Assembly: GCA_036172245.1 (NCBI GenBank)
Contig: JAYWIR010000001.1
Span: 2,914,001-2,978,000, forward strand
DNA length: 64,000 nucleotides
Direction of reading: 5' to 3'
Origin: Raillietiella orientalis
Taxonomy: Eukaryota
In this document: one piece after another, positions 1 to 64,000 of the stretch
How the letters are laid out: the number at the start of each line of letters is the position of its first letter
How positions within the stretch are numbered: position 1 is the first letter of the stretch
Notes under the pieces: model-generated
The model's database searches: none
The model's input: the letters and a program-made list of their open reading frames with translations, nothing else
What the model was told of the DNA's origin: nothing
Made by a program: the position numbers and the translations under genes

Positions 1-103
1 CGCAGTTCCCGTTGTATTCGAATTTTCCCTGATTCAGTTGCATGGGCAGGTCGGGAGTCTGGAAGTTGAGCGCTACCATCTGGCATCCAGCGTTCCAAAA
101 GAT
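1..103 (-). CDS. norpA: PLC-beta exon 14 (partial; [34 protein letters not shown])
   Basis: Y-box motif; runs off the window edge. Confidence 0.96.
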
Positions 104-3100
104 CTGAATGCCATTTCATTAGTAGGAAAGGGAAACCAGGAATTTACCTGAGGCATGAAATTGGACGAATCGGCTCGGGTGCCCTTTGGGTAGATGCGGC
201 TCAGCTGCCGCTTGTTGTAGTTCACGAATTCTATGGCCTGAGACTTCAAGTGCCCTAGAGCGGTTGTTTCCGGATACGAAGACATTTGAAAGTGCAGGTT
301 GCGCTCTGAAACGCAAAGCATCCTGAACTCGGAGATTCGGGAAGATGTTCGCTGAGCCGAGCCCAGATGCTCAGATGATTTCAGGAGCCGAGCACAGATG
401 AAAGGTGAGCTCCCGTTCAAGAAAACAGAATGGCCTTTCGTCTAGACGTTTCTCGTATCGCCCTCGTAATCTCCCATCCGCAGTTTGTTGGCCAGTCGGA
501 AGAATAACTGACCAACAAACCGGGAAAAGGAAAATCGAGCAAAAGGACAGAGCTGAAGCATTCGCATTTCGGGTGGTGAAAGAGGTTCGACTTCTGATGA
601 TGACTTCTTCCATTCCCGTTTCCATGACGAGCCTGGTGACACGGGTTTTATTTTTTCTTGGTTCGCTACGTTCTTGGTCTGGAGACTCACGAAGCTCCTC
701 AACACTGTTCCTTGTCACCTGGGGGTGACTCTTTCAATTAGGGGGTAGCCCAGGAGGGGACCACCCTGTGAATCCAGAAAGGCTCCGAAGGAAGGGAGTC
801 CGTTCCTCTCACTCTTGGTAGAAGAACAGCGAAGGGAACCTTTTCCCTATTCTCTCCGGAGGGACTCCCAGGAGGAGGCCAATCCTCGTTTCTTCTTCGA
901 AGGGAACCCGGAAGGGATCCGCTGCTGGAATTTGTTCTCCGCAAGGGAACCGCTCCTTGTTTTTCCTCCTCCTCTGAAGAGAAGAACCCCAAAGGGACGC
1001 CTCCAGATTTCTCTGGAGGGTTCTTCTTCACATTCCGGAGAGGTGTCGGTCCACCAGCTCCATGGTACGAGATGGCTGGCTCCATCTTCGCAACCGAGAG
1101 GAAACCCGAAGGGTTTCTCGATACCTGGAGGGATCCCCGGAGGGTCGACCTCCAATCTCGGTCTGTCAACGGGGGCAACCGACTTCCACTTGTTCCACAC
1201 CCGAATGCAGTCCAGCCAGAGTCATCTTTCGGGAAGACCTAGAAACTCCCACAGCGCACCCGTTTCTCTGGAGTCGATGCTTCACGGATATTAACACACG
1301 CAACGCTGGGTGCCACGCTCAGAGACCACAACCACACGGCCGCCAACACGGGCCGGTGGCACAGAAGAATCTCTAGACAACCATTATCGAAAGAGACAGA
1401 AGGGTTGATGAGAGTTTTTGGAGGTGGTGAAATGACTTTAAAGCGACCGTTTTCAATCTAAATAATCAATGAAATGAGGGAAAGGAAAAAAATGGCAAGC
1501 ACTCGACTCGTCGAGAGAGAACTTGAAGTTCCATTCCGTCTTTCTTCACGACCGAAATAATGCCAGGAAGGAGACCACGATCCACACGCATGGAAGTTTC
1601 AGACGAGACAAAGTTGGGTTGGGAATTCCTCACGGGATGACTGCAGCTGGAAGTTATCGAAAATAATTGCAGCATCACGCCCACATGACTGTTCTTAGAA
1701 TAACCGTCCTCGAGGTAATTGCGAGGTCATCTGCATGGCGAAGCCAAGAAACGAGGCAAACCGCAACGGGAACTTCTCTTGACTCAGTGAGGCTTCGTGA
1801 ATCGAAAGGGAGCAGCAAGCATTTATCCAGCGGGAGGTACAGCAGTCAGCCAGATGCTTGATGGGGGACCACTGTTTCAAGGCCGTCCGGGCGTGCACGG
1901 AAACGCCTTCGTGGTTGATCGTGGTTTGAACGACAAGGGTCTCGAGGAATGCCGAGGAACACTGTCCTTGAGTATCGCAGGAAACGCGGCTTATCTGGAT
2001 GCAGGTTGGGCACGATGACCGCGGGGAATGGAATTTGAGGAACAGCGTGGTGAAGTCACGGAGATTTGCATGTGAGAATCACAATCACAATCACGTGTGA
2101 GTACGGTGATGAACGCCGCGATCAGAAAGGAGTTCTGAAAGCAATTTCCATCTTTAGAATGCATGTCCACCGACTGGAAAACATCTTTCGAGACTTTTGG
2201 CCATCGGCAGCTGGGTGCAGAACAGTCTCTGGCAGATGTATCAGAAGTTTCTTGGGAAGGCAAAACAGGGATCAGAAAACAGGAGTATGAAGGGGGAAGG
2301 GAGGAGAGGAGGAGCATTCGATCAGTTATTAGCGATGCAAAAATTATATCTAGTTGTAAGTTCTCTGCTCCAAAAATTTCGAATCGCTGCTCAGATCCTG
2401 TGGGCCAGATTGATAAGGACCACGAGGAACGTAGCTAGAAGGAGTATGCAGCTAGCAATGCTGTTAATTTCAAACGGTGGGGCTAAGAGCTCATTTGAGA
2501 CAGGTGATTCCAGGAGGATTCCAAATCATGGCTCATGGCAACGGGTGATGGAAACACTCTGAGGCTGAAGTGTCCGTGAAACGTCCTATGAGGCGACAAA
2601 AGGAATTCGACTTCCTCGTACTTTCGTATTCTTCGCCTCTCCGCGCGATGAAATGCTCAAGGGAAGCGGTGTCTTCTTCGCTTTCGAGCCTTCCATCTTC
2701 TAGGAAGCAAACTGAGCGACCGAATCTAAATTTTGTTTTTTCGAACCGACAACCCCACCGTTGTTCCCAGATTCTCCAAGAATCTGGTGTCGATCGTGTC
2801 GGGAATCTCGGGATCCCCAACAGGAAGCGAAGGTTTATCCGTACTATCGCGGTCTAGCGATCTAACTGATGGAGGTTTTTCCGAGGTTTTTTTGAGCGGG
2901 TAGTCAAGGCAACGGCACGCAGAACCGCCTGACTTTTAAGAATGCTGTTTTTGAGGGTCCCCAGTGCCATGCGACCGACAGGAACACATCAAACGTTCTC
3001 GTTCCTGTTCATGATTCACACTTCTAATCATTTCGAATGAGGGCGCGCTCGCGCATCTCTCCAAGAGGGGTGTCAGGGAAAAGCCCTTTTTCAACGAATG

Positions 3101-6100
3101 CTGACTGAAACGACTGTCCCTTTCATTACCTTCAGCGATTTCGAATCCTTGAAATTTAAGGGGCTCACAGTAATTTACCATGGACGACAACCAAGGATGG
3201 ACATGCGTGGTGGCACCTTGATAATGGTATTTGAGAAAAGCTTCTTCGACTGCTGTCATACCGATGGGTTCTAATTTTTCCATATCCTACAGAAAATTAT
3301 AGAAGGAATTTCAGCACATTTTTTTTTTTTTTGAAAGGCAGATGGTCCCAGGAAGAAAGTGAATTCCGAATCAGGCAGGGGTTCTCGCGTTTGCTGATTG
3401 ATAGTACAGTGGGGTTCCGAGATCCGCGGAGGGAACCTGCTAAAAAGGCGCTAAGAAGTTCCTCAAGGAGTGTCTACGCCATGGGCAAAAGTCTTGTAAG
3501 AGTCCAGGAAAGCAACTTGCTGCTATTCTCGCTCTTTAGGGCACGTCTCGAGAGTCTACGAAAACATGCGAAAACGAACGAGTGCAAAATTTTTCTGAAG
3601 ATTGTTATTTTTCGCAAAAGTCATTTTGGTCCAAGTCGCATTCTGCACGTGACGCAAAGCAGAAGGCAACTGCATGATGCACCTTATCATCGCAAAGGTC
3701 AGCAGCATCTGCGATCGTGTAATCTCCGATCTTACCCATTAAAATTCGCTCTTTAATTTAGAGCAGAAGCTCAGATGTGTGGAACAAGGATTTTTTTTTT
3801 TTTTAATATATATATATACATACATACACGTATACGATTCTATTTTTGACAGGTGAGAAACAAAAGAAATACTGAAATTATAGGGTGCAGGCAGGATTCG
3901 ACCTTCTATTTACCTTCCATATGAAGTTTCCGAATCGCGTGCTGTTGAAAATGTTTAGTCGTCAATAAAAAGAAGTTTTTCAATTATTTTTTCAAGAAGC
4001 ATTTACATGTTGAAAATCTGAATTTCTGAGGTCACGAAGAGGCTGCCGCGCCACCGTGTCACTTCGCGACACGTATTCAAAGTGCGGTTAGCATTTTGTC
4101 CGACGTTCGAGACCGATTAGCAAATGCAAAAGTGGCCTGAAGGCATCTCAGGATACATAGCAACGTGGTTGGATGGAGCCACAAAAGTCGGTTGACCATG
4201 CACCGCGGAAAGTGAAAGGGCGCCTGGTGAGGGAGGCGGAAGCAGTCGGTGAGACACGAAGTGAAGCTTCCATTTTCCATGTTGCAGCGTGCACTGACCG
4301 GTCGGGTCAGTAGCCCTGAAGCGAAGTGAAGGAGACGATAGTTTTCCTTTGGGATCAGTCGAAGCCACGAATCACTCGGCAGATTCGAAATACTCCACGA
4401 ATTCAGACGCACTCTCATCGAGAACGCTGGCCGAGTCGTCTTCGAGACCACGAAAGCCACTATCGAGGGCACATCCTCTTTTTTTTCCTGGTACGTTCTT
4501 TCGAATACCAGTTTCTCAACTCTTCCAGTTTATTGGCCGGACTGGTAAGAGGCATTCAGGATGACATTTAGGGTAATACATATCTCCTTGCAATCTGGAC
4601 CGCCGTTATCCTGAATATTCAGCCCAGATCGGAGATCTGGTGCAAGGGATGGCCTCTTTTTAACACCTACATTGAAAGTTGCCACTATCGCTCATCCGGA
4701 GTCGAATATATCCATATACGTATAAATTGAAACATATATTTATATATGTATATGGCTTAATTGTTCTTCGACCTTGAATCTTCCTGCTACTTTGTCTTTG
4801 TGACATCGCATTCTGTGGACAGGAAACTATCCTGTTTTTTTATATCTCTTCCCGCCCCTAAAGCCAACCTTGGAAGAAAATTCCAGTCCACTTTGCTAAG
4901 AGAACTCGAGTTTGTTTGTTTGTTTTTCCTCATGCACGGCAAACAGGAAGGAATGTTTTCTGGAATCGGGTATACTCCGCTTGTTTCTTGAGGAAATGCC
5001 TTGGTGTCATGAAATCGGCAAAGAGTTTTGTGTCTTTCAGTGGATAATGGCCGCCGCGTCAGCCGAAGTCCCTCCGGCTGAAGTTGCCCTTGTTCCCGAC
5101 TCTGTTGAATTCTGTATAGCAGCCGGCTTCACGAAGACGTCGTCATGGAAATCCTGTGATCCTTTCAGCACTTTGCGCCTGCCTCCGGACGAAGTGAGCT
5201 CAAAGAGGTTCTGTGCCCAAACATATCTTGTTTGGAGTGTGGAGGGAAGCTTCCCAAACACTCGCGTCTTGGCGATGAGTCACTCATCGGGAATCAGATG
5301 AGATGATCATGTGTTGACAGCGACCGCAACCAGTATGAGCATGTCAGGTAGGTGTAGAGAGCAATGGGTACGTTAGCTGGCGAGATCGCAAATGGACCGC
5401 GTTCCTCATCAAGCCCAAAGCTTCTGCTTTGCAGCTGGAGATGAAGAATTCAATTAAAACCGAGAAAACCTACGAGGAGGAGTAGACGGATCGTAGGGGA
5501 AAATCATCATCCCTATGAAGATGAAGGATGGATGCTAAGCATATTGGTTAATTTCCTATAATGATTCACAGAAGCAGGGAGCCGGAGACGGAGGAGGAGG
5601 GACTGCCGATCTTAGCTCGGAGCGAGCGTTTCTGGAGAGTACGGCGTTAGGAATCCCCGCAGGATTTCGCGGGCAGCGGAGGGGAAGACGTCTTTTGCGC
5701 TCTCGTGAGCGCTAAGATAAATACGATGATCACGAACGGGCGCTTGAGAGAGTGTGAGCAGGTGCATCGTGGGAGAACGCCGCGAGCAGTTTTGAGCTGC
5801 AATCTGATTCACTAGAGCGTGGTGCAGGGGCTACATGGTGAGGCTTCCCTCTCACTTACTTCCAAGCCGGGCACCAAAGAGTGGTCTTCCGAGTGCTTCT
5901 GGGACGAAGAAGCATCGAGCAAATAGGCTTCCGGAGTCATCTGGAAAAAGAAATGTGCCTCAGGAAAGACATATGTACGCACAATCATATGTACAATCAT
6001 AATCTATATGTACGCACAATCAACATCTACTCAGGTCATAAGGTACTGGAAGACGACAAGAGGATCGCCAAATCACGTTATAAAGTTGTTCCGGAGTTCG

Positions 6101-9100
6101 AAGGACAAGTCTTTTGAGGATGGAGAAGATGTGGTTCAGAGGTTAAATTTCAAGAAATCGGAACGGTTTTTTTCTCTTTCCAGAACAATCTAAAATTATA
6201 CACACATTCCTACACATCAGCATGATTTTTAGAATACCTTGTCATTAATCAGCGTTCCAGAATCCTCCTTTTCCTCGTCTTCTGTGTTCAACTGCCCTTT
6301 GAGGAATAATTCCAGCTCCTGCTTTTCCAATTCGGGTTTCAGTTTCTTATTCTTGATCAAAATCTTTCTTTTAAGCTGGTTGGGAGAAGGCAAGGGAACT
6401 CCTGGTTCCAACTAAACAGGAACGGTGAAGGCTGGGTTTTTGTCATAAGTGGTGTACCGGGCATTCTGGGAGAGGTTCTTTTAGCAGGAGATCCCCGAAA
6501 ATTTCGTCGCAGTATTTGGCAAGCTTGTACTGCTGAAGCTTGCAGCAGTGGTTCTCAAATGACAAAATCACGGGATATTCAGAAGTGACGAAAGCGCAGT
6601 CTCTGATGGCGTAGATGACGTCCTTTACCGTAACGATTCGTGGCGGATCGATACACCGCACATTACCTTAAATAAAATGTCGGTGCACATGGCCTTCCCG
6701 TGAGTGATGATCGGTTCCTCATCCTCTCCTTTGCCGTCCCAGCAATCCAGCTCTATGCACCGGCATCCGGCCAGGAGCACCTGCCTGTACATTTCGACGG
6801 AGGATTTCCCTCCAAACTGGCGTCCGGTCAGGTACGTGTTGTGGGAAGAGTTGATGTAGTAATGTGCTAAAGGCTGGTCCATGTCCTGGTAGATGTCGAG
6901 CCGGTCCAAGAACACCGGAGCGTTCTCATCAGACATGAGGTAGCGGATCAAGCCGTCTCTACTAAGCTTTTCTGGAACAGTGACGAATTCTGTTACACGC
7001 TCTTGTCCGCAATGACTCGAAAGAGTTGCGCAGAGGTCAGAGAAAGTGCATCTTCCGGAATCCAAAGCGAAAGTCAGTAATCGACGTTGCCTTCTTATAT
7101 GAGAACTCAGCAACGGCATCAGAAGAATCGCAAGGAAGACGGAAAGTGTCCCTCCTTCCCCACAGTCAGTAGAAGCACAAGTCTCGGTAAGATCACTCGT
7201 AGGGGGATCCCTGAAGGTCAGCCTGGGAACCCAAAAGGGACGAAATGCTCAAGGAACCCGGAGTCCCCTCTCAAGGGAAAGTCTCCCTCTCTTTCCGATC
7301 GCTCGAAGAAGAAGGAAAACAGGAGGCGGTGAAGGTTGTTGCGCAAAGAAGTCACGTGAGAGGGAACCTTTTACCCTTCGCGCAAGGGAACTCGCAGAGA
7401 GATTTTCTGACGATCCGAATCGAAAGCGAAAGATTACTTTCTTCCTGGAGAGTTTCGTCCTGCTCGTAGTTGCAGATAATTTGCATCGCTCTGGCTTCGT
7501 CGTAGAATGGGTACAGAATTTCATTCAGCCTGGGATCCCGCTGCCTCTCGTTCAGGAAGGTGACGAACTGGTCGATGGTGATGTAGTCCGTTTTTCCCTG
7601 AGTTCTGGGGAAGGGGGGGGGAGGGAACCACCAAATGATGGGTGCAGCGAATGAGGGCACGCGCGTCTGGAAATGACTCACATCATCTGGAACAGCTCGT
7701 CGATGTCACTTCTGGGGCAGATATTATGATAGAGCTGATAGAACTTGTTGAAGGTGAAATCTGCCTTTTCTATGACGTCATTCTAGAAAAGAAAATATGG
7801 AAGAATTAGCAGTAGGTTTCCGACCGACTTGCGGTTCCCTCACACACTATGACCGGTTGGTGCAGGCCAGCTGACGAGCTTTCAGAACAGGCACCCACGA
7901 ACAAACCTGCTTTTGTCACCATTCTTTTCTTTTCTTTTCTTTCTTTCTTTTTTTTGAAGGGGGGGAAAGGGAAGGGAGTGTGGGGGTCACATCACGCATG
8001 CTGATTATGCCGAAGCGAAGAGTCAGTTGCAGACTCTCATGCGAAAATTCTTCATGCGCAACATGCGCTCCGGCAGGAATATCTTCGCTACCGCAACATC
8101 AGCGAGGGGGATTCACTTTCAGCTTCCCAAACTCATTTGCACGCGCTGCGCAATCTTAAGTCCGTTCTGGTGGAGGTCGGGGTAGAACAATCTGACTCGG
8201 CATCGACTGCTGAGGGCTGAAACCGTGCTTTAAGCTGAAAACTGGTTGCAGAGCAAATACAAGCTGCGGATTTCACTGAACTCGTTGATGATGGTGATGC
8301 TGGTAGGTTCGTTGCCGGTAGGTCTCCATCATGGGACCATCATCAGTTTCTTTCAGGAAGTGATTTGAGAAAGGTGGGTGCCTCGAACTAGAGCAATACC
8401 CTTTGTACTTTCGAAAGTGTTTTACCGAAAAGCAAAAAAAAAAATGTGGACCCACATTGATTCGGCCCGGGACCGATCGCCTTAGCATACATCGTTTAAC
8501 CTTTTTTTTTCTTAAAGGCCAGTAGCGACCTCACGAGGACATTGTTGCTGTTGACCTCGGATGATGGAAGCCCTTTTGGGTTTCCTCTGTTTCGGCTTCT
8601 TTCCTTCGAGATTTTTTTTTTTTTTTTGCTTTCTTTTTTCGGGTTTTCTTCTTTTGGTTCTGGAGCGCTGAAGGACCTTTCGCCTAGGGGCTCACGAGCT
8701 CTTTCACACTGTGCGCCACCCAAGGTCGCGCGTAGCAACTCTTCCAGTTATAGGATGTAGCTCCAAGAGGGATCACGCTACGAATCAAAGAAGGGCTTCA
8801 GAGGAAGGAGTTCGTTTCTCTTATGCTTGGGAAGGAATCCTGAAGGGAACTTCGCCCTGGTTGCCTCCGGAAGGACCCTCCGTTTTGTGGATGCCACCCC
8901 TCATTACTTCTCCGGAGGGAACCCGGAAAGAATCCGCTCCTAAATTTCTTCTCCGGAAGAGAATAAGGAAGACAACCCCAAGGGACGCTTCCCGATTTAT
9001 CCGAAGGCTCTCCCTGAAGGGAGCAGCGCGCTTCTTACACTCTGGAGAGGTGACCCTCCGAAGGAGGGTATCAACCAGCTCCGTGGTACGCGATGAAGAA

Positions 9101-12100
9101 TCTTCCCACGAGGGGAGGGGCGGCAGTTTTTACAGCCGAAGAGAACCCAGAAGGGAACCGGCTCTTCTTGGCTCCTGGAAGGAACCCGGAAGGTCATTCC
9201 AAGCCCTGCCAGTCTGCGAAGGCATCCGGGGGTTTCCAAATTCCACAGATTCCACAACCGAAGCCTACAGGCCAACTGGAGTCATCTTGCGAGAACGACT
9301 CGAAACCCACGAGGCACCCCCCACTTGTCAACGTCGATTCTTCCCCGGGAGGGAACTCGCGACGCTTTGTGCCACGCGCGAAGACCGCAGCCACACGGCC
9401 GCCGCCACGGGCTAATTGCCTGGTATTACAGATCACCTCCAGCAACAGAGGCACCTCAGACAGTTTTAAAAACGTTCAAAGAGTTTCACAAGTCACCATG
9501 AAAGAGCTTAGCTTTGAGGGACTCCGTTCCCTCCAGTTTGAGTGATTCCAAGCAGAGCCAGAACCGGCAAAGACGGAAGGAGGATGCGCGGAAAGAAGGA
9601 AAAAAGCAAAGTAGGAACGGAGCGACTCGTGGATGCTGGAAAGATTGCTTCGAGCCAGAGATGTTTCGCAGCACCGGACGCTAGCATCCTGGGAGCGTAG
9701 GGTTCGATGTACCGGATGAAGGTGGGCGCTTGGGGATCACTTCTGGTCCCAGACGCATGGCATTCAAGGACCACTCAGAGATGCGCGCGCGCGCACCGAG
9801 AAAGGAGCGCATGCAGGAAGTCGCAGCCGCCAGACGTTCCACGAGAAAGTGCGCAAGAAGTTCTTCGCATTCTCGCATGTCGCTCCATCGCCTGATTCCT
9901 TCCTGTTTCGAAACGCAGGACTCCGCGGTACGCTCCAAGAAGAAGGGATGGGCAAGCTCCATCAGCCGCTATCGACTTCCAGGCAAGTGTGCCTGCAGCT
10001 GCTCTGGGAAACTCGGACCAAACAGCAGGTGGTCAGACGTGAATCCTCCTCTGGCGAAGGCAGCTGTGCGACTTTCTTGGTTGTGCTCCAAGCGGGACCA
10101 GAGACCAGAGAAAGAACCAAAGATGCTCTTGCAAGAAGCAGCGCCGTTCCGAACCACATGCCCCACGTGCCGAGCACTTGCTCCACCGACTCGCACCAGA
10201 TGCTTCCTCTCCTGCAAGAAGCGCCCACGCTTCCAAGTCTGCAGAGTCGCACGTGCAGACACGCGCTCATCTCCTGTCCATTCCACCATCATCCAGGAAT
10301 GAATGTCGTCGGCGCCAGAAATTCAAGCCAGCCGGGCACCAACGGCGGACGATTCGACGTGCCTCCTCCTCTTTCCCTCCGGTGCCGGAGCGTCCTCTAG
10401 CGCCCACGGGAGCGTCTACGGCGACTTCCGAGCGTTCCTGCTCCTGGACGCTTCCGGTTGCCTGCTCCCGATCCCGTACTATCGGTGCTGCGTCTGGGCG
10501 CATCCGCGAACCGAGGTGTGCTTGATCTCCCTGGATCGTGCGAGAATCGCCGCCGGAGCCAGAAGCGGGCCGGAACGCGCCGATCCTGCAGGAACAGGAG
10601 ACAGGCACGGCTCGGGATAGCGACGGGCCGAGCGGAGTCGTCGCCGTCGCCGTCGCCGTCGCGACCTCACCTCGTCCCGGAGAAAGCGGAGACCGTGCTG
10701 CTCGACCCGCAAGCAGGTCCGTTCGCCCGCCGGACGCACGCTCCGGGGCGCGCGCCGGGGGCAGACCGGCAGCGGTCGGTCGGGGGTCGCCGGAAGCGCA
10801 GCGGCGTCGGGCTCGCTCGGTTGCCGGACTCTTCGCGGGAAGGGGGAGGCCACGTCTTGAACACGATGGCGGTGGCGCGCGATGAGCGGGGCAGGACCGG
10901 CCTGCCCTTTGCCATGACGATCCCGGAAACGAGGCGGAAAGACTGGCACCTCGGGCCTGGACGCCTGCGGTCGCTTTTCAAGGAGTATTTTCCTTCCTGC
11001 CCGCGCGAAGAGCAAGCACGAAGCACGCGGGTGGTCCAACCTTCCAAGCTACTGACATCACCTCCTGAGGAATCGACGCACCGAGAGCTTTGACGCGGGC
11101 TCGAGGGAGCGGCGCCAAGCACTCCTGGGTCTCTTGGCGCCACACGACTTCTCGGAAAGGGGAAGGGGGAGAGAAGGTGGTTCAAAGCACTAAGGCGGCT
11201 CCTCCTGACAACCCCCTTCCCCCTCCTCTGGACTGCTCGTCGCAGACCGGCCCTTGGGCGGCGACGACGAGGCCGGACGGGTCCAAGAGGCGGCGAAGGT
11301 TGTGGAAAAATCCCCTTCCCTCCATTCCTCTACGCGATTCAGGATCTTCCAAAACGCAGCGTTGTGGACCGTTCCAGATGAAGCACCTGGGGAAGTGGCG
11401 AGGAAGAGGGAGGATCCTGATTGGCAGACGAACTCCCTCAATCCGTCCTTGATTCCTGCTTCAATCTCGTCCCCTTCAGAGGATGGAGATCTGGCACCAG
11501 GAGTGAAGGATGAAAGGAAGGTGGGAGCAGCTCACACGCTGGGAGGGAATGCCCAAAAGCGGGGCCAAGGAACCCCGGTCTCTTCGCATGGGGATCCGGG
11601 GATTCGCGCCCCGGCTGGTCCCCCTCCGCTTGGTCGGAAGAGCACAGGAAAGAAGAACGGAACCCTCGCCCCCTTGGACGCCGCTCCTTTGCTGGCCAGG
11701 AAGCCGACCCATCCACCAGCAAGGAACTTCCGAACGGGCACGGGATCTGACGCGTGCGTTCCCTATAGGAATCGGCTGCAGGGTGTCTTAGGAGGTCACT
11801 TGCTCGGCATCGTGGAACGCGGTCCGTCAAAGAGATGCTCTCCGGAGAATCTGGGTTTACCAGAAGAAAGATTTGGGGGAACTTTCAGGCGGCCCTCCAA
11901 GCCAAGAGGAAAAAGCGCCTCCCCTAGAAAGTGGGGAGCGGGGAGAGGGGATTGAGCCCGCGTGGCGCCTGCAGAGACTCTGTCCACTTACCCTTCACGC
12001 AAGATCAGCGAGGAAAAACCATCCCCTCCACGTGGCAGCTTTGCCTTTCTCCCCCCTAGCCCTACGGCCCCATGCGTTTGGTCTCAGCCAGATAGGTTTT

Positions 12101-15100
12101 CCGGACCCTCGCCGACTGCGTCAAAGCGGGAGCGCGTGGCGCGTAGCAGGGGTGATGACGCCTGTGGCGAGAAAAGAGAACCTGCGAGAACCGTGAGGCA
12201 GATGGAAGGACGAAGGCCGTCGGGAATGGACGAGGGGAAGACCAGCAAGCCGGGGAGGGGGAACTGCGAGGCGGAGCAACTCTGAACTTGCGCTGGTCAC
12301 TGAGGGCCAGAGCTCGGCAAACTCTGAATCTCCGCGGACCATCCCCGCCGGCAGCGGCGGGCTCAGCAGCAGCAGCCGCTGCCAAGAAGCGGAATCTCTT
12401 GTCTCCAGGGGCGGAAGGAGATAGGTAGGAAGGTCGGGTGCTCTCCGGACCCGCTGAGGGAACAGGGGTAGCGCCGCCTCCCATGCAAGTCCCATGGTTC
12501 CAGGAAGCAGGTCGCAGAAAACCGGCTTCAGCTTTTCTCTCTCCCCTCCTCCTCCCACCCGCCCGATCTTCTGCTCCGAGCACGTTCCGTGCAGCGGACC
12601 CGGGAACCCGTCCGTTTGCTACCGTAGATGGACACCGACAGGCAACGGAGGGAGACTGGAAAGGGGACACCACCTCCGCCCTCCCTTCGCCCTATGTCCG
12701 AAGGCAGAAGCATCTGCTGGGCGCACCCTGCTGCAGGAATGCTCGATGGCACGCAGATGCGGAGGCGAAGCTTCCAGGAGCTCAAGAACCACAAGAGAGG
12801 GCTCCGCCTGGACCTCGAGCAAACGCACATGTGTCCAAACATTGATGTGTGCGTGGGCGGAAGGGGAGGAGGAGGACAGCATCATTGGAGCCAGAGGCGA
12901 ATTCTCTGCCCTCCCCTCCCGACCTTACCTATCCGTAAGCTCGGAGTTATCACGGGAGGAACGGCACAACAGCATGGCGCAGCACCTGAGGAGCGAAGAG
13001 GAGGACCTCTCAACAAACGGCCGGCCCCGATCGCTGGGGTCATCTGGGCAGCTTTTTTTCCACGCGCCGACCACCCTCCTCTCCGTCGGTACATCTCGAA
13101 ATTTTCCCTCCCTCGCTCGCCCTCCCTCAAAGCACACCCGCCTCACATCATTAGGTCTTTTCTGGAACATTCTCTAATCTGAGGAAGCACCAACAAGACC
13201 CTCTTCTTCAAGAGCACTTCGGAGCTCCTGCACTGGAGCGAAGGAGGAGTGCTCTCACTGAACCTGCCATCTGCCCTCGGATGGAAGTACGGAACATCGG
13301 ATGGGTTGCCGCCAGGGACGAACGAATCCCTAAGAATCTCAGCCCCGTCGTGAAGGTGAGTCGAACAGTCAGACGGAGGGGATGGACCGAACTACTCCTC
13401 GTTTGCGGTGCCGACTCAAATCCCGAACCAGCGCCGAAAGATTTTAAGAACAAATAAATCCATATGCTTATTATGTATGTATATATATATACATAAACAA
13501 TTACACCTTTATGTAGTCAGTCGGTAACTCGATGGAGCACGCGGTGCGCAAAAAAGCGTTCGCGTACCGCGTCTAAATTTATTTTGGTAATTTTATAATA
13601 TGGATTAATCCAGGTCTTCATTTGCGTAGAAATCTATGTATATGAACGCATATAATAAATATGTTTGTTTATTTTGAAGATCGTTTGGGATTTCGGCGGT
13701 TAGGGTTTTGAACGAAACCCCTTCATTCGTATTCTCGAAAAGTCTTCTGTAGAATCGGAATCCTCCCGACCGCAGCCTCCACGCTTGATAATAGCGGAAA
13801 TGGAGATGGATGAGAAGCAACTTTTTCAAGAGTTTGCAGAATAATTTCCTCTTCGGCAGGGGTCGGGCTCACAGATCGGTTCGGAAGAGAAGGACAGGCA
13901 CGTCGACGCCTCGGTGACCGCGTCAGGTCGAGCGACCACACTTGGACCACGGTTTCCGCATCTTCCGTTGCTTGCCTGAGAGCCACAGAAAGGTGATTCT
14001 TGCAATCCATGGCACTCTCTCTTCAAGATGCTTTCTTCGATATCCCGGTAATTCTTGCACCCAATGGAGCTGCTAGAGTCGTGAATGGATTCAAAACTTC
14101 CATGTAAACAAAAAAGGAAGAGGAGCACATCCCATTCTGCGGCTGCCGGAGCAATTTCCAAGGAATGGTAGCATGAATAGATGCTTGCAGGAGAAAGATG
14201 CTGTGAAGATCAGCTTGTTCGCGGAGGGTCCACACGCAGCTGGTTACAAAACCAAGAATAATTAAGACCCTTGTCCTTTAACTTGCCTCGCGATGAAGAA
14301 TGTAAGAAGAACTCGGCCAAATGCAATCGATTCCAGATCCAGTGAATGTGGAATCGCCGCCATGTTTGCGACATCGGATCGCCGCCATGTTTGCGACATC
14401 GGATCATTATTGCCAAGCGGCATTTATTACGGCGCACTCGTCAGAAGCAGGAAAACTCAAGAAAAACACACATACACACACACACACGTTTGCAAATTTC
14501 TTCGTGTGTACGGTAAGGAAACACTGAACTGCGAAGAGGCAGTCGAACATATGAGAGACCCAATCGGAATGTTTGCATGTCAGTTGATGGGATCGAGAAC
14601 TGACCGGGCGATCGAGGGTCCACGAGAAATTCTTGGAATTCACCCCCTTGTTTGCCCGGTCTGAGCATAGAAGGGAAGGACACTTCAAGGGAATGTGTCT
14701 GACATTCTTGGACAGTGTGGCATTCAGGGGAGATTCTCATTCAAAAAGGGTCCCGATGGCCAGGTGGTAAACGTAAAGGTCCACATGCTCCCATCAGTAT
14801 GGAATAGCAATAATTCCAAAATGCCTGAAGCGCGCACTTCGAATCACTTGCGACATTACAGTAGGTCGAATGTATGAAACGAGACAATGCTCCATGGGAA
14901 CGACGAGACAAGACGATTGGGATATCCTCCTGCGCGAGCACATGGGAGCATCGGTGAAGATGCACTAAGCAGTGCTTGGGTCGATTTTAGCGCACCAAAG
15001 CGAAAGACGTCAGCAAACGTGAAAAACTCCTCTCACACGTCCGACGCAATCCAAAAAAGTTTCGAAAGGCATGTTTCCCTGGACCCCGGTGATGAAGCGT

Positions 15101-18100
15101 CTACCACAGCATCCGTGATATACTTTCAGCCACAAACTTCGTGGAGTGAGAAGGCATGGTTGTGATAAAGAATGTGATGCGAGTTGTGGATGGAGTTCTT
15201 TATTATTATTATCTTGGTACTTCTGATTCCATCTTCGGGATTTTTCCTATAGTTATAGTTGCTCTGGGGCTTGTCGTAACGAATACAAAAATAATCTAAA
15301 TACATACGGAACATATATGAATACAGAATGAGCTTTTACGCATGATGATGCGGTCAATGTGAAGCTATCCAGAAACTGGAAACACTTCCAACCACCTATG
15401 CAGCCGTCTCCTTTTCATGAGTGGCACCATTTGTCGTCCCGTACACACACACAAAAGCACTCTATTCGAAGGTTCCATATCATTGGGATCAAAATTCTGC
15501 ACGTGAAGTTCATCCTATGTAATATGCCTTTGTAGGGAATTATTCCCTTCTGCGTACATCTTTTCCATTTTTATATACCGCATGTGTATGAGAATTATCA
15601 TTTTTTTCTTTCTTTTTTCTTCTGATACTTTCTCGACCTTGCTCAAATCGCGAGTCCCCCCTCCCCCTGTTTTTTCTTTCTTACAATAAAGCAAATGCTC
15701 CAAATTCGTATTTCAAGAAGACACATGAATGCTAACCTTGTCAGAGGGCAGTCCCAGTTCTTTCAGTGACTGATAGACGAGTTTCTCAGTTTTTCCTGAA
15801 GCAAAAGTGCGAGTAATGTTTTTAACGGTGATCCGTTCATTGGCATCTTCCATCATGCCCAGTCGCATCCAACTGGAACAGTACACCATATTAAAAGAAT
15901 GAAAGCTGTATTCTGCTTCGCTTAAAAGAAGCTGATCGACATTCAGAAGTCAAAAGAGGCAGATGCTGGAACGCCTGCTTAAAACAAGAAATCGAAATAC
16001 TTTCAGGGAAAAAATGAAATAGGACAGTGCTGGATTGCTGGACACGGAAGGGCCGAGCTTCTACTGGGTCACCTAGGTTTCCACTCGGATTTTGCAGAGC
16101 ACTGTGTCCAAGGGATCATGGCCTCCTAAACCAGAGTATCCGGAATTTTGCGACCTACCAGGTGGTAGCTGTGCACGCAAAAGAGGGTACGCGATAGCTA
16201 TTGAGGCAGTCCAATTCGAGTTTGCTAGGCGTTCACTCGTCTGTGTGGTAAAGCGTGATGAAATGTAGCGACCCTGTGGCTGCTCATGCTCATGACTGAC
16301 GATGAAGAGGTAAACCCGACCTAGCATAGAAGTATCTTCTCAAGGAACTGTAGGGCCATTTTTACTCCTACATTCATGGAATCACGTGGTTAACGAACAC
16401 ACGACACGCTGGCTGAAGGATATTTCTCGAAGACAACCTGCCCGGCGACAGATGTGAGAGGCTCGCGTAGGTGTGGGTTGTAGGGAAAATAATCAAGAAT
16501 GTCAACTCAGGTGCATTTTTGTCTTGGGGCTATTTGGAAATGTCATGATGATGAAATTTTTAAAAGCTACTTACAATCCAGCATATGAAGTCAGCGTCGT
16601 ATTTAATTTCTTACGTATTTACTCTACTGCTCCCACGTGGACGACAGTCTCTTTTGTTCCAGAAGTTCATAACCGATGAATTCTAGCCAACTGTCATGCA
16701 TCTTAAATTCATATCACGAGTGAGACTAAATTGAACAGCGTCTTTAACAGCTTTCCCTTAGAGAGAAGCGAAAAGTTAAAAGCAAGGCAGAAGTAGAAAA
16801 CTGCCTGCAGGATTACACCCCACCTCACTTTTACTCCTGTTCTCGGAAATAAACTCGTACTCCAACGAGAAGGTGAATTGAAAGATACAGTAGCATTTTT
16901 TTTTTTTTTTTTTTTTTAAAAAAAAGAAAGTTTTCTGACTCTTTTATTGGAAAAAAAAATGCAAATCTCTCTTACAATTCCTATTTCCGGCTCCCAAAAT
17001 CTTTATGTGTTACCACGGAAACGTGTAGGCACCAGGAAAAACGAAGCGAAGGACAGAATTTCGTGTACATTAGACCCCCGTATAACGCGGATTCGCATAA
17101 CCTGGAACGAATCTCTACGTTTCACGGAGTCCACTGTACTCGCTGGTTGGGAACTAACTGGATGGCATGATTCATAAATGATTGGTGTTTCGTTGTGGAA
17201 GTCAATGTAGAAGGAACAGGTTGCGGGACCAAACATTCTCCCAACTAACTGTCCTTGAAAACGCACACGCAAGGTCAGCAATGTCGGTTCAAGAGGGAAT
17301 CCCTTCAGAAAACTGAAGCAGCGAACCCCCTTCCCCCCCTTTGGGAGGCAAACTGGAATGCTCTGAATGCAGGACCATTGAGGAGGACTCCATCAAGCAA
17401 CGTAAATGCTCTCGCCGCCACCACCACTGGGGTAGGCCGTTCTCAGAGTCTGATCGAAATCCCAACTAAATACAAGCATGTGCAGTCTCGCTGCTACCCA
17501 ACGGCAGCATCTCAACGGAACCGCACGGGACGGCCCAGGGAACCAAAGATATCATATGAGGCATACTACTAACTAAATTTCACAATATGAATCTGGGTAG
17601 GTATTACAAATTCACAGTGCAAATGAATATCGACCGCAATGCACACACGTCATTGTGTATGATGTTATCGAAGTCTCTAAAGCACGAAGACTTTTTACTG
17701 CTATCACTTGAAGGATGCGAGATTCGATCGACCCAAGCACAGCATTTGAATGAAGCAATCTGTACAAAGCAGGGCAAACACTACACGACTGTACAGTTTT
17801 GATATTCCTCAATCACAATGTCATGCAGTCATAGTACAGCTGCCCTCACACAGGCTACTTTGGAACCATCCTTATTCGATTCGGGGGACACGTTTGCCTA
17901 TTATAATGCACAATAGTGAGAGCCGGATGTGGCACTTAGATATAGCAACCCTATTTCCGGTACGGAGATGCATGAGGTTGATTCTAGTCTGAGCTAGCGG
18001 ATGCTTGCTTTACTTTTGAATTGCTTTCAATTGACCTGGCAGTCTACTGCACATCGACTTCCATTCTTACCATGTTTTCATTCGCAACCTCTGCAAATCA

Positions 18101-21100
18101 ATTCATGTTCTTTTCGAAATGAGGATTGGGGTGAGATGGGTCCACATCATTCTCAACTCTTTTTTTGAGTGTGCAGCTCGGAGTTTAGTCCCAGTAACTT
18201 TTGCTGTTCTTGAACACGATCTGTATCCTGTAGCTTTCACGACGCAACCCTTAATAACCGGAATACCAAAACCTTACGATCTTATTCTCCGATAGGTCTT
18301 GCATCGTCTTTCCGAGATCAAATTGGATCAAACACGTCCCTGCCCAAGAAGATGAACGAAGACCAAGCAGGTGTAATGAGGTGGCTAAGAGCGATTTTCA
18401 ACAGCGCTGGTCTGCACGGATTCTGCATCCATTTTTCTCACTTCTTGATGACTAGAAGAGCTGGTCTGTATGCTAGCCCCTGCTTGGGGCTAGCATACAG
18501 ACCAGCTCTTTCTTCAATATCTTACAGCCCGTAAAGCCATAGCGGCATCTCGGTACACGCACCTGCCTGCCGGGCGATTTCTGTGGCACATCCTGTTCAC
18601 TTGCTCCGTATATTTTTTTCGCCTGCCGTTTACGCGGGAACATTCGAGAAACAAGGGTTCCTCCCTCAGAAACAGGATGAGTACTCGGTGTTAAGTAGGA
18701 GGCTGGGATTCTAGAATGCGCACCACTTTGGACCTTTAGAGAATAAGCCGTGCTTCGAGCAGCAGCGGCAAACACCCCTTTGCAGTTCTCCCTATTCACG
18801 TGCATCAACAAATCAAAACCTTCGCAAAATTTGATAATCTGAAAAACTCTTTGTCCCCCAGTCGCTTCGTGTGCCTTTCATTTCACGTGATGGTCAACTC
18901 ATCCGAACTTGCCTCCCGGTCCGATTTCTGTATGCTTGCTGCCAAGAGCTACACCCTGATGGTCTCAGCAGCACTGCACAATCCGCTCGAATTCCATCTA
19001 GCTGGAAGAGAATTCTTCCTAAAAGGATGCATCCCTGAACTCCTACCGCCATCTTGCTACCACATCGGATTACCAGAGTTTCCAGTTCGGGAGGATTCAC
19101 AAAAGTTTCTATACGATTTATTCTCATTGTCATGATCAGTGCGAAATCGAGAATTTTTCTTTTCATCAAAGCTGCGTTCGATGTTTCTGTTCGGAAAATG
19201 AGGAATGACCAAGGGACGAAATACGGGGAAGCGAGAAATTCCCACCTCCCTTCCTGACAAGAGGACACACAATTTGTTTTCATTCTTCAATCGACGCTGT
19301 TCTTTGAAAGTGGTACTCTTCGATGAGTCACACGCACCCTGAGGTGGAGTACACAATGCTAAGGAGCTTTGTGGCCGCCCCTAAGGAGGCGAACGGCTCT
19401 TCAGCATTCTGCGAGCCAAGAAAAGAAAAAAAACGCTATAGGGAGAGCAGCGAAAACAGAGGAAGGCTCAAAGGATGCGCCATGGTGACAAACTCTTTAG
19501 TCCCTCTGAGTGAGTGGGTGGAATAGGAGATGGTGCACCATTCCTGATTGGAATGCGGCTTCTTTCGTCCGTGTACTTCTCCATGCTAGCAACGATCCTT
19601 CGAGAAATCGCCACTGACATTTTTTTTTTCTTAAAAAAAAAAAAGGAAGAAAGGAACAAAGAAAAATGCATGCACGCGCGCACGCAAGCAGTTGATGGGC
19701 TGCGGATGCAGAGAGAAACCGAGCAGAGCTCGCCACGTGCCTTACTAGAAAAGGCAGGGAGAGCGATGGACCAAGGGAGGTGCGGAACCGACTGGTAAGG
19801 AGGACTTCGCTCATCTCCTCCGACTCGGCAAGCAAGCGCCTTCGCGCAGCTTCCTTCGCCAAACATCCGCTTAAAAGCGGTGACCGCAGTTGCCGGCCTG
19901 CGAGGCCACGGATGGGCTGTATTAGGAAGGGGCAGGGCTGTGGCATTCTCTTTCACAAGGAGAACTCACTGCTCCTCCATGCGTTTCCGAGTCGCCTTGG
20001 TATCCATCGATGAGGTTTTATATCAGCGGGAAACTCTCTACAGGGGAAGTGGAAGAAGGACAAAAGGAAAACACCAGCATCTTTCATGGAGCGCGAAAGA
20101 GTTGACGAATCCTAGACAGCCTCAGCTGCCACGTATCGGACAGAACCTGAAGATCGGCGGGCAGGAACCTGGTGTTTGCACAATCCGCGGTCGACTTTCG
20201 GAAGAGGAGCGTGGTAGAAGACATCCATTAAAGGAGTCTGCGCCCCACTTTGCTTTCGGAGATCTTGGTCTTCCGGCGGCTTAAGCTTGGAAACGAGGCC
20301 GGTCGTACCGAGCGTGGAGACTCGAAGCTGAGGGGAAGAATCCGACCGAAAATCTTCTCACCGCACCACCATCACTGTGTGCGAGCATCGGCAAGATGGA
20401 CGTAACCAAAAGCGAAAGGAGGAAGGAACACGTGTCGTCTCTGCAGGTGATTTCGCCGAAGGCGAGCGCCCTTCGAGGTGCGGAGCGTTTCTTTCCGATC
20501 TCGCTTCCGCATTTGAGGCCGTCTGCAACCGAAACCTCACGATGAACTGTGGATGTGTTTTCTTTTAGATCACGTGGCAGAAAGTGGTCTTCACTCAGAA
20601 CTGGCCGTGCAGTAAATGAGCTGCTCCGAATGAAAATCTCACCGAAGCAACCGACGAATTTTCGCATCCTTCAATTCCACCATGCAACCGTACTAAACTA
20701 AGCACAGAAGCAGTGACTTGACGGGACGTAGAACAAAGACATGGACTGATACTGAAGAAGAATGGTGCTTTTTTTCTTTTTTATAGATATAAAAAAAAAA
20801 AACTTGTAATCGTCTCCTAATGCAGAGAGCATGCTGAAACGTATCGTACGACATGCTCTGATACAGAACCATGCACATAGACACAAACACTTAACTGCTT
20901 CCTCAAGCTTGTCATGGGACACAGGTTGTTTGCTTTGGTGTTATGTGTCACACTACGTAAGCCATCTTGCCATACCTGATAATATTCCGAAAGCAAGTAA
21001 TAAGCTAAAATTAGCAATCAATACATTGCATTACATGTTTTATTTAACATGGAAGAGATCAAACCTGACGCGCAGACTGCACACTCGAAAGGATCAAAGC

Positions 21101-24100
21101 GTTTCTATGGGAACCCTGATGTCGGAGGGGAGGAAGATCAGGTATTCATCGCATGGTAAGTTTCGTTACAAAAAAGAAGGATGATGAATTTTGCTGTTAG
21201 CAGAACAATGGAGAACAATCACTCATTTTTCATGAATAATAATTTGCAAGTCACACACACACACACACGTGGAACAGGGCAACGAATAAAATGGAATCGT
21301 CGTTGCCCTACTACCGAGATAGTCAACTACGACATGAATAATAACGAAATTAATCTGCAATCCTCCAAAATTAGAAGCACGATTTGGAATAGGATGATGG
21401 TTAATCTAATGAAGTTACCATTACCAAGCCACGTTCACGTCGCCACATCCTCGAAAGCGCTAAATGCTGGAGCCAACAGCAGCTGTTATTGCGAATGAAG
21501 GTTAATGACTGAGGGAACGGAGGAGATGATTATAAGCAAAGGAGCAAATTGAATCAGCAGGAGATGATGAACCAAGGAAGTCTGGGATAGGGGGAGGAAG
21601 GGAGGAGGGGGGAGGTTGGCAACACACGGCGTGGAAACGTGGAAATCGGGTGCAGAACGGACTGGCAGTGCAGTGGCTCCAGCGTGCAGGGGTGCGCGGA
21701 AGATTCCGACTCGGGGAACTTCTTTAGCAAATTATTTCAGGGGCTGAGCAAAATCTGTGCAAGTGACGAAAGACTAATCACCTTGGCTGTTTCTGCATCC
21801 GGACATACGATGTGTTGGTAGTTGATGTTGACCATGTCCGTGCCGCTGCAGATTGTCAGAGATTTCTCGTCGGAGTTGCTCCCGTGCTTTTGCAGCAGCT
21901 GGTTCAGAAGGCGGATGTCCTGCAACAGATCAGGGAGGAGTGTGAGATGAGAACCACATGGAACTGCTCCAGCTCTGCCAGCATCCTCGTCGCCTCGTCA
22001 CGAACGGATCCAGCTTACTCATCCCCCAGCGAGAGAAAACCCCTTTGCCTTGCAAGAATCCAAGCACGGGGGTGAACGAGAGGGCGCCCGGAGTCGAGCG
22101 AGCGAGAACGCGGCGGCACCGCAAGCGCGCGTTCCGTCGGAGTGACACGCAGCAACCCGCGGTGGCGGCCTGCGTGGCATCGAGCGTTGTGGGTTCGAAT
22201 CCCCACGTGGTGGATCAACGCCGACAAGCAGATGAGTCGTGGAACTCGACGCGGCGACGACGCTGGTTGGTCCATGGGCTCCGGAGGCCACTGGTGGAAG
22301 CCGGAAACCTGTAGAGTGGCCGGGATTGGAGGTCGACCCTCCGGGGGTCCCTCCAGGTATCGAGAAACCCTTCGGGATTCCTCTCGGTTGCGAAGATGGA
22401 GCCAGCCATCTCGTACCATGGAGCTGGTGGACCGACACCTCTCCGGAATGTGAAGAAGAGCCCTCCAGAGAAATCTGGAGGCGTCCCTTTGGGGTTCTTC
22501 TCTTCAGAGGAGGAGGAAAAACAAGGAGCGGTTCCCTTGCGGAGAACAAATTCCAGCAGCAGATCCCTTCCGGGTTCCCTTCGAAGAAAAAACGAGGATT
22601 GGCCTCCTCTTCGGAGTCCCTTCGGAGAGAATAGGGAAGAGGTTCCCTTCGGTGTTCTTCTACCAAGAGTGAGAGGAACGGACTCCCTTCCTTCGGGGCC
22701 TTCCTGGATTCATAGGGCAGCCTCCCCCCGGGATTACCCCCTAGAACTGGAAGAATCTCACGCACCCCCCTCAGGTGACGTGGATAGTGTCAAAGAGACG
22801 GGAAGGAAAGCAGCGAAAACAGAAAAAGCCCAAAAGGATTCATCATGGTGACAAGCTCTTCAGTCTCTCTGAGTGGGTGGAATAGGAGATGGTGCACCAT
22901 TCCTGATTGGAATGCGGCTTCTTTCGTCCGTGTACTTCTCCATGCTAGCAACGATCCTTCGAGAAATCGCCACTGACATTTTTTTTTTCTTAAAAAAAAA
23001 AAAAGGAAGAAAGGAACAAAGAAAAATGCATGCACGCGCGCACGCAAGCAGTTGATGGGCTGCGGATGCAGAGAGAAACCGAGCAGAGCTCGCCACGTGC
23101 CTTACTAGAAAAGGCAGGGAGAGCGATGGACCAAGGGAGGTGCGGAACCGACTGGTAAGGAGGACTTCGCTCATCTCCTCCGACTCGGCAAGCAAGCGCC
23201 TTCGCGCAGCTTCCTTCGCCAAACATCCGCTTAAAAGCGATGACCGCAGTTGCCAGCATGCAAAGCCACGGATTAGGAGATTAGGCTGTGGCATTCTCTT
23301 TCACTGCTCCTCCATGCGTTTCCGAGTCTCCTTGGGTGCCTTGAATTCCTTTCTCCTTTGGGAGAACGTCTTTCGTTCCAGTCCTTGTTATTCTTCACCC
23401 TTATCTATGACCTGCGATCCCCTAACAGGGAACATCGTCCAAGCTGTGGAGCTATCTATGTGATGCTTCCTCCTAGATGCATCCAGGTTTCGAAATCGCA
23501 CGGGGATGCAATTAAGGAGCAGGACCCGCCCTTGACCACGTTCGACATTTTGAAGATCGGAGTATCATCCGTGAATGGCGCCAAACTGTTGGCGCGCTGC
23601 CCAGTTATAGGCCGATGCAATTTCATTGGCGCCGGCGACGCCAAATGCTTCAACTTCACCACTGTGGCTTCCCAGTAACCGACCCCGATGAGCTCCTTCC
23701 TTTGGGTGATGCGGAATTTTCATGTTAAAGAACTGAAGACTTGAGGAAATGTTGCAGGGTGCGCTGGTGACCATGCAAGGGATTTTAGGCTAGTGATGGC
23801 GCTTTCGAGTGCGACTCCTGTGACGTTGGTTGTTTTCGTTATGCTGGGCATTCCTTGACAACGAAGTGAGCTGTGCACCCACATTGGTGTGCGGTGTTTG
23901 GAACTCACACTACTCGTAGGGTGTGCGTTCCAAACATCACACACCACTCCTAGCACACAAACAATTACTTCAGAATACCTTCATGCAAATTTGGTGGATT
24001 TATTACAACAACAACAGCACTAACAACTGGAAGCATATCCGTCGTGGCAGAACAAGCATTCGGCTCATCGCTTTCCGAAACATCTTATAAGGAAAGCGGG

Positions 24101-27100
24101 CACTGTGTACACATTGTGTTTCATGTGTTTCGGAGATGGGTAGCAAGGACTGATGCTTCGAAAACACAAGGAGGAAATTTCCAATGGATTTCAAGGGAAA
24201 GAACTAGAACTTGAGATTCCAACACAGGGAATTGAAATTACAAAGAAGCAGGATGCATTTATCTCCAGGGGAGCGACCGATGCTTCACCGCCAGATGGTT
24301 CTCTTCATCTGACGTCTTCTGCATAGAAAGTCATACGAATCGACCACTAAGATTTTTGGCACGAACGCTTTCTGCTTGCCATGTTTGGTTAACAGCCGCG
24401 ATTCCGAGGTCCAGAACAGGGAACGTGCTCAAGGGCATCATCCCTCGTGAAATGGATAACTCGTCCCAATCACTATTCTTCCACCTTTTTGGATGACTGG
24501 AAAGCTCTTCCGAATATTTCTGTTGCGCGTGGAGTCCCTTGACGATGTGAACTCGCAGCATCTGCCCAAAAATTCTTCTGGACCCTTTTGTTTACCTTTT
24601 CCGCTCGCGGGATTCCACAGCCGGCAGCAGTGTCTGCCCGCCCTTCGAAACCGACTGGAAATCCAAACTGATTTCTTGAAAATAAACAAGAGGTTTCCGT
24701 CGCCGAAAAAGCTTAATAGAAGGGAATGCTCCCTGGGTGCAGCCAAAAGCTTTGGAAGGAATCTATTTCTTTCTTCATCTTTCTCCGCCCCAGTAACCAG
24801 CATCACATCACGACATTGTGTCACTTTCGTGCCTGCAATCCGACTAGAGAGTGAGAAGCGTTTCCGTTCGTGCCCACTGTTTCCCTATCGACACATTCCA
24901 CATTCCAGAATCCAATGTCCTAAAACCTCCATTCTTTTCTATGCACTTCTTGGATTTTTTTTTACGAAACTTCATTTAAAAGAAGGAAAAAAAAAAAAAA
25001 CAAATAAATAAAATCCTCCATGTTCGCGTGAGTCAATTTCAACTTATTTATTTCTTTAAGGGAAAATTTCCATATCGCAATGATGGAATCCATTCTAAGT
25101 AACTACCATTCACCACGTGGAAGGTGAAGATTCTTCATGCTGAAATTCCCGTTCGCTGCCCCCCCCCCCTTAGACCAAGCAGGATCCGCAATGCTTTACT
25201 CTCTCTCTAGTTGCGCATTTGAACGAAGCTCTCCCAGTGGTGGAGGAAAAGCATCAATTTTCTGGAATTTCCATCACGATCCCTTCGCCTCCTGTCCCCT
25301 CTTTGTGAGGGAATATTCTCCGGTGGGACTTCTGTTGATGATTTACGAGCCATGCTACAGAGACTGTTCCCAACTCTTGTGAAATCAATGCTGCTCCTTT
25401 CATCGCTATTTTCCCTCATCAATAAAAATCCTTACGCTTTCTCAAACACATTATAGATCTTATCTAAAAAAACAGTCTTCATGTTCAGTTAATCAACTCT
25501 TTTCCTGGGACTTCTTTGACACTTGAAGACGGATCTTCCATTGAAGGATTCGAAGCTTTTACGATCATCATTTTGCATCACTATCTCTGCCTGTGTGTTG
25601 CAGCCTTAAGATACACCTGTGTGCGTAACCAGTAGCATGTCAATGCAGAGAAATATCTCTAAATACACTTGCCTGCTGCCACACTGTTTTCCACGTGCAC
25701 TCCCCAAATATCTCTCTCACTTTCGTCTCCAGTTATGAAGTGCTGTGCTTTGCTGCGGATTTAATTCTTCATCCGGAAAATCCATCTCTATTTTGAAACG
25801 AGGATTTTCCTCTTCTGTTGTTTAAACTCTTCTGCCTGGCCCACTCAGTGAACATGTTTGCCGATCACTATTTCCAAATCTTACTTCAACCCTGACACCA
25901 AGTGCTGCTCATATTCTTGCATCTTGTTTCTTCTGCAACTGAAGCTCTTTTACAAGCGACAAATTTCCTCCGCTTTAACCTCCTTCAATTTTCAGATCAT
26001 TTAAGGAAAAAAGCTCCACTGTGGAGATGTTGAGCAATCCAACCATTCCGTCAAGCTCTGTAGTCTCTCTGAGTGGGTGGAACGCGAGATGGTGCACCAT
26101 TCCTAATTTCAATGCGTCTTCTTTCGTCCGTGCACTTCAACTCTGTATTCCGCCGGTGGCTTTAGCGGTACCTAATAATAAGGCTCAGAGCAGTGTCTTC
26201 TGCAACCTTGGGTACAGACGGCAGTCTCCCATGCGGGGATCTGTTGTTTTACTTGATGCCACGCCTTCAGTCCTTTGTCCGCTCGTAGTAGCTCTCTTCG
26301 CTGATCTTCAACTCAAAATTCCTCAAAATTCAAGAAACACATAACTTTATAGTGATCATCGAAATGCTTCAGTGACTTTGTATCGAGTAGTAATGGGCTA
26401 TTTCTAAGAAAATTCCAGAAAATCCTTATAAGAATCATCAGGTAACGTGTGACCGGAAGTTTGACAGCAATTCCTGCATCTTTTTGCTGAACAAAACTGA
26501 TCGAAAAAATTGGACCAAGGAAGGCTCTCTGCCAAGGATCGTCGCCTAAGCTACTATCTAAATACTTCTTTAATACATGGAGAGCAATGAAATTCCATTC
26601 AGAAACATGCGAAAGTAAGGATCTCTCTTCCAGAGTGATGTATTGGAGCAAACACTCATCAAGTCGCTCAGGAAGTGTCACAGTAAGACCATCGAATTCA
26701 ACAACAGGAAGTGAATGGGACCGGAATGGACAGCCTGAAAGATCAGTAACGAACCAGAAAATCCTAACACAAGCAGGATCCGTTTCTTGGGTTCCTTGTA
26801 GGAACTCTCAGATAAGTTGGTTCATCGGGAGATGCCTGAACATCCAATTGATATGACCCTTCTAAGCTAACACCAATAGCAACAGGCACAGAGAAAGAAG
26901 CTGTGTGAAGAAACTGGGGACGAATCTCCTGAAGGAATTTGGATTGGATGATGGAATGCAGGGATGTGGTTCTGATCGATTAAGCTGTCTTGTACAGGGA
27001 AGAGAGCATGGCAACACCTTCAATGACAAAAGCTTGAGAGGCAGTGTACAGTGCTCAGTTTTAAGGGGTGCATCAGGCACATCCATGACCTTGTGGATGG

Positions 27101-30100
27101 ATGGCAGAAGCCAGTGCATAGAAGTTTTAGCAAAAAGTAGTCCAAGTCTCTAAATCTGTATCAATCATTGTGTGAAATTTCTTTAAAATTAAGGATTTAG
27201 TTTAAAGATTTTAAATTTTAGTTTAAAATTAAGGATCGAGTTGTCTTGTGTAGTGATCGGTGGAATTATTCAAATTACCGTTGGATTAATTTAAACAGAT
27301 CTGATCGACTATGATTGCTCAGCAGAGATTCTGTGACCTTATTCAATCCCTGGGGAAAGCGCCGACTTACTACCAAACAGCAAAAGTTTCCCTTTGATTT
27401 AGTCCAGGACTTCGTGACGATGTTCCTGAGTATGCAGTGTTCTGTTCTTGCATATGCAGGTTTGAAGTAGAATTCCTTCGTCAAGAGAGTACTTATTAAA
27501 ACTTTTAAACCAGTTCCAGATTGTCTCACAAAAAAAGGAAGCCATTTTGTGGATGCGATCGTGCGGCGGAATGAGGAAATCCTTTTCTGTCTGCGCAGTT
27601 CTTCGACACGGTTCCACGCCACCCAAGGGTGGGTAATTCTTCAAGATAGGGGGGACCCTGGGAGAAGACCCCTATTTCCGAACCCCTGCCAGGAAGGACT
27701 CGGAGTCCGTTCCTCTCACGCCTGGGGAGGGATCCCCAGAAATGGAGATCACCTCCACCCTGGTTGTCTCTGAAGGGGAATCCAGAAGGGGACCTCCTTC
27801 CTTATTCTCTCCGGAGCACCCCCGGGGGGGTCCGCTCCATTCTTTCTTCTCTGAAGGAAACCCGGAAAGGATCCGATCCTAGAATTTCTTCTCCGGAGGG
27901 ATCCCCCGCAAGGGATCCGCTCCTGTTCTTACTCCTCGGAAGTGAACCCAGATGGGACGCTTCCGAAATTCAGAAGGACGCAGCTTCCCCGAAAGGATCG
28001 GCTCGCTTCTCTGTACTCTCTGGAGAGGTGGTGGCGACACACCTACTCCATCAGTACGACGCGGAGGGTCCCCCCGGAATAGGGGGTCCGCTCCTTCACA
28101 ACCGGAGGGGGAACGCCGTGATTCCTGGAAGGAATCGGAGCTCGACCCCCATTTGCCCCGGCCCTCATCGGGGGGCATCCGGTTGCAACGGCTACCAGTT
28201 CCGCATCCGGATGAATGTGAGCCAACCAACGCCATCCTGTGGGGTGAACTCGGAACCCACGACGCTTGTTGGTGCCACGCGCGGAGACCATCGTAACCAC
28301 ACGGACTCTGAGGCGGTCTTGTAAAAAGTATAGCATTTGCTGAGATATACGTGTAATTTATGCGTTGTGTGGGCGAGAATCTACAAGATTGCTTATTTTT
28401 CCGTGGAAAATTACAGAATCTTATGGGAATCGGAAGCACTGAGCAATTTCTCATACATTTTGAAAATTTAGAAAATGAAATACCTATAAAAGATCAAACT
28501 TTTCAAGATGAGGTGTTTGATGTGGAGGGAAGAATAGAGGCGGAGACATTCAGACGCCAAGTTATGATGATGAAGGTGAACTCGATTCTATCCCCCAGAA
28601 CCCTGTAGCGGTTCACGTTTCCCTGGATTGAACTCCAGGAAGATTTGACGACCCCCAGTAGTAAACTCTTCGATTGGTTGAATCTTACTAAGCATACAAT
28701 GTCTGCACGCTTTTACGGTCCATCTAATGAACCACGGAAGGAAGGTTTAGAAGAAATCAGTCGAGTGCCGTCATTATGGATCTGCTTTCAAAGTGAACTC
28801 AGAAACCAATGAAGAGAGAAGAACCTATGAAGACACAAACAAGGTACGTCTTACCTTTGGCAGTCCTCCTGCTCTGATATCGTTCACCTGACAAAGTTCC
28901 AAGACATCTCCATCCTTGAAAGAAGAAAATTTCAAATGAACATGGATATCTGAAACATGAATTCTTTGGCATGTTTGCACACTTTGTTTGAGAGACCTGT
29001 CTTTCTTTCGAAATGTGTCTGGTAAAACTGCTACCAGAGAAGACCAACGATTCCTAAAACATAGGTGGCATACGCAACGTGTGCGATAATCGGAATTTGT
29101 TCGATTTAAGTTGTTCAGAAAGATGAGTCCCTCTTTTGTCCCTCTTCAATAGACAATCCCGCATTTTGCCTTTCGAAGGACGGAATCTGTATGTAAGTCG
29201 AGAGAAGAGAGTCGCGCGCTTTTGGTTCCCGTTATTTCTGCTTTCTTCTCTGAGACTGGTCCAGGAGCGGAGGAAGGCTTTTGGGAGGAAGTGCTCCTGC
29301 TATAGCAGGAGTACCTGGAATGACGAGCATGGAGCGGCGTGTCGCTCGCGAGAACACGAAATGTGTGCACATCGTCTTCCCCTTGCAAGAACTCTTCGCG
29401 GCTGCTCCTCGTGGAACTTCACCGTGGAACAGGAAGAAATTGTAGTTTCCGTTGCCATATCGCACCGCTCCATGGTAACGCGAAAAAGTCACCATACTCC
29501 TAACTTATTCAAGGGTGCGAAAGAAAAAGGACGGTTACTTGTCGACGGTTACCTTCGTATGGATCTTCGTACGGACTGAATACCATACAAAAAAAAAAAA
29601 AGATGCTGATGGCGTGAGAAGCAGAGCTACATGCCGTGTTTCGCAACGAATTTCACAAGCTTCCTGTGGTCTTCGCGAGCGTCTCAGGGTCCTTTTCGAC
29701 CTCGATCTCTAGTTTGGGCGATTCCTGTTTAGCATTGGCATTTGCGCACACCTTCCGGAGTCCTCTTCTTGGGGTTGCCCCGGGGTTTCTTATGGTGATC
29801 ACTCTGTGTGTAAGTGGTCCCCACATTCATGGATGCAAATTCTGATCTCTAATTATCGCATGCAAGCAAGCTCACGGCCAGCGCATCGGATTTTCCATTT
29901 AATGGCTGCTGCTACCTCGCGATTCTAAATGGAAAATACTCAATTATCGGGTACCTCCCTTCGTGGTTGCTTCTCTTTTTTTTTTTTCCTTTTCCTTTTT
30001 TTTTTTTTTTGCAATTTCTGCACAGAAACTGCTATTGCCGTCGGTTTGTCGGCACATCAGCACTAACGGCACTCCGGACAAAAAACTGTCGCGTTTGTTT

Positions 30101-33100
30101 GCACTGTTCGCGTATATTTTAGCGTCAGAACAAATTCAACCACATGTTTTCTGTTTAGCCTCATTCGAGTTGTTGTTGTTGTTGTGTGTGGGCGTGCGTG
30201 CATCAGCGAGAGCGCTGTTGCTAAACAACGATCTCTGTTATGCTACAACTTACATCGAAGCGGAACTGGAACCTGCCTGCTGCTACCATTACTACTGTGT
30301 TCATCAGGAACGCAGAGTCGATTTATTCATAATAATCTTTACTGCATCGAGTAAGGATGGAAGGTCGCCCTATAATCCGCCCTGATCGCATTTTCAATAG
30401 CACAGAGACGAGTCGTGCGGAGCGGCAGCTCAGGAATAGGGAAAGATCGAAATTGTCTGCAGTTCGAAACGCCCAGTTTTTTAGGCGAGAGACAGGAAAA
30501 CGTCTCCGATGGATTCCGCTGCATCTTTCGCTCGAAGAAACGCGCGGGAGCATCCGAGAGCGAAGAACTGCAACCTCGGCTGCGACTCCCATTGCGAAAA
30601 ATCGATAGCGCTTTGGCGAAGTGAACTCCGATCGGTTCCGAAAAGCGAAGAGTACGAATCATCCCTCCAGCTGCGCATCAGCAGCCCCTGATGCTTAGGG
30701 AAACCGAAACCTATTCTCCCTGGACCGCTGAAGTACACGAAGGTGAGATGCTTGCAAGCCGCGGACAGTCCGCTGCCCGCGTGGCCCGCGGCGAAGCGTG
30801 GTCAAATGGTGCTCGGGAGGCGTTCGTCGCGGCGTCGGCTGCCTCGCACGTTCAAGTCGAGAAAATCGATGGGGCGTTCATCGTTCCACTGTGCCCCTCT
30901 TGCGAGGAGTATCCAGGTCACTCCCTCGATGGGGAAGGCCATTGCATCTTCGTGGGGTGGAAAGTGAACCCCACGGTGGGTGAGAGGCAGCGGCAGAAAC
31001 CGCGCGGCTTGCAGCGTTCGAAAACCTCGCCTTGAGGACGAAGGGCGCAAATCCGATCCAGGGAATTTCGAGCGGCGCTGGAGTTTTTTTCCCTTCGCCA
31101 AAGGATGATGCGAGGAATCTGCACGTCGTGGGAGAACGCAGATTCTGGACGCAGATCATGATTTCTGGAAGTTGCTCTCACTATGGTCACGCCACCAAAC
31201 AAGATCCCTAAATCCTATATATATGTATATGTATATCCCTAAATCCTATATATATGTATCCTATATATATATATATATATATAGGATTTAATATATAGAT
31301 AGATAGATATGGATATAGATATATTGTAGTTCCAAGTCCTCCAGCTTGCCAGTTTATTCTCTCTCACTCTGAGAGAGAGAGGAGCAAACGTTCCCTGCGG
31401 ACACAAAAGTCTGGTAGGAACACGCGCGACGGTCTTACACTGACAACGGAAGAGGCAGTGAGTGAAAAGACTACGCGCTCCGGTGGCAAAAGAAAAAAGA
31501 GAAAAAGCGAACGCTGTGGGTTGATTCATCGGGATGGAGACGGATCCAAAGATGCCAAAGTTCACTCAGAAACTGTCTAGCAACCTATGGATCCACGCCG
31601 CCCAAATTATCTCCGGAGCTTTTAAGGAGCTCTCTGCTGCGAAATGATCTGGAGGAGAATTACCATCAGCGTCTATCGGCCTTCTCGGCGCTTTGCAAAC
31701 GAACGCTTGGGGTATGGAAAGCATGGGGTGGATCCGCGTCGAGGGTAGCTCTGTTCGAAGATGGAAGCTGCCCGTCGATAACGTCTGCGAGCCGACGACG
31801 TCGTTTCAACTCCGCGAGTGACACGCGGCATTACGGTCCCTCGCCCTACGCAAGACCCCAAGCCAAGAACTATAGGAGGAACTCCGTAGGGACCACCCTA
31901 CGGATCCAAGAGGGGGCGCCGGAGGAAGGAGTCCGTTTCTCTCGCGCTTGGTAGAAGAACCCCGAAGGGAACCCTTGCCCTGGTTGCCTCCGAAGGAAGT
32001 CCCGAAGGGAATCTCTTCCCCATTCTCTTCGGAGGGACCCTACGGAGGGGGTCCCTCCTCGTTGCTCCTCCAGAGGGAACCCGGAAAGGATCTTCTCCAG
32101 GAATTTCTTGTCCGCAAGGAACCGCTCCTTGCATCTCCTCCTCTGAAGAGGAACCCCGAAGGGACGCATCCCAGTTTTCCGCGAAAGGTCGTGTCGGGGC
32201 CGCCTCCCCATCCAGGCACGCGAGGGTTCGCAGGGGATGTATTCTCTCTGGCGACGCGAATGCGGTCGCCTGGCCGACACGAATGCGGGCCGATCCGGAA
32301 GCGCAATGGCCGCCTTGCAGACTAACGGAAGCGGGGACGAAGGGCGAGCTCCATCGACGGCAGGAACGGTCCAGCCTTCTCCTCAGATGATCTCCTCCCG
32401 CGGGGAAATGCATCTCGACCCCCCAGGGCACCGGTCTCGTGTCTTCCGGAAAGAGGTGGCGGAGGAGCTCTGTCGGAGGCCGCGTGATGGGGTGATCGGC
32501 GAGAGCGAGTGCACACGAGCCCTAAGGGGTACAAAGGGAGGGAGAAGGAGGGGGAGAGGCGCACCGCGCGTCCTGGGCACTCTATGGCATGAAGACTCCC
32601 CTCCTTCGGATGGCCTTCGTCGGCTCCTGGATCTCTACTGCGGAGACCGAGCGCCCTGGGTGGCAGGTCTACCCTGCTCCGCCCTGTCGGCGAGTCGGGA
32701 AGGAACCGGGAAGATTGGTGGGGGCTTCCGCCTAGCGGGGGATCTCTTCCGGGGCGCGGCGGATCCTCCCGCGGTGCTGCCATCGACACGCGGGGGAAAA
32801 TCGGGTCACCTTCCCTCTGACGGACACGCTGGCCGAAGAGAATTTTGGGCTCCGGCGACCGCTCCGGCCGGTGGCTCTGAAGAAGGGTGGCTCAGGCTCC
32901 CCAGAGGACTCCTGTGACCTGCCCGGCTCCAGCTCGTGGCTTCCTTCCGGCGCTCTGGGATGGCTGCCTCCCTCCCCCCTCTTCCTCAAGATCCCTTGAG
33001 GAAGATCTCTTGGTCTCCAGGAGACCAGAGCAGGGGAAAAAAAAATTCTTCTTGAAGGTCAAGCGCGCGAGCAGCGTGCAGTGTGGGAAGCAGCGGGATG

Positions 33101-34788
33101 GTCCGCCGGAGCGCGAACGGGTCAACGGGAGTCCCCTGGGAACGCACCGCGTGTTGCCGGGGGACGAGAGGCGGCGGCGAGAGCGCGACCCGCGCCAGCC
33201 TCCAGCCGGGACGAAACCACGGGAAGCGATCCCGGCCTGTTCAGGAGGGGGCGGGTCTGCTTGTACCGCGGGAACGTGTCCAAAGCACCGCCGCGGTCAC
33301 GCCGGCAACATTCGCTTCCGCTTCCGGGAGCTGTGTCCCGTAGTCCCGGAAGCGGAAGGAATGGTAAGGCGGCCCCTGCGCTGTCCCGTCTTGGCAAGGA
33401 GGCCTCTCTGGGGCCCGTCGCGCAGGCGTCGATCCCGGAAACTTGGCAACGGCGGCGTCCTGGAGGGCACATAGGAAGATCGTCTCGAAAGACGCGGGGG
33501 GAAGAGGAAGGATGGCTCTCGAGGCAGCTCGCTGCCTCCCTGCTTCTGGGAGCATCCGAGCGGGTGGACGGGAGCCGACCCCATGACCCCTGTCTATCCC
33601 TCTTTGGCTTCCCGATGTGTGACGCGCGCCTTCCTGTGCCCCAGTCTGGCAGATGGGGTCCCACAGGAGGGAGGAGTCGGGAGGTCGTTTCCCTTCCCCT
33701 CCCTAAATGTCCCGGGAGGATCGTTCGACCTTTCAGGGTCGATACGATCACCGCCGGCGGCGGCCTCCGTGACACGCGTGCCGCCGGATCCTCTCTGCGG
33801 TCGAGAGGAGGACGACCAGCAGGTCCCGGTCTCCCGGTCTCTTTTCTCCCCCCTCCCTCCTCGAACGACCCTCTGCAGCGTGGCGGCGATAACGAGGAGG
33901 AGGAGACGCGCACGAGAGAGAAAGAGATCGCGCACCGCCGCCACTCTCCGGGAGGCTGCATCTCCTCCGCGTGGCCTTCCTCTCCCTCGCTGATCCCAAC
34001 GGTTCACTTACGTCACGCAAACCGCTGGAGCGCCTTGGCCGGCGCGGATGCTACGCGAGTGGAGCCTCCTCGCTCCCTCGCGCGCGCACGCGCTCGCTCG
34101 CCTCGTCCGTGTGCTCCCCCCGGTAGCAGCAACAGCGTGGAGGAGACTCAAGGATTCGCTCCTCCCCCTCCCCCTCCTCCTCCCTAGCGCTTGCGATCCG
34201 CTCATCCAACCACGGAAGGCGTGCAGCGGCGGCACTGCGCCCCAGACTCCGTTGCTTGGAAACCGCGGCGTGCGCGGGCGCGCGTTTCCTGGCTTCATTC
34301 CCAGGAGTCTGCTGTGGGTGTCTTGGCAACGACTTGTCACTCCTCCCCCAACCGCATGGGTCACTCAGACGCAGTGAGCGGATTTCTCTCCTCTCCCCCT
34401 CCTGCCTGTCTCTTTCTCCGTCCGTGCCGTTCCTCGCGGTGACTACTGTTCCCGGGGAAAGGACAAACGGAGGAGGTTCTCCTCCCCATTTCACCCTCAA
34501 AACGCGTCAGAGATCGTAGCCAGTGGAAGGACCAGCGAGAGAGGGACATCCTTACCCGCCCTTCGCTCTTCCAGTAGATGAAGAAGCCGTACTCGTCCAC
34601 CCGGTAGAAGCAGCTCTCCTCCAGCTCCAGGGCGTCCTTCTCCTTCGAGGGGGGCGTCCGCGCGTGCCAGGGGGTCTGCGTTCCCAAGCGAGCCGCCTCC
34701 TTACCTCGGTCCAGCGGTCGAAGTGGTCGCCTCGCACCAGAGCCTCCGGCACGGGGATGCGCCAGTTGAACTCGAAGCGCTTCGTCAT
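1..34788 (-). CDS. norpA: Phospholipase C-beta (norpA/PLCB4-like), multi-exon, 3'-partial. Exons: 34788-34705, 34642-34556, 28914-28855, 21919-21782, 20975-20896, 15872-15737, 7782-7682, 7604-7438, 6971-6667, 6622-6458, 6411-6238, 3286-3130, 305-148, 103-<1
   Basis: The spliced translation begins [15 protein letters not shown]...[29 protein letters not shown], which resembles the NorpA N-terminus as I recall it. It contains PLC X-box motifs ([44 protein letters not shown]) and Y-box motifs ([34 protein letters not shown]). All introns are GT-AG with matching phases. Confidence 0.93.
148..305 (-). CDS. norpA: PLC-beta exon 13, Y box
   Basis: [27 protein letters not shown]. Confidence 0.96.
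645..1345 (-). mobile_element. SINE-like family copy A
   Basis: Reverse complement aligns closely to 22320-22780; degenerate tRNA-like head near 1290-1345; A-rich tail near 645-660. Confidence 0.75.
1450..2450 (-). mobile_element. Decayed non-LTR retrotransposon reverse-transcriptase relic
   Basis: Collinear degenerate RT motifs ALKQWSPI (cf. GLxQGxPxSP) near 1860-1885 and RHADDLAI (cf. YADD) at 1718-1740; frameshifted; boundaries approximate. Confidence 0.5.
3130..3286 (-). CDS. norpA: PLC-beta exon 12 (DMEKLEP...[31 protein letters not shown])
   Basis: [11 protein letters not shown] motif typical of NorpA/PLCB4, 157 nt. Confidence 0.95.
5860..5940 (-). CDS. Probable additional or cassette PLC-beta exon in the X-Y linker ([27 protein letters not shown])
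   Basis: Strong acceptor (TTTCTTTTTCCAG), consensus donor GAA|GTAAGT, 81 nt, phase 0/0, no stop. No homology evidence. Confidence 0.55.
6238..6411 (-). CDS. norpA: PLC-beta exon 11, end of X box and acidic X-Y linker
   Basis: [17 protein letters not shown]...EDEEKED, 174 nt. Confidence 0.94.
6458..6622 (-). CDS. norpA: PLC-beta exon 10 ([26 protein letters not shown]...)
   Basis: 165 nt, X-box motif. Confidence 0.96.
6667..6971 (-). CDS. norpA: PLC-beta exon 9, start of X catalytic box
   Basis: [19 protein letters not shown]...[11 protein letters not shown]; both catalytic histidines present. Confidence 0.97.
7200..7330. mobile_element. Fragment of the SINE-like family core
   Basis: Contains GGAACCC...AAGGGAC and GAGTCCCCTCTC motifs like those in the family core. 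Confidence 0.4.
7438..7604 (-). CDS. norpA: PLC-beta exon 8 ([34 protein letters not shown]...)
   Basis: [12 protein letters not shown] motif, 167 nt. Confidence 0.95.
7682..7782 (-). CDS. norpA: PLC-beta exon 7 ([33 protein letters not shown])
   Basis: 101 nt, TAG acceptor, GTGAGT donor. Confidence 0.93.
8610..9415 (-). mobile_element. SINE-like family copy B (diverged, near full length)
   Basis: Head GGCCGTGTGGCTGCGGTC...CGTGGCAC, structured core, 3' GAGCTCGTGAGCCCCTAGGCGAAAGGTCCTTCAGC, A-rich tail. Confidence 0.72.
9543..11041. repeat. Inverted duplicate (1499 bp) of 35534-37038
   Basis: Reverse-complement match; the ORF track gives identical peptides on opposite strands. Confidence 0.97.
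11050..13400 (-). mobile_element. Decayed L1/Tx1-like LINE ORF2 relic (GC-rich)
   Basis: Ordered remnants across frames: KSCPDD (cf. KAPGPDG), PLAPMML (cf. WRPIxL), YLAETKRMG (cf. NxxKT), [13 protein letters not shown] (cf. LSLxGR), RFL*G..GGWVG (cf. FLW..GGLG), LNHLL..FP (cf. HLxxxC). Confidence 0.45.
14353..14405. repeat. Tandem duplication of a 25-bp unit (ATCGCCGCCATGTTTGCGACATCGG)
   Basis: Two exact adjacent copies. Confidence 0.9.
15737..15872 (-). CDS. norpA: PLC-beta exon 6 ([45 protein letters not shown]), EF-hand region
   Basis: 136 nt, [12 protein letters not shown] motif. Confidence 0.93.
18456..18510. repeat. Perfect 25-bp-stem hairpin with a 5-nt loop
   Basis: AAGAGCTGGTCTGTATGCTAGCCCC-TGCTT-GGGGCTAGCATACAGACCAGCTCTT. 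Confidence 0.95.
19323..19435 (+). mobile_element. 5'-truncated 3' end of the SINE-like family (copy C)
   Basis: Matches 60619-60730 (GAGTCACAC...CCCTAAGGAGGCGAAC.G.TCTTCAGCA) followed by an A-rich tail. Confidence 0.7.
19441..20000 (+). repeat. Direct repeat copy 1 (partner 22803-23340; short third fragment at about 26050-26137)
   Basis: Identical core 19511-19879, diverged flanks. Confidence 0.93.
20896..20975 (-). CDS. norpA: PLC-beta exon 5 ([27 protein letters not shown])
   Basis: 80 nt, phase 0/2; joins exon 6 to give KHWMRL. Confidence 0.92.
21782..21919 (-). CDS. norpA: PLC-beta exon 4 (DIRLLNQ...[27 protein letters not shown])
   Basis: 138 nt, TGCAG acceptor, AAG|GTGAT donor. Confidence 0.92.
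22150..22795 (+). mobile_element. SINE-like family copy D (antisense to the PLC gene)
   Basis: T-arm/B-box GTGGGTTCGAATCCCCAC at 22189-22206, followed by the family core. Confidence 0.8.
22803..23340 (+). repeat. Direct repeat copy 2
   Basis: Core 22870-23239 matches 19511-19879 apart from A-run length. Confidence 0.93.
26300..27580 (-). mobile_element. Possible decayed L1/Tx1-like LINE C-terminal fragment
   Basis: VLD*IKGKL...LS...ESLLS resembles the RT thumb region; many stops. Confidence 0.3.
27580..28305 (-). mobile_element. SINE-like family copy E (second subfamily)
   Basis: Near-identical to 49063-49790; shares head and 3' motifs with the other copies. Confidence 0.78.
28855..28914 (-). 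CDS. norpA: PLC-beta exon 3 ([20 protein letters not shown])
   Basis: 60 nt, phase 0/0, donor AAG|GTAAG. Missed by the ORF track. Confidence 0.92.
31204..31325. repeat. AT-rich microsatellite with a duplicated ATCCCTAAATCCTATATATATGTAT unit
   Basis: Direct inspection. Confidence 0.85.
31870..32290 (-). mobile_element. SINE-like family copy F (core only)
   Basis: GGAGTCCGTTTCTCTCGCGCTTGGTAGAAGAAC...CCGCAAGGAACCGCTCCTTG aligns to 795-1000. Confidence 0.72.
32300..33800 (-). mobile_element. Decayed L1/Tx1-like LINE RT relic (GC-rich)
   Basis: Ordered remnants DRIDPE (cf. AFDRxxH), KRDRQG (cf. RGxRQG), VFRDDL (cf. xADD), KRGEGG (cf. GGLG). Confidence 0.45.
34556..34642 (-). CDS. norpA: PLC-beta exon 2 ([29 protein letters not shown]), PH domain
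   Basis: [10 protein letters not shown] motif, donor CGG|GTAAG. The acceptor (AAG|GAG) could be shifted by a codon. Confidence 0.88.
34705..34788 (-). CDS. norpA: PLC-beta exon 1 ([28 protein letters not shown])
   Basis: ATG at 34788, donor GAG|GTAAG, 84 nt. Confidence 0.9.
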
Positions 34789-35450
34789 GCCGGTGCGCGC
34801 TAGCGCGCCAGGGGCTGCTGCCACCACCACCACCACCACCACACGGTCCGTCCGCTGGCGTCCCGTAGGGGGCCGTCCGCAGCGCCCCACGCTCGAGTCG
34901 GACGCTGCCGCCGGCGCAGTGCGGGCGAGACTGGCGAAGAACAGCGGCGGCGGCGGCGGCTGCGCTCCCGGCAACGCATGCGTTGCGAATCCTCGGCCTG
35001 TACCACACCTCGCGCGCGTCTTTCGGAGAGGCGGGGGAGGGAGGGGGAGAGGAAGGAGGAGGAGAAGGGAAGAGGAGATCTGTTTATTTATCCGTTCCCT
35101 AGCAGCAGCAGAGCTCGCTCCGTTCCTCTTTTCGCCCTTCCGCGCTACCCGCCATCCTCCGCTTCCCATCGATCTCGCGCAACACCTGATCGGAAGGGTG
35201 CCGCCGCCTGCGCCATCTCGCCGGACGCCGATCGATTCAGTGCAGCACCTCCGGGGAGGACGGCCAAGGGGCGGCGCAGGGCGTTCCCCTCCCGCACCTC
35301 CGGGACGAAGGGCTCTCGGAGTCGGCCCGACGTCGAGGGAGGCTCCTCGCCTCACCAGCTCCACCCTCCGCTCCCTGGGAATACGGACATCCCCTTCCTT
35401 AGTTCCTGCTGCCGGCTGCCGCGCGCGCCACGTCGAGCGGTCTTCTGAGA
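34789..35450 (-). promoter_or_regulatory. GC/CpG-rich 5' UTR and putative promoter region of the PLC gene
   Basis: Lies directly upstream of the ATG; CpG-dense with (ACC)n, (GGC)n and GA tracts. The transcription start cannot be placed from sequence. Confidence 0.45.
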
Positions 35451-35533
35451 AGGCGTGAAGGCTCCGCACAGGGAGCAGCTTTGGTGCGCCTCGGACATGG
35501 TGTGTATTGTGTTTTCTGCGTTCCCAGGTCGAG

Positions 35534-37038
35534 GGTTGGACCGCCCGCGTGCTTCGTGCTTGCTCTTCGCGCGGGCAGGAAGGAAAATACTCCTTGAAAA
35601 GCGACCGCAGGCGTCCAGGCCCGAGGTGCCAGTCTTTCCGCCTCGTTTCCGGGATCGTCATGGCAAAGGGCAGGCCGGTCCTGCCCCGCTCATCGCGCGC
35701 CACCGCCATCGTGTTCAAGACGTGGCCTCCCCCTTCCCGCGAAGAGTCCGGCAACCGAGCGAGCCCGACGCCGCTGCGCTTCCGGCGACCCCCGACCGAC
35801 CGCTGCCGGTCTGCCCCCGGCGCGCGCCCCGGAGCGTGCGTCCGGCGGGCGAACGGACCTGCTTGCGGGTCGAGCAGCACGGTCTCCGCTTTCTCCGGGA
35901 CGAGGTGAGGTCGCGACGGCGACGGCGACGGCGACGGCGACGACTCCGCTCGGCCCGTCGCTATCCCGAGCCGTGCCTGTCTCCTGTTCCTGCAGGATCG
36001 GCGCGTTCCGGCCCGCTTCTGGCTCCGGCGGCGATTCTCGCACGATCCAGGGAGATCAAGCACACCTCGGTTCGCGGATGCGCCCAGACGCAGCACCGAT
36101 AGTACGGGATCGGGAGCAGGCAACCGGAAGCGTCCAGGAGCAGGAACGCTCGGAAGTCGCCGTAGACGCTCCCGTGGGCGCTAGAGGACGCTCCGGCACC
36201 GGAGGGAAAGAGGAGGAGGCACGTCGAATCGTCCGCCGTTGGTGCCCGGCTGGCTTGAATTTCTGGCGCCGACGACATTCATTCCTGGATGATGGTGGAA
36301 TGGACAGGAGATGAGCGCGTGTCTGCACGTGCGACTCTGCAGACTTGGAAGCGTGGGCGCTTCTTGCAGGAGAGGAAGCATCTGGTGCGAGTCGGTGGAG
36401 CAAGTGCTCGGCACGTGGGGCATGTGGTTCGGAACGGCGCTGCTTCTTGCAAGAGCATCTTTGGTTCTTTCTCTGGTCTCTGGTCCCGCTTGGAGCACAA
36501 CCAAGAAAGTCGCACAGCTGCCTTCGCCAGAGGAGGATTCACGTCTGACCACCTGCTGTTTGGTCCGAGTTTCCCAGAGCAGCTGCAGGCACACTTGCCT
36601 GGAAGTCGATAGCGGCTGATGGAGCTTGCCCATCCCTTCTTCTTGGAGCGTACCGCGGAGTCCTGCGTTTCGAAACAGGAAGGAATCAGGCGATGGAGCG
36701 ACATGCGAGAATGCGAAGAACTTCTTGCGCACTTTCTCGTGGAACGTCTGGCGGCTGCGACTTCCTGCATGCGCTCCTTTCTCGGTGCGCGCGCGCGCAT
36801 CTCTGAGTGGTCCTTGAATGCCATGCGTCTGGGACCAGAAGTGATCCCCAAGCGCCCACCTTCATCCGGTACATCGAACCCTACGCTCCCAGGATGCTAG
36901 CGTCCGGTGCTGCGAAACATCTCTGGCTCGAAGCAATCTTTCCAGCATCCACGAGTCGCTCCGTTCCTACTTTGCTTTTTTCCTTCTTTCCGCGCATCCT
37001 CCTTCCGTCTTTGCCGGTTCTGGCTCTGCTTGGAATCA
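35534..37038. repeat. Upstream copy (1505 bp) of the inverted duplication
   Basis: Differs from the intronic copy by one GACGGC unit and a substitution near the end. Confidence 0.97.
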
Positions 37039-40000
37039 TCTGAGGGCAAGAACCGCTTCCAGATTGCGTTAGCATCCCTCACCCATCTCACACACGCACG
37101 AGAGATGCACCTTCGACGTCCTCCATCCACGCTTAACATCCAAAGAGTAGTGACCCCGAGCACACACACTCATGGCGAGTTTTAATTTTCAGATGCTCCC
37201 CCCAAAAGAGGAAAAAAACACTCCGAAATCGAAAGGGAGCATCCAGAAACGAATCTTCTGTGGGACTGCTCTTGCTTTTCAGCAGCCCCGTACCAGTGGC
37301 TGTTGCAGCAGCTGCGCGTTGTTTCGCACTGAAAATTCCTCCTCCGTGGTGCCCACGGGAAAGGCGCTCTGATCAGATAGATGGCTGTGATCTGCAGTCT
37401 TCGCAACTGTTTTGATTAACCAAGGCACTTGTGCTACTCCGCTTGCCGAACGGAGACACGCAGGGACTGTTTGCTGTTAATGGCGGCAGTGTGCTTACGT
37501 GACTGCGATCGGCGACTGCCATTGGCTCCTCAGCCTGCATGAGTGGTTGCTTATTTTATTCCTTCTTGACTGGGCATGCAGCCTCTTATTCGCGGGTGGC
37601 ACACGTTCACCGACTCGAGACGAACGACTTGCACTCTCCCCGAACCAATGAAAATCAGAAACGAAGTCAAAAGGACACGCCGAGGTGCAAACGTTCCAAG
37701 TGTGGTTATTAGGTAGAATTTCGAAACAACTCGTTAAATTGCGTTACGTCACGTCCGTTGATCGAGGCCTGCAGCGACTCGATCACTGGGGATCCGTGTC
37801 GATTCATCGTTTAATCACAGCCTCTTGAATGTGCTGAAGAGTATCTCCACTGCCTCCTGAAACGTCAGCAAGGACCGCCGCCCATTTATGCTGCAAGATC
37901 ATCAAGAGCACGCGCGTCGCAAGTGATCATTAGTGTTCGTGGGAGCTCTGTTTGCACTTGGTGACAGGTTGCGAGCAGCACGGGAAGAAGTTGGGACTTT
38001 CACTACCATGCCTGTCTCGGTGAAGCGGAAGGATGATTTTCGAGTCTTTCCAGTTTCCTTGCTGTGCTTCCAGTCGCCTTTCAAGTCCCCTTCCCCCTTT
38101 TTTTTCTTCTTTTTTTTCTCCCCGAATGTTCTCGGATGCTTCCGGGAGCGCAGAGAATCCGCCGCTGATCATGTTTTCAGGTGATTCTTAGGATCCAGCG
38201 GATCCAAACAGGAATGGCCTTGCTCCAGAGCAGTCGAGGTGGATCAGCTGCTATACACGGGTTATCGTGATCGAAAGTGCATGTCCTCCAGGATTTCGTC
38301 CTTCAACGAAAATTTGGGATCATTTCGATCATGAACTGATAATCACACGGAATGATGTGAGCGGCCGATATTAAGCATGACGATGGCTTCATAGAATGGG
38401 CACTTTTCCTGAACAAAAAAAAAACTGCCCCAGGATGGATAGTCTCCAGCAAACGGAATGAGAATGCTGTCCGCGGGTTTCCAGAAGGCATCAAGTGGGG
38501 GAACACGAATTTTCGCCGGGTACGAAAGACCCCGTTCGGTTGGGAAAAGTCGGTGCGGTGGAATCCGACTTGCCTGCAGCCGCTGTGCGTCGCTTGCACA
38601 ACGGTTCTTTGGATGTCGACACGCGTTCCGAAAAAGGGACCAAGATCTCCTGGCACTCGAAAGATCTTCGTGTCCAATCGGTAGGGCTTTGTGAAGTATG
38701 TAGGGAACGGCCGTGCTAGATGAGTCATCGAAACGTGACCAGCAACCTTTCACTATCTTGGATTTCCTTCTCAGGTATCTGTGATTCAACTGAGTTCACG
38801 TCCTGCCATTCAGGGAAGCTGCGGGACGAGTTTTTCCCATGATCTGCCGTGTCACAGCTTCCCAGCGGAAGAACACGAAATTTCTTCGGGAGGTAGAAGG
38901 CCTACGGCGACAAATTCTTACACTGTCCGTCTGTCAGCATTCCCTTCAAAGCAGTACCCTACCACCTGCAAAGAAAAGTCCTTCGATGTTCAAAAGGCGC
39001 CCCCCCGACCCCTCCCCCCCGGAAACAATGGAAAATCGCCCGCGCGCCTTCTGCACCGTAATAAATGAGGTTTTCTAATGGCAGAAGTGAGTCGACAGAA
39101 AGGCACCATTGCTGCATGGCACAAGGAGGTGTGCAGACATCCGAAGCAGACGGAAATCACGGGCTGAAGGAATTTATGAAGTCACGATACTGCACAAAGA
39201 ACTGTCCTGCCGCGCAACCGGGGCCTCCGACCAACTTCGCCCAGCAACCGGAGGCTGGAGTAGAAACCCTCGCGTTTGCGTGCTTTTCCTCGATTTTCCT
39301 GGGAGGAAAGGGAGAAGAGGGTGGGATTTTGGGTTACGGTCAGTCAATCACTTTGCTGCTTTCCCTATGAGACATTCTCGAGGGAGCTTTCGGATTGCTC
39401 TGGAAGCGCAGCATCTTCAAGGGAACGCGCAAGAGAATCTCGGTGATGAAACCTTTGACTGTTGTCTGTGTGAGGTCTGGTTTGATGATGGTGACCCAAA
39501 ATCTTTGTCAAATTCCTTTGGCTGTTTCTTCGAGCCCCTTTGCTGATGAATTTGGGAACCATTTTGACTTTCTCGTGACGCTTGTCTTTCCCTAGAGTTG
39601 GAATTCTCAGCTCCCATTGCGATTAGGCTTTTAAGAGTGCCTCTATCATGACCGTATAAAGAATGCTGGAGGATGAAGAAGCTTTCACATTCTTCTGTTC
39701 AGCACGTTTAAATTTCATCATCAAAAATTCCGTAAATGGCTCCCTGTATGCCGGAGGACCGTGACCTTCAAAGCGCTCTCATTCCCTGGAGAACTTACTG
39801 GATTTGTCGGCACAAGCAAAACTTGGAAGAACACGCGTGCCTCCCGGAGGAAGAAACCATCAAGACTAAAGAAACAGAGCCGGAGTGTTGAGAGGATTTG
39901 AAGAGGAATGTTCTCGAGAATCACGGGTTCTTTATGACGAACACAGCTGGTCCGGAACTTTGGATTCGATCTCTTCGTACCTTCAAGTTTAGTGCCCCTG

Positions 40001-40599
40001 AGAGTCGCTCTTCAAAGGATTCTGTCCCTTCTTCTTTTTCCAGGGAATCAAAATTTCCCCCGCCCCACCCCCCGTGCAGTTAGTCTTGTGGTGGGATATG
40101 TGCTTTCTTGAAGATGTGCCCCACCAAACAAGGGGGTATGCTCTCAACGACCGGCACTCTCATTGAGTCGAACCTTCTCCCAGATGAATGCTGCAACGAG
40201 TCCAGCACTTCTGGGAAGGGAATGCCATAAAGCATAGGATCAATAAAACGCTTCTTGCAAGGCAAATTAATTCCTAGTTTTAGCAGAGATTCGGCGCTGG
40301 GAACGACGAATGCTTTCTGCATAGCGGTGTTGCTGGGATTTCCAAGACACACCGTAGAAGCAACACTTGGAATTTCCTGATTTGGAAACAGGTGCACAAA
40401 GAAAAGGCGACACCTGCAAAATGCAAGCTCTAGAAAGGAACAAAATCCAGGAATGAAACATGGAAGTCCACTGCGTGAAGCGTAGGGGAGCGCTGTGCAC
40501 TATGGAAGGCAGCTATAGAAAAAAGTCTGATCCTGTTATCGGAAAGGAGGGTTTGCTGTCTTCAAAGAAGGAAGAACGAAAGTAAAATTCCCTATAGAG

Positions 40600-41300
40600 T
40601 TGATGTGGGAAGGAGGCGGGCAGGAGGGGAAACTGCTTTACGCCTGAATGGGAAGAAGTGCAAACGAAGCTTTACATCCTGTGCTTTGCAAACATCTCCT
40701 CCGTCTACACGGATGCTTTTCGACATAAAGAACTTTCATCGCGTCAAAATACAGTGCCACCAAGCATCGATATCCAGAGAAGAAGGCGAGCCTGTGATGA
40801 GCTACCTTTCCCAGTCCGTCAAGAGTAGAGAGCCTCGATTCGCCCTCAAGAATCCCAACTTTCATTTGAAGAAGGTGAAATTTCTTCCCGATGATTCCCA
40901 TTCTCTTGCAGACGACATCCGAAAAGACATACAAGTCTAATGGAACGTGAGTTTATGCGCCCCTTCACGAATGGGCCTGAAACCAAGGGAAACGGTGACC
41001 CGGATTCTGACTTGCTCAGAAGTATTCGGTTTCTCGTGTTTTTTGAGGGGGGAGCAACCACAGTACGACACGTTCGTGGATATCCAACACAATGGCGGCA
41101 TGAATTTTACAGATGGCAGAATCCATTTCGAATCCGGTCTTCTAGGGTGGACCTCCTGATGCTGTTGGGTGAATCCGGTTTCGCAGTTGCAGGAATTTCT
41201 GATGCTGATGCAAACCTTTTTGCTGCCCAAAGTGCTGCTGCTGGGAAGAACAAGCTCAAGTGTTTCCTCTTTCACACATGGCAGCGTGCATCAGACATTT
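40600..41300 (-). mobile_element. Possible P-element/THAP9-like transposase relic
   Basis: LVLPSSSTL (cf. LPSxSTL) followed by CLVALYFDAMKV (cf. CxLxFDEM) in a different frame; only two short motifs. Confidence 0.25.
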
Positions 41301-42588
41301 CCAAGAAATACACGAGTGTTCGTTCGTTTCCACGACACGAATCTTCGTGGAAACGAACGAACGGAATCTGGTATTGTCTGCAGGGCTCTGACCTAGACGC
41401 CGACACGGAAGAGCCAGAGTTTCCCTCTCCGCCTGTTACTTCTGTGGTCATCGCGAACGAGATGAGATGATCCTCATTAAAAATGAAACGTCGGTTAGTA
41501 ATTGCTACCAGCAATGTTAAGTGAGCATTCCGGTTGGACGGTGACGGTGTTTGCTTTCCAAAAGCTGGAACTCGGTTTGCCAGTTCTCCACTTTTTCCAA
41601 AGGTTGATGAACCAGATGTCAGGGCAGCTTCCGATCTTGAGATCGAGAGATAATAAACCTCAGACTCGTGTTGGAGACGGAAGCCACCTGCAAGCTGCCG
41701 CTTCCGTCAATACAGTTTCCTTGAAATGGAAAAAGAGAAACAAGAATTGCAACACGATCTGCCCCTTGAGATTTCAGTCGGCTGGATGCGAGTGAGAACT
41801 TTAAAACAAACTGAAAAAGTTCTTCCCGCTCGCGCTGATGGCATTCAACGGTTGGATGCATTCGTCCGAAGAGTGAGACGGAAGAGTATGTGTCGGAAAG
41901 TATTATCATCCTTTCGCAAGTCAGCGTTAGGTGATTTTTCAAAGTCCTGATGTCTAAGAACCTATCTACTTTCCACTTTTCCTTCCTAGACGCTGCACTT
42001 TTTCACAAATTCTGTAGACCCGGAAGGCACACCATACTTGCAAGACGTTTGAAACCTCCCGGTGCACGGGACCTTTTTAAGCCGCCTTCTGAAGAACTCA
42101 TTTCGGCTGTACTTCGGACGAATCCGTGAAGCTGTGCACTTGAAGGGTGGTGGCCCGTTGTTTATGAACCCAAGACACCAATACCAGGGGTACGAAAAAA
42201 ATCGCAGCCATCTTTCACATCACGAAGAGTTCACCTATTGTTCTTGAATGGGTACTTCAGACGTAGCTAATGAAGAAACCAGGAATTCGGGACTCTCGAT
42301 GAACAAAGAATATATTAATCTTTACGATCTTTACGCAATGTCACTCCCTAACTCTGCAAATTGCATAAAAGTCGGGAGAGGTTACGTATACAGCACCAGC
42401 TATACCAGCTCGGTTGTCACCTTTGAGATACTTGTACCGCACTCGTTCATGAAAATACGAGTACGCTTTCGTTTTATACTCCAGAAAACGCGCTTCAGAA
42501 GATGCTAAGCACCATCTTACGGGGTTTGGCAGAAATTTTCAAAACTATCTGTTTCGCGTCAGAATTTTCTTTGCCTGTTCTTTACTTT

Positions 42589-42590
<2 letters not shown>

Positions 42591-42666
<76 letters not shown>
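42591..42666. repeat. (TG)n microsatellite
   Basis: About 38 uninterrupted TG units. Confidence 0.98.
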
Positions 42667-42668
<2 letters not shown>

Positions 42669-44564
42669 TCATGCAGACTCACTCGTTGCCGATCTGTCCC
42701 GCAGGCCTCGAACACTTTCGCGAGGCCAGTATGAGTAACGTGATGTTTTGCACGCTTATGTTAAGTCTACAAGAGTGCTGCTGAAGAGTGACGCCCAGCT
42801 AAGCTCTGATGAATTGGCACTTGCACTGTCGTAATGTTAGAAAGAGCTACTTCGAAAAGAGCATCCTCAACCGCTGGGACTTTTAGGGACCAAACGAGAA
42901 GGGCACACGGGCCTCGTTCTTCCGCAAGCGGATTCCCATCATTTCCTGAGGGAGGAAGAATCTCTGCAGCTTTTCCAGATCGAAATGCTTCACCAACCGC
43001 TTGCTCTCGGAAGAGGGATGGAGCAAGCGCATCCCCTCTTGCACTGTCGGACGAAAGACATTCAGTGCATCTGGGATGCTCTCCGAATTTCCTTCCGGTT
43101 TCCCAGATATTTGCTTTTCCTTGTTCCGGTTACCTTGCCGGCAGGAGCGTTTCTTGCCACCTGGACTTCTTGACGTGAACTTGTTTGCTGCCTCCGCTTC
43201 GACCGCAGTGCAAATTGCCTCAGCTCGAGAGCAGCCTCAAACAAGGAGAATGACCGCTCGCATCCGCCGATTTTCTTGTTTTCGTTTCCATTCTGAAGAG
43301 TGGTGGTGGGATGCTCCAACACGAGTTAATTGCGTTCCCGTTTCCTGATTTCCGTTTTCTCGGAGAAAGTACTGGCATTTGTTATCTTCCCACTTCTTTT
43401 TTGAGAGCTCCTTTCAGAATCGCGGCTGCACCTTTTTTCTTTCCTTCTGAAAAGTGTTCCTCCTGCCTTTCAGAATCAATTTCAAAAACAGAAAAAGATG
43501 CAGGAAAAGCCACCAGAAACAAAGGGAAGGAAGATGAATACAGTGAAGTTCGGCATCCACTAAGTGTCTCTGAGAATACACAGAATCAGAAAAGCACAAC
43601 ATCGGAACAGAAGTGCCGTTTTCTGGGCATGCTTCCGGTACTGCGGATTTCTTCTTGCGCTTGCCAGCAGGAAGGCATGCAAATACATGCCCCTAAGAAG
43701 AGCAGTCCATCGAAGAAAAGACTTACCATTGGATTTTTACCATAAACCTATAAGTAAGTCACGACGTACACGACGTCTCAAAGTCACGATGTCATGTTGG
43801 TTGCATTTTCAGACCGCCCGTCCACCGGATCGATCAACTGCATCACAAAAGAGAACAGTTTTTCCTTGCGTCCTCTCTTTGACAAGGTCGTTTTGACCTT
43901 TCAGTGCATTCCACCACACCGTTGACCGAGGCAGAAATTCGAGGCACAGTTCAGAAAAGATCAACTTGAGAGACCGATTCCACAGTAGAGCCACATTTCA
44001 CCTCCATGCAAGCAGCAGCACCAATATGAGTGACTTTGGAGTACCCCAGCACCCTGGTGTAGTCAGGCACCTTCAGATCAAGGGTATACGGGTTAATCAC
44101 GAAGCTGAAGAAGGAATTCGATGAAACTATGACAACGGTAGCATATGTTACTTGCCTTGTGTGTGATATATCCCAAACCGATTACACGAATAAGATTTGA
44201 AGCATTTTGCCTTTCAAGAAACTAAATGTGCTGTATGCTTGAAAAAACGCTATCACAGGCGACCTTCCCCGAAATTTGTTCCACGACTGGGCAACAGTAT
44301 CCACCAGAATTCGGTTGTCTAATTCCAGACGAAGAGGACCAATAAATACGGGATCATCTCCACCTGTCCGGAAGGAAGACTCCAAAAATGTGGTGATAGG
44401 AGTCATTGCTGAAGATTGAATTAGCTGCTCTCGACTCAGGCTGGAGAGTTATCCTTTTCGTTCCTCCTCACCCACACCATAAGCGGAAGCAGGGAGCAGT
44501 GTCGTGCTCCTGTGATGCAGCCACTTGGAGGTATGAATCGGTGGAGGACAGGGGTTCTCTCAGT

Positions 44565-45369
44565 TGCGGTTGTGTGTAGATCGGATGTCCGCACTAAGCT
44601 CGCCTTTAATATGCGCACACTCCGGGATAGGGAAGTCGCCCGTGGCACAAGACTGCGCACTTCGATCCTGGATGTTCCTCAAAACAGGAAAAACACACAC
44701 ACCTGGAACAGCCAACGAAGCAGATCCGGGATTCCGCAGAATCGTGAGGGGGGAAGAGGAGGAAAATCGCTCCCGAATTTGTCCGACGGCACCGAGGTCG
44801 TGCCCTCCGGCGCTCTTTGGCCACAGACATGTGGGAGGAGGGAAGCCGGTCTCTGGGGGTCAAGTGGATCACATACTGGAACACACCCCGGGGGAAAAAC
44901 GTCTTCCAGAGACCTTGGAGGAGCGAGCTTTCCATGAGGTGCGTGGATGGAACGTTCTCATCTGCAGAGAAGCGCAGAGCCAAAGCCAAATTTATTGCAG
45001 TGTGAACACCTTGCCGCGGTGGGTGTCCAGGCCGCTTAAAGAGAAGCGAACCGGGCCAGGGGGGTAACTCAGCAGCTTAGAGCTTCCGAGTCCAGCAGTA
45101 GGGGGATCGCAGCCGTGAGCAAGCCGCAAGGTGAAGACCTGTTCGAAACTCTGGACCCTATCTCCAGCAGACAGGGATCCCTTCCCGAACCCTCCCAATT
45201 GTTTTTGTATATATATTTTTTTGTTTCATATTTGTTTGTCCCCCTTCCCCTCCGCTGCCGAGGCAAACCTCTCCGGCCAGCGTGCTCGGCAGAACCAAGC
45301 GTCCCGCCACTGACTTGTAAGTTTATTTTATATAAATAAACGCCCCCGGCGCGCGACTGGACGCCAACA
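44565..45369 (+). mobile_element. Possible solo LTR
   Basis: AATAAA near 45335 followed by a terminal ...CCAACA; candidate TG start with a possible 4-bp CAGT duplication; single copy in the window. Confidence 0.25.
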
Positions 45370-47299
45370 CAGTAAGCAGAAAAATAGGTTCCCTTGGTTA
45401 GTTACGACAAACAGGAGCATTCATCTCTTAGTCTGTACATCCTCACGACCTGCACGTGGTGGAACCATGGCAGTTTGCTTTGCAACCATAGATGCGAACT
45501 AGGCGCTTTCTTCCATTCCAAAAAACGAATTTCTCCCTGGTTCAGAAAAGCAGCATCCGGGAGTATAAAAACCAAGCCATGAAGGTCCAGAGAAGCAAAC
45601 CGTGAGGCGGAAGTTTCACAATATTTGATCAGGGAAATCAGGGACGGAGGATGTAATTTAGTTTCGACTTGAAATCAAATTCACTGTTTGCACATCACGA
45701 TTCATCCTGTTTTGTGTACATTCTCATTTGGTTTGGCAATAAGTTGCAAAAGAGCCGAATTATTAAGAGCATCAGAAAGCCAATTCCCGGAATGCTTGCT
45801 GCTTTTCGCGCTCCTGTGCGCCCCGTTCGGAAAGGAACGCTTGCGCTGGAGGAAAAGAGCACACAGATCACATCCGAAATTCACGAGCAGGGAATCTCCC
45901 TTGGGAAACTGCTTCGAGAGGAAGCTCAGACGATAAGGAAGAGAGCAGAGGAAGTGGTCGGTGGCTTTCATAATCCTTTGCGTGCGCTCGATTTCATCTG
46001 CTTGCATCCCCCCCCCCCCATCCAGCCCTAGGTAAGCTGGCGCAATGGGCTCTATAAAGCAGTAACGGACCCATGAATTAGTTTACTGATCAGCTTCCTG
46101 AAATGAACGCAGGGCTGGCATTTCGTCCTCCCGAGTGGCCCGCAAGCGTTCCGACGTTCGATCCTCTATGCTCCAGGCACCTACTAAAACAATTCCAGCG
46201 ACGTGCAATAGAGGGTACAAGAAAAGCCAACCCTCGTCCCAGCACAGCCTTAGGTTGGCAGCAGAGTGCTTCTCCCTAGCGCACGTCGCTGATAGTTTTG
46301 CCTGTGACGTATGGGGGAACGGTTCCAGGAACCAATGTCTAATGAAGGCAGAGTGAGCAGTCGGCAAAGTTCCTATGTTATTTCAGTATCAACCGATTCC
46401 TGTTACTCTTAATCCCTCGAAACAGGGAAATGGGGAGAAGGGAAATAATTTGTTTGCTATTTTTACACATGCTAGGTTTCTTCTAGCAGGGTGTGTCATT
46501 ACTCCCGAGGACGCTTCAAGGGATAAAGATCCATGTACTTTGCTTCGTAATGTGACATGCTTTCTTGGATGGGTGCAGTGTGGGCTTTAACTGTGTGATT
46601 ATTCTGTTTCTGCCTGTGAAGAGGTTGGTAACCACTGCTTCTGGCAACGATCGTTACCCATTGAGGTTTCCCCGGTAATGTAAGGCATCTTGCAGAGAAC
46701 GCTTTCCAACGCGTGCTTGGTGAATTTCTCTCCCTCGGAAGGCAGCATCCGCGAAGTTGAGCATGCAGCCGCGACTCCCGTGTTCCCTCCTGTTTTTCCT
46801 CTACCTCGAAAATTAGCTGTGATTTGTGAATTCACCGATTTGCATTTTTAATTCACGAGGTATACATTCGTGTTTTCCCGCTGCCACCGCTTGCCTTGTA
46901 ATAGTGGGGCACATAAGCTGGTATCCAGACCTATTCCTCCCTCCCTTTTAAGAACACATCACCCGGAACTCTTTGCTACGTAGAATCAACGATGATGATG
47001 TGCAAACATTGCCCCTTATTTCCGTCTTACGTCTTATTCAGCTTATTTACCGTCAACTGAATAGTGGCAGCGTCATGTAATCTGACCGAGAGCACCGATC
47101 TGTACTCCATCATGGTCACAATTATGTAGGATAACTTTGGGAGTTTGGCTCACAAATCTTTCGGAGGAATCGAAAAGATCGAGTGCTTGCAGTATCTGAA
47201 GTGTCGACTACGTTTGCGTTTCGTTGCCATGCCGCCGAGGAACTCTGGCGGCATGGTACATCAAAAAGCAGTGCTCACCACCAAGAAGAGTGAGGAGAG

Positions 47300-50200
47300 A
47301 GCAGCTATTTTTCAGGGCAGACTTAAATAAGGATCGGTGAAGCATCCGAAAACTTCGGCATATCGTGAGAATGTAGCAAAATGAAATTTTCGGACCGACA
47401 GAGTTTTGAGAAGACTCGCTGCATCCATCCGAGAGACCTCCGCACCGGCTTGCGTAGCCGACCGTGTCGAATGAGAGATTTAGATCTATGAGACCATATG
47501 AGATCTACCCGCTTCTGGGATGAAACAGGACGTGTGAGAATTGCTGGACCTCTTAATTCACTTCCTACTGAGGAGAACAGGTTGATGAGGTCCGTTTCAA
47601 TTTGAGATCTCAAGGAGAGAAACCCACGTGCCTTAACTAATTATGTAAATCGCACGAATCCTGCTAGTTATGATCCGGGATTCCCCAGTCTGTTTTACAT
47701 GTCTCCTGCAAGCCTGTTTGAGCGTTCCAGCACGCTGAAGACCGATCCTTCGAATGGTGTACACTGGAATGTCGAATGGGTTCCATTTCGATTTCTCAAG
47801 TCCGGTTGCAAATGTTTCATTAATTTTTTTTGTTCAGTGTACCATCGTTCGTCTGAAAGCAGAGAGCAGGGACAAATGGGGTTCATTGGACCAGTGCAGG
47901 GCATGCATTGCAACAGCTAGGTTGCTCTGCATCCTTTCATCAGAGAAGAGCTCAGGGATGGGAACGTTCCTGCAAGATATTCCTGCACTGCAGCAGCACT
48001 GGCGCTAGGCGACTGTGGAAACTCAGAGCAGAGCGAATGGATTGCAAAGTCGTGTGCACTTTTCGTGCCCCGCGGTTAATCCCTCGATTTGTTAACGAAA
48101 GGATGCTGCCAAAGATCGCTGCAACGAATTGAATTCGATTCCATGGGGTCCTTTTCGGTTGAAACCTTGCTTGTACGGAAATCTTCCGTGGGCGTGGCAA
48201 ATCCAGAATTCAAGGCTGCGCCAACGTACGAAGGGTATCGAAAACTTATCACGATATGCTTGAATAATTCTACCGGCTAACCTATTACAACCCATTATCT
48301 TAGTATTGGTTCCGCCGGGTTTCATAAATGTCGGGAAGAAACAAAGTGGTGCTTTTCTGAATTCCCGAAAAAGTTTCTCGAGCTCTTTGCTTCCGTTTAG
48401 CGCTGCTTCAGCTTGATGGACAAAGCGGCACGCGACTGCCTGATGCATCTTGGTTTGTGTCTGATCTGATTCCCCCCCCCCCCTTCCTCCCCAAAAGAAA
48501 GAAACTGCTTTTGCGGGTTTGGCATTTTGCGTTACGATGGCTGTTTGCCCTTCGGCGTGGTCCTCGCCGGACAAAGAAACAGATGATTGCGCTGCCCACT
48601 TCCTTTCGAGCTGTATCATCCCGAACAAGGAATACAGGCAATCCCAGTCTCATTTGTAAGAACTTCATAATGCGGATTCCGCCGTGCCAACGGCTAATAG
48701 TCCTTTCCGCTAATGGCGCCCCCGTGAACGTGATGCTTTGGTTTCATCTCGATGGAAAACGTGTCAGGTGGTTACTCGTAATTTTTTAATCTCTGCATGA
48801 CTTCACGAAACTTCAAATTATCGTGCAGTACACATGAAATGCCAAACAGGAACGTGACTCGATTCCTGTGAGTTTGCATGATTAGATGGATCCACCGTTT
48901 CCTCATCATGCCGTGACGTCATTTTCGAAGCATTTCAGTCTTTGTTTTGATATAATTGAGCGCTGACCCCAGCCCAGCCACTTCTTTCGAAATCTTTCCA
49001 AAATCAGGTGAGAAAAAATATGTAGAAATGATAGATGGGTGGTCGATGTTGTCGTTCGCTTCTTTTCTGTCTTCGCAGTTCTTCGACACGGTTCCACGCC
49101 ACCCAAGGGTGGGTAATTCTTCAAGATAGGGGGGACCCTGGGAGAAGACCCCTATTTCCGAACCCCTGCCAGGAAGGACTCGGAGTCCGTTCCTCTCACG
49201 CCTGGGGAGGGATCCCCAGAAATGGAGATCACCTCCACCCTGGTTGTCTCTGAAGGGGAATCCAGAAGGGGACCTCCTTCCTTATTCTCTCCGGAGCACC
49301 CCCGGGGGGGTCCGCTCCATTCTTTCTTCTCTGAAGGAAACCCGGAAAGGATCCGATCCTAGAATTTCTTCTCCGGAGGGATCCCCCGCAAGGGATCCGC
49401 TCCTGTTCTTACTCCTCGGAAGTGAACCCAGATGGGACGCTTCCGAAATTCAGAAGGACGCAGCTTCCCCGAAAGGATCGGCTCGCTTCTCTGTACTCTC
49501 TGGAGAGGTGGTGGCGACACACCTACTCCATCAGTACGACGCGGAGGGTCCCCCCGGAATAGGGGGTCCGCTCCTTCACAACCGGAGGGGGAACGCCGTG
49601 ATTCCTGGAAGGAATCGGAGCTCGACCCCCATTTGCCCCGGCCCTCATCGGGGGGCATCCGGTTGCAAAGGCTACCAGTTCCGCATCCGGATGAATGTGG
49701 GCCAACCAACGCCATCCTGTGGGGTGAACTCGGAACCCACGACGTTTGTTGGTGCCACGCGCAGAGACCACCGTAACCACGTGGCCTCCGACGCGGACTT
49801 GTCGTTTGCTTCCATGAGTGCTGAATCCATCCTTGATCCTTTATCAGTTTACTCATTGACTTCGATTAAGATTTACATTAAAGGGTAAGATTGGATAGGT
49901 TGTATAAGATAGTCTCTATTAAAACTATTAAACCTTTGTGGTTTTTTCATGCCAGAAAGGTCTTACATGTTGCGTATCTGAGAATGCTGCAGTAGCACTT
50001 TAAATGGGGAGGTGCTATAAATTCGGTGCTATGCACTTACAAAGGACCAAATCTGGAAACAAAAATGAGTTGTTGGAATCACTGTTCCCAAAAGATTCTG
50101 TTGGCCAGCTTGTGGTGTCCACTGCAATCACCGCATCGAAATCACCCCAGTCAGCTCGCATTACAAAACAAAACACTAAATCAGTATCCGGTAATTCCAT

Positions 50201-50390
50201 GCTTTCGAAAGAGCCAATTTTTTTCTGAATTTGATGACACCGGCGACCGTTCCTGGCATTTTTCATTCGGCTACCCGTGTCCGACTGGAGCTTCACGGAA
50301 ATCGCCACTAGAGTGGAGTGTCCTGGCAGACCAGGGTTTGGCAAACGAATTAGTGTATCCTTCCAGCAAAGTTCCACTGCACTTCTAATT
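47300..50390 (-). mobile_element. Decayed RTE-like LINE (APE endonuclease and RT remnants), interrupted by SINE copy G
   Basis: WGDFDAVIAVDTTSW..SFGNSDSN (cf. APE GDFNA motif) at about 50060-50160; IDLNLSFDTV (cf. DLxKAFDTV) and VFSKLC..NFI...HDM at about 47360-47500, in the expected order. Confidence 0.5.
49063..49790 (-). mobile_element. SINE-like family copy G, apparently inserted into an RTE-like LINE relic
   Basis: Near-identical to copy E; A-box-like TGGTTACGGTGG and B-box-like GGTTCCGAGTTC on the minus strand. Confidence 0.78.
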
Positions 50391-53178
50391 GCTGCCTTTC
50401 AACCATCTTGTGCTGAATCGGAATTGCTAAACCGAAATCGCGACTGTGGACCATGCGGATGCCCATCATTTGCTTCTAATATCCTGTTACGCTCACGGAA
50501 GGAAGGTCGCCATGGGAAAGTCGGCGCTGTCGAGAACATCCTTCCGTTGCACGCATGGAAACGGTGGTTTCAACCGCCGTCCAGCAAAATGAAGAACTGG
50601 ACACGGCATGCTGGTGCAGCAATCACGAAAACAAAACTGAGTTGCTTTCTTTCTCCCCGTAATGAACCGGTCACGGGAATCTGCAGAGTTTCTTCAGCAG
50701 CCGACGAGGAAAACTGGCACCATGCATATGCAAGTAGCTGGAATTGAGAACGGCTGGTTTCGAGACGGCAGGCGGGCGGCTGTAGCGCTCGAGACGTGGA
50801 GACCCCCCCCCCCCACACACACACACACATAGGGAGGATCCCAAGTCGAAGGTCGCGAACTTCGATAAGACCAAACCTTTCTATCCTAAGAAAGACGAGA
50901 GGATAAGGTTGCTCTCGTTTCTCCTTCTCCCACTTGACGCTGAGTCCTTGATGCTCCTGAAAAGCCACAAGCGCGCTTTCGGAGGTCGGGTTTCTCAGTG
51001 ACCAGCCACTCGGTGGAAGAGGGCAGCAACGGGCTGTGATGCACTCCGGAAAGCAGGCGTATTCCGGAAAGAGTTCGATGCCAAAATGAAAATGGGCGAA
51101 TAATCCCAGGCGAAATCTCCCGCCACTGGCAGATGCCCTTCGTCCAAGAAAAGGCGTCGCTTTTCGCCATCAGGCATTTCAAGACTCTACGTCTGGGCAA
51201 GAAGAAAAGTAGCAAGTTCTGCACGTAATGGCCAAGCGCAGGGAAGCACTGGAAGTTTTTAATGCAACGCGAGTGTTTGGAGGGAGAGCAAGATTAACCG
51301 TAGATGAGTATCTCGAAGCAGCCTACACGGTAATGTCTTTTTCCTTTTTTTTTTTTTTCTGCTGGAGTGAAATGTGTGTTTAAAAAATGGGCAGCCTTTG
51401 AAGTGTGCCGCTGCTGCCTGAGACACGGTTGAAATTAGTGGAGATAAATGAAACATGAAGAGTCCAGCAAAAGGTGCAGCCGTTTACTTCGGAGGTTTCG
51501 CGCCTGCATTCGCGATCCGATGCAGAAAGCTTGCCGAGCAAGAGCAAAGCAGAGAGGATGCAGAGAAAGGAAGACGAAGGTCCAAGGGGAAAACAAACGT
51601 TAAAAGGAAGACTTCCAGCAGCGCGCGCAACTTGTGACTTTGAGGTGACAAGACAGCCGCTCTTATTCGGTGGTGGAGGGAGCAGCACTTGTTTCCTTCT
51701 TGGGGCGAGTTGCTCGGATTTGTGTGAGAGGCGTTCCAAGGAGGAAGAAAACGATCTCTTTGTGTCCTTGGGTCCTTCCTTTATTTCCTCCGAACATCGG
51801 CTGTCATCCTGCGTTAAAAAAAAGGAAAAGAAGAAGGTGCGATGGAGAACTCAATCAAGATTTCAGTACACCATTCTACATCAGCACGTGTACACTTCCC
51901 ATCCCCTCTGCCACCATAACACGTATGAATTGTGATTCCTTTCGAGTCACAGAACGGAGCAGCTGCTCTGTGCTACTCGCTTTTCTTGGACTGCCGCTGC
52001 TGTCTTTCCACACAAACGGAGGGCGCTGTTGGTGTTACTGCCACACTTTCAAAAAAATCACGATCCGCGGTTTTGCAATTTCACATCAGAGTTTTATCTG
52101 GGACATTTGGTGCACAGAGCCCTCCTCTTTCTCTCTCTCTCTCTCTCTTGAACAGGTGACCACTTTATTCCGGTGTCAATTTTCCGTGTCCCATTTCCAG
52201 AGATCGACTGCACGGTAAGGGTTGACACGATCCGTTTCCGAATAACGAGAAAAGGGTTTCCTGCCTTTTTCTTTTTTTGCTTCCCGTATTTTTCGGTATT
52301 TTCCCCACATTCCTACTTCCTGCTCCCACCTGTATCCTTTCAGACATCTTTTAGCTCTCCTACTTGCTATTCTTGGCTATTCCGATTCGACTTCGACCCC
52401 ACGATTTTAAAGACACACAGGTCGCGGCGAGATGGCTTCACGGTTTCCGGTGCAGAATTCATAAGAGGAAAATTTTGCCGTCGGCCACCTCTCTCCTCCT
52501 GCTCCAAGACGAGGATCAAAGTGCAATGACGACGATTTCTTCATTCGAACACTTTCCCTGGAGGAATTTTCGCTTTTCGTCACCAGGGCTTTGCATGTCT
52601 ATGTCAAGCACGCAAGACGCTTGCAAAGGTTGTCCAGACTCTCCAAAATCACACCTTTTCTGAACTCTGTACACACAGAGCACGTCTACTCTCTTTTTTT
52701 CTATAGTGACTTCCGAGGTTGTTGGTATTCTTTCATCATGCTAATTTTATCCGAATTCCTTGTTGCTCGCTCACCGTTCTGTTCTTGAATCTTTGAAATT
52801 CCATTTCCTGATTCAAAGATCTGCAGACTTGGTTTATTTTTCGCACCAATTTCCTTCTTTCCAGCCGTTGGCTTCTTGAAGAAATCCCTAAATCATGGAA
52901 AACAACATCTTCACTTCCTCTAAGATTAGGGAGTACACGTCCACAGATTCGAGAGAACTCTCATTTCAGGTTCCATCCCTCTTTTTCAGATTGAATTTTT
53001 TTTTTTTTTCTCTTCCAGCAGCTCAGACGAGCAAGTAAATGGGCGGGAATTTCACAGTTCTGTAGACGTTGCCCAGCCCTATTGCTTCTTTCTCACCGGT
53101 AGCCTCCACAAACCCCCTTGCTCTGAAACCATCAACTCATGCATCAGTACCAGTCCGTAAGCAAGCAGCTCGTAGTCT

Positions 53179-53566
53179 GTTTCTTCTTCTTTCCTTCCTC
53201 TCGTGAAGCCAGCCACACTTTGGAGTTTGCATCTTCTACGAATTCGTTACACTCCTTGTTGGAAGCGAACGCCACCTCATGACCCCTTAAATAACATAGC
53301 AGAAAAGCAGATTGGACTTTGTGGAATTCCATTGTGGAAGAATATTGCTGCTCATCGGTGATTTGATGGAACTGTACAAGTTGTATTAAATTCTACAATG
53401 GAATCGGTCTGTTCAAGAGAGAAGAAAGTCCAATCTGCTTTTCTGCTATGTTATTTAAGGGGTCATGAGGTGGCGTTCGCTTCCAACAAGGAGTGTAACG
53501 AATTCGTAGAAGATGCAAACTCCAAAGTGTGGCTGGCTTCAAGAAAGGAAGGAAAGAAGAAGAAAC
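53179..53566. repeat. Long inverted repeat (foldback): 142-bp arms, 104-bp spacer
   Basis: Arms 53179-53320 and 53425-53566 with 2 mismatches. Confidence 0.95.
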
Positions 53567-55019
53567 GAAAGCAGTCTGATTGCATCATTCGTACAGGCGG
53601 CGAGGTGTATTTACTGAAACACGTACGGAAGTAGCCGTTGCTGGAAACGACCGACACATTTGCATCTATTCGTAAACGCCATCGTTCACGGCACCAAATG
53701 TCACTTTCCTTCTCTTTTCTTTTTTTTTAGAAATCCTTGACAGGATGGACTCAGCCTCCATAGATCGCAGTGTGGCTGGTGGCTGCTCTACCAAATACAA
53801 CACCCTGCTGAGCGCGTAGGTCTTCTACAGACGATCGGACACCTCCACGTTCTCCATAGGAGATGCTGGATACGATCCGGATTACGAAGAAGAGCGTGTC
53901 CGCGGGCCGAGTCGCTTCGCGCGCTGCCCGAAAGGGCACACCAGGCATGGGCGAAAACAAATGGCACGAACCCGGGGCAATCGCGATGCATGCGATTCTC
54001 GAACTGCTTTCTCTGCTCGTTGCAGGAAATCATGGACTGCCCACAGAAGATCACCTGGGCGCGTCAACTGGCTGACGAATGTACCCCTGCCACCCTTCTC
54101 AGAGGAATTCGTCTCTGGATGCAGCTCCTGGACATTCCTCCTGAAGAGGTAGAGATACACTCAGTGTTTGTGAACAGCTCCACTCGTCCCCTGAAGTGGA
54201 AGTAATCAGCATTGCAGTTGTTGCAATGGGCGATCCTATGCGACGCACGAGTCCACCACTGGGCAAGAGGAAGTGCAGTCCTAGACTGTGCCAGGTGCGG
54301 GGAAAGTAAAACCTTCCCTCGCCTGTGGTTGGATCGTATTGCCCTCCTCAGAGTCTGGGAACGCTTCGCTGCGGCCTCTCGCTCCCGATGGGCAACGGCA
54401 GATAGGTCTTGCGGCTCCTCTTCACCGCGCGACTCGATGTCGCTTTCATCTTTCCCTGCAGTCCAATGCTGTCTTCATGGGATTGTGATGTCGAGAAGCT
54501 ACGCCAAAAGAGGCCAGTCGAATGATGAGGTCATCACGATAGTCTGCTCCTCCATGAGGAAGGCGACGAGACTGCCAACAAAAGGAAGAAGTTGCCAACA
54601 TCCTCCAGAGGATGACGAGGACGCCAGAAAGAAATCGGTGACCTCTTCACTTCCCCCTCCCCTTCCCTGTTCCAGCATTTTAAGCTGAACTTTTGTGTTT
54701 TTTGTGTGTTTCTGTTTACCCCTTCCCCCAGTCGTCCTGTGCGGGCCTCATCGGAAGCTGCTCACGAGAAGCAGAGCTCCTGAGGCATTTCCCTTAGCAG
54801 TGGTGACGTGAAGCCACTACGAAAAAGGGCATTTTATGTTTTATATGACTTTTTTTTATTGTTAATATTTTTTACTATAAACCCCCCGGCGTGACCGGAT
54901 TGGAATAAAGGGCACACCAGATTTTCGATTGCCGGGGCTTGACGGCGGTGACGGGCCCTGCCCCTGAAGAAACGTGCTGGCACGCTCAGCTGCCCTCCCG
55001 ACGCCGGAGGTGCGACGGT

Positions 55020-55218
55020 ATCGCTGCTATCGACTTGGGCGGACTCTGCCTTGGAGGCGTTCAGGCATAATGCGACAGGAGGCAGCTTCGTTCCGCTGGC
55101 CACTCGACCAAGAACGTGTACCAAACGTCCGAACCTGCGGTTCCTCTCGTACTTAGCAGAAGGCTTCCGTGCAACTACCATTCATCAGTGGCGCGAGGGT
55201 CCAAACCCAGCTCACGTT
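55020..55218 (-). pseudogene. 28S rRNA-derived fragment (3' region including the sarcin-ricin loop) inside a retroposed unit; not a functional rRNA gene
   Basis: Minus strand reads AACGTGAGCTGGGTTTGGACC...ACTGATG...CTGCTAAGTACGAGAGGAACCGCAGGTTCGGAC...CGAAGCTGCC...ATTATGCCTGAACGCCTCCAAGGCAGA, the conserved eukaryotic LSU 3' motifs, with an internal deletion. Confidence 0.9.
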
Positions 55219-58200
55219 CTCTGTGGCACTCTTCCGGGTATCCTTTGGTTCGCATCAGCTGGTGTCATTGGGCGTTTCGCACATTTGAGCAGTATCCTCA
55301 ATCTTTCTTGAGATGTAGCGGCAGTCCAGGCTAAGATTCTGCCGCAGTCTTCGACACCAATCTTCCTCTGAATGACCCTTGCCAGGATGTCGATGGCAAA
55401 CGTTGCTTCTCTTGTATTTCTCATTTTTGCCCTTATTACGATGCTCATAATGAGCAGAGCGATGGTCGTTCTCACCATGGGATTGTATCGGGGAGTGTTG
55501 CCGTTCCCTTCGAACAATCCCAACAGGAGCATCACGAGAGCGAGTCTCTCATTCCATAATCATCCATCAAATCCTTGTACTTCTCTGCAGTCCCGTCGAC
55601 GCCTTCATCGTTGTCCAGTCTTGGCACAGCTTTGGGCAGGTGAGGTTTCCTTGATCCCATATGTCACGTGGAGCTCGCCTTGAATGTTACCTGTCCAGCA
55701 TTTAGTTCTGGATCCACTGAGGGTTCCCCTCCGTGGCAAGACATGAGGGTCCGGAGGCAGGTCACTCGTCCAGAACGTCTCCCCGGCCGCTTGCAGTTTT
55801 GGATCCCGAATCGGCTGGAGACTATGGCGTGGAACCTCGTGGTTTCCGTCTTTTTAGCGAATGAGTTCCCGTGGGTTCTTTGCTGTTTCGGACCCACGGA
55901 TTGTTCTGGCTTTCCCAGATTTCGGATGTCCTGTTCCTGAATTCGTCCTGGTGCTTTCCAGTGCACTGGAACGGTCGCAGAGGCTTGTGGCAGAGAACTG
56001 TTCGCAGTCCCGAATGCTCAGTCCGGGCAGTCACTGGTGCGGCCGTTGCCGCGCCTCCCATGAAACGGGAAGGAAGCAAAGAGTCACCAAGGCCGGTCTT
56101 TCATCCCAGATTTCTCTTCTGCGAGATATTATTTGTAGTCGGTGAATCCTCACCAGTGCCTGCTTCCGCTTCCGTTCACCTACTCTACTGGTTTGCCTAT
56201 TGGGGTTGGCCGCTCGAGTTGTTCAAGAACTTCGAGTGAACTCTGTTGAGTCGCAACGGCCGTCTGCCCCAGTTTGCGGCGAGCTTCAGTTGTCCTGGGT
56301 CCATGGTTTCTAGGGAGCATTCCAGCGACTTCATCTCGGTCCCGAAGTCTTCTCTCAGGCGGGATGAAGTTGCTAGAATACTTCTCGCTCCAAAAGATCT
56401 GTCTGAGATAAACGAACTGCAACTCATAAATAGAATGGATGTAGAAGGGAAATTTCGCGCTGCTTTCAGGAACGTGTTCGAGGAACATCGGTGTTCGAGG
56501 AAACGAGACGAATTTCTTCTGCAGAGATGAATCGAAGGTTGGAAGCAGATCACTAGGTGAACCGAATTCGAGAAAAATGGCAACCTTGTGGATGTGAAGA
56601 TTGGGAAGACTGAAACGTGAGTTTGCTCCTGGAAATTTCCTGGAAATCACTCCAAGCGAGCATCACGTGTTCTCCAGCTAATTTGAATGCGGAGGATAAC
56701 TTTGAATCCTTGCCGACGAAAGAGTTTCTAGAGCTATGGAAAGAAAGAGGAATAAGAAATCTAAATGGAGGAAAACGAGTGCTGTGAACAAATCAATGTG
56801 ATCGTGCGATTTGTATCAGGTTTCGGAGGTCGAGGCCTAAATGTGACCATTTCCGAAACTCCGAAACATTTGCTGGCAACTTACACTATTTCTTAAGTCA
56901 CGGAGGACTCGTAGATTGATTCATTAAAGAGTGATGATGTCAGCGCGACTCTTTTCCCAAAGGGGCATCGGAATTTATCTTTTGTTCGATTCCCATCTGC
57001 TTTCCACTTTTCCCATCTGCTTTCCATTATCCTTTAACTGGCCTCAGATCCGTGTTATTGGACGTTTCTGAAGTCTACTCATTTTTAAAAACACATTGGT
57101 AAAATTGTTTTCGAGACAGACACGGGAAGCATCCGATAAAATGAAACTGCGTGTTCTTTGCAACATTATATGTCTCGTGTTCTCTGCACCTGAGAAAGCA
57201 GTTGGAAAACACGTGGGTCGTCATGGAAATAAACTCGGCTGCTGCTAAAGCATAGCCTTGTCTCTTCACAGACGGATGCAGCACAGGATTCGGCGCCGGC
57301 CTGAATGCTAAATGAACTTTGGAGTCCATGACCGAAGTATAAAGAGGAAAGACGTCTCCACGAAACGTATCTTCAAACCTCACTGTTTTGTGACTATTAT
57401 GTAGCCCCGGGTCTGCCAGAGGCAGCAGCGACGGGACAATTTGTTGAAATGCGAAAAGATGTAGATGCAAGCACCAGGGTTTTTCCAGTCCCGGCTTAAT
57501 AAATAAAAAGAAATTGCAAGCCATTCCCCATTCTTGTCATTCCTTTGCAACCGGGGTAGGTCAGAGAAAGATCAGTTCCTCTTACTTCGCTCGTCCATCT
57601 CTGCAAAAGATTTTCTTATCGGCATCAAAAACGGAGTCTGAAATAGAGCTGCATCTTCGGTTATGCATTGGTGGTCCGTAATGCGTGACGAAAGATGAAA
57701 ATCTCGAGTTTCTTTCTCAAAGTCAGCGCTCATTAGTTCAGCCTAGTCATCGGCTCTCAAGAGATCTGGGAGATCAAGATCGGTAGCTTCCTTCCATGCA
57801 AAGGGAGCATTTTGGAATAATCCGCTTCCTTGAAGAGCAAAGCATTCCGAAAGCCAAGTCATCACCAGTGCACGCTGCGAGCTGCAATGTCAAATACGAT
57901 GCAGGACCGCCGTCATCTGAAGACTATTGCACAGTTTTGAAGAGAGAAAGAGAGCTGAAGAGAAACCAGGAACATTTTCCTGGAAGATTTTTTTTTTTTT
58001 CTTTGAATTCCTTTGATCATTCATTAGGAGTCAGATCGCAAAGTGGAGACCGAACTTGCTGTAGCAGATGAGTGTTTCCCGTTCCAATAACAAAGAAGAA
58101 CAGGTTACAGGAGGTCACAGTTGGAAACGTTGTCGTTCATCCGAAAGAGCTCCTGTGAAGAACTGGAGACTCAGGGAGAGACCACATGAAGCAAAGTTCC

Positions 58201-59999
58201 CAAGTTTTTTCAGAGAACAGATCTCATGGGAATAAAGGATACAGAGGATGACTATAGCAAAACTTTGCTAGAGCAACCGTAGAGAAAGCTGTCCATTATC
58301 AATGGATGAAATTTTCTTCCCATGCTGAAAATCTGGAGGGGATGGGGAAACCTTGACTTGTGGGAAAAGAAATAGATCAAATACGAGCACTTTTATGCTT
58401 GGGGTAGGAAACAGCCCAGTGAAAAAAAAAAATTATGTGAGGCAGGCAAGGCGTATCAAATCGAATCTCATTGCCATTTCGATCAATGATGCATTTTTTT
58501 TAAAAAAAACTTGCGTAAATGTCGGTGCTTCCGTCCAAGAACAGTTGCAGAGTCAAAACTTAGAATGGAAGTTATTGCATTCTCCGTAACAAGACGGTAA
58601 TTTCTCGTTTCTCATTTCGATCTCAAGCGTCTAACATGGCAAAGCGCCGAAATTTTCTCCGCAAATTTCCCGAGTGACGTCTCAAGGCAGAGACGCGTGA
58701 CGTAAGCACGCACTGCAAGAGGAATCAAGGAAAGACTCTTACGGATCCAGGAAATTGCAGGTAGATGGTTTCGTGAAAGAAAATTCGAAGCATCGGATGG
58801 TTGGATGGTTTACGACGCCCTTCAGCGGGATCACTGACGAAACGCAAGTCCAACTCGAGCTCCAGATGCTGCACCGCAATCTCGGAGCTACGGCTTAAGG
58901 GGAACATTTCAGAGTGGTTGCTTACGATCATTAATTTCTATTAAATCATGCATTCCCTAGGTATGGAATTCGGGGCTGCGTGAGATGCCGTCCACAAGAC
59001 CCCGGAGCTCGGAGAAAGGAATCTCGTGGACGGCAAGTTTTTCGAGGTTGGTTCCCATTCCTTTTTTTCCATGCACGGGATCATGCTATCACTCTTTTAA
59101 AGTGATGGGAGTCGTTCCGAATGACTTACGCGATGGAGTGATGTAGTTCTTCTACTATAAGAGGTCAGAAGTTCCCTTCCAAGACACGGGTTGGTAGCAC
59201 TGCTCAGTAGCCATTGCAAGCACGAAAATACCTCGAAGAGAAGTGGGGACGTGTAGCTCTGTTTATTAACATGTAAAGTGTACACACTAAGCTCACGTAC
59301 CTACAAATAACTATTATTATTATGTAAGCACATGGATGATAGGGCTAAAAAAAAAAAAATTGAAAGGATGAAGACACGCGTAGAATTAACATACAGAGAT
59401 GGAAGACGTTTCTTCTCAAGCTGGCTCTTTTTTTTTTCCTTCTAAGTTTCTAGGAGACCTCATCTCGCGTAGAAAGATGGTCCGAGAGTACGCCACATAC
59501 CCAAAGGAACAGCAACAGATTCCTTGGATGCAACAGACGGGTGGATCCCCCCTTCGGGTTCAAGGTGGATGCAAGCCGCTGGTGAGTCATTTGTTTCCTC
59601 AAGAACACGGAAGCTTGGAACGGGAAGACACCGCGTGGGATGGAAGCGGCGGACTTCCCTGCGACCTCGTTGTGAGGAGGGGTGGAGGGGAGAGATCTAG
59701 GGTGTGGCGCACGGAGGCATTCCGCGCTTACACCGATTAGCGTGAAAGAATACGGGAAGCACCACGAGCAAGCAGGTGGCCACATCGCGGCTGATGGAAC
59801 CCGCATCGCACCAGCACTGCAACAATTCTACGAAAACCTCGTGGAATTTCAGTGGCGAAGAAAAACAGCGGACAAGGAGCAGAACTTCCCTCTCCATATT
59901 CCCGCTGCTGTGACGTGACAGACGAATCAACACGTAACCGTTTCTAGCAGCGGGTCCCCAGTCAGCTGGCTCGAAATGCTGGTCGAAAGCATCCTCCAG

Positions 60000-60730
60000 C
60001 TGTTGCTCACAGCATACTGGAGGTCGGCAATGAAGAGATGCTCAGGCATAGCGGGTTCGCATCCCGCCCACGGAAGGGCCGATGCCAAGAAGTGGGTGCA
60101 TCGTGAGTTTCGAGTGCCTTCCTGCAGGATGACGCTGGTTGACCAGAAGGCTTCGGGTGCGGCACAGGTTGAGGCCGGAAACTGGACGTCCTCTGACTGT
60201 CTGGGATTAGAAGTTGACCCTCCGGCGTTCTTCCAGGGATCAAGGAGCCCTTCCGGGTTCCCCTCCGGTCTCTATCCTGTACCATAGAGCTGGTTGATAC
60301 CCCCTTCGGGTGTTGCCTCTCCAGAGTATCAAGAAGCACGCTGCTCCCTTCGGGGAGCGCCCTTCAGGGAAATTCGGGAGCGTTCCTTAGGGGTTCTCTT
60401 CAGAAGAGGAGTAACGAGGAACGTTTCCCTTGCGTGCGCCCTCCGGGGAAGGAATTCTAGGAGAGGATCCTTTCCGGGTTCCCATCGAAGAAGAAATGAG
60501 GAGCGGTTCCCCCTCCAAGGGGTTCCTCTACCAAGGGTAAGAGGAACGGACTCCTCCTTCCAGAGCGTTCCTGGATCCATAGGGTAGCCTTTCTCCGGGG
60601 TTACCCCCATAACTCGAAGAGTCACACACACCCTCGGGTGGCATGGGCAGGGTTAAAGAGCTTCATGAGCCCCCCCTAAGGAGGCGAACAGTTCTTCAGC
60701 ACTCCTTGATAACCAAAAAAAAAAAAAATC
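60000..60730 (+). mobile_element. SINE-like family copy H with poly(A) tail
   Basis: T-arm GCGGGTTCGCATCCCGC at 60051-60067, core, 3' stem-loop at about 60650-60702, A-run at about 60715-60728. The 5' boundary is approximate. Confidence 0.75.
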
Positions 60731-63700
60731 TCACCATTCGTCAGATTCTGGAAGCTGGCATAAAAATACTGAAGGAAGCCTCCAGGCACTCCAGATGCTT
60801 GACGTGAGCAGCAACTGGCGGCAAGACGTCCTAGATCGTCTACATGGACAGTCTCGGTATCAGCTCACCTCCTTCTCTGAGGAGCACTGCTCTGATCAAA
60901 GTCTGGTGGCCTCTCGATGATATAAGGATTCTACCGTTGCTGATGTCTATGCTTCTAGTGCTTCAAGGGACCAGGGTAGTCAGATGCATGCCTTCCGGCT
61001 TCAGAGGAAGAATCTTGACCTTGGGGATTGTACCCTGCGCTCCAGAATCTCACTAGGAGCGACACGCTCATGGGACCACCACCAGCAGCATCTCCCACTC
61101 GCTAAAAGCATCTGGTCCGAGTCTGGCCGGTGATGCGTGCAGCCACGGCAACACGCACACTCAGGAACTCTTTCCGCGTACAGGCCGGCTGTGCCATCTT
61201 TACTGGGGAACCCGACTGCTACTTTTGGCCTCCAGTGGCAGTAGTCTTTCCCGATCCCGTGAAGGGGATGAATCCTTCAAGTGCACGGGATCTGGTCGAC
61301 TCTAGGTCGCGTCGCGGAGCGTTTCCATCCCCAGACTCGATTTGCATCCCGAAGTCCCGGCGCAGCAGCTCTCGTCTAACCTTCTCCGAGGACATCTCAT
61401 TTGCGGATTTGCAGGCGACGCCTCCTCGCTCTCATCTGAGCCTCTGCGAAGGTCACTGATGGAAGCTCCCTGGAACGCGGACTTGGGAACTCGGACTCGG
61501 AAGTCGCTGGGAAGGTGGTCAATACAAGATTTGTTCGAGTCCCTTGAGCTGCTGAACAGTTGCAGAGGCGTTTCCCTCTCCTATTCGCCTTTCCGTCTCC
61601 AAAGAATCCTCAACTCTGCTGCAGCAGTAGGTCGGAACGGTAAGACTCAAGAAGAGCGATTGCGTCCCCCTTTAAGCGGCAGGCATTCCACGACCCCTTC
61701 AGGCACTGCTTCGTACGAAAGCTCTCTTCCAGCTCCCTTTAGGATTCCCGTGTTAAGGGAGGAATCCTTCCTCCAGCTCGCTCCATATCCTTCGATCTGT
61801 CCCTCCCTGGAAAGTTTAAAGGTGGTTGGCAAGTGGCCAAGAATGGCGGCATTGTCGGGTAAGAGAATTTCTACAGCATCTTCAAGGTCAAATTCCTTCA
61901 TCTACGTCGCCTTCCCACCACACTGCCAGCCTTGGACTTCCTACTGCATGCGACAGGGAAAGTTCTCCCCACCCTATTTTAACGGCAGTGGGCGGTGACT
62001 TTCACAGTGGCTCCACATCGGGTCCCATTCCCCGAGCGCTCACAGAAAATGGCGCTCCTGCAGCACCCGATCCAGAGAGTAATTTTCTCTCAGTCATTCT
62101 CAGCCATGCATTTAAATCGAGATGCGCGGGGAGGGAAAAAGAAGGAAATTCCTGTCCTCTCTGTCTCTCTCGAACTGTGTGAGTTCCGCATCTTCCCTCG
62201 TATCTGTTCTGCCGCTATCCACATGTCCTCTATGCTCGGAACTGGATACGAAGGGGAGCTCAGCGGGGGATTGAGTACCTTTTGCATCCCCACTGACCAA
62301 ACATCTTAACAGTGCTTTTCAAGGAAGTCTCGTCTTCTTGCTGCCGTCCTTAAGTCGGGCAGGTTGAAGCGTCTGAAGAGACTGCCGAGAACAGGCAGGA
62401 TGACCTCACCCTCTGGGATGAAGGAATGTGTTTCCCCAGCTACCTCCTTGGATGCAGGCCGGGCACATTCTGCTATGAACAGTTTTCTCGCAAAGTTTCA
62501 AGTTTGCAAGGACACATATGCCTAAATACTCTTCTGTTCATCTCGAGCTCTCGTCGTTCCTCATCATGTTGCTTCCTCCGCTTCCTGTCCTTCGTATGGT
62601 AAGAGCTGACCGCTGGGGTTCTCTGGCTGGTTGTCGCCTTTCCGTGTGACGTGGACTGTATGAATATCGCTGGAGTACCGGATGCGCGAAGCTACCATCC
62701 GGTCTCCTCATTGTCAGCCAATTGCTTCCTCTGAATTCTTAGCTCTTGCAGTACTTCATTTCCTGGATCCCAGACTCCCAGAGAGCCAACGATGGGTGCA
62801 TGTACCTTGCATTGCTTTCCCTCTCTGCCCAGCTGTAGGGCTACCTCCTTGCATCTTTCCTCTTTGTTTCTTCTGGCTGTGCTGAACACCTCTCTTCCAG
62901 TTTCGTAAGACTGGTCGTCGTATTCTACTGGGGTTCCTCACAGATTGTCCTTTGGCAAGCAGCCAAGAGGTGCCTTCTCTAGGGTTTTTTATCCTCCATT
63001 TGTCCTTTGCAATACGCGTCAATGGAAGGTACGAACATGCGATATCGGAGGATAGCTGCTCCTTCCTTCCTACAGCTAGCTCTGAATGCTCGCCATCTCC
63101 TTCCCGACTTCTTCTTGCAGGTGAGGGCACCATCTCGTAGCCGTCCTCATCAAGGCAGCTGCCATTCGGGTGGCCCCTCTTTGCTGTGAACGAGACCCCA
63201 TCACGGAGCGAGCTGCGATGAATATCACGGATGCAGCATCTCGTTGTGACCACGACGACGACTGCAGTCAGCCTGCCTCGCGTGAAAAATCCCAGCAGCA
63301 AGTCCTTGGCGGCATCCTCTGGGTGGCGGACCGCCAAAGGGAGTCTCTGCCACACGTCCTCAAGGACACCGCAGTCCAACCTGGAACAGTTCGGGGAGGC
63401 ATTTCCCCCTGGAAACCGGGTGCCGGCGCTGGTTGCACTGGAGTCCTCAGTGCAGAAACAGCAGATATGGAAGATGCGAAATGGAAGGAGGAACGGGATT
63501 TTTCACCGTCTCCGCAATGTGGTCATCCATGTGACCCTCAAGAAGAGACTATGCTTCTTGGAGGCTTGTGGGTCGGGCATTGTGAACAGTGACCCGAACG
63601 ATACCTCCAGGACAAATCCTAATAGTGTTGGACGTGTAGAGGAGGATTGCCTCAGGAAATGGATGATGAGGCAATCCTCTTGGCGCCAAGGGAGCTTCAA

Positions 63701-64000
63701 CTGTTTGAGCACGAACCAAATCATCTCTTGGTTGCCAGGTTCCCGCACTAATAATAACTCGCAGGTGTGCTCTTGGAAAAGAAGTGAAGAGCCAGTTCTG
63801 GATGTTGGCTCTCACATCGTTGTCTTGAATTCTTCACAACTGTTGTGGAGTTCCCTAGGAGGTGTCAAAGTCACTCGCCTCTTGTCCCGAAGCACCAAGT
63901 CGGGACTTTGGGTTGACTTCATGCATGGGTTGAGGATGCCTGCATCAGAAGACTGACAGCAGTCTCTTGATCCGGATTACTAGGTTGTCATACCTGCAGA

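What the first reader, a model, noticed from the sequence alone, without database searches (positions are those of the whole stretch)
22150..22795. Abundant tRNA-headed SINE-like family with an unusually structured, tetraloop-rich core
Seen: at least 9 copies or fragments in 64 kb (645, 7200, 8610, 19323, 22150, 27580, 31870, 49063, 60000). The head has a tRNA T-arm/B-box with a compensatory change between copies (GTGGG-TTCGAAT-C-CCCAC in D, GCGGG-TTCGCAT-CCCGC in H). The ~430-nt core is dense in short hairpins (GACCC-TCCG-GGGGTC, CCC-TTCG-GG, CCTCCAGA-GAAA-TCTGGAGG) and repeats a GTTCCCTTCGG-like motif every few tens of nt, like a decayed subunit array. Established: tRNA head + core + LINE-like tail + A-tail is SINE architecture. 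Inference: I do not recognise this core as CORE, V, Deu/Nin, Ceph or Meta, so it may be an undescribed central domain whose RNA fold is selected across subfamilies.
Basis: partly seen in the sequence, partly recalled or inferred. Interest (0 to 1): 0.8.

Follow-up and report, generated by a model that had tools for sequence, protein, structure and literature searches.

The report
SINE-like retroposon family in gene introns
This is a real family of short, non-coding mobile-element copies scattered through the introns of a phospholipase C gene, but its supposed special RNA fold is not supported, so it is an ordinary lineage-specific repeat.

Summary
The repeat family is real. I confirmed 8 of the 9 listed positions; the one at 7200 shows only motif-level matches. 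Copies are 650-820 nt, non-coding and lie in both orientations. Five share one 5' end, three are 5'-truncated, tails are A-rich, and copy F has an exact-boundary 14-bp target-site duplication. The sense strand has no T4+ run in six copies, against 11.9 expected. This fits a Pol III-transcribed, LINE-mobilised SINE.

The tRNA head is only partly supported. There is a T-arm/B-box, but ARAGORN and Rfam find no tRNA, and similarity to real tRNAs covers only 16-30 nt.

The core is a decayed array of a ~42-nt unit. It is not unusually structured: the index copy scores z = -1.3 against dinucleotide shuffles. RNAalifold's covariation term is +0.83. The named hairpins are specific to one subfamily.

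Dfam, Repbase and SINEBase could not be searched, so novelty is untested. Verdict: a lineage-specific SINE-like family of low to moderate interest.

The parts
22150..22800 (+). Copy A (index copy): head, core and shortened tail. It lacks 21 nt of the head and about 85 nt of the canonical 3' tail.
   Evidence: the tail deletion is inferred by comparison with T19
22189..22206 (+). T-arm-like hairpin of copy A. It holds the only exact B-box (GGTTCGANNCC) in the window, at 22192-22202.
22320..22743 (+). Core of copy A. It is 94-95% identical to the core of copy B, while the heads are 65% and the tails 70% identical (a mosaic).
646..1359 (-). Copy B: full length, decayed T-arm, A-rich end.
8602..9418 (-). 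Copy C: full length, ending in an A16 tail.
19315..19443 (+). T19: a 5'-truncated copy with only the 3' tail and an A-rich end.
27583..28318 (-). Copy D: young subfamily, 98.4% identical to F. Its flanks are unrelated to F's, and no target-site duplication was found.
31868..32198 (-). Copy E: a 5'-truncated core fragment.
49063..49798 (-). Copy F: young subfamily, bounded exactly by a target-site duplication.
49799..49812 (-). 5' copy of F's target-site duplication, GAAGCAAACGACAA.
49049..49062 (-). 3' copy of F's target-site duplication, GAAGCGAACGACAA (13 of 14 positions identical to the 5' copy).
60061..60750 (+). Copy G: 5'-truncated within the head. It keeps the T-arm (GGTTCGCATCC at 60054-60064) and ends in an A14 tail.

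Best explanation
A lineage-specific, non-autonomous retroposon family of SINE type, about 650-820 nt long, has inserted repeatedly into the long introns and upstream region of a norpA/PLC-beta4-like gene on the minus strand.

Each element has three parts:
1. A 5' head of about 170 nt that starts at a fixed position. It carries tRNA-like promoter remnants: a D-loop/A-box-like GGCCGTGTGGTT and a T-arm/B-box.
2. A body of about 430 nt that is a decayed tandem array of a ~42-nt unit. The unit reads roughly GGATCCCTTCCGGGTTCCCTTCGGAGAAGAAA...AGG. Its CCC-N4-GGG motif produces the many small hairpins.
3. A 3' tail of about 100 nt with an invariant CACC...GGTG hairpin and an A-rich end.

Inferred mechanism: RNA polymerase III transcribes the element from the internal promoter. 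A partner LINE's reverse transcriptase then copies it by target-primed reverse transcription, giving target-site duplications, A-rich ends and 5'-truncated copies.

Shown here: family membership, the element boundaries, one target-site duplication, the lack of coding capacity, the absence of terminators on the sense strand, and the internal periodicity.

Inferred only: Pol III transcription, tRNA ancestry, and the LINE partner.
For: - **Dispersal.** The 8 loci lie in both orientations.
- **Common 5' end.** Five copies (A, B, C, D, F) begin at the same position with unrelated upstream DNA. Three (G, E, T19) are 5'-truncated.
- **A-rich ends.** C has A16, G has A14, B and T19 are A-rich, and D and F end in A4.
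- **Target-site duplication.** F is bounded exactly by a 14-bp duplication with 13 of 14 matches.
- **Independent insertion.** D and F are 98.4% identical, but their flanks are unrelated (z = 0.1).
- **No Pol III terminators.** There are 0 sense-strand T4+ runs in six copies, against 11.85 in dinucleotide shuffles (0 of 500 shuffles had none). Background is 5.2 runs per kb, and internal A4+ runs are present.
- **Non-coding.** 0 of 28 element ORFs hit Pfam.
- **Not a MITE.** No terminal inverted repeats in the 3 copies tested.
- **tRNA-like T-arm.** The T-arm region matches real tRNAs better than shuffles do: A P = 0.017, G P = 0.033, head consensus 0 of 60. The only exact B-box in the window sits in copy A.
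- **Periodic body.** The motif is enriched, the period is 40-42 nt, and a unit HMM gives 48 hits across six copies.
Against: - No tRNA is detected in any head by ARAGORN at default settings or by Rfam at E <= 10.
- The 5-copy head consensus is not called a tRNA at thresholds of 90% or higher, and it does not fold into a cloverleaf.
- Similarity to 33 bacterial tRNAs spans only 16-30 nt, so SINEBase's rule of at least 60% identity over at least 60 nt is not shown to be met.
- B-box matches with up to 1 mismatch are not enriched: 17 against 17.8 expected.
- Only 1 of 5 full-length copies has a clear target-site duplication.
- No reverse transcriptase or endonuclease was found in 308 of the 373 ORFs of 80 aa or more that were scanned, so no partner LINE was seen.
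- At 650-820 nt, the element is at or above the 75-662 nt range of SINEBase families.
- Genome copy number and transcription could not be examined.
Confidence: 0.7

Rival explanations
1. One reading: the core is an undescribed SINE central domain whose RNA secondary structure, many tetraloop-capped hairpins, is kept by selection across subfamilies.
For: - Copies D and G fold better than shuffles: z = -2.56 and -2.87.
- Summed over six copies, tetraloop hairpins number 32 against 22.0 +/- 4.7 (P = 0.017), and TTCG-capped hairpins 4 against 0.4.
- On the RNAalifold structure, paired cells are 90.1% against 87.9% shuffled (1 of 500), and the covariation score is 0.227 against 0.196 (3 of 500).
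- Some indels between copies are whole hairpins, for example GCTCCC-TTCG-GGGAGC in G.
Against: - The index copy A gives z = -1.07 and -1.30, and copy C gives +0.07.
- D's antisense strand folds even better than its sense strand (-3.06), so there is no consistent strand specificity.
- RNAalifold finds only 54 pairs in 9 short helices. The covariation term is +0.83, which is a penalty.
- The two measures that resist the effect of relatedness are not significant: pairs with changes on both sides 7 against 4.5 (37 of 500), and further pair types 70 of 500.
- The structure was derived from the same six distinct sequences that were used to test it.
- Twelve aligned full-length units share only a 3-bp CCC/GGG stem with a variable loop. 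The energy is -1.7 kcal/mol and 0 of 3 pairs show compensatory change.
- The 8-bp GAAA hairpin is perfect only in A and B.
- Copy A has 3 tetraloop hairpins against 3.65 expected.
Confidence: 0.08
2. The copies are 5'-truncated 3' UTR fragments of an autonomous LINE, or a Pol II-transcribed non-autonomous LINE derivative, rather than a Pol III SINE.
For: - The ends are A-rich, copies are 5'-truncated, and there is a target-site duplication.
- The tRNA criterion is not met.
- The length is large for a SINE.
- LINE 3' UTRs often carry tandem repeats (my own knowledge, no call).
Against: - Five of 8 copies share the same 5' end.
- There are no reverse transcriptase or endonuclease hits in 308 ORFs.
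- The sense strand has no T4+ runs, which a Pol II element does not need.
- A T-arm/B-box lies at a typical distance from the 5' end.
Confidence: 0.12
3. The copies are local segmental duplicates of a tandem-repeat-rich intron segment and are not mobile elements. A MITE-type DNA transposon is a related alternative.
For: - The window does hold segmental duplications: 9543-11044 against 37038-35531 at 99.5%, and 19442-20000 against 22805-23335 at 91%.
- A and B share a 94-95% core inside diverged ends, which points to gene conversion.
Against: - The flanks of D and F, and of all other pairs except A and T19, are unrelated.
- Boundaries are discrete and shared, with A-rich ends and a boundary-exact target-site duplication.
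- No terminal inverted repeats in the 3 copies tested.
Confidence: 0.04

Closest known systems
tRNA-derived SINEs as defined by SINEBase (Vassetzky and Kramerov 2013, PMC3531059; I read the Definitions section and found passages)
   Same: It has a head-body-tail layout, is under 1 kb, interspersed and non-coding, and has a variable A-rich tail. Subfamilies differ by internal deletions or duplications. B-box and A-box-like motifs lie in the head.
   Different: The head does not demonstrably reach 60% identity over 60 nt to a tRNA with the references I could use. The length (650-820 nt) is at or above the database's 75-662 nt range. Copy number per genome is unknown.
CHRS 'quasioligomer' SINE (PMC3531059, passage in the Data acquisition section)
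   Same: The body is made of a degenerate short motif repeated in tandem, and variants differ in the number of repeats.
   Different: CHRS has a ~20-nt motif repeated more than 10 times. Here the unit is ~42 nt, with about 6-10 recognisable full or partial units per copy. No sequence comparison was possible.
SINE superfamilies with highly conserved central domains: CORE, V, Deu, Ceph, Meta, Nin (PMC4824008 and PMC5804259, seen only as search listing and abstract starts; COREBank is mentioned in PMC3531059)
   Same: A conserved stretch sits in mid-body. Positions such as TTCCGGGTT and AACGGACTCC are invariant in the 7 aligned rows.
   Different: Conservation is shown only within this one window. 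No comparison with the published domains could be run, so neither membership nor non-membership is established.
Insect tRNA-related SINEs with central domains, for example HaSE1 and HaSE2 of Helicoverpa (PMC3272025, abstract start only)
   Same: These are arthropod-type hosts, with a tRNA-related region followed by a body and a tail.
   Different: No sequence comparison was possible. The host here has no close relative among the proteins retrieved: 57-70% identity over the aligned exons.

Membership tests
SINE (SINEBase formal criteria, PMC3531059) | Short (<1 kb), interspersed, non-tandem genomic repeat | tested here: met
   The 8 loci of 129-817 nt are dispersed over 64 kb in both orientations. 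TRF finds no array of whole elements.
SINE (SINEBase formal criteria, PMC3531059) | [quoted passage not shown] | not testable with these tools
   No genome is held. Metagenome, viral and prokaryote-genome scans gave no true match. The window holds 8 loci in 64 kb.
SINE (SINEBase formal criteria, PMC3531059) | Head at least 60% identical to a tRNA, 5S rRNA or 7SL RNA over at least 60 nt | tested here: inconclusive
   Rfam finds no tRNA, 5S or 7SL hit at E <= 10 on heads A and D or on the whole window. ARAGORN finds none at default settings. Against 33 bacterial tRNAs, only 16-30 nt around the T-arm match, and the longest alignment (51 columns, 67%) is not above shuffles. Eukaryotic tRNAs of the host were not available.
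SINE (SINEBase formal criteria, PMC3531059) | Internal Pol III promoter (boxes A and B), which SINEBase calls an indication and not a proof | tested here: inconclusive
   There is an exact B-box in A and a 1-mismatch B-box in G at the homologous position. An A-box-like GGCCGTGTGGTT is in B, C and D, with GGCCACGTGGTT at the same place in F. B-box matches with up to 1 mismatch number 17 against 17.8 expected window-wide.
SINE (SINEBase formal criteria, PMC3531059) | Transcribed by RNA polymerase III | not testable with these tools
   No sequencing run was listed. Indirect support: 0 sense-strand T4+ runs against 11.85 expected.
SINE (SINEBase formal criteria, PMC3531059) | Retroposition by a partner LINE: target-site duplications, A-rich or simple-repeat tail, and a 3' end shared with a LINE | tested here: inconclusive
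   A target-site duplication is present in 1 of 5 full-length copies. A-rich ends are present. No LINE was found in the window: 0 reverse transcriptase hits in the 308 of 373 ORFs scanned.
Conserved-central-domain SINE superfamilies (CORE, V, Deu, Ceph, Meta, Nin) | Sequence similarity of the body to the superfamily's central domain | not testable with these tools
   No Dfam, Repbase or SINEBase library was on hand. Rfam gives no hit in the core above noise.
Structured RNA element under selection | Folding energy below dinucleotide shuffles, on the sense strand specifically | tested here: not met
   Sense/antisense z-scores: A -1.07/+0.24, C +0.07/-1.19, D -2.56/-3.06, G -2.87/-1.47. The strand folding gives A core -1.30 and A full -1.69.
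Structured RNA element under selection | Compensatory base changes that support conserved helices | tested here: inconclusive
   The RNAalifold covariation term is +0.83. Pairs with changes on both sides number 7 against 4.5 (37 of 500), while percentage paired and covariation score exceed the shuffles (1 and 3 of 500). Only 6 distinct, related rows were available. The unit-level alignment shows 0 of 3 pairs compensatory.

The most novel reading that the evidence does not exclude
The ~42-nt unit array is a functional RNA module: a string of CCC-N4-GGG mini-hairpins that binds a LINE protein or another RNA-binding protein. On this reading it defines a new conserved central domain shared by SINEs well beyond this species, that is, a new SINE superfamily. 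With only six distinct, related copies, the weak excess of paired cells and of TTCG hairpins neither establishes nor excludes this.
Probability: 0.08. Interest if true: 0.55.

Novelty: new member of a known kind. Interest (0 to 1): 0.25.

Why it matters
The finding matters mainly for annotation.
- The family makes up about 5 kb (8%) of this window and sits in the introns of a phototransduction-type PLC gene.
- Two copies at 98.4% identity with unrelated flanks suggest recent activity.
- The A/B mosaic shows gene conversion or recombination between copies 21 kb apart.
- A SINE body built from a decayed 42-nt array, at the top of the SINE size range, is a modest addition to SINE diversity.
- It would be more than routine only if genome-wide data showed a conserved, covarying domain shared across taxa.

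Tried and rejected
**External searches that gave nothing**
- No whole genome is held for the window.
- No sequencing run was listed for 21000-24000, and no RNA holder was listed.
- Earlier-findings look-ups by place, sequence and words were empty.
- Two metagenome pattern scans gave 0 matches, and a viral scan gave 0.
- A 16-mer scan of prokaryote genomes gave 120 loci that share nothing more with the element. The only blastn hit was 20 nt, so these are chance matches.
- A full-text search for three core motifs found 2 unrelated papers with primer-like coincidences.
- A protein search with the 256-aa antisense ORF found nothing at E <= 0.001.
Central-domain alignments there may bear on the novelty claim.

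**Ideas I rejected**
- TRF finds no tandem array in copies A or D, and only a 16-nt, 2-copy repeat in G. Self-blast of copies finds only 21-35-nt internal matches. The periodicity therefore shows only at motif, autocorrelation and HMM level.
- I suspected by eye that a shared 3' extension lay beyond the A-tail in most copies. Only A and T19 share a flank (z = 132). A-C and T19-C are marginal (z 3.8-3.9, within the shuffle maximum), and all other pairs are at chance.
- The A/T19 flank is a separate repeat: 22805-23335, 19442-20000 and a fragment at 26052-26138.
- I drew a manual cloverleaf for the head, but MFE folding and ARAGORN do not reproduce it.
- Relaxed ARAGORN calls (80% threshold) fall at inconsistent places in different copies.
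- The long antisense ORFs (up to 256 aa) have no Pfam hit, and the indels between copies are not multiples of three. I treat them as an effect of base composition.
- The 'compensatory' T-arm change is real, but it is a single event between two copies. Both changes are CpG-type transitions, so it carries no statistical weight.
Full report
**Setting**

The window has no N and is about 50% G+C. Its minus strand carries a phosphoinositide phospholipase C gene with long introns.
- Pfam finds a PH domain (34364-35083 and 21740-21997), an EF-hand-like domain (7355-7705), the X domain (6628-7248) and the Y domain (76-441).
- tblastn with retrieved relatives places exons from 34788 down to position 2.
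- The X-domain exon is 92-96% identical to norpA/PLC-beta4 proteins of many animals.
- A more variable exon is at most 75% identical to any hit and 51-63% over its full length; nearly all hits are arthropods, mostly insects.
- Summed over exons, the best relatives are 57-70% identical.
- I conclude that the host is an animal, probably an arthropod, with no close relative in the protein collection.

Yes, for the repeat family.
- blastn of 22101-22850 against the window, window self-blast and an nhmmer profile give eight loci: A 22150-22860 (+), B 646-1359 (-), C 8602-9418 (-), T19 19315-19443 (+), D 27582-28328 (-), E 31868-32198 (-), F 49055-49802 (-) and G 60061-60736 (+).
- The nhmmer profile was built from the copies themselves. 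What it adds is that it found nothing else.
- At 7200 there are only motif-sized matches (best 16 nt, E = 0.024) and no nhmmer hit even with --max at E <= 100.
- G and C align over about 650-720 nt at 65% identity, so the full element is about 650-820 nt long.

**Boundaries and retroposon hallmarks**
- Five copies (A, B, C, D, F) begin at the same position, G/A-CCCG..., with unrelated DNA upstream. G, E and T19 are 5'-truncated.
- The 3' ends are A-rich: A16 in C, A14 in G, A-rich in B and T19, and A4 in D and F.
- D and F are 98.4% identical over 741 nt, but their flanks are unrelated (z = 0.1). They are therefore two insertions of a young subfamily and not a segmental duplicate.
- F is bounded exactly by a 14-bp duplication, GAAGCAAACGACAA and GAAGCGAACGACAA, at 49799-49812 and 49049-49062.
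- By my own arithmetic, a match this good between the two search windows is expected about 6e-4 times per copy.
- No clear duplication was found for the other four full-length copies.
- The three copies tested have no terminal inverted repeats.
- None of the 28 ORFs inside copies hits Pfam.
- The 256-aa antisense ORF of copy A has no relative in the protein collection.

**A pointer to Pol III**
- The sense strand of six copies (A, B, C, D, E, G; F left out as near-identical to D) has no run of four or more T.
- Dinucleotide shuffles give 11.85 such runs in total, and 0 of 500 shuffles had none.
- The rest of the window has 5.2 such runs per kb on either strand.
- A4+ runs do occur inside the copies.
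- The copies are related, so this is not six independent tests. Still, the strand asymmetry is what a Pol III transcription unit needs.

**The head**
- The quoted T-arms are present, and copy A holds the only exact B-box (GGTTCGANNCC) in the window.
- With one mismatch allowed, there are 17 B-box matches against 17.8 expected.
- ARAGORN finds no tRNA at default settings. At 80% thresholds its calls fall at inconsistent places.
- Rfam finds no tRNA, 5S or 7SL match at E <= 10 on the whole window or on 201-nt stretches around heads A and D.
- A majority consensus of five heads is not called a tRNA at thresholds of 90% or higher and does not fold as a cloverleaf.
- I also compared the heads with 33 distinct bacterial tRNAs fetched for the purpose. 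Only the T-arm region matches, over 16-30 nt at 83-94% identity.
- That match is better than shuffles for A (P = 0.017), G (P = 0.033) and the consensus (0 of 60).
- B's D-loop-like GGCCGTGTGGTT resembles GGCCGAGTGGTT of a tRNA, but not significantly.
- The head alignment also shows a second T-arm-like segment, GTCGTGGGTT(C)CGAGT..., in all copies. The D/F subfamily has lost the first one.
- SINEBase states that A and B boxes are an indication and not a proof, and it requires at least 60% identity over at least 60 nt to a tRNA. That was not shown here, though the right reference set, the host's own tRNAs, was unavailable.
- The 'compensatory' GTGGG/CCCAC versus GCGGG/CCCGC difference is real. 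It is one event between two copies, and both changes are CpG-type transitions.

**The core**
- The GTTCCCTTCGG-like motif occurs 4-6 times per copy, against about 0.3 expected.
- Autocorrelation peaks at 40-42 nt with harmonics near 80-85 and 124-126 in A, D, G and E, and more weakly in C.
- An HMM seeded with seven units from D, E and G finds 48 full or partial units in six copies: A 9, B 10, C 9, D 7, E 6 and G 7.
- TRF and self-blast see almost nothing, so the array is old and decayed.
- SINEBase describes a precedent, the 'quasioligomer' CHRS SINE, which carries a degenerate ~20-nt motif repeated more than 10 times.

**Is the core unusually structured, or is its fold selected?**

The evidence is mostly negative.
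- Sense/antisense z-scores against dinucleotide shuffles are A -1.07/+0.24, C +0.07/-1.19, D -2.56/-3.06 and G -2.87/-1.47 (30 shuffles each).
- The strand folding gives -1.30 for A's core (10 of 100 shuffles fold as well) and -1.69 for the whole copy (2 of 20).
- Base composition therefore explains most of the apparent structure.
- On seven aligned cores, RNAalifold predicts 54 pairs in 9 short helices at -30.98 kcal/mol, with a covariation term of +0.83.
- Pair counting on that structure gives 90.1% paired cells against 87.9% (1 of 500 shuffles) and a covariation score of 0.227 against 0.196 (3 of 500).
- The measures that resist relatedness are not significant: pairs with changes on both sides 7 against 4.5 (37 of 500), and further pair types 33 against 30.4 (70 of 500).
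- The structure was also derived from the same six distinct rows.
- Tetraloop hairpins with stems of 4 bp or more total 32 against 22.0 +/- 4.7 over six copies (P = 0.017), but copy A has 3 against 3.65.
- TTCG-capped hairpins number 4 against 0.4, with none in B, C or D. GNRA hairpins number 6 against 3.5.
- Twelve full-length units were aligned out of 14; the two from B were left out as near-identical to A's. They share only a 3-bp CCC/GGG stem around a variable loop, at -1.7 kcal/mol and with no compensatory change.
- The 8-bp GAAA hairpin is perfect only in A and B.

**Subfamily relations**
- A and B are 94% identical over the 424-nt core, with sharp edges. Their heads are only 65% identical and their tails 70%, which is no closer than other pairs.
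- This points to gene conversion or recombination between two inverted copies 21 kb apart.
- A and T19 are each followed by the same ~530-bp sequence: 22805-23335 against 19442-20000, 91% overall and near-identical in the middle. A third fragment lies at 26052-26138.
- That sequence is a separate repeat and not part of the element.

**Comparison with what is known**
- The element works like a tRNA-type SINE, and the layout fits. Formal membership is incomplete, as the membership table shows.
- Rfam has nothing for the core.
- Three core motifs occur in no relevant paper of the searchable library.
- Neither result says anything about Dfam, Repbase or SINEBase, which I could not query.
- I therefore rate the family as a new member of a known kind. 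It may already be catalogued for its species.

**Verdict**

The family is real and the SINE reading is reasonable, with confidence about 0.7. The tRNA ancestry is plausible but unproven. The claim of a selected, tetraloop-rich RNA fold is not supported. Interest is 0.25.

Noticed in passing
window 9543-11044 (+) and 35531-37038 (inverted): A 1.5-kb inverted duplication at 99.5% identity copies part of the GC-rich 5' region of the PLC gene into a downstream intron. It could be a recent segmental duplication or an assembly artefact.
   Followed up: no
window 44489-44683 and 44998-45087 (+): These are SRP (7SL) RNA-like sequences below Rfam's gathering score. The first (27.5 bits) looks like an Alu-domain with most of the S domain missing. 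The second (45.4 bits, E = 3e-10) matches S-domain positions 128-220 and lies 315 nt downstream. They may be a rearranged 7SL pseudogene or a 7SL-derived repeat.
   Followed up: partly
window 55040-55162 (-): A 123-nt fragment of eukaryotic large-subunit rRNA (Rfam 86.5 bits, model positions 3022-3144) lies upstream of the PLC gene.
   Followed up: no
window 22805-23335, 19442-20000, 26052-26138 (+): This is a separate repeat of about 530 bp. Two copies lie directly after SINE-like tails and bracket two PLC exons as direct repeats. Their centres are near-identical, which suggests recent duplication or gene conversion.
   Followed up: partly
window 22320-22743 (+) and 739-1161 (-): Copies A and B are mosaics: the core is 94-95% identical with sharp edges, but the heads are 65% and the tails 70% identical. 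This suggests gene conversion or recombination between inverted copies 21 kb apart.
   Followed up: partly
window 53362-53631 (+): An ORF has a sub-threshold SRCR-domain match (E = 3e-5, 24.7 bits against a cut-off of 26.1). It may be an exon of a neighbouring gene.
   Followed up: no
window 7150-7330 (-): Beside the PLC X-domain exon there are motif-level resemblances to the element's core unit, such as TCCGGGTTCC and CCCTTTTGGGTTCCC. This may be a very old fragment, but it is not statistically supported.
   Followed up: yes
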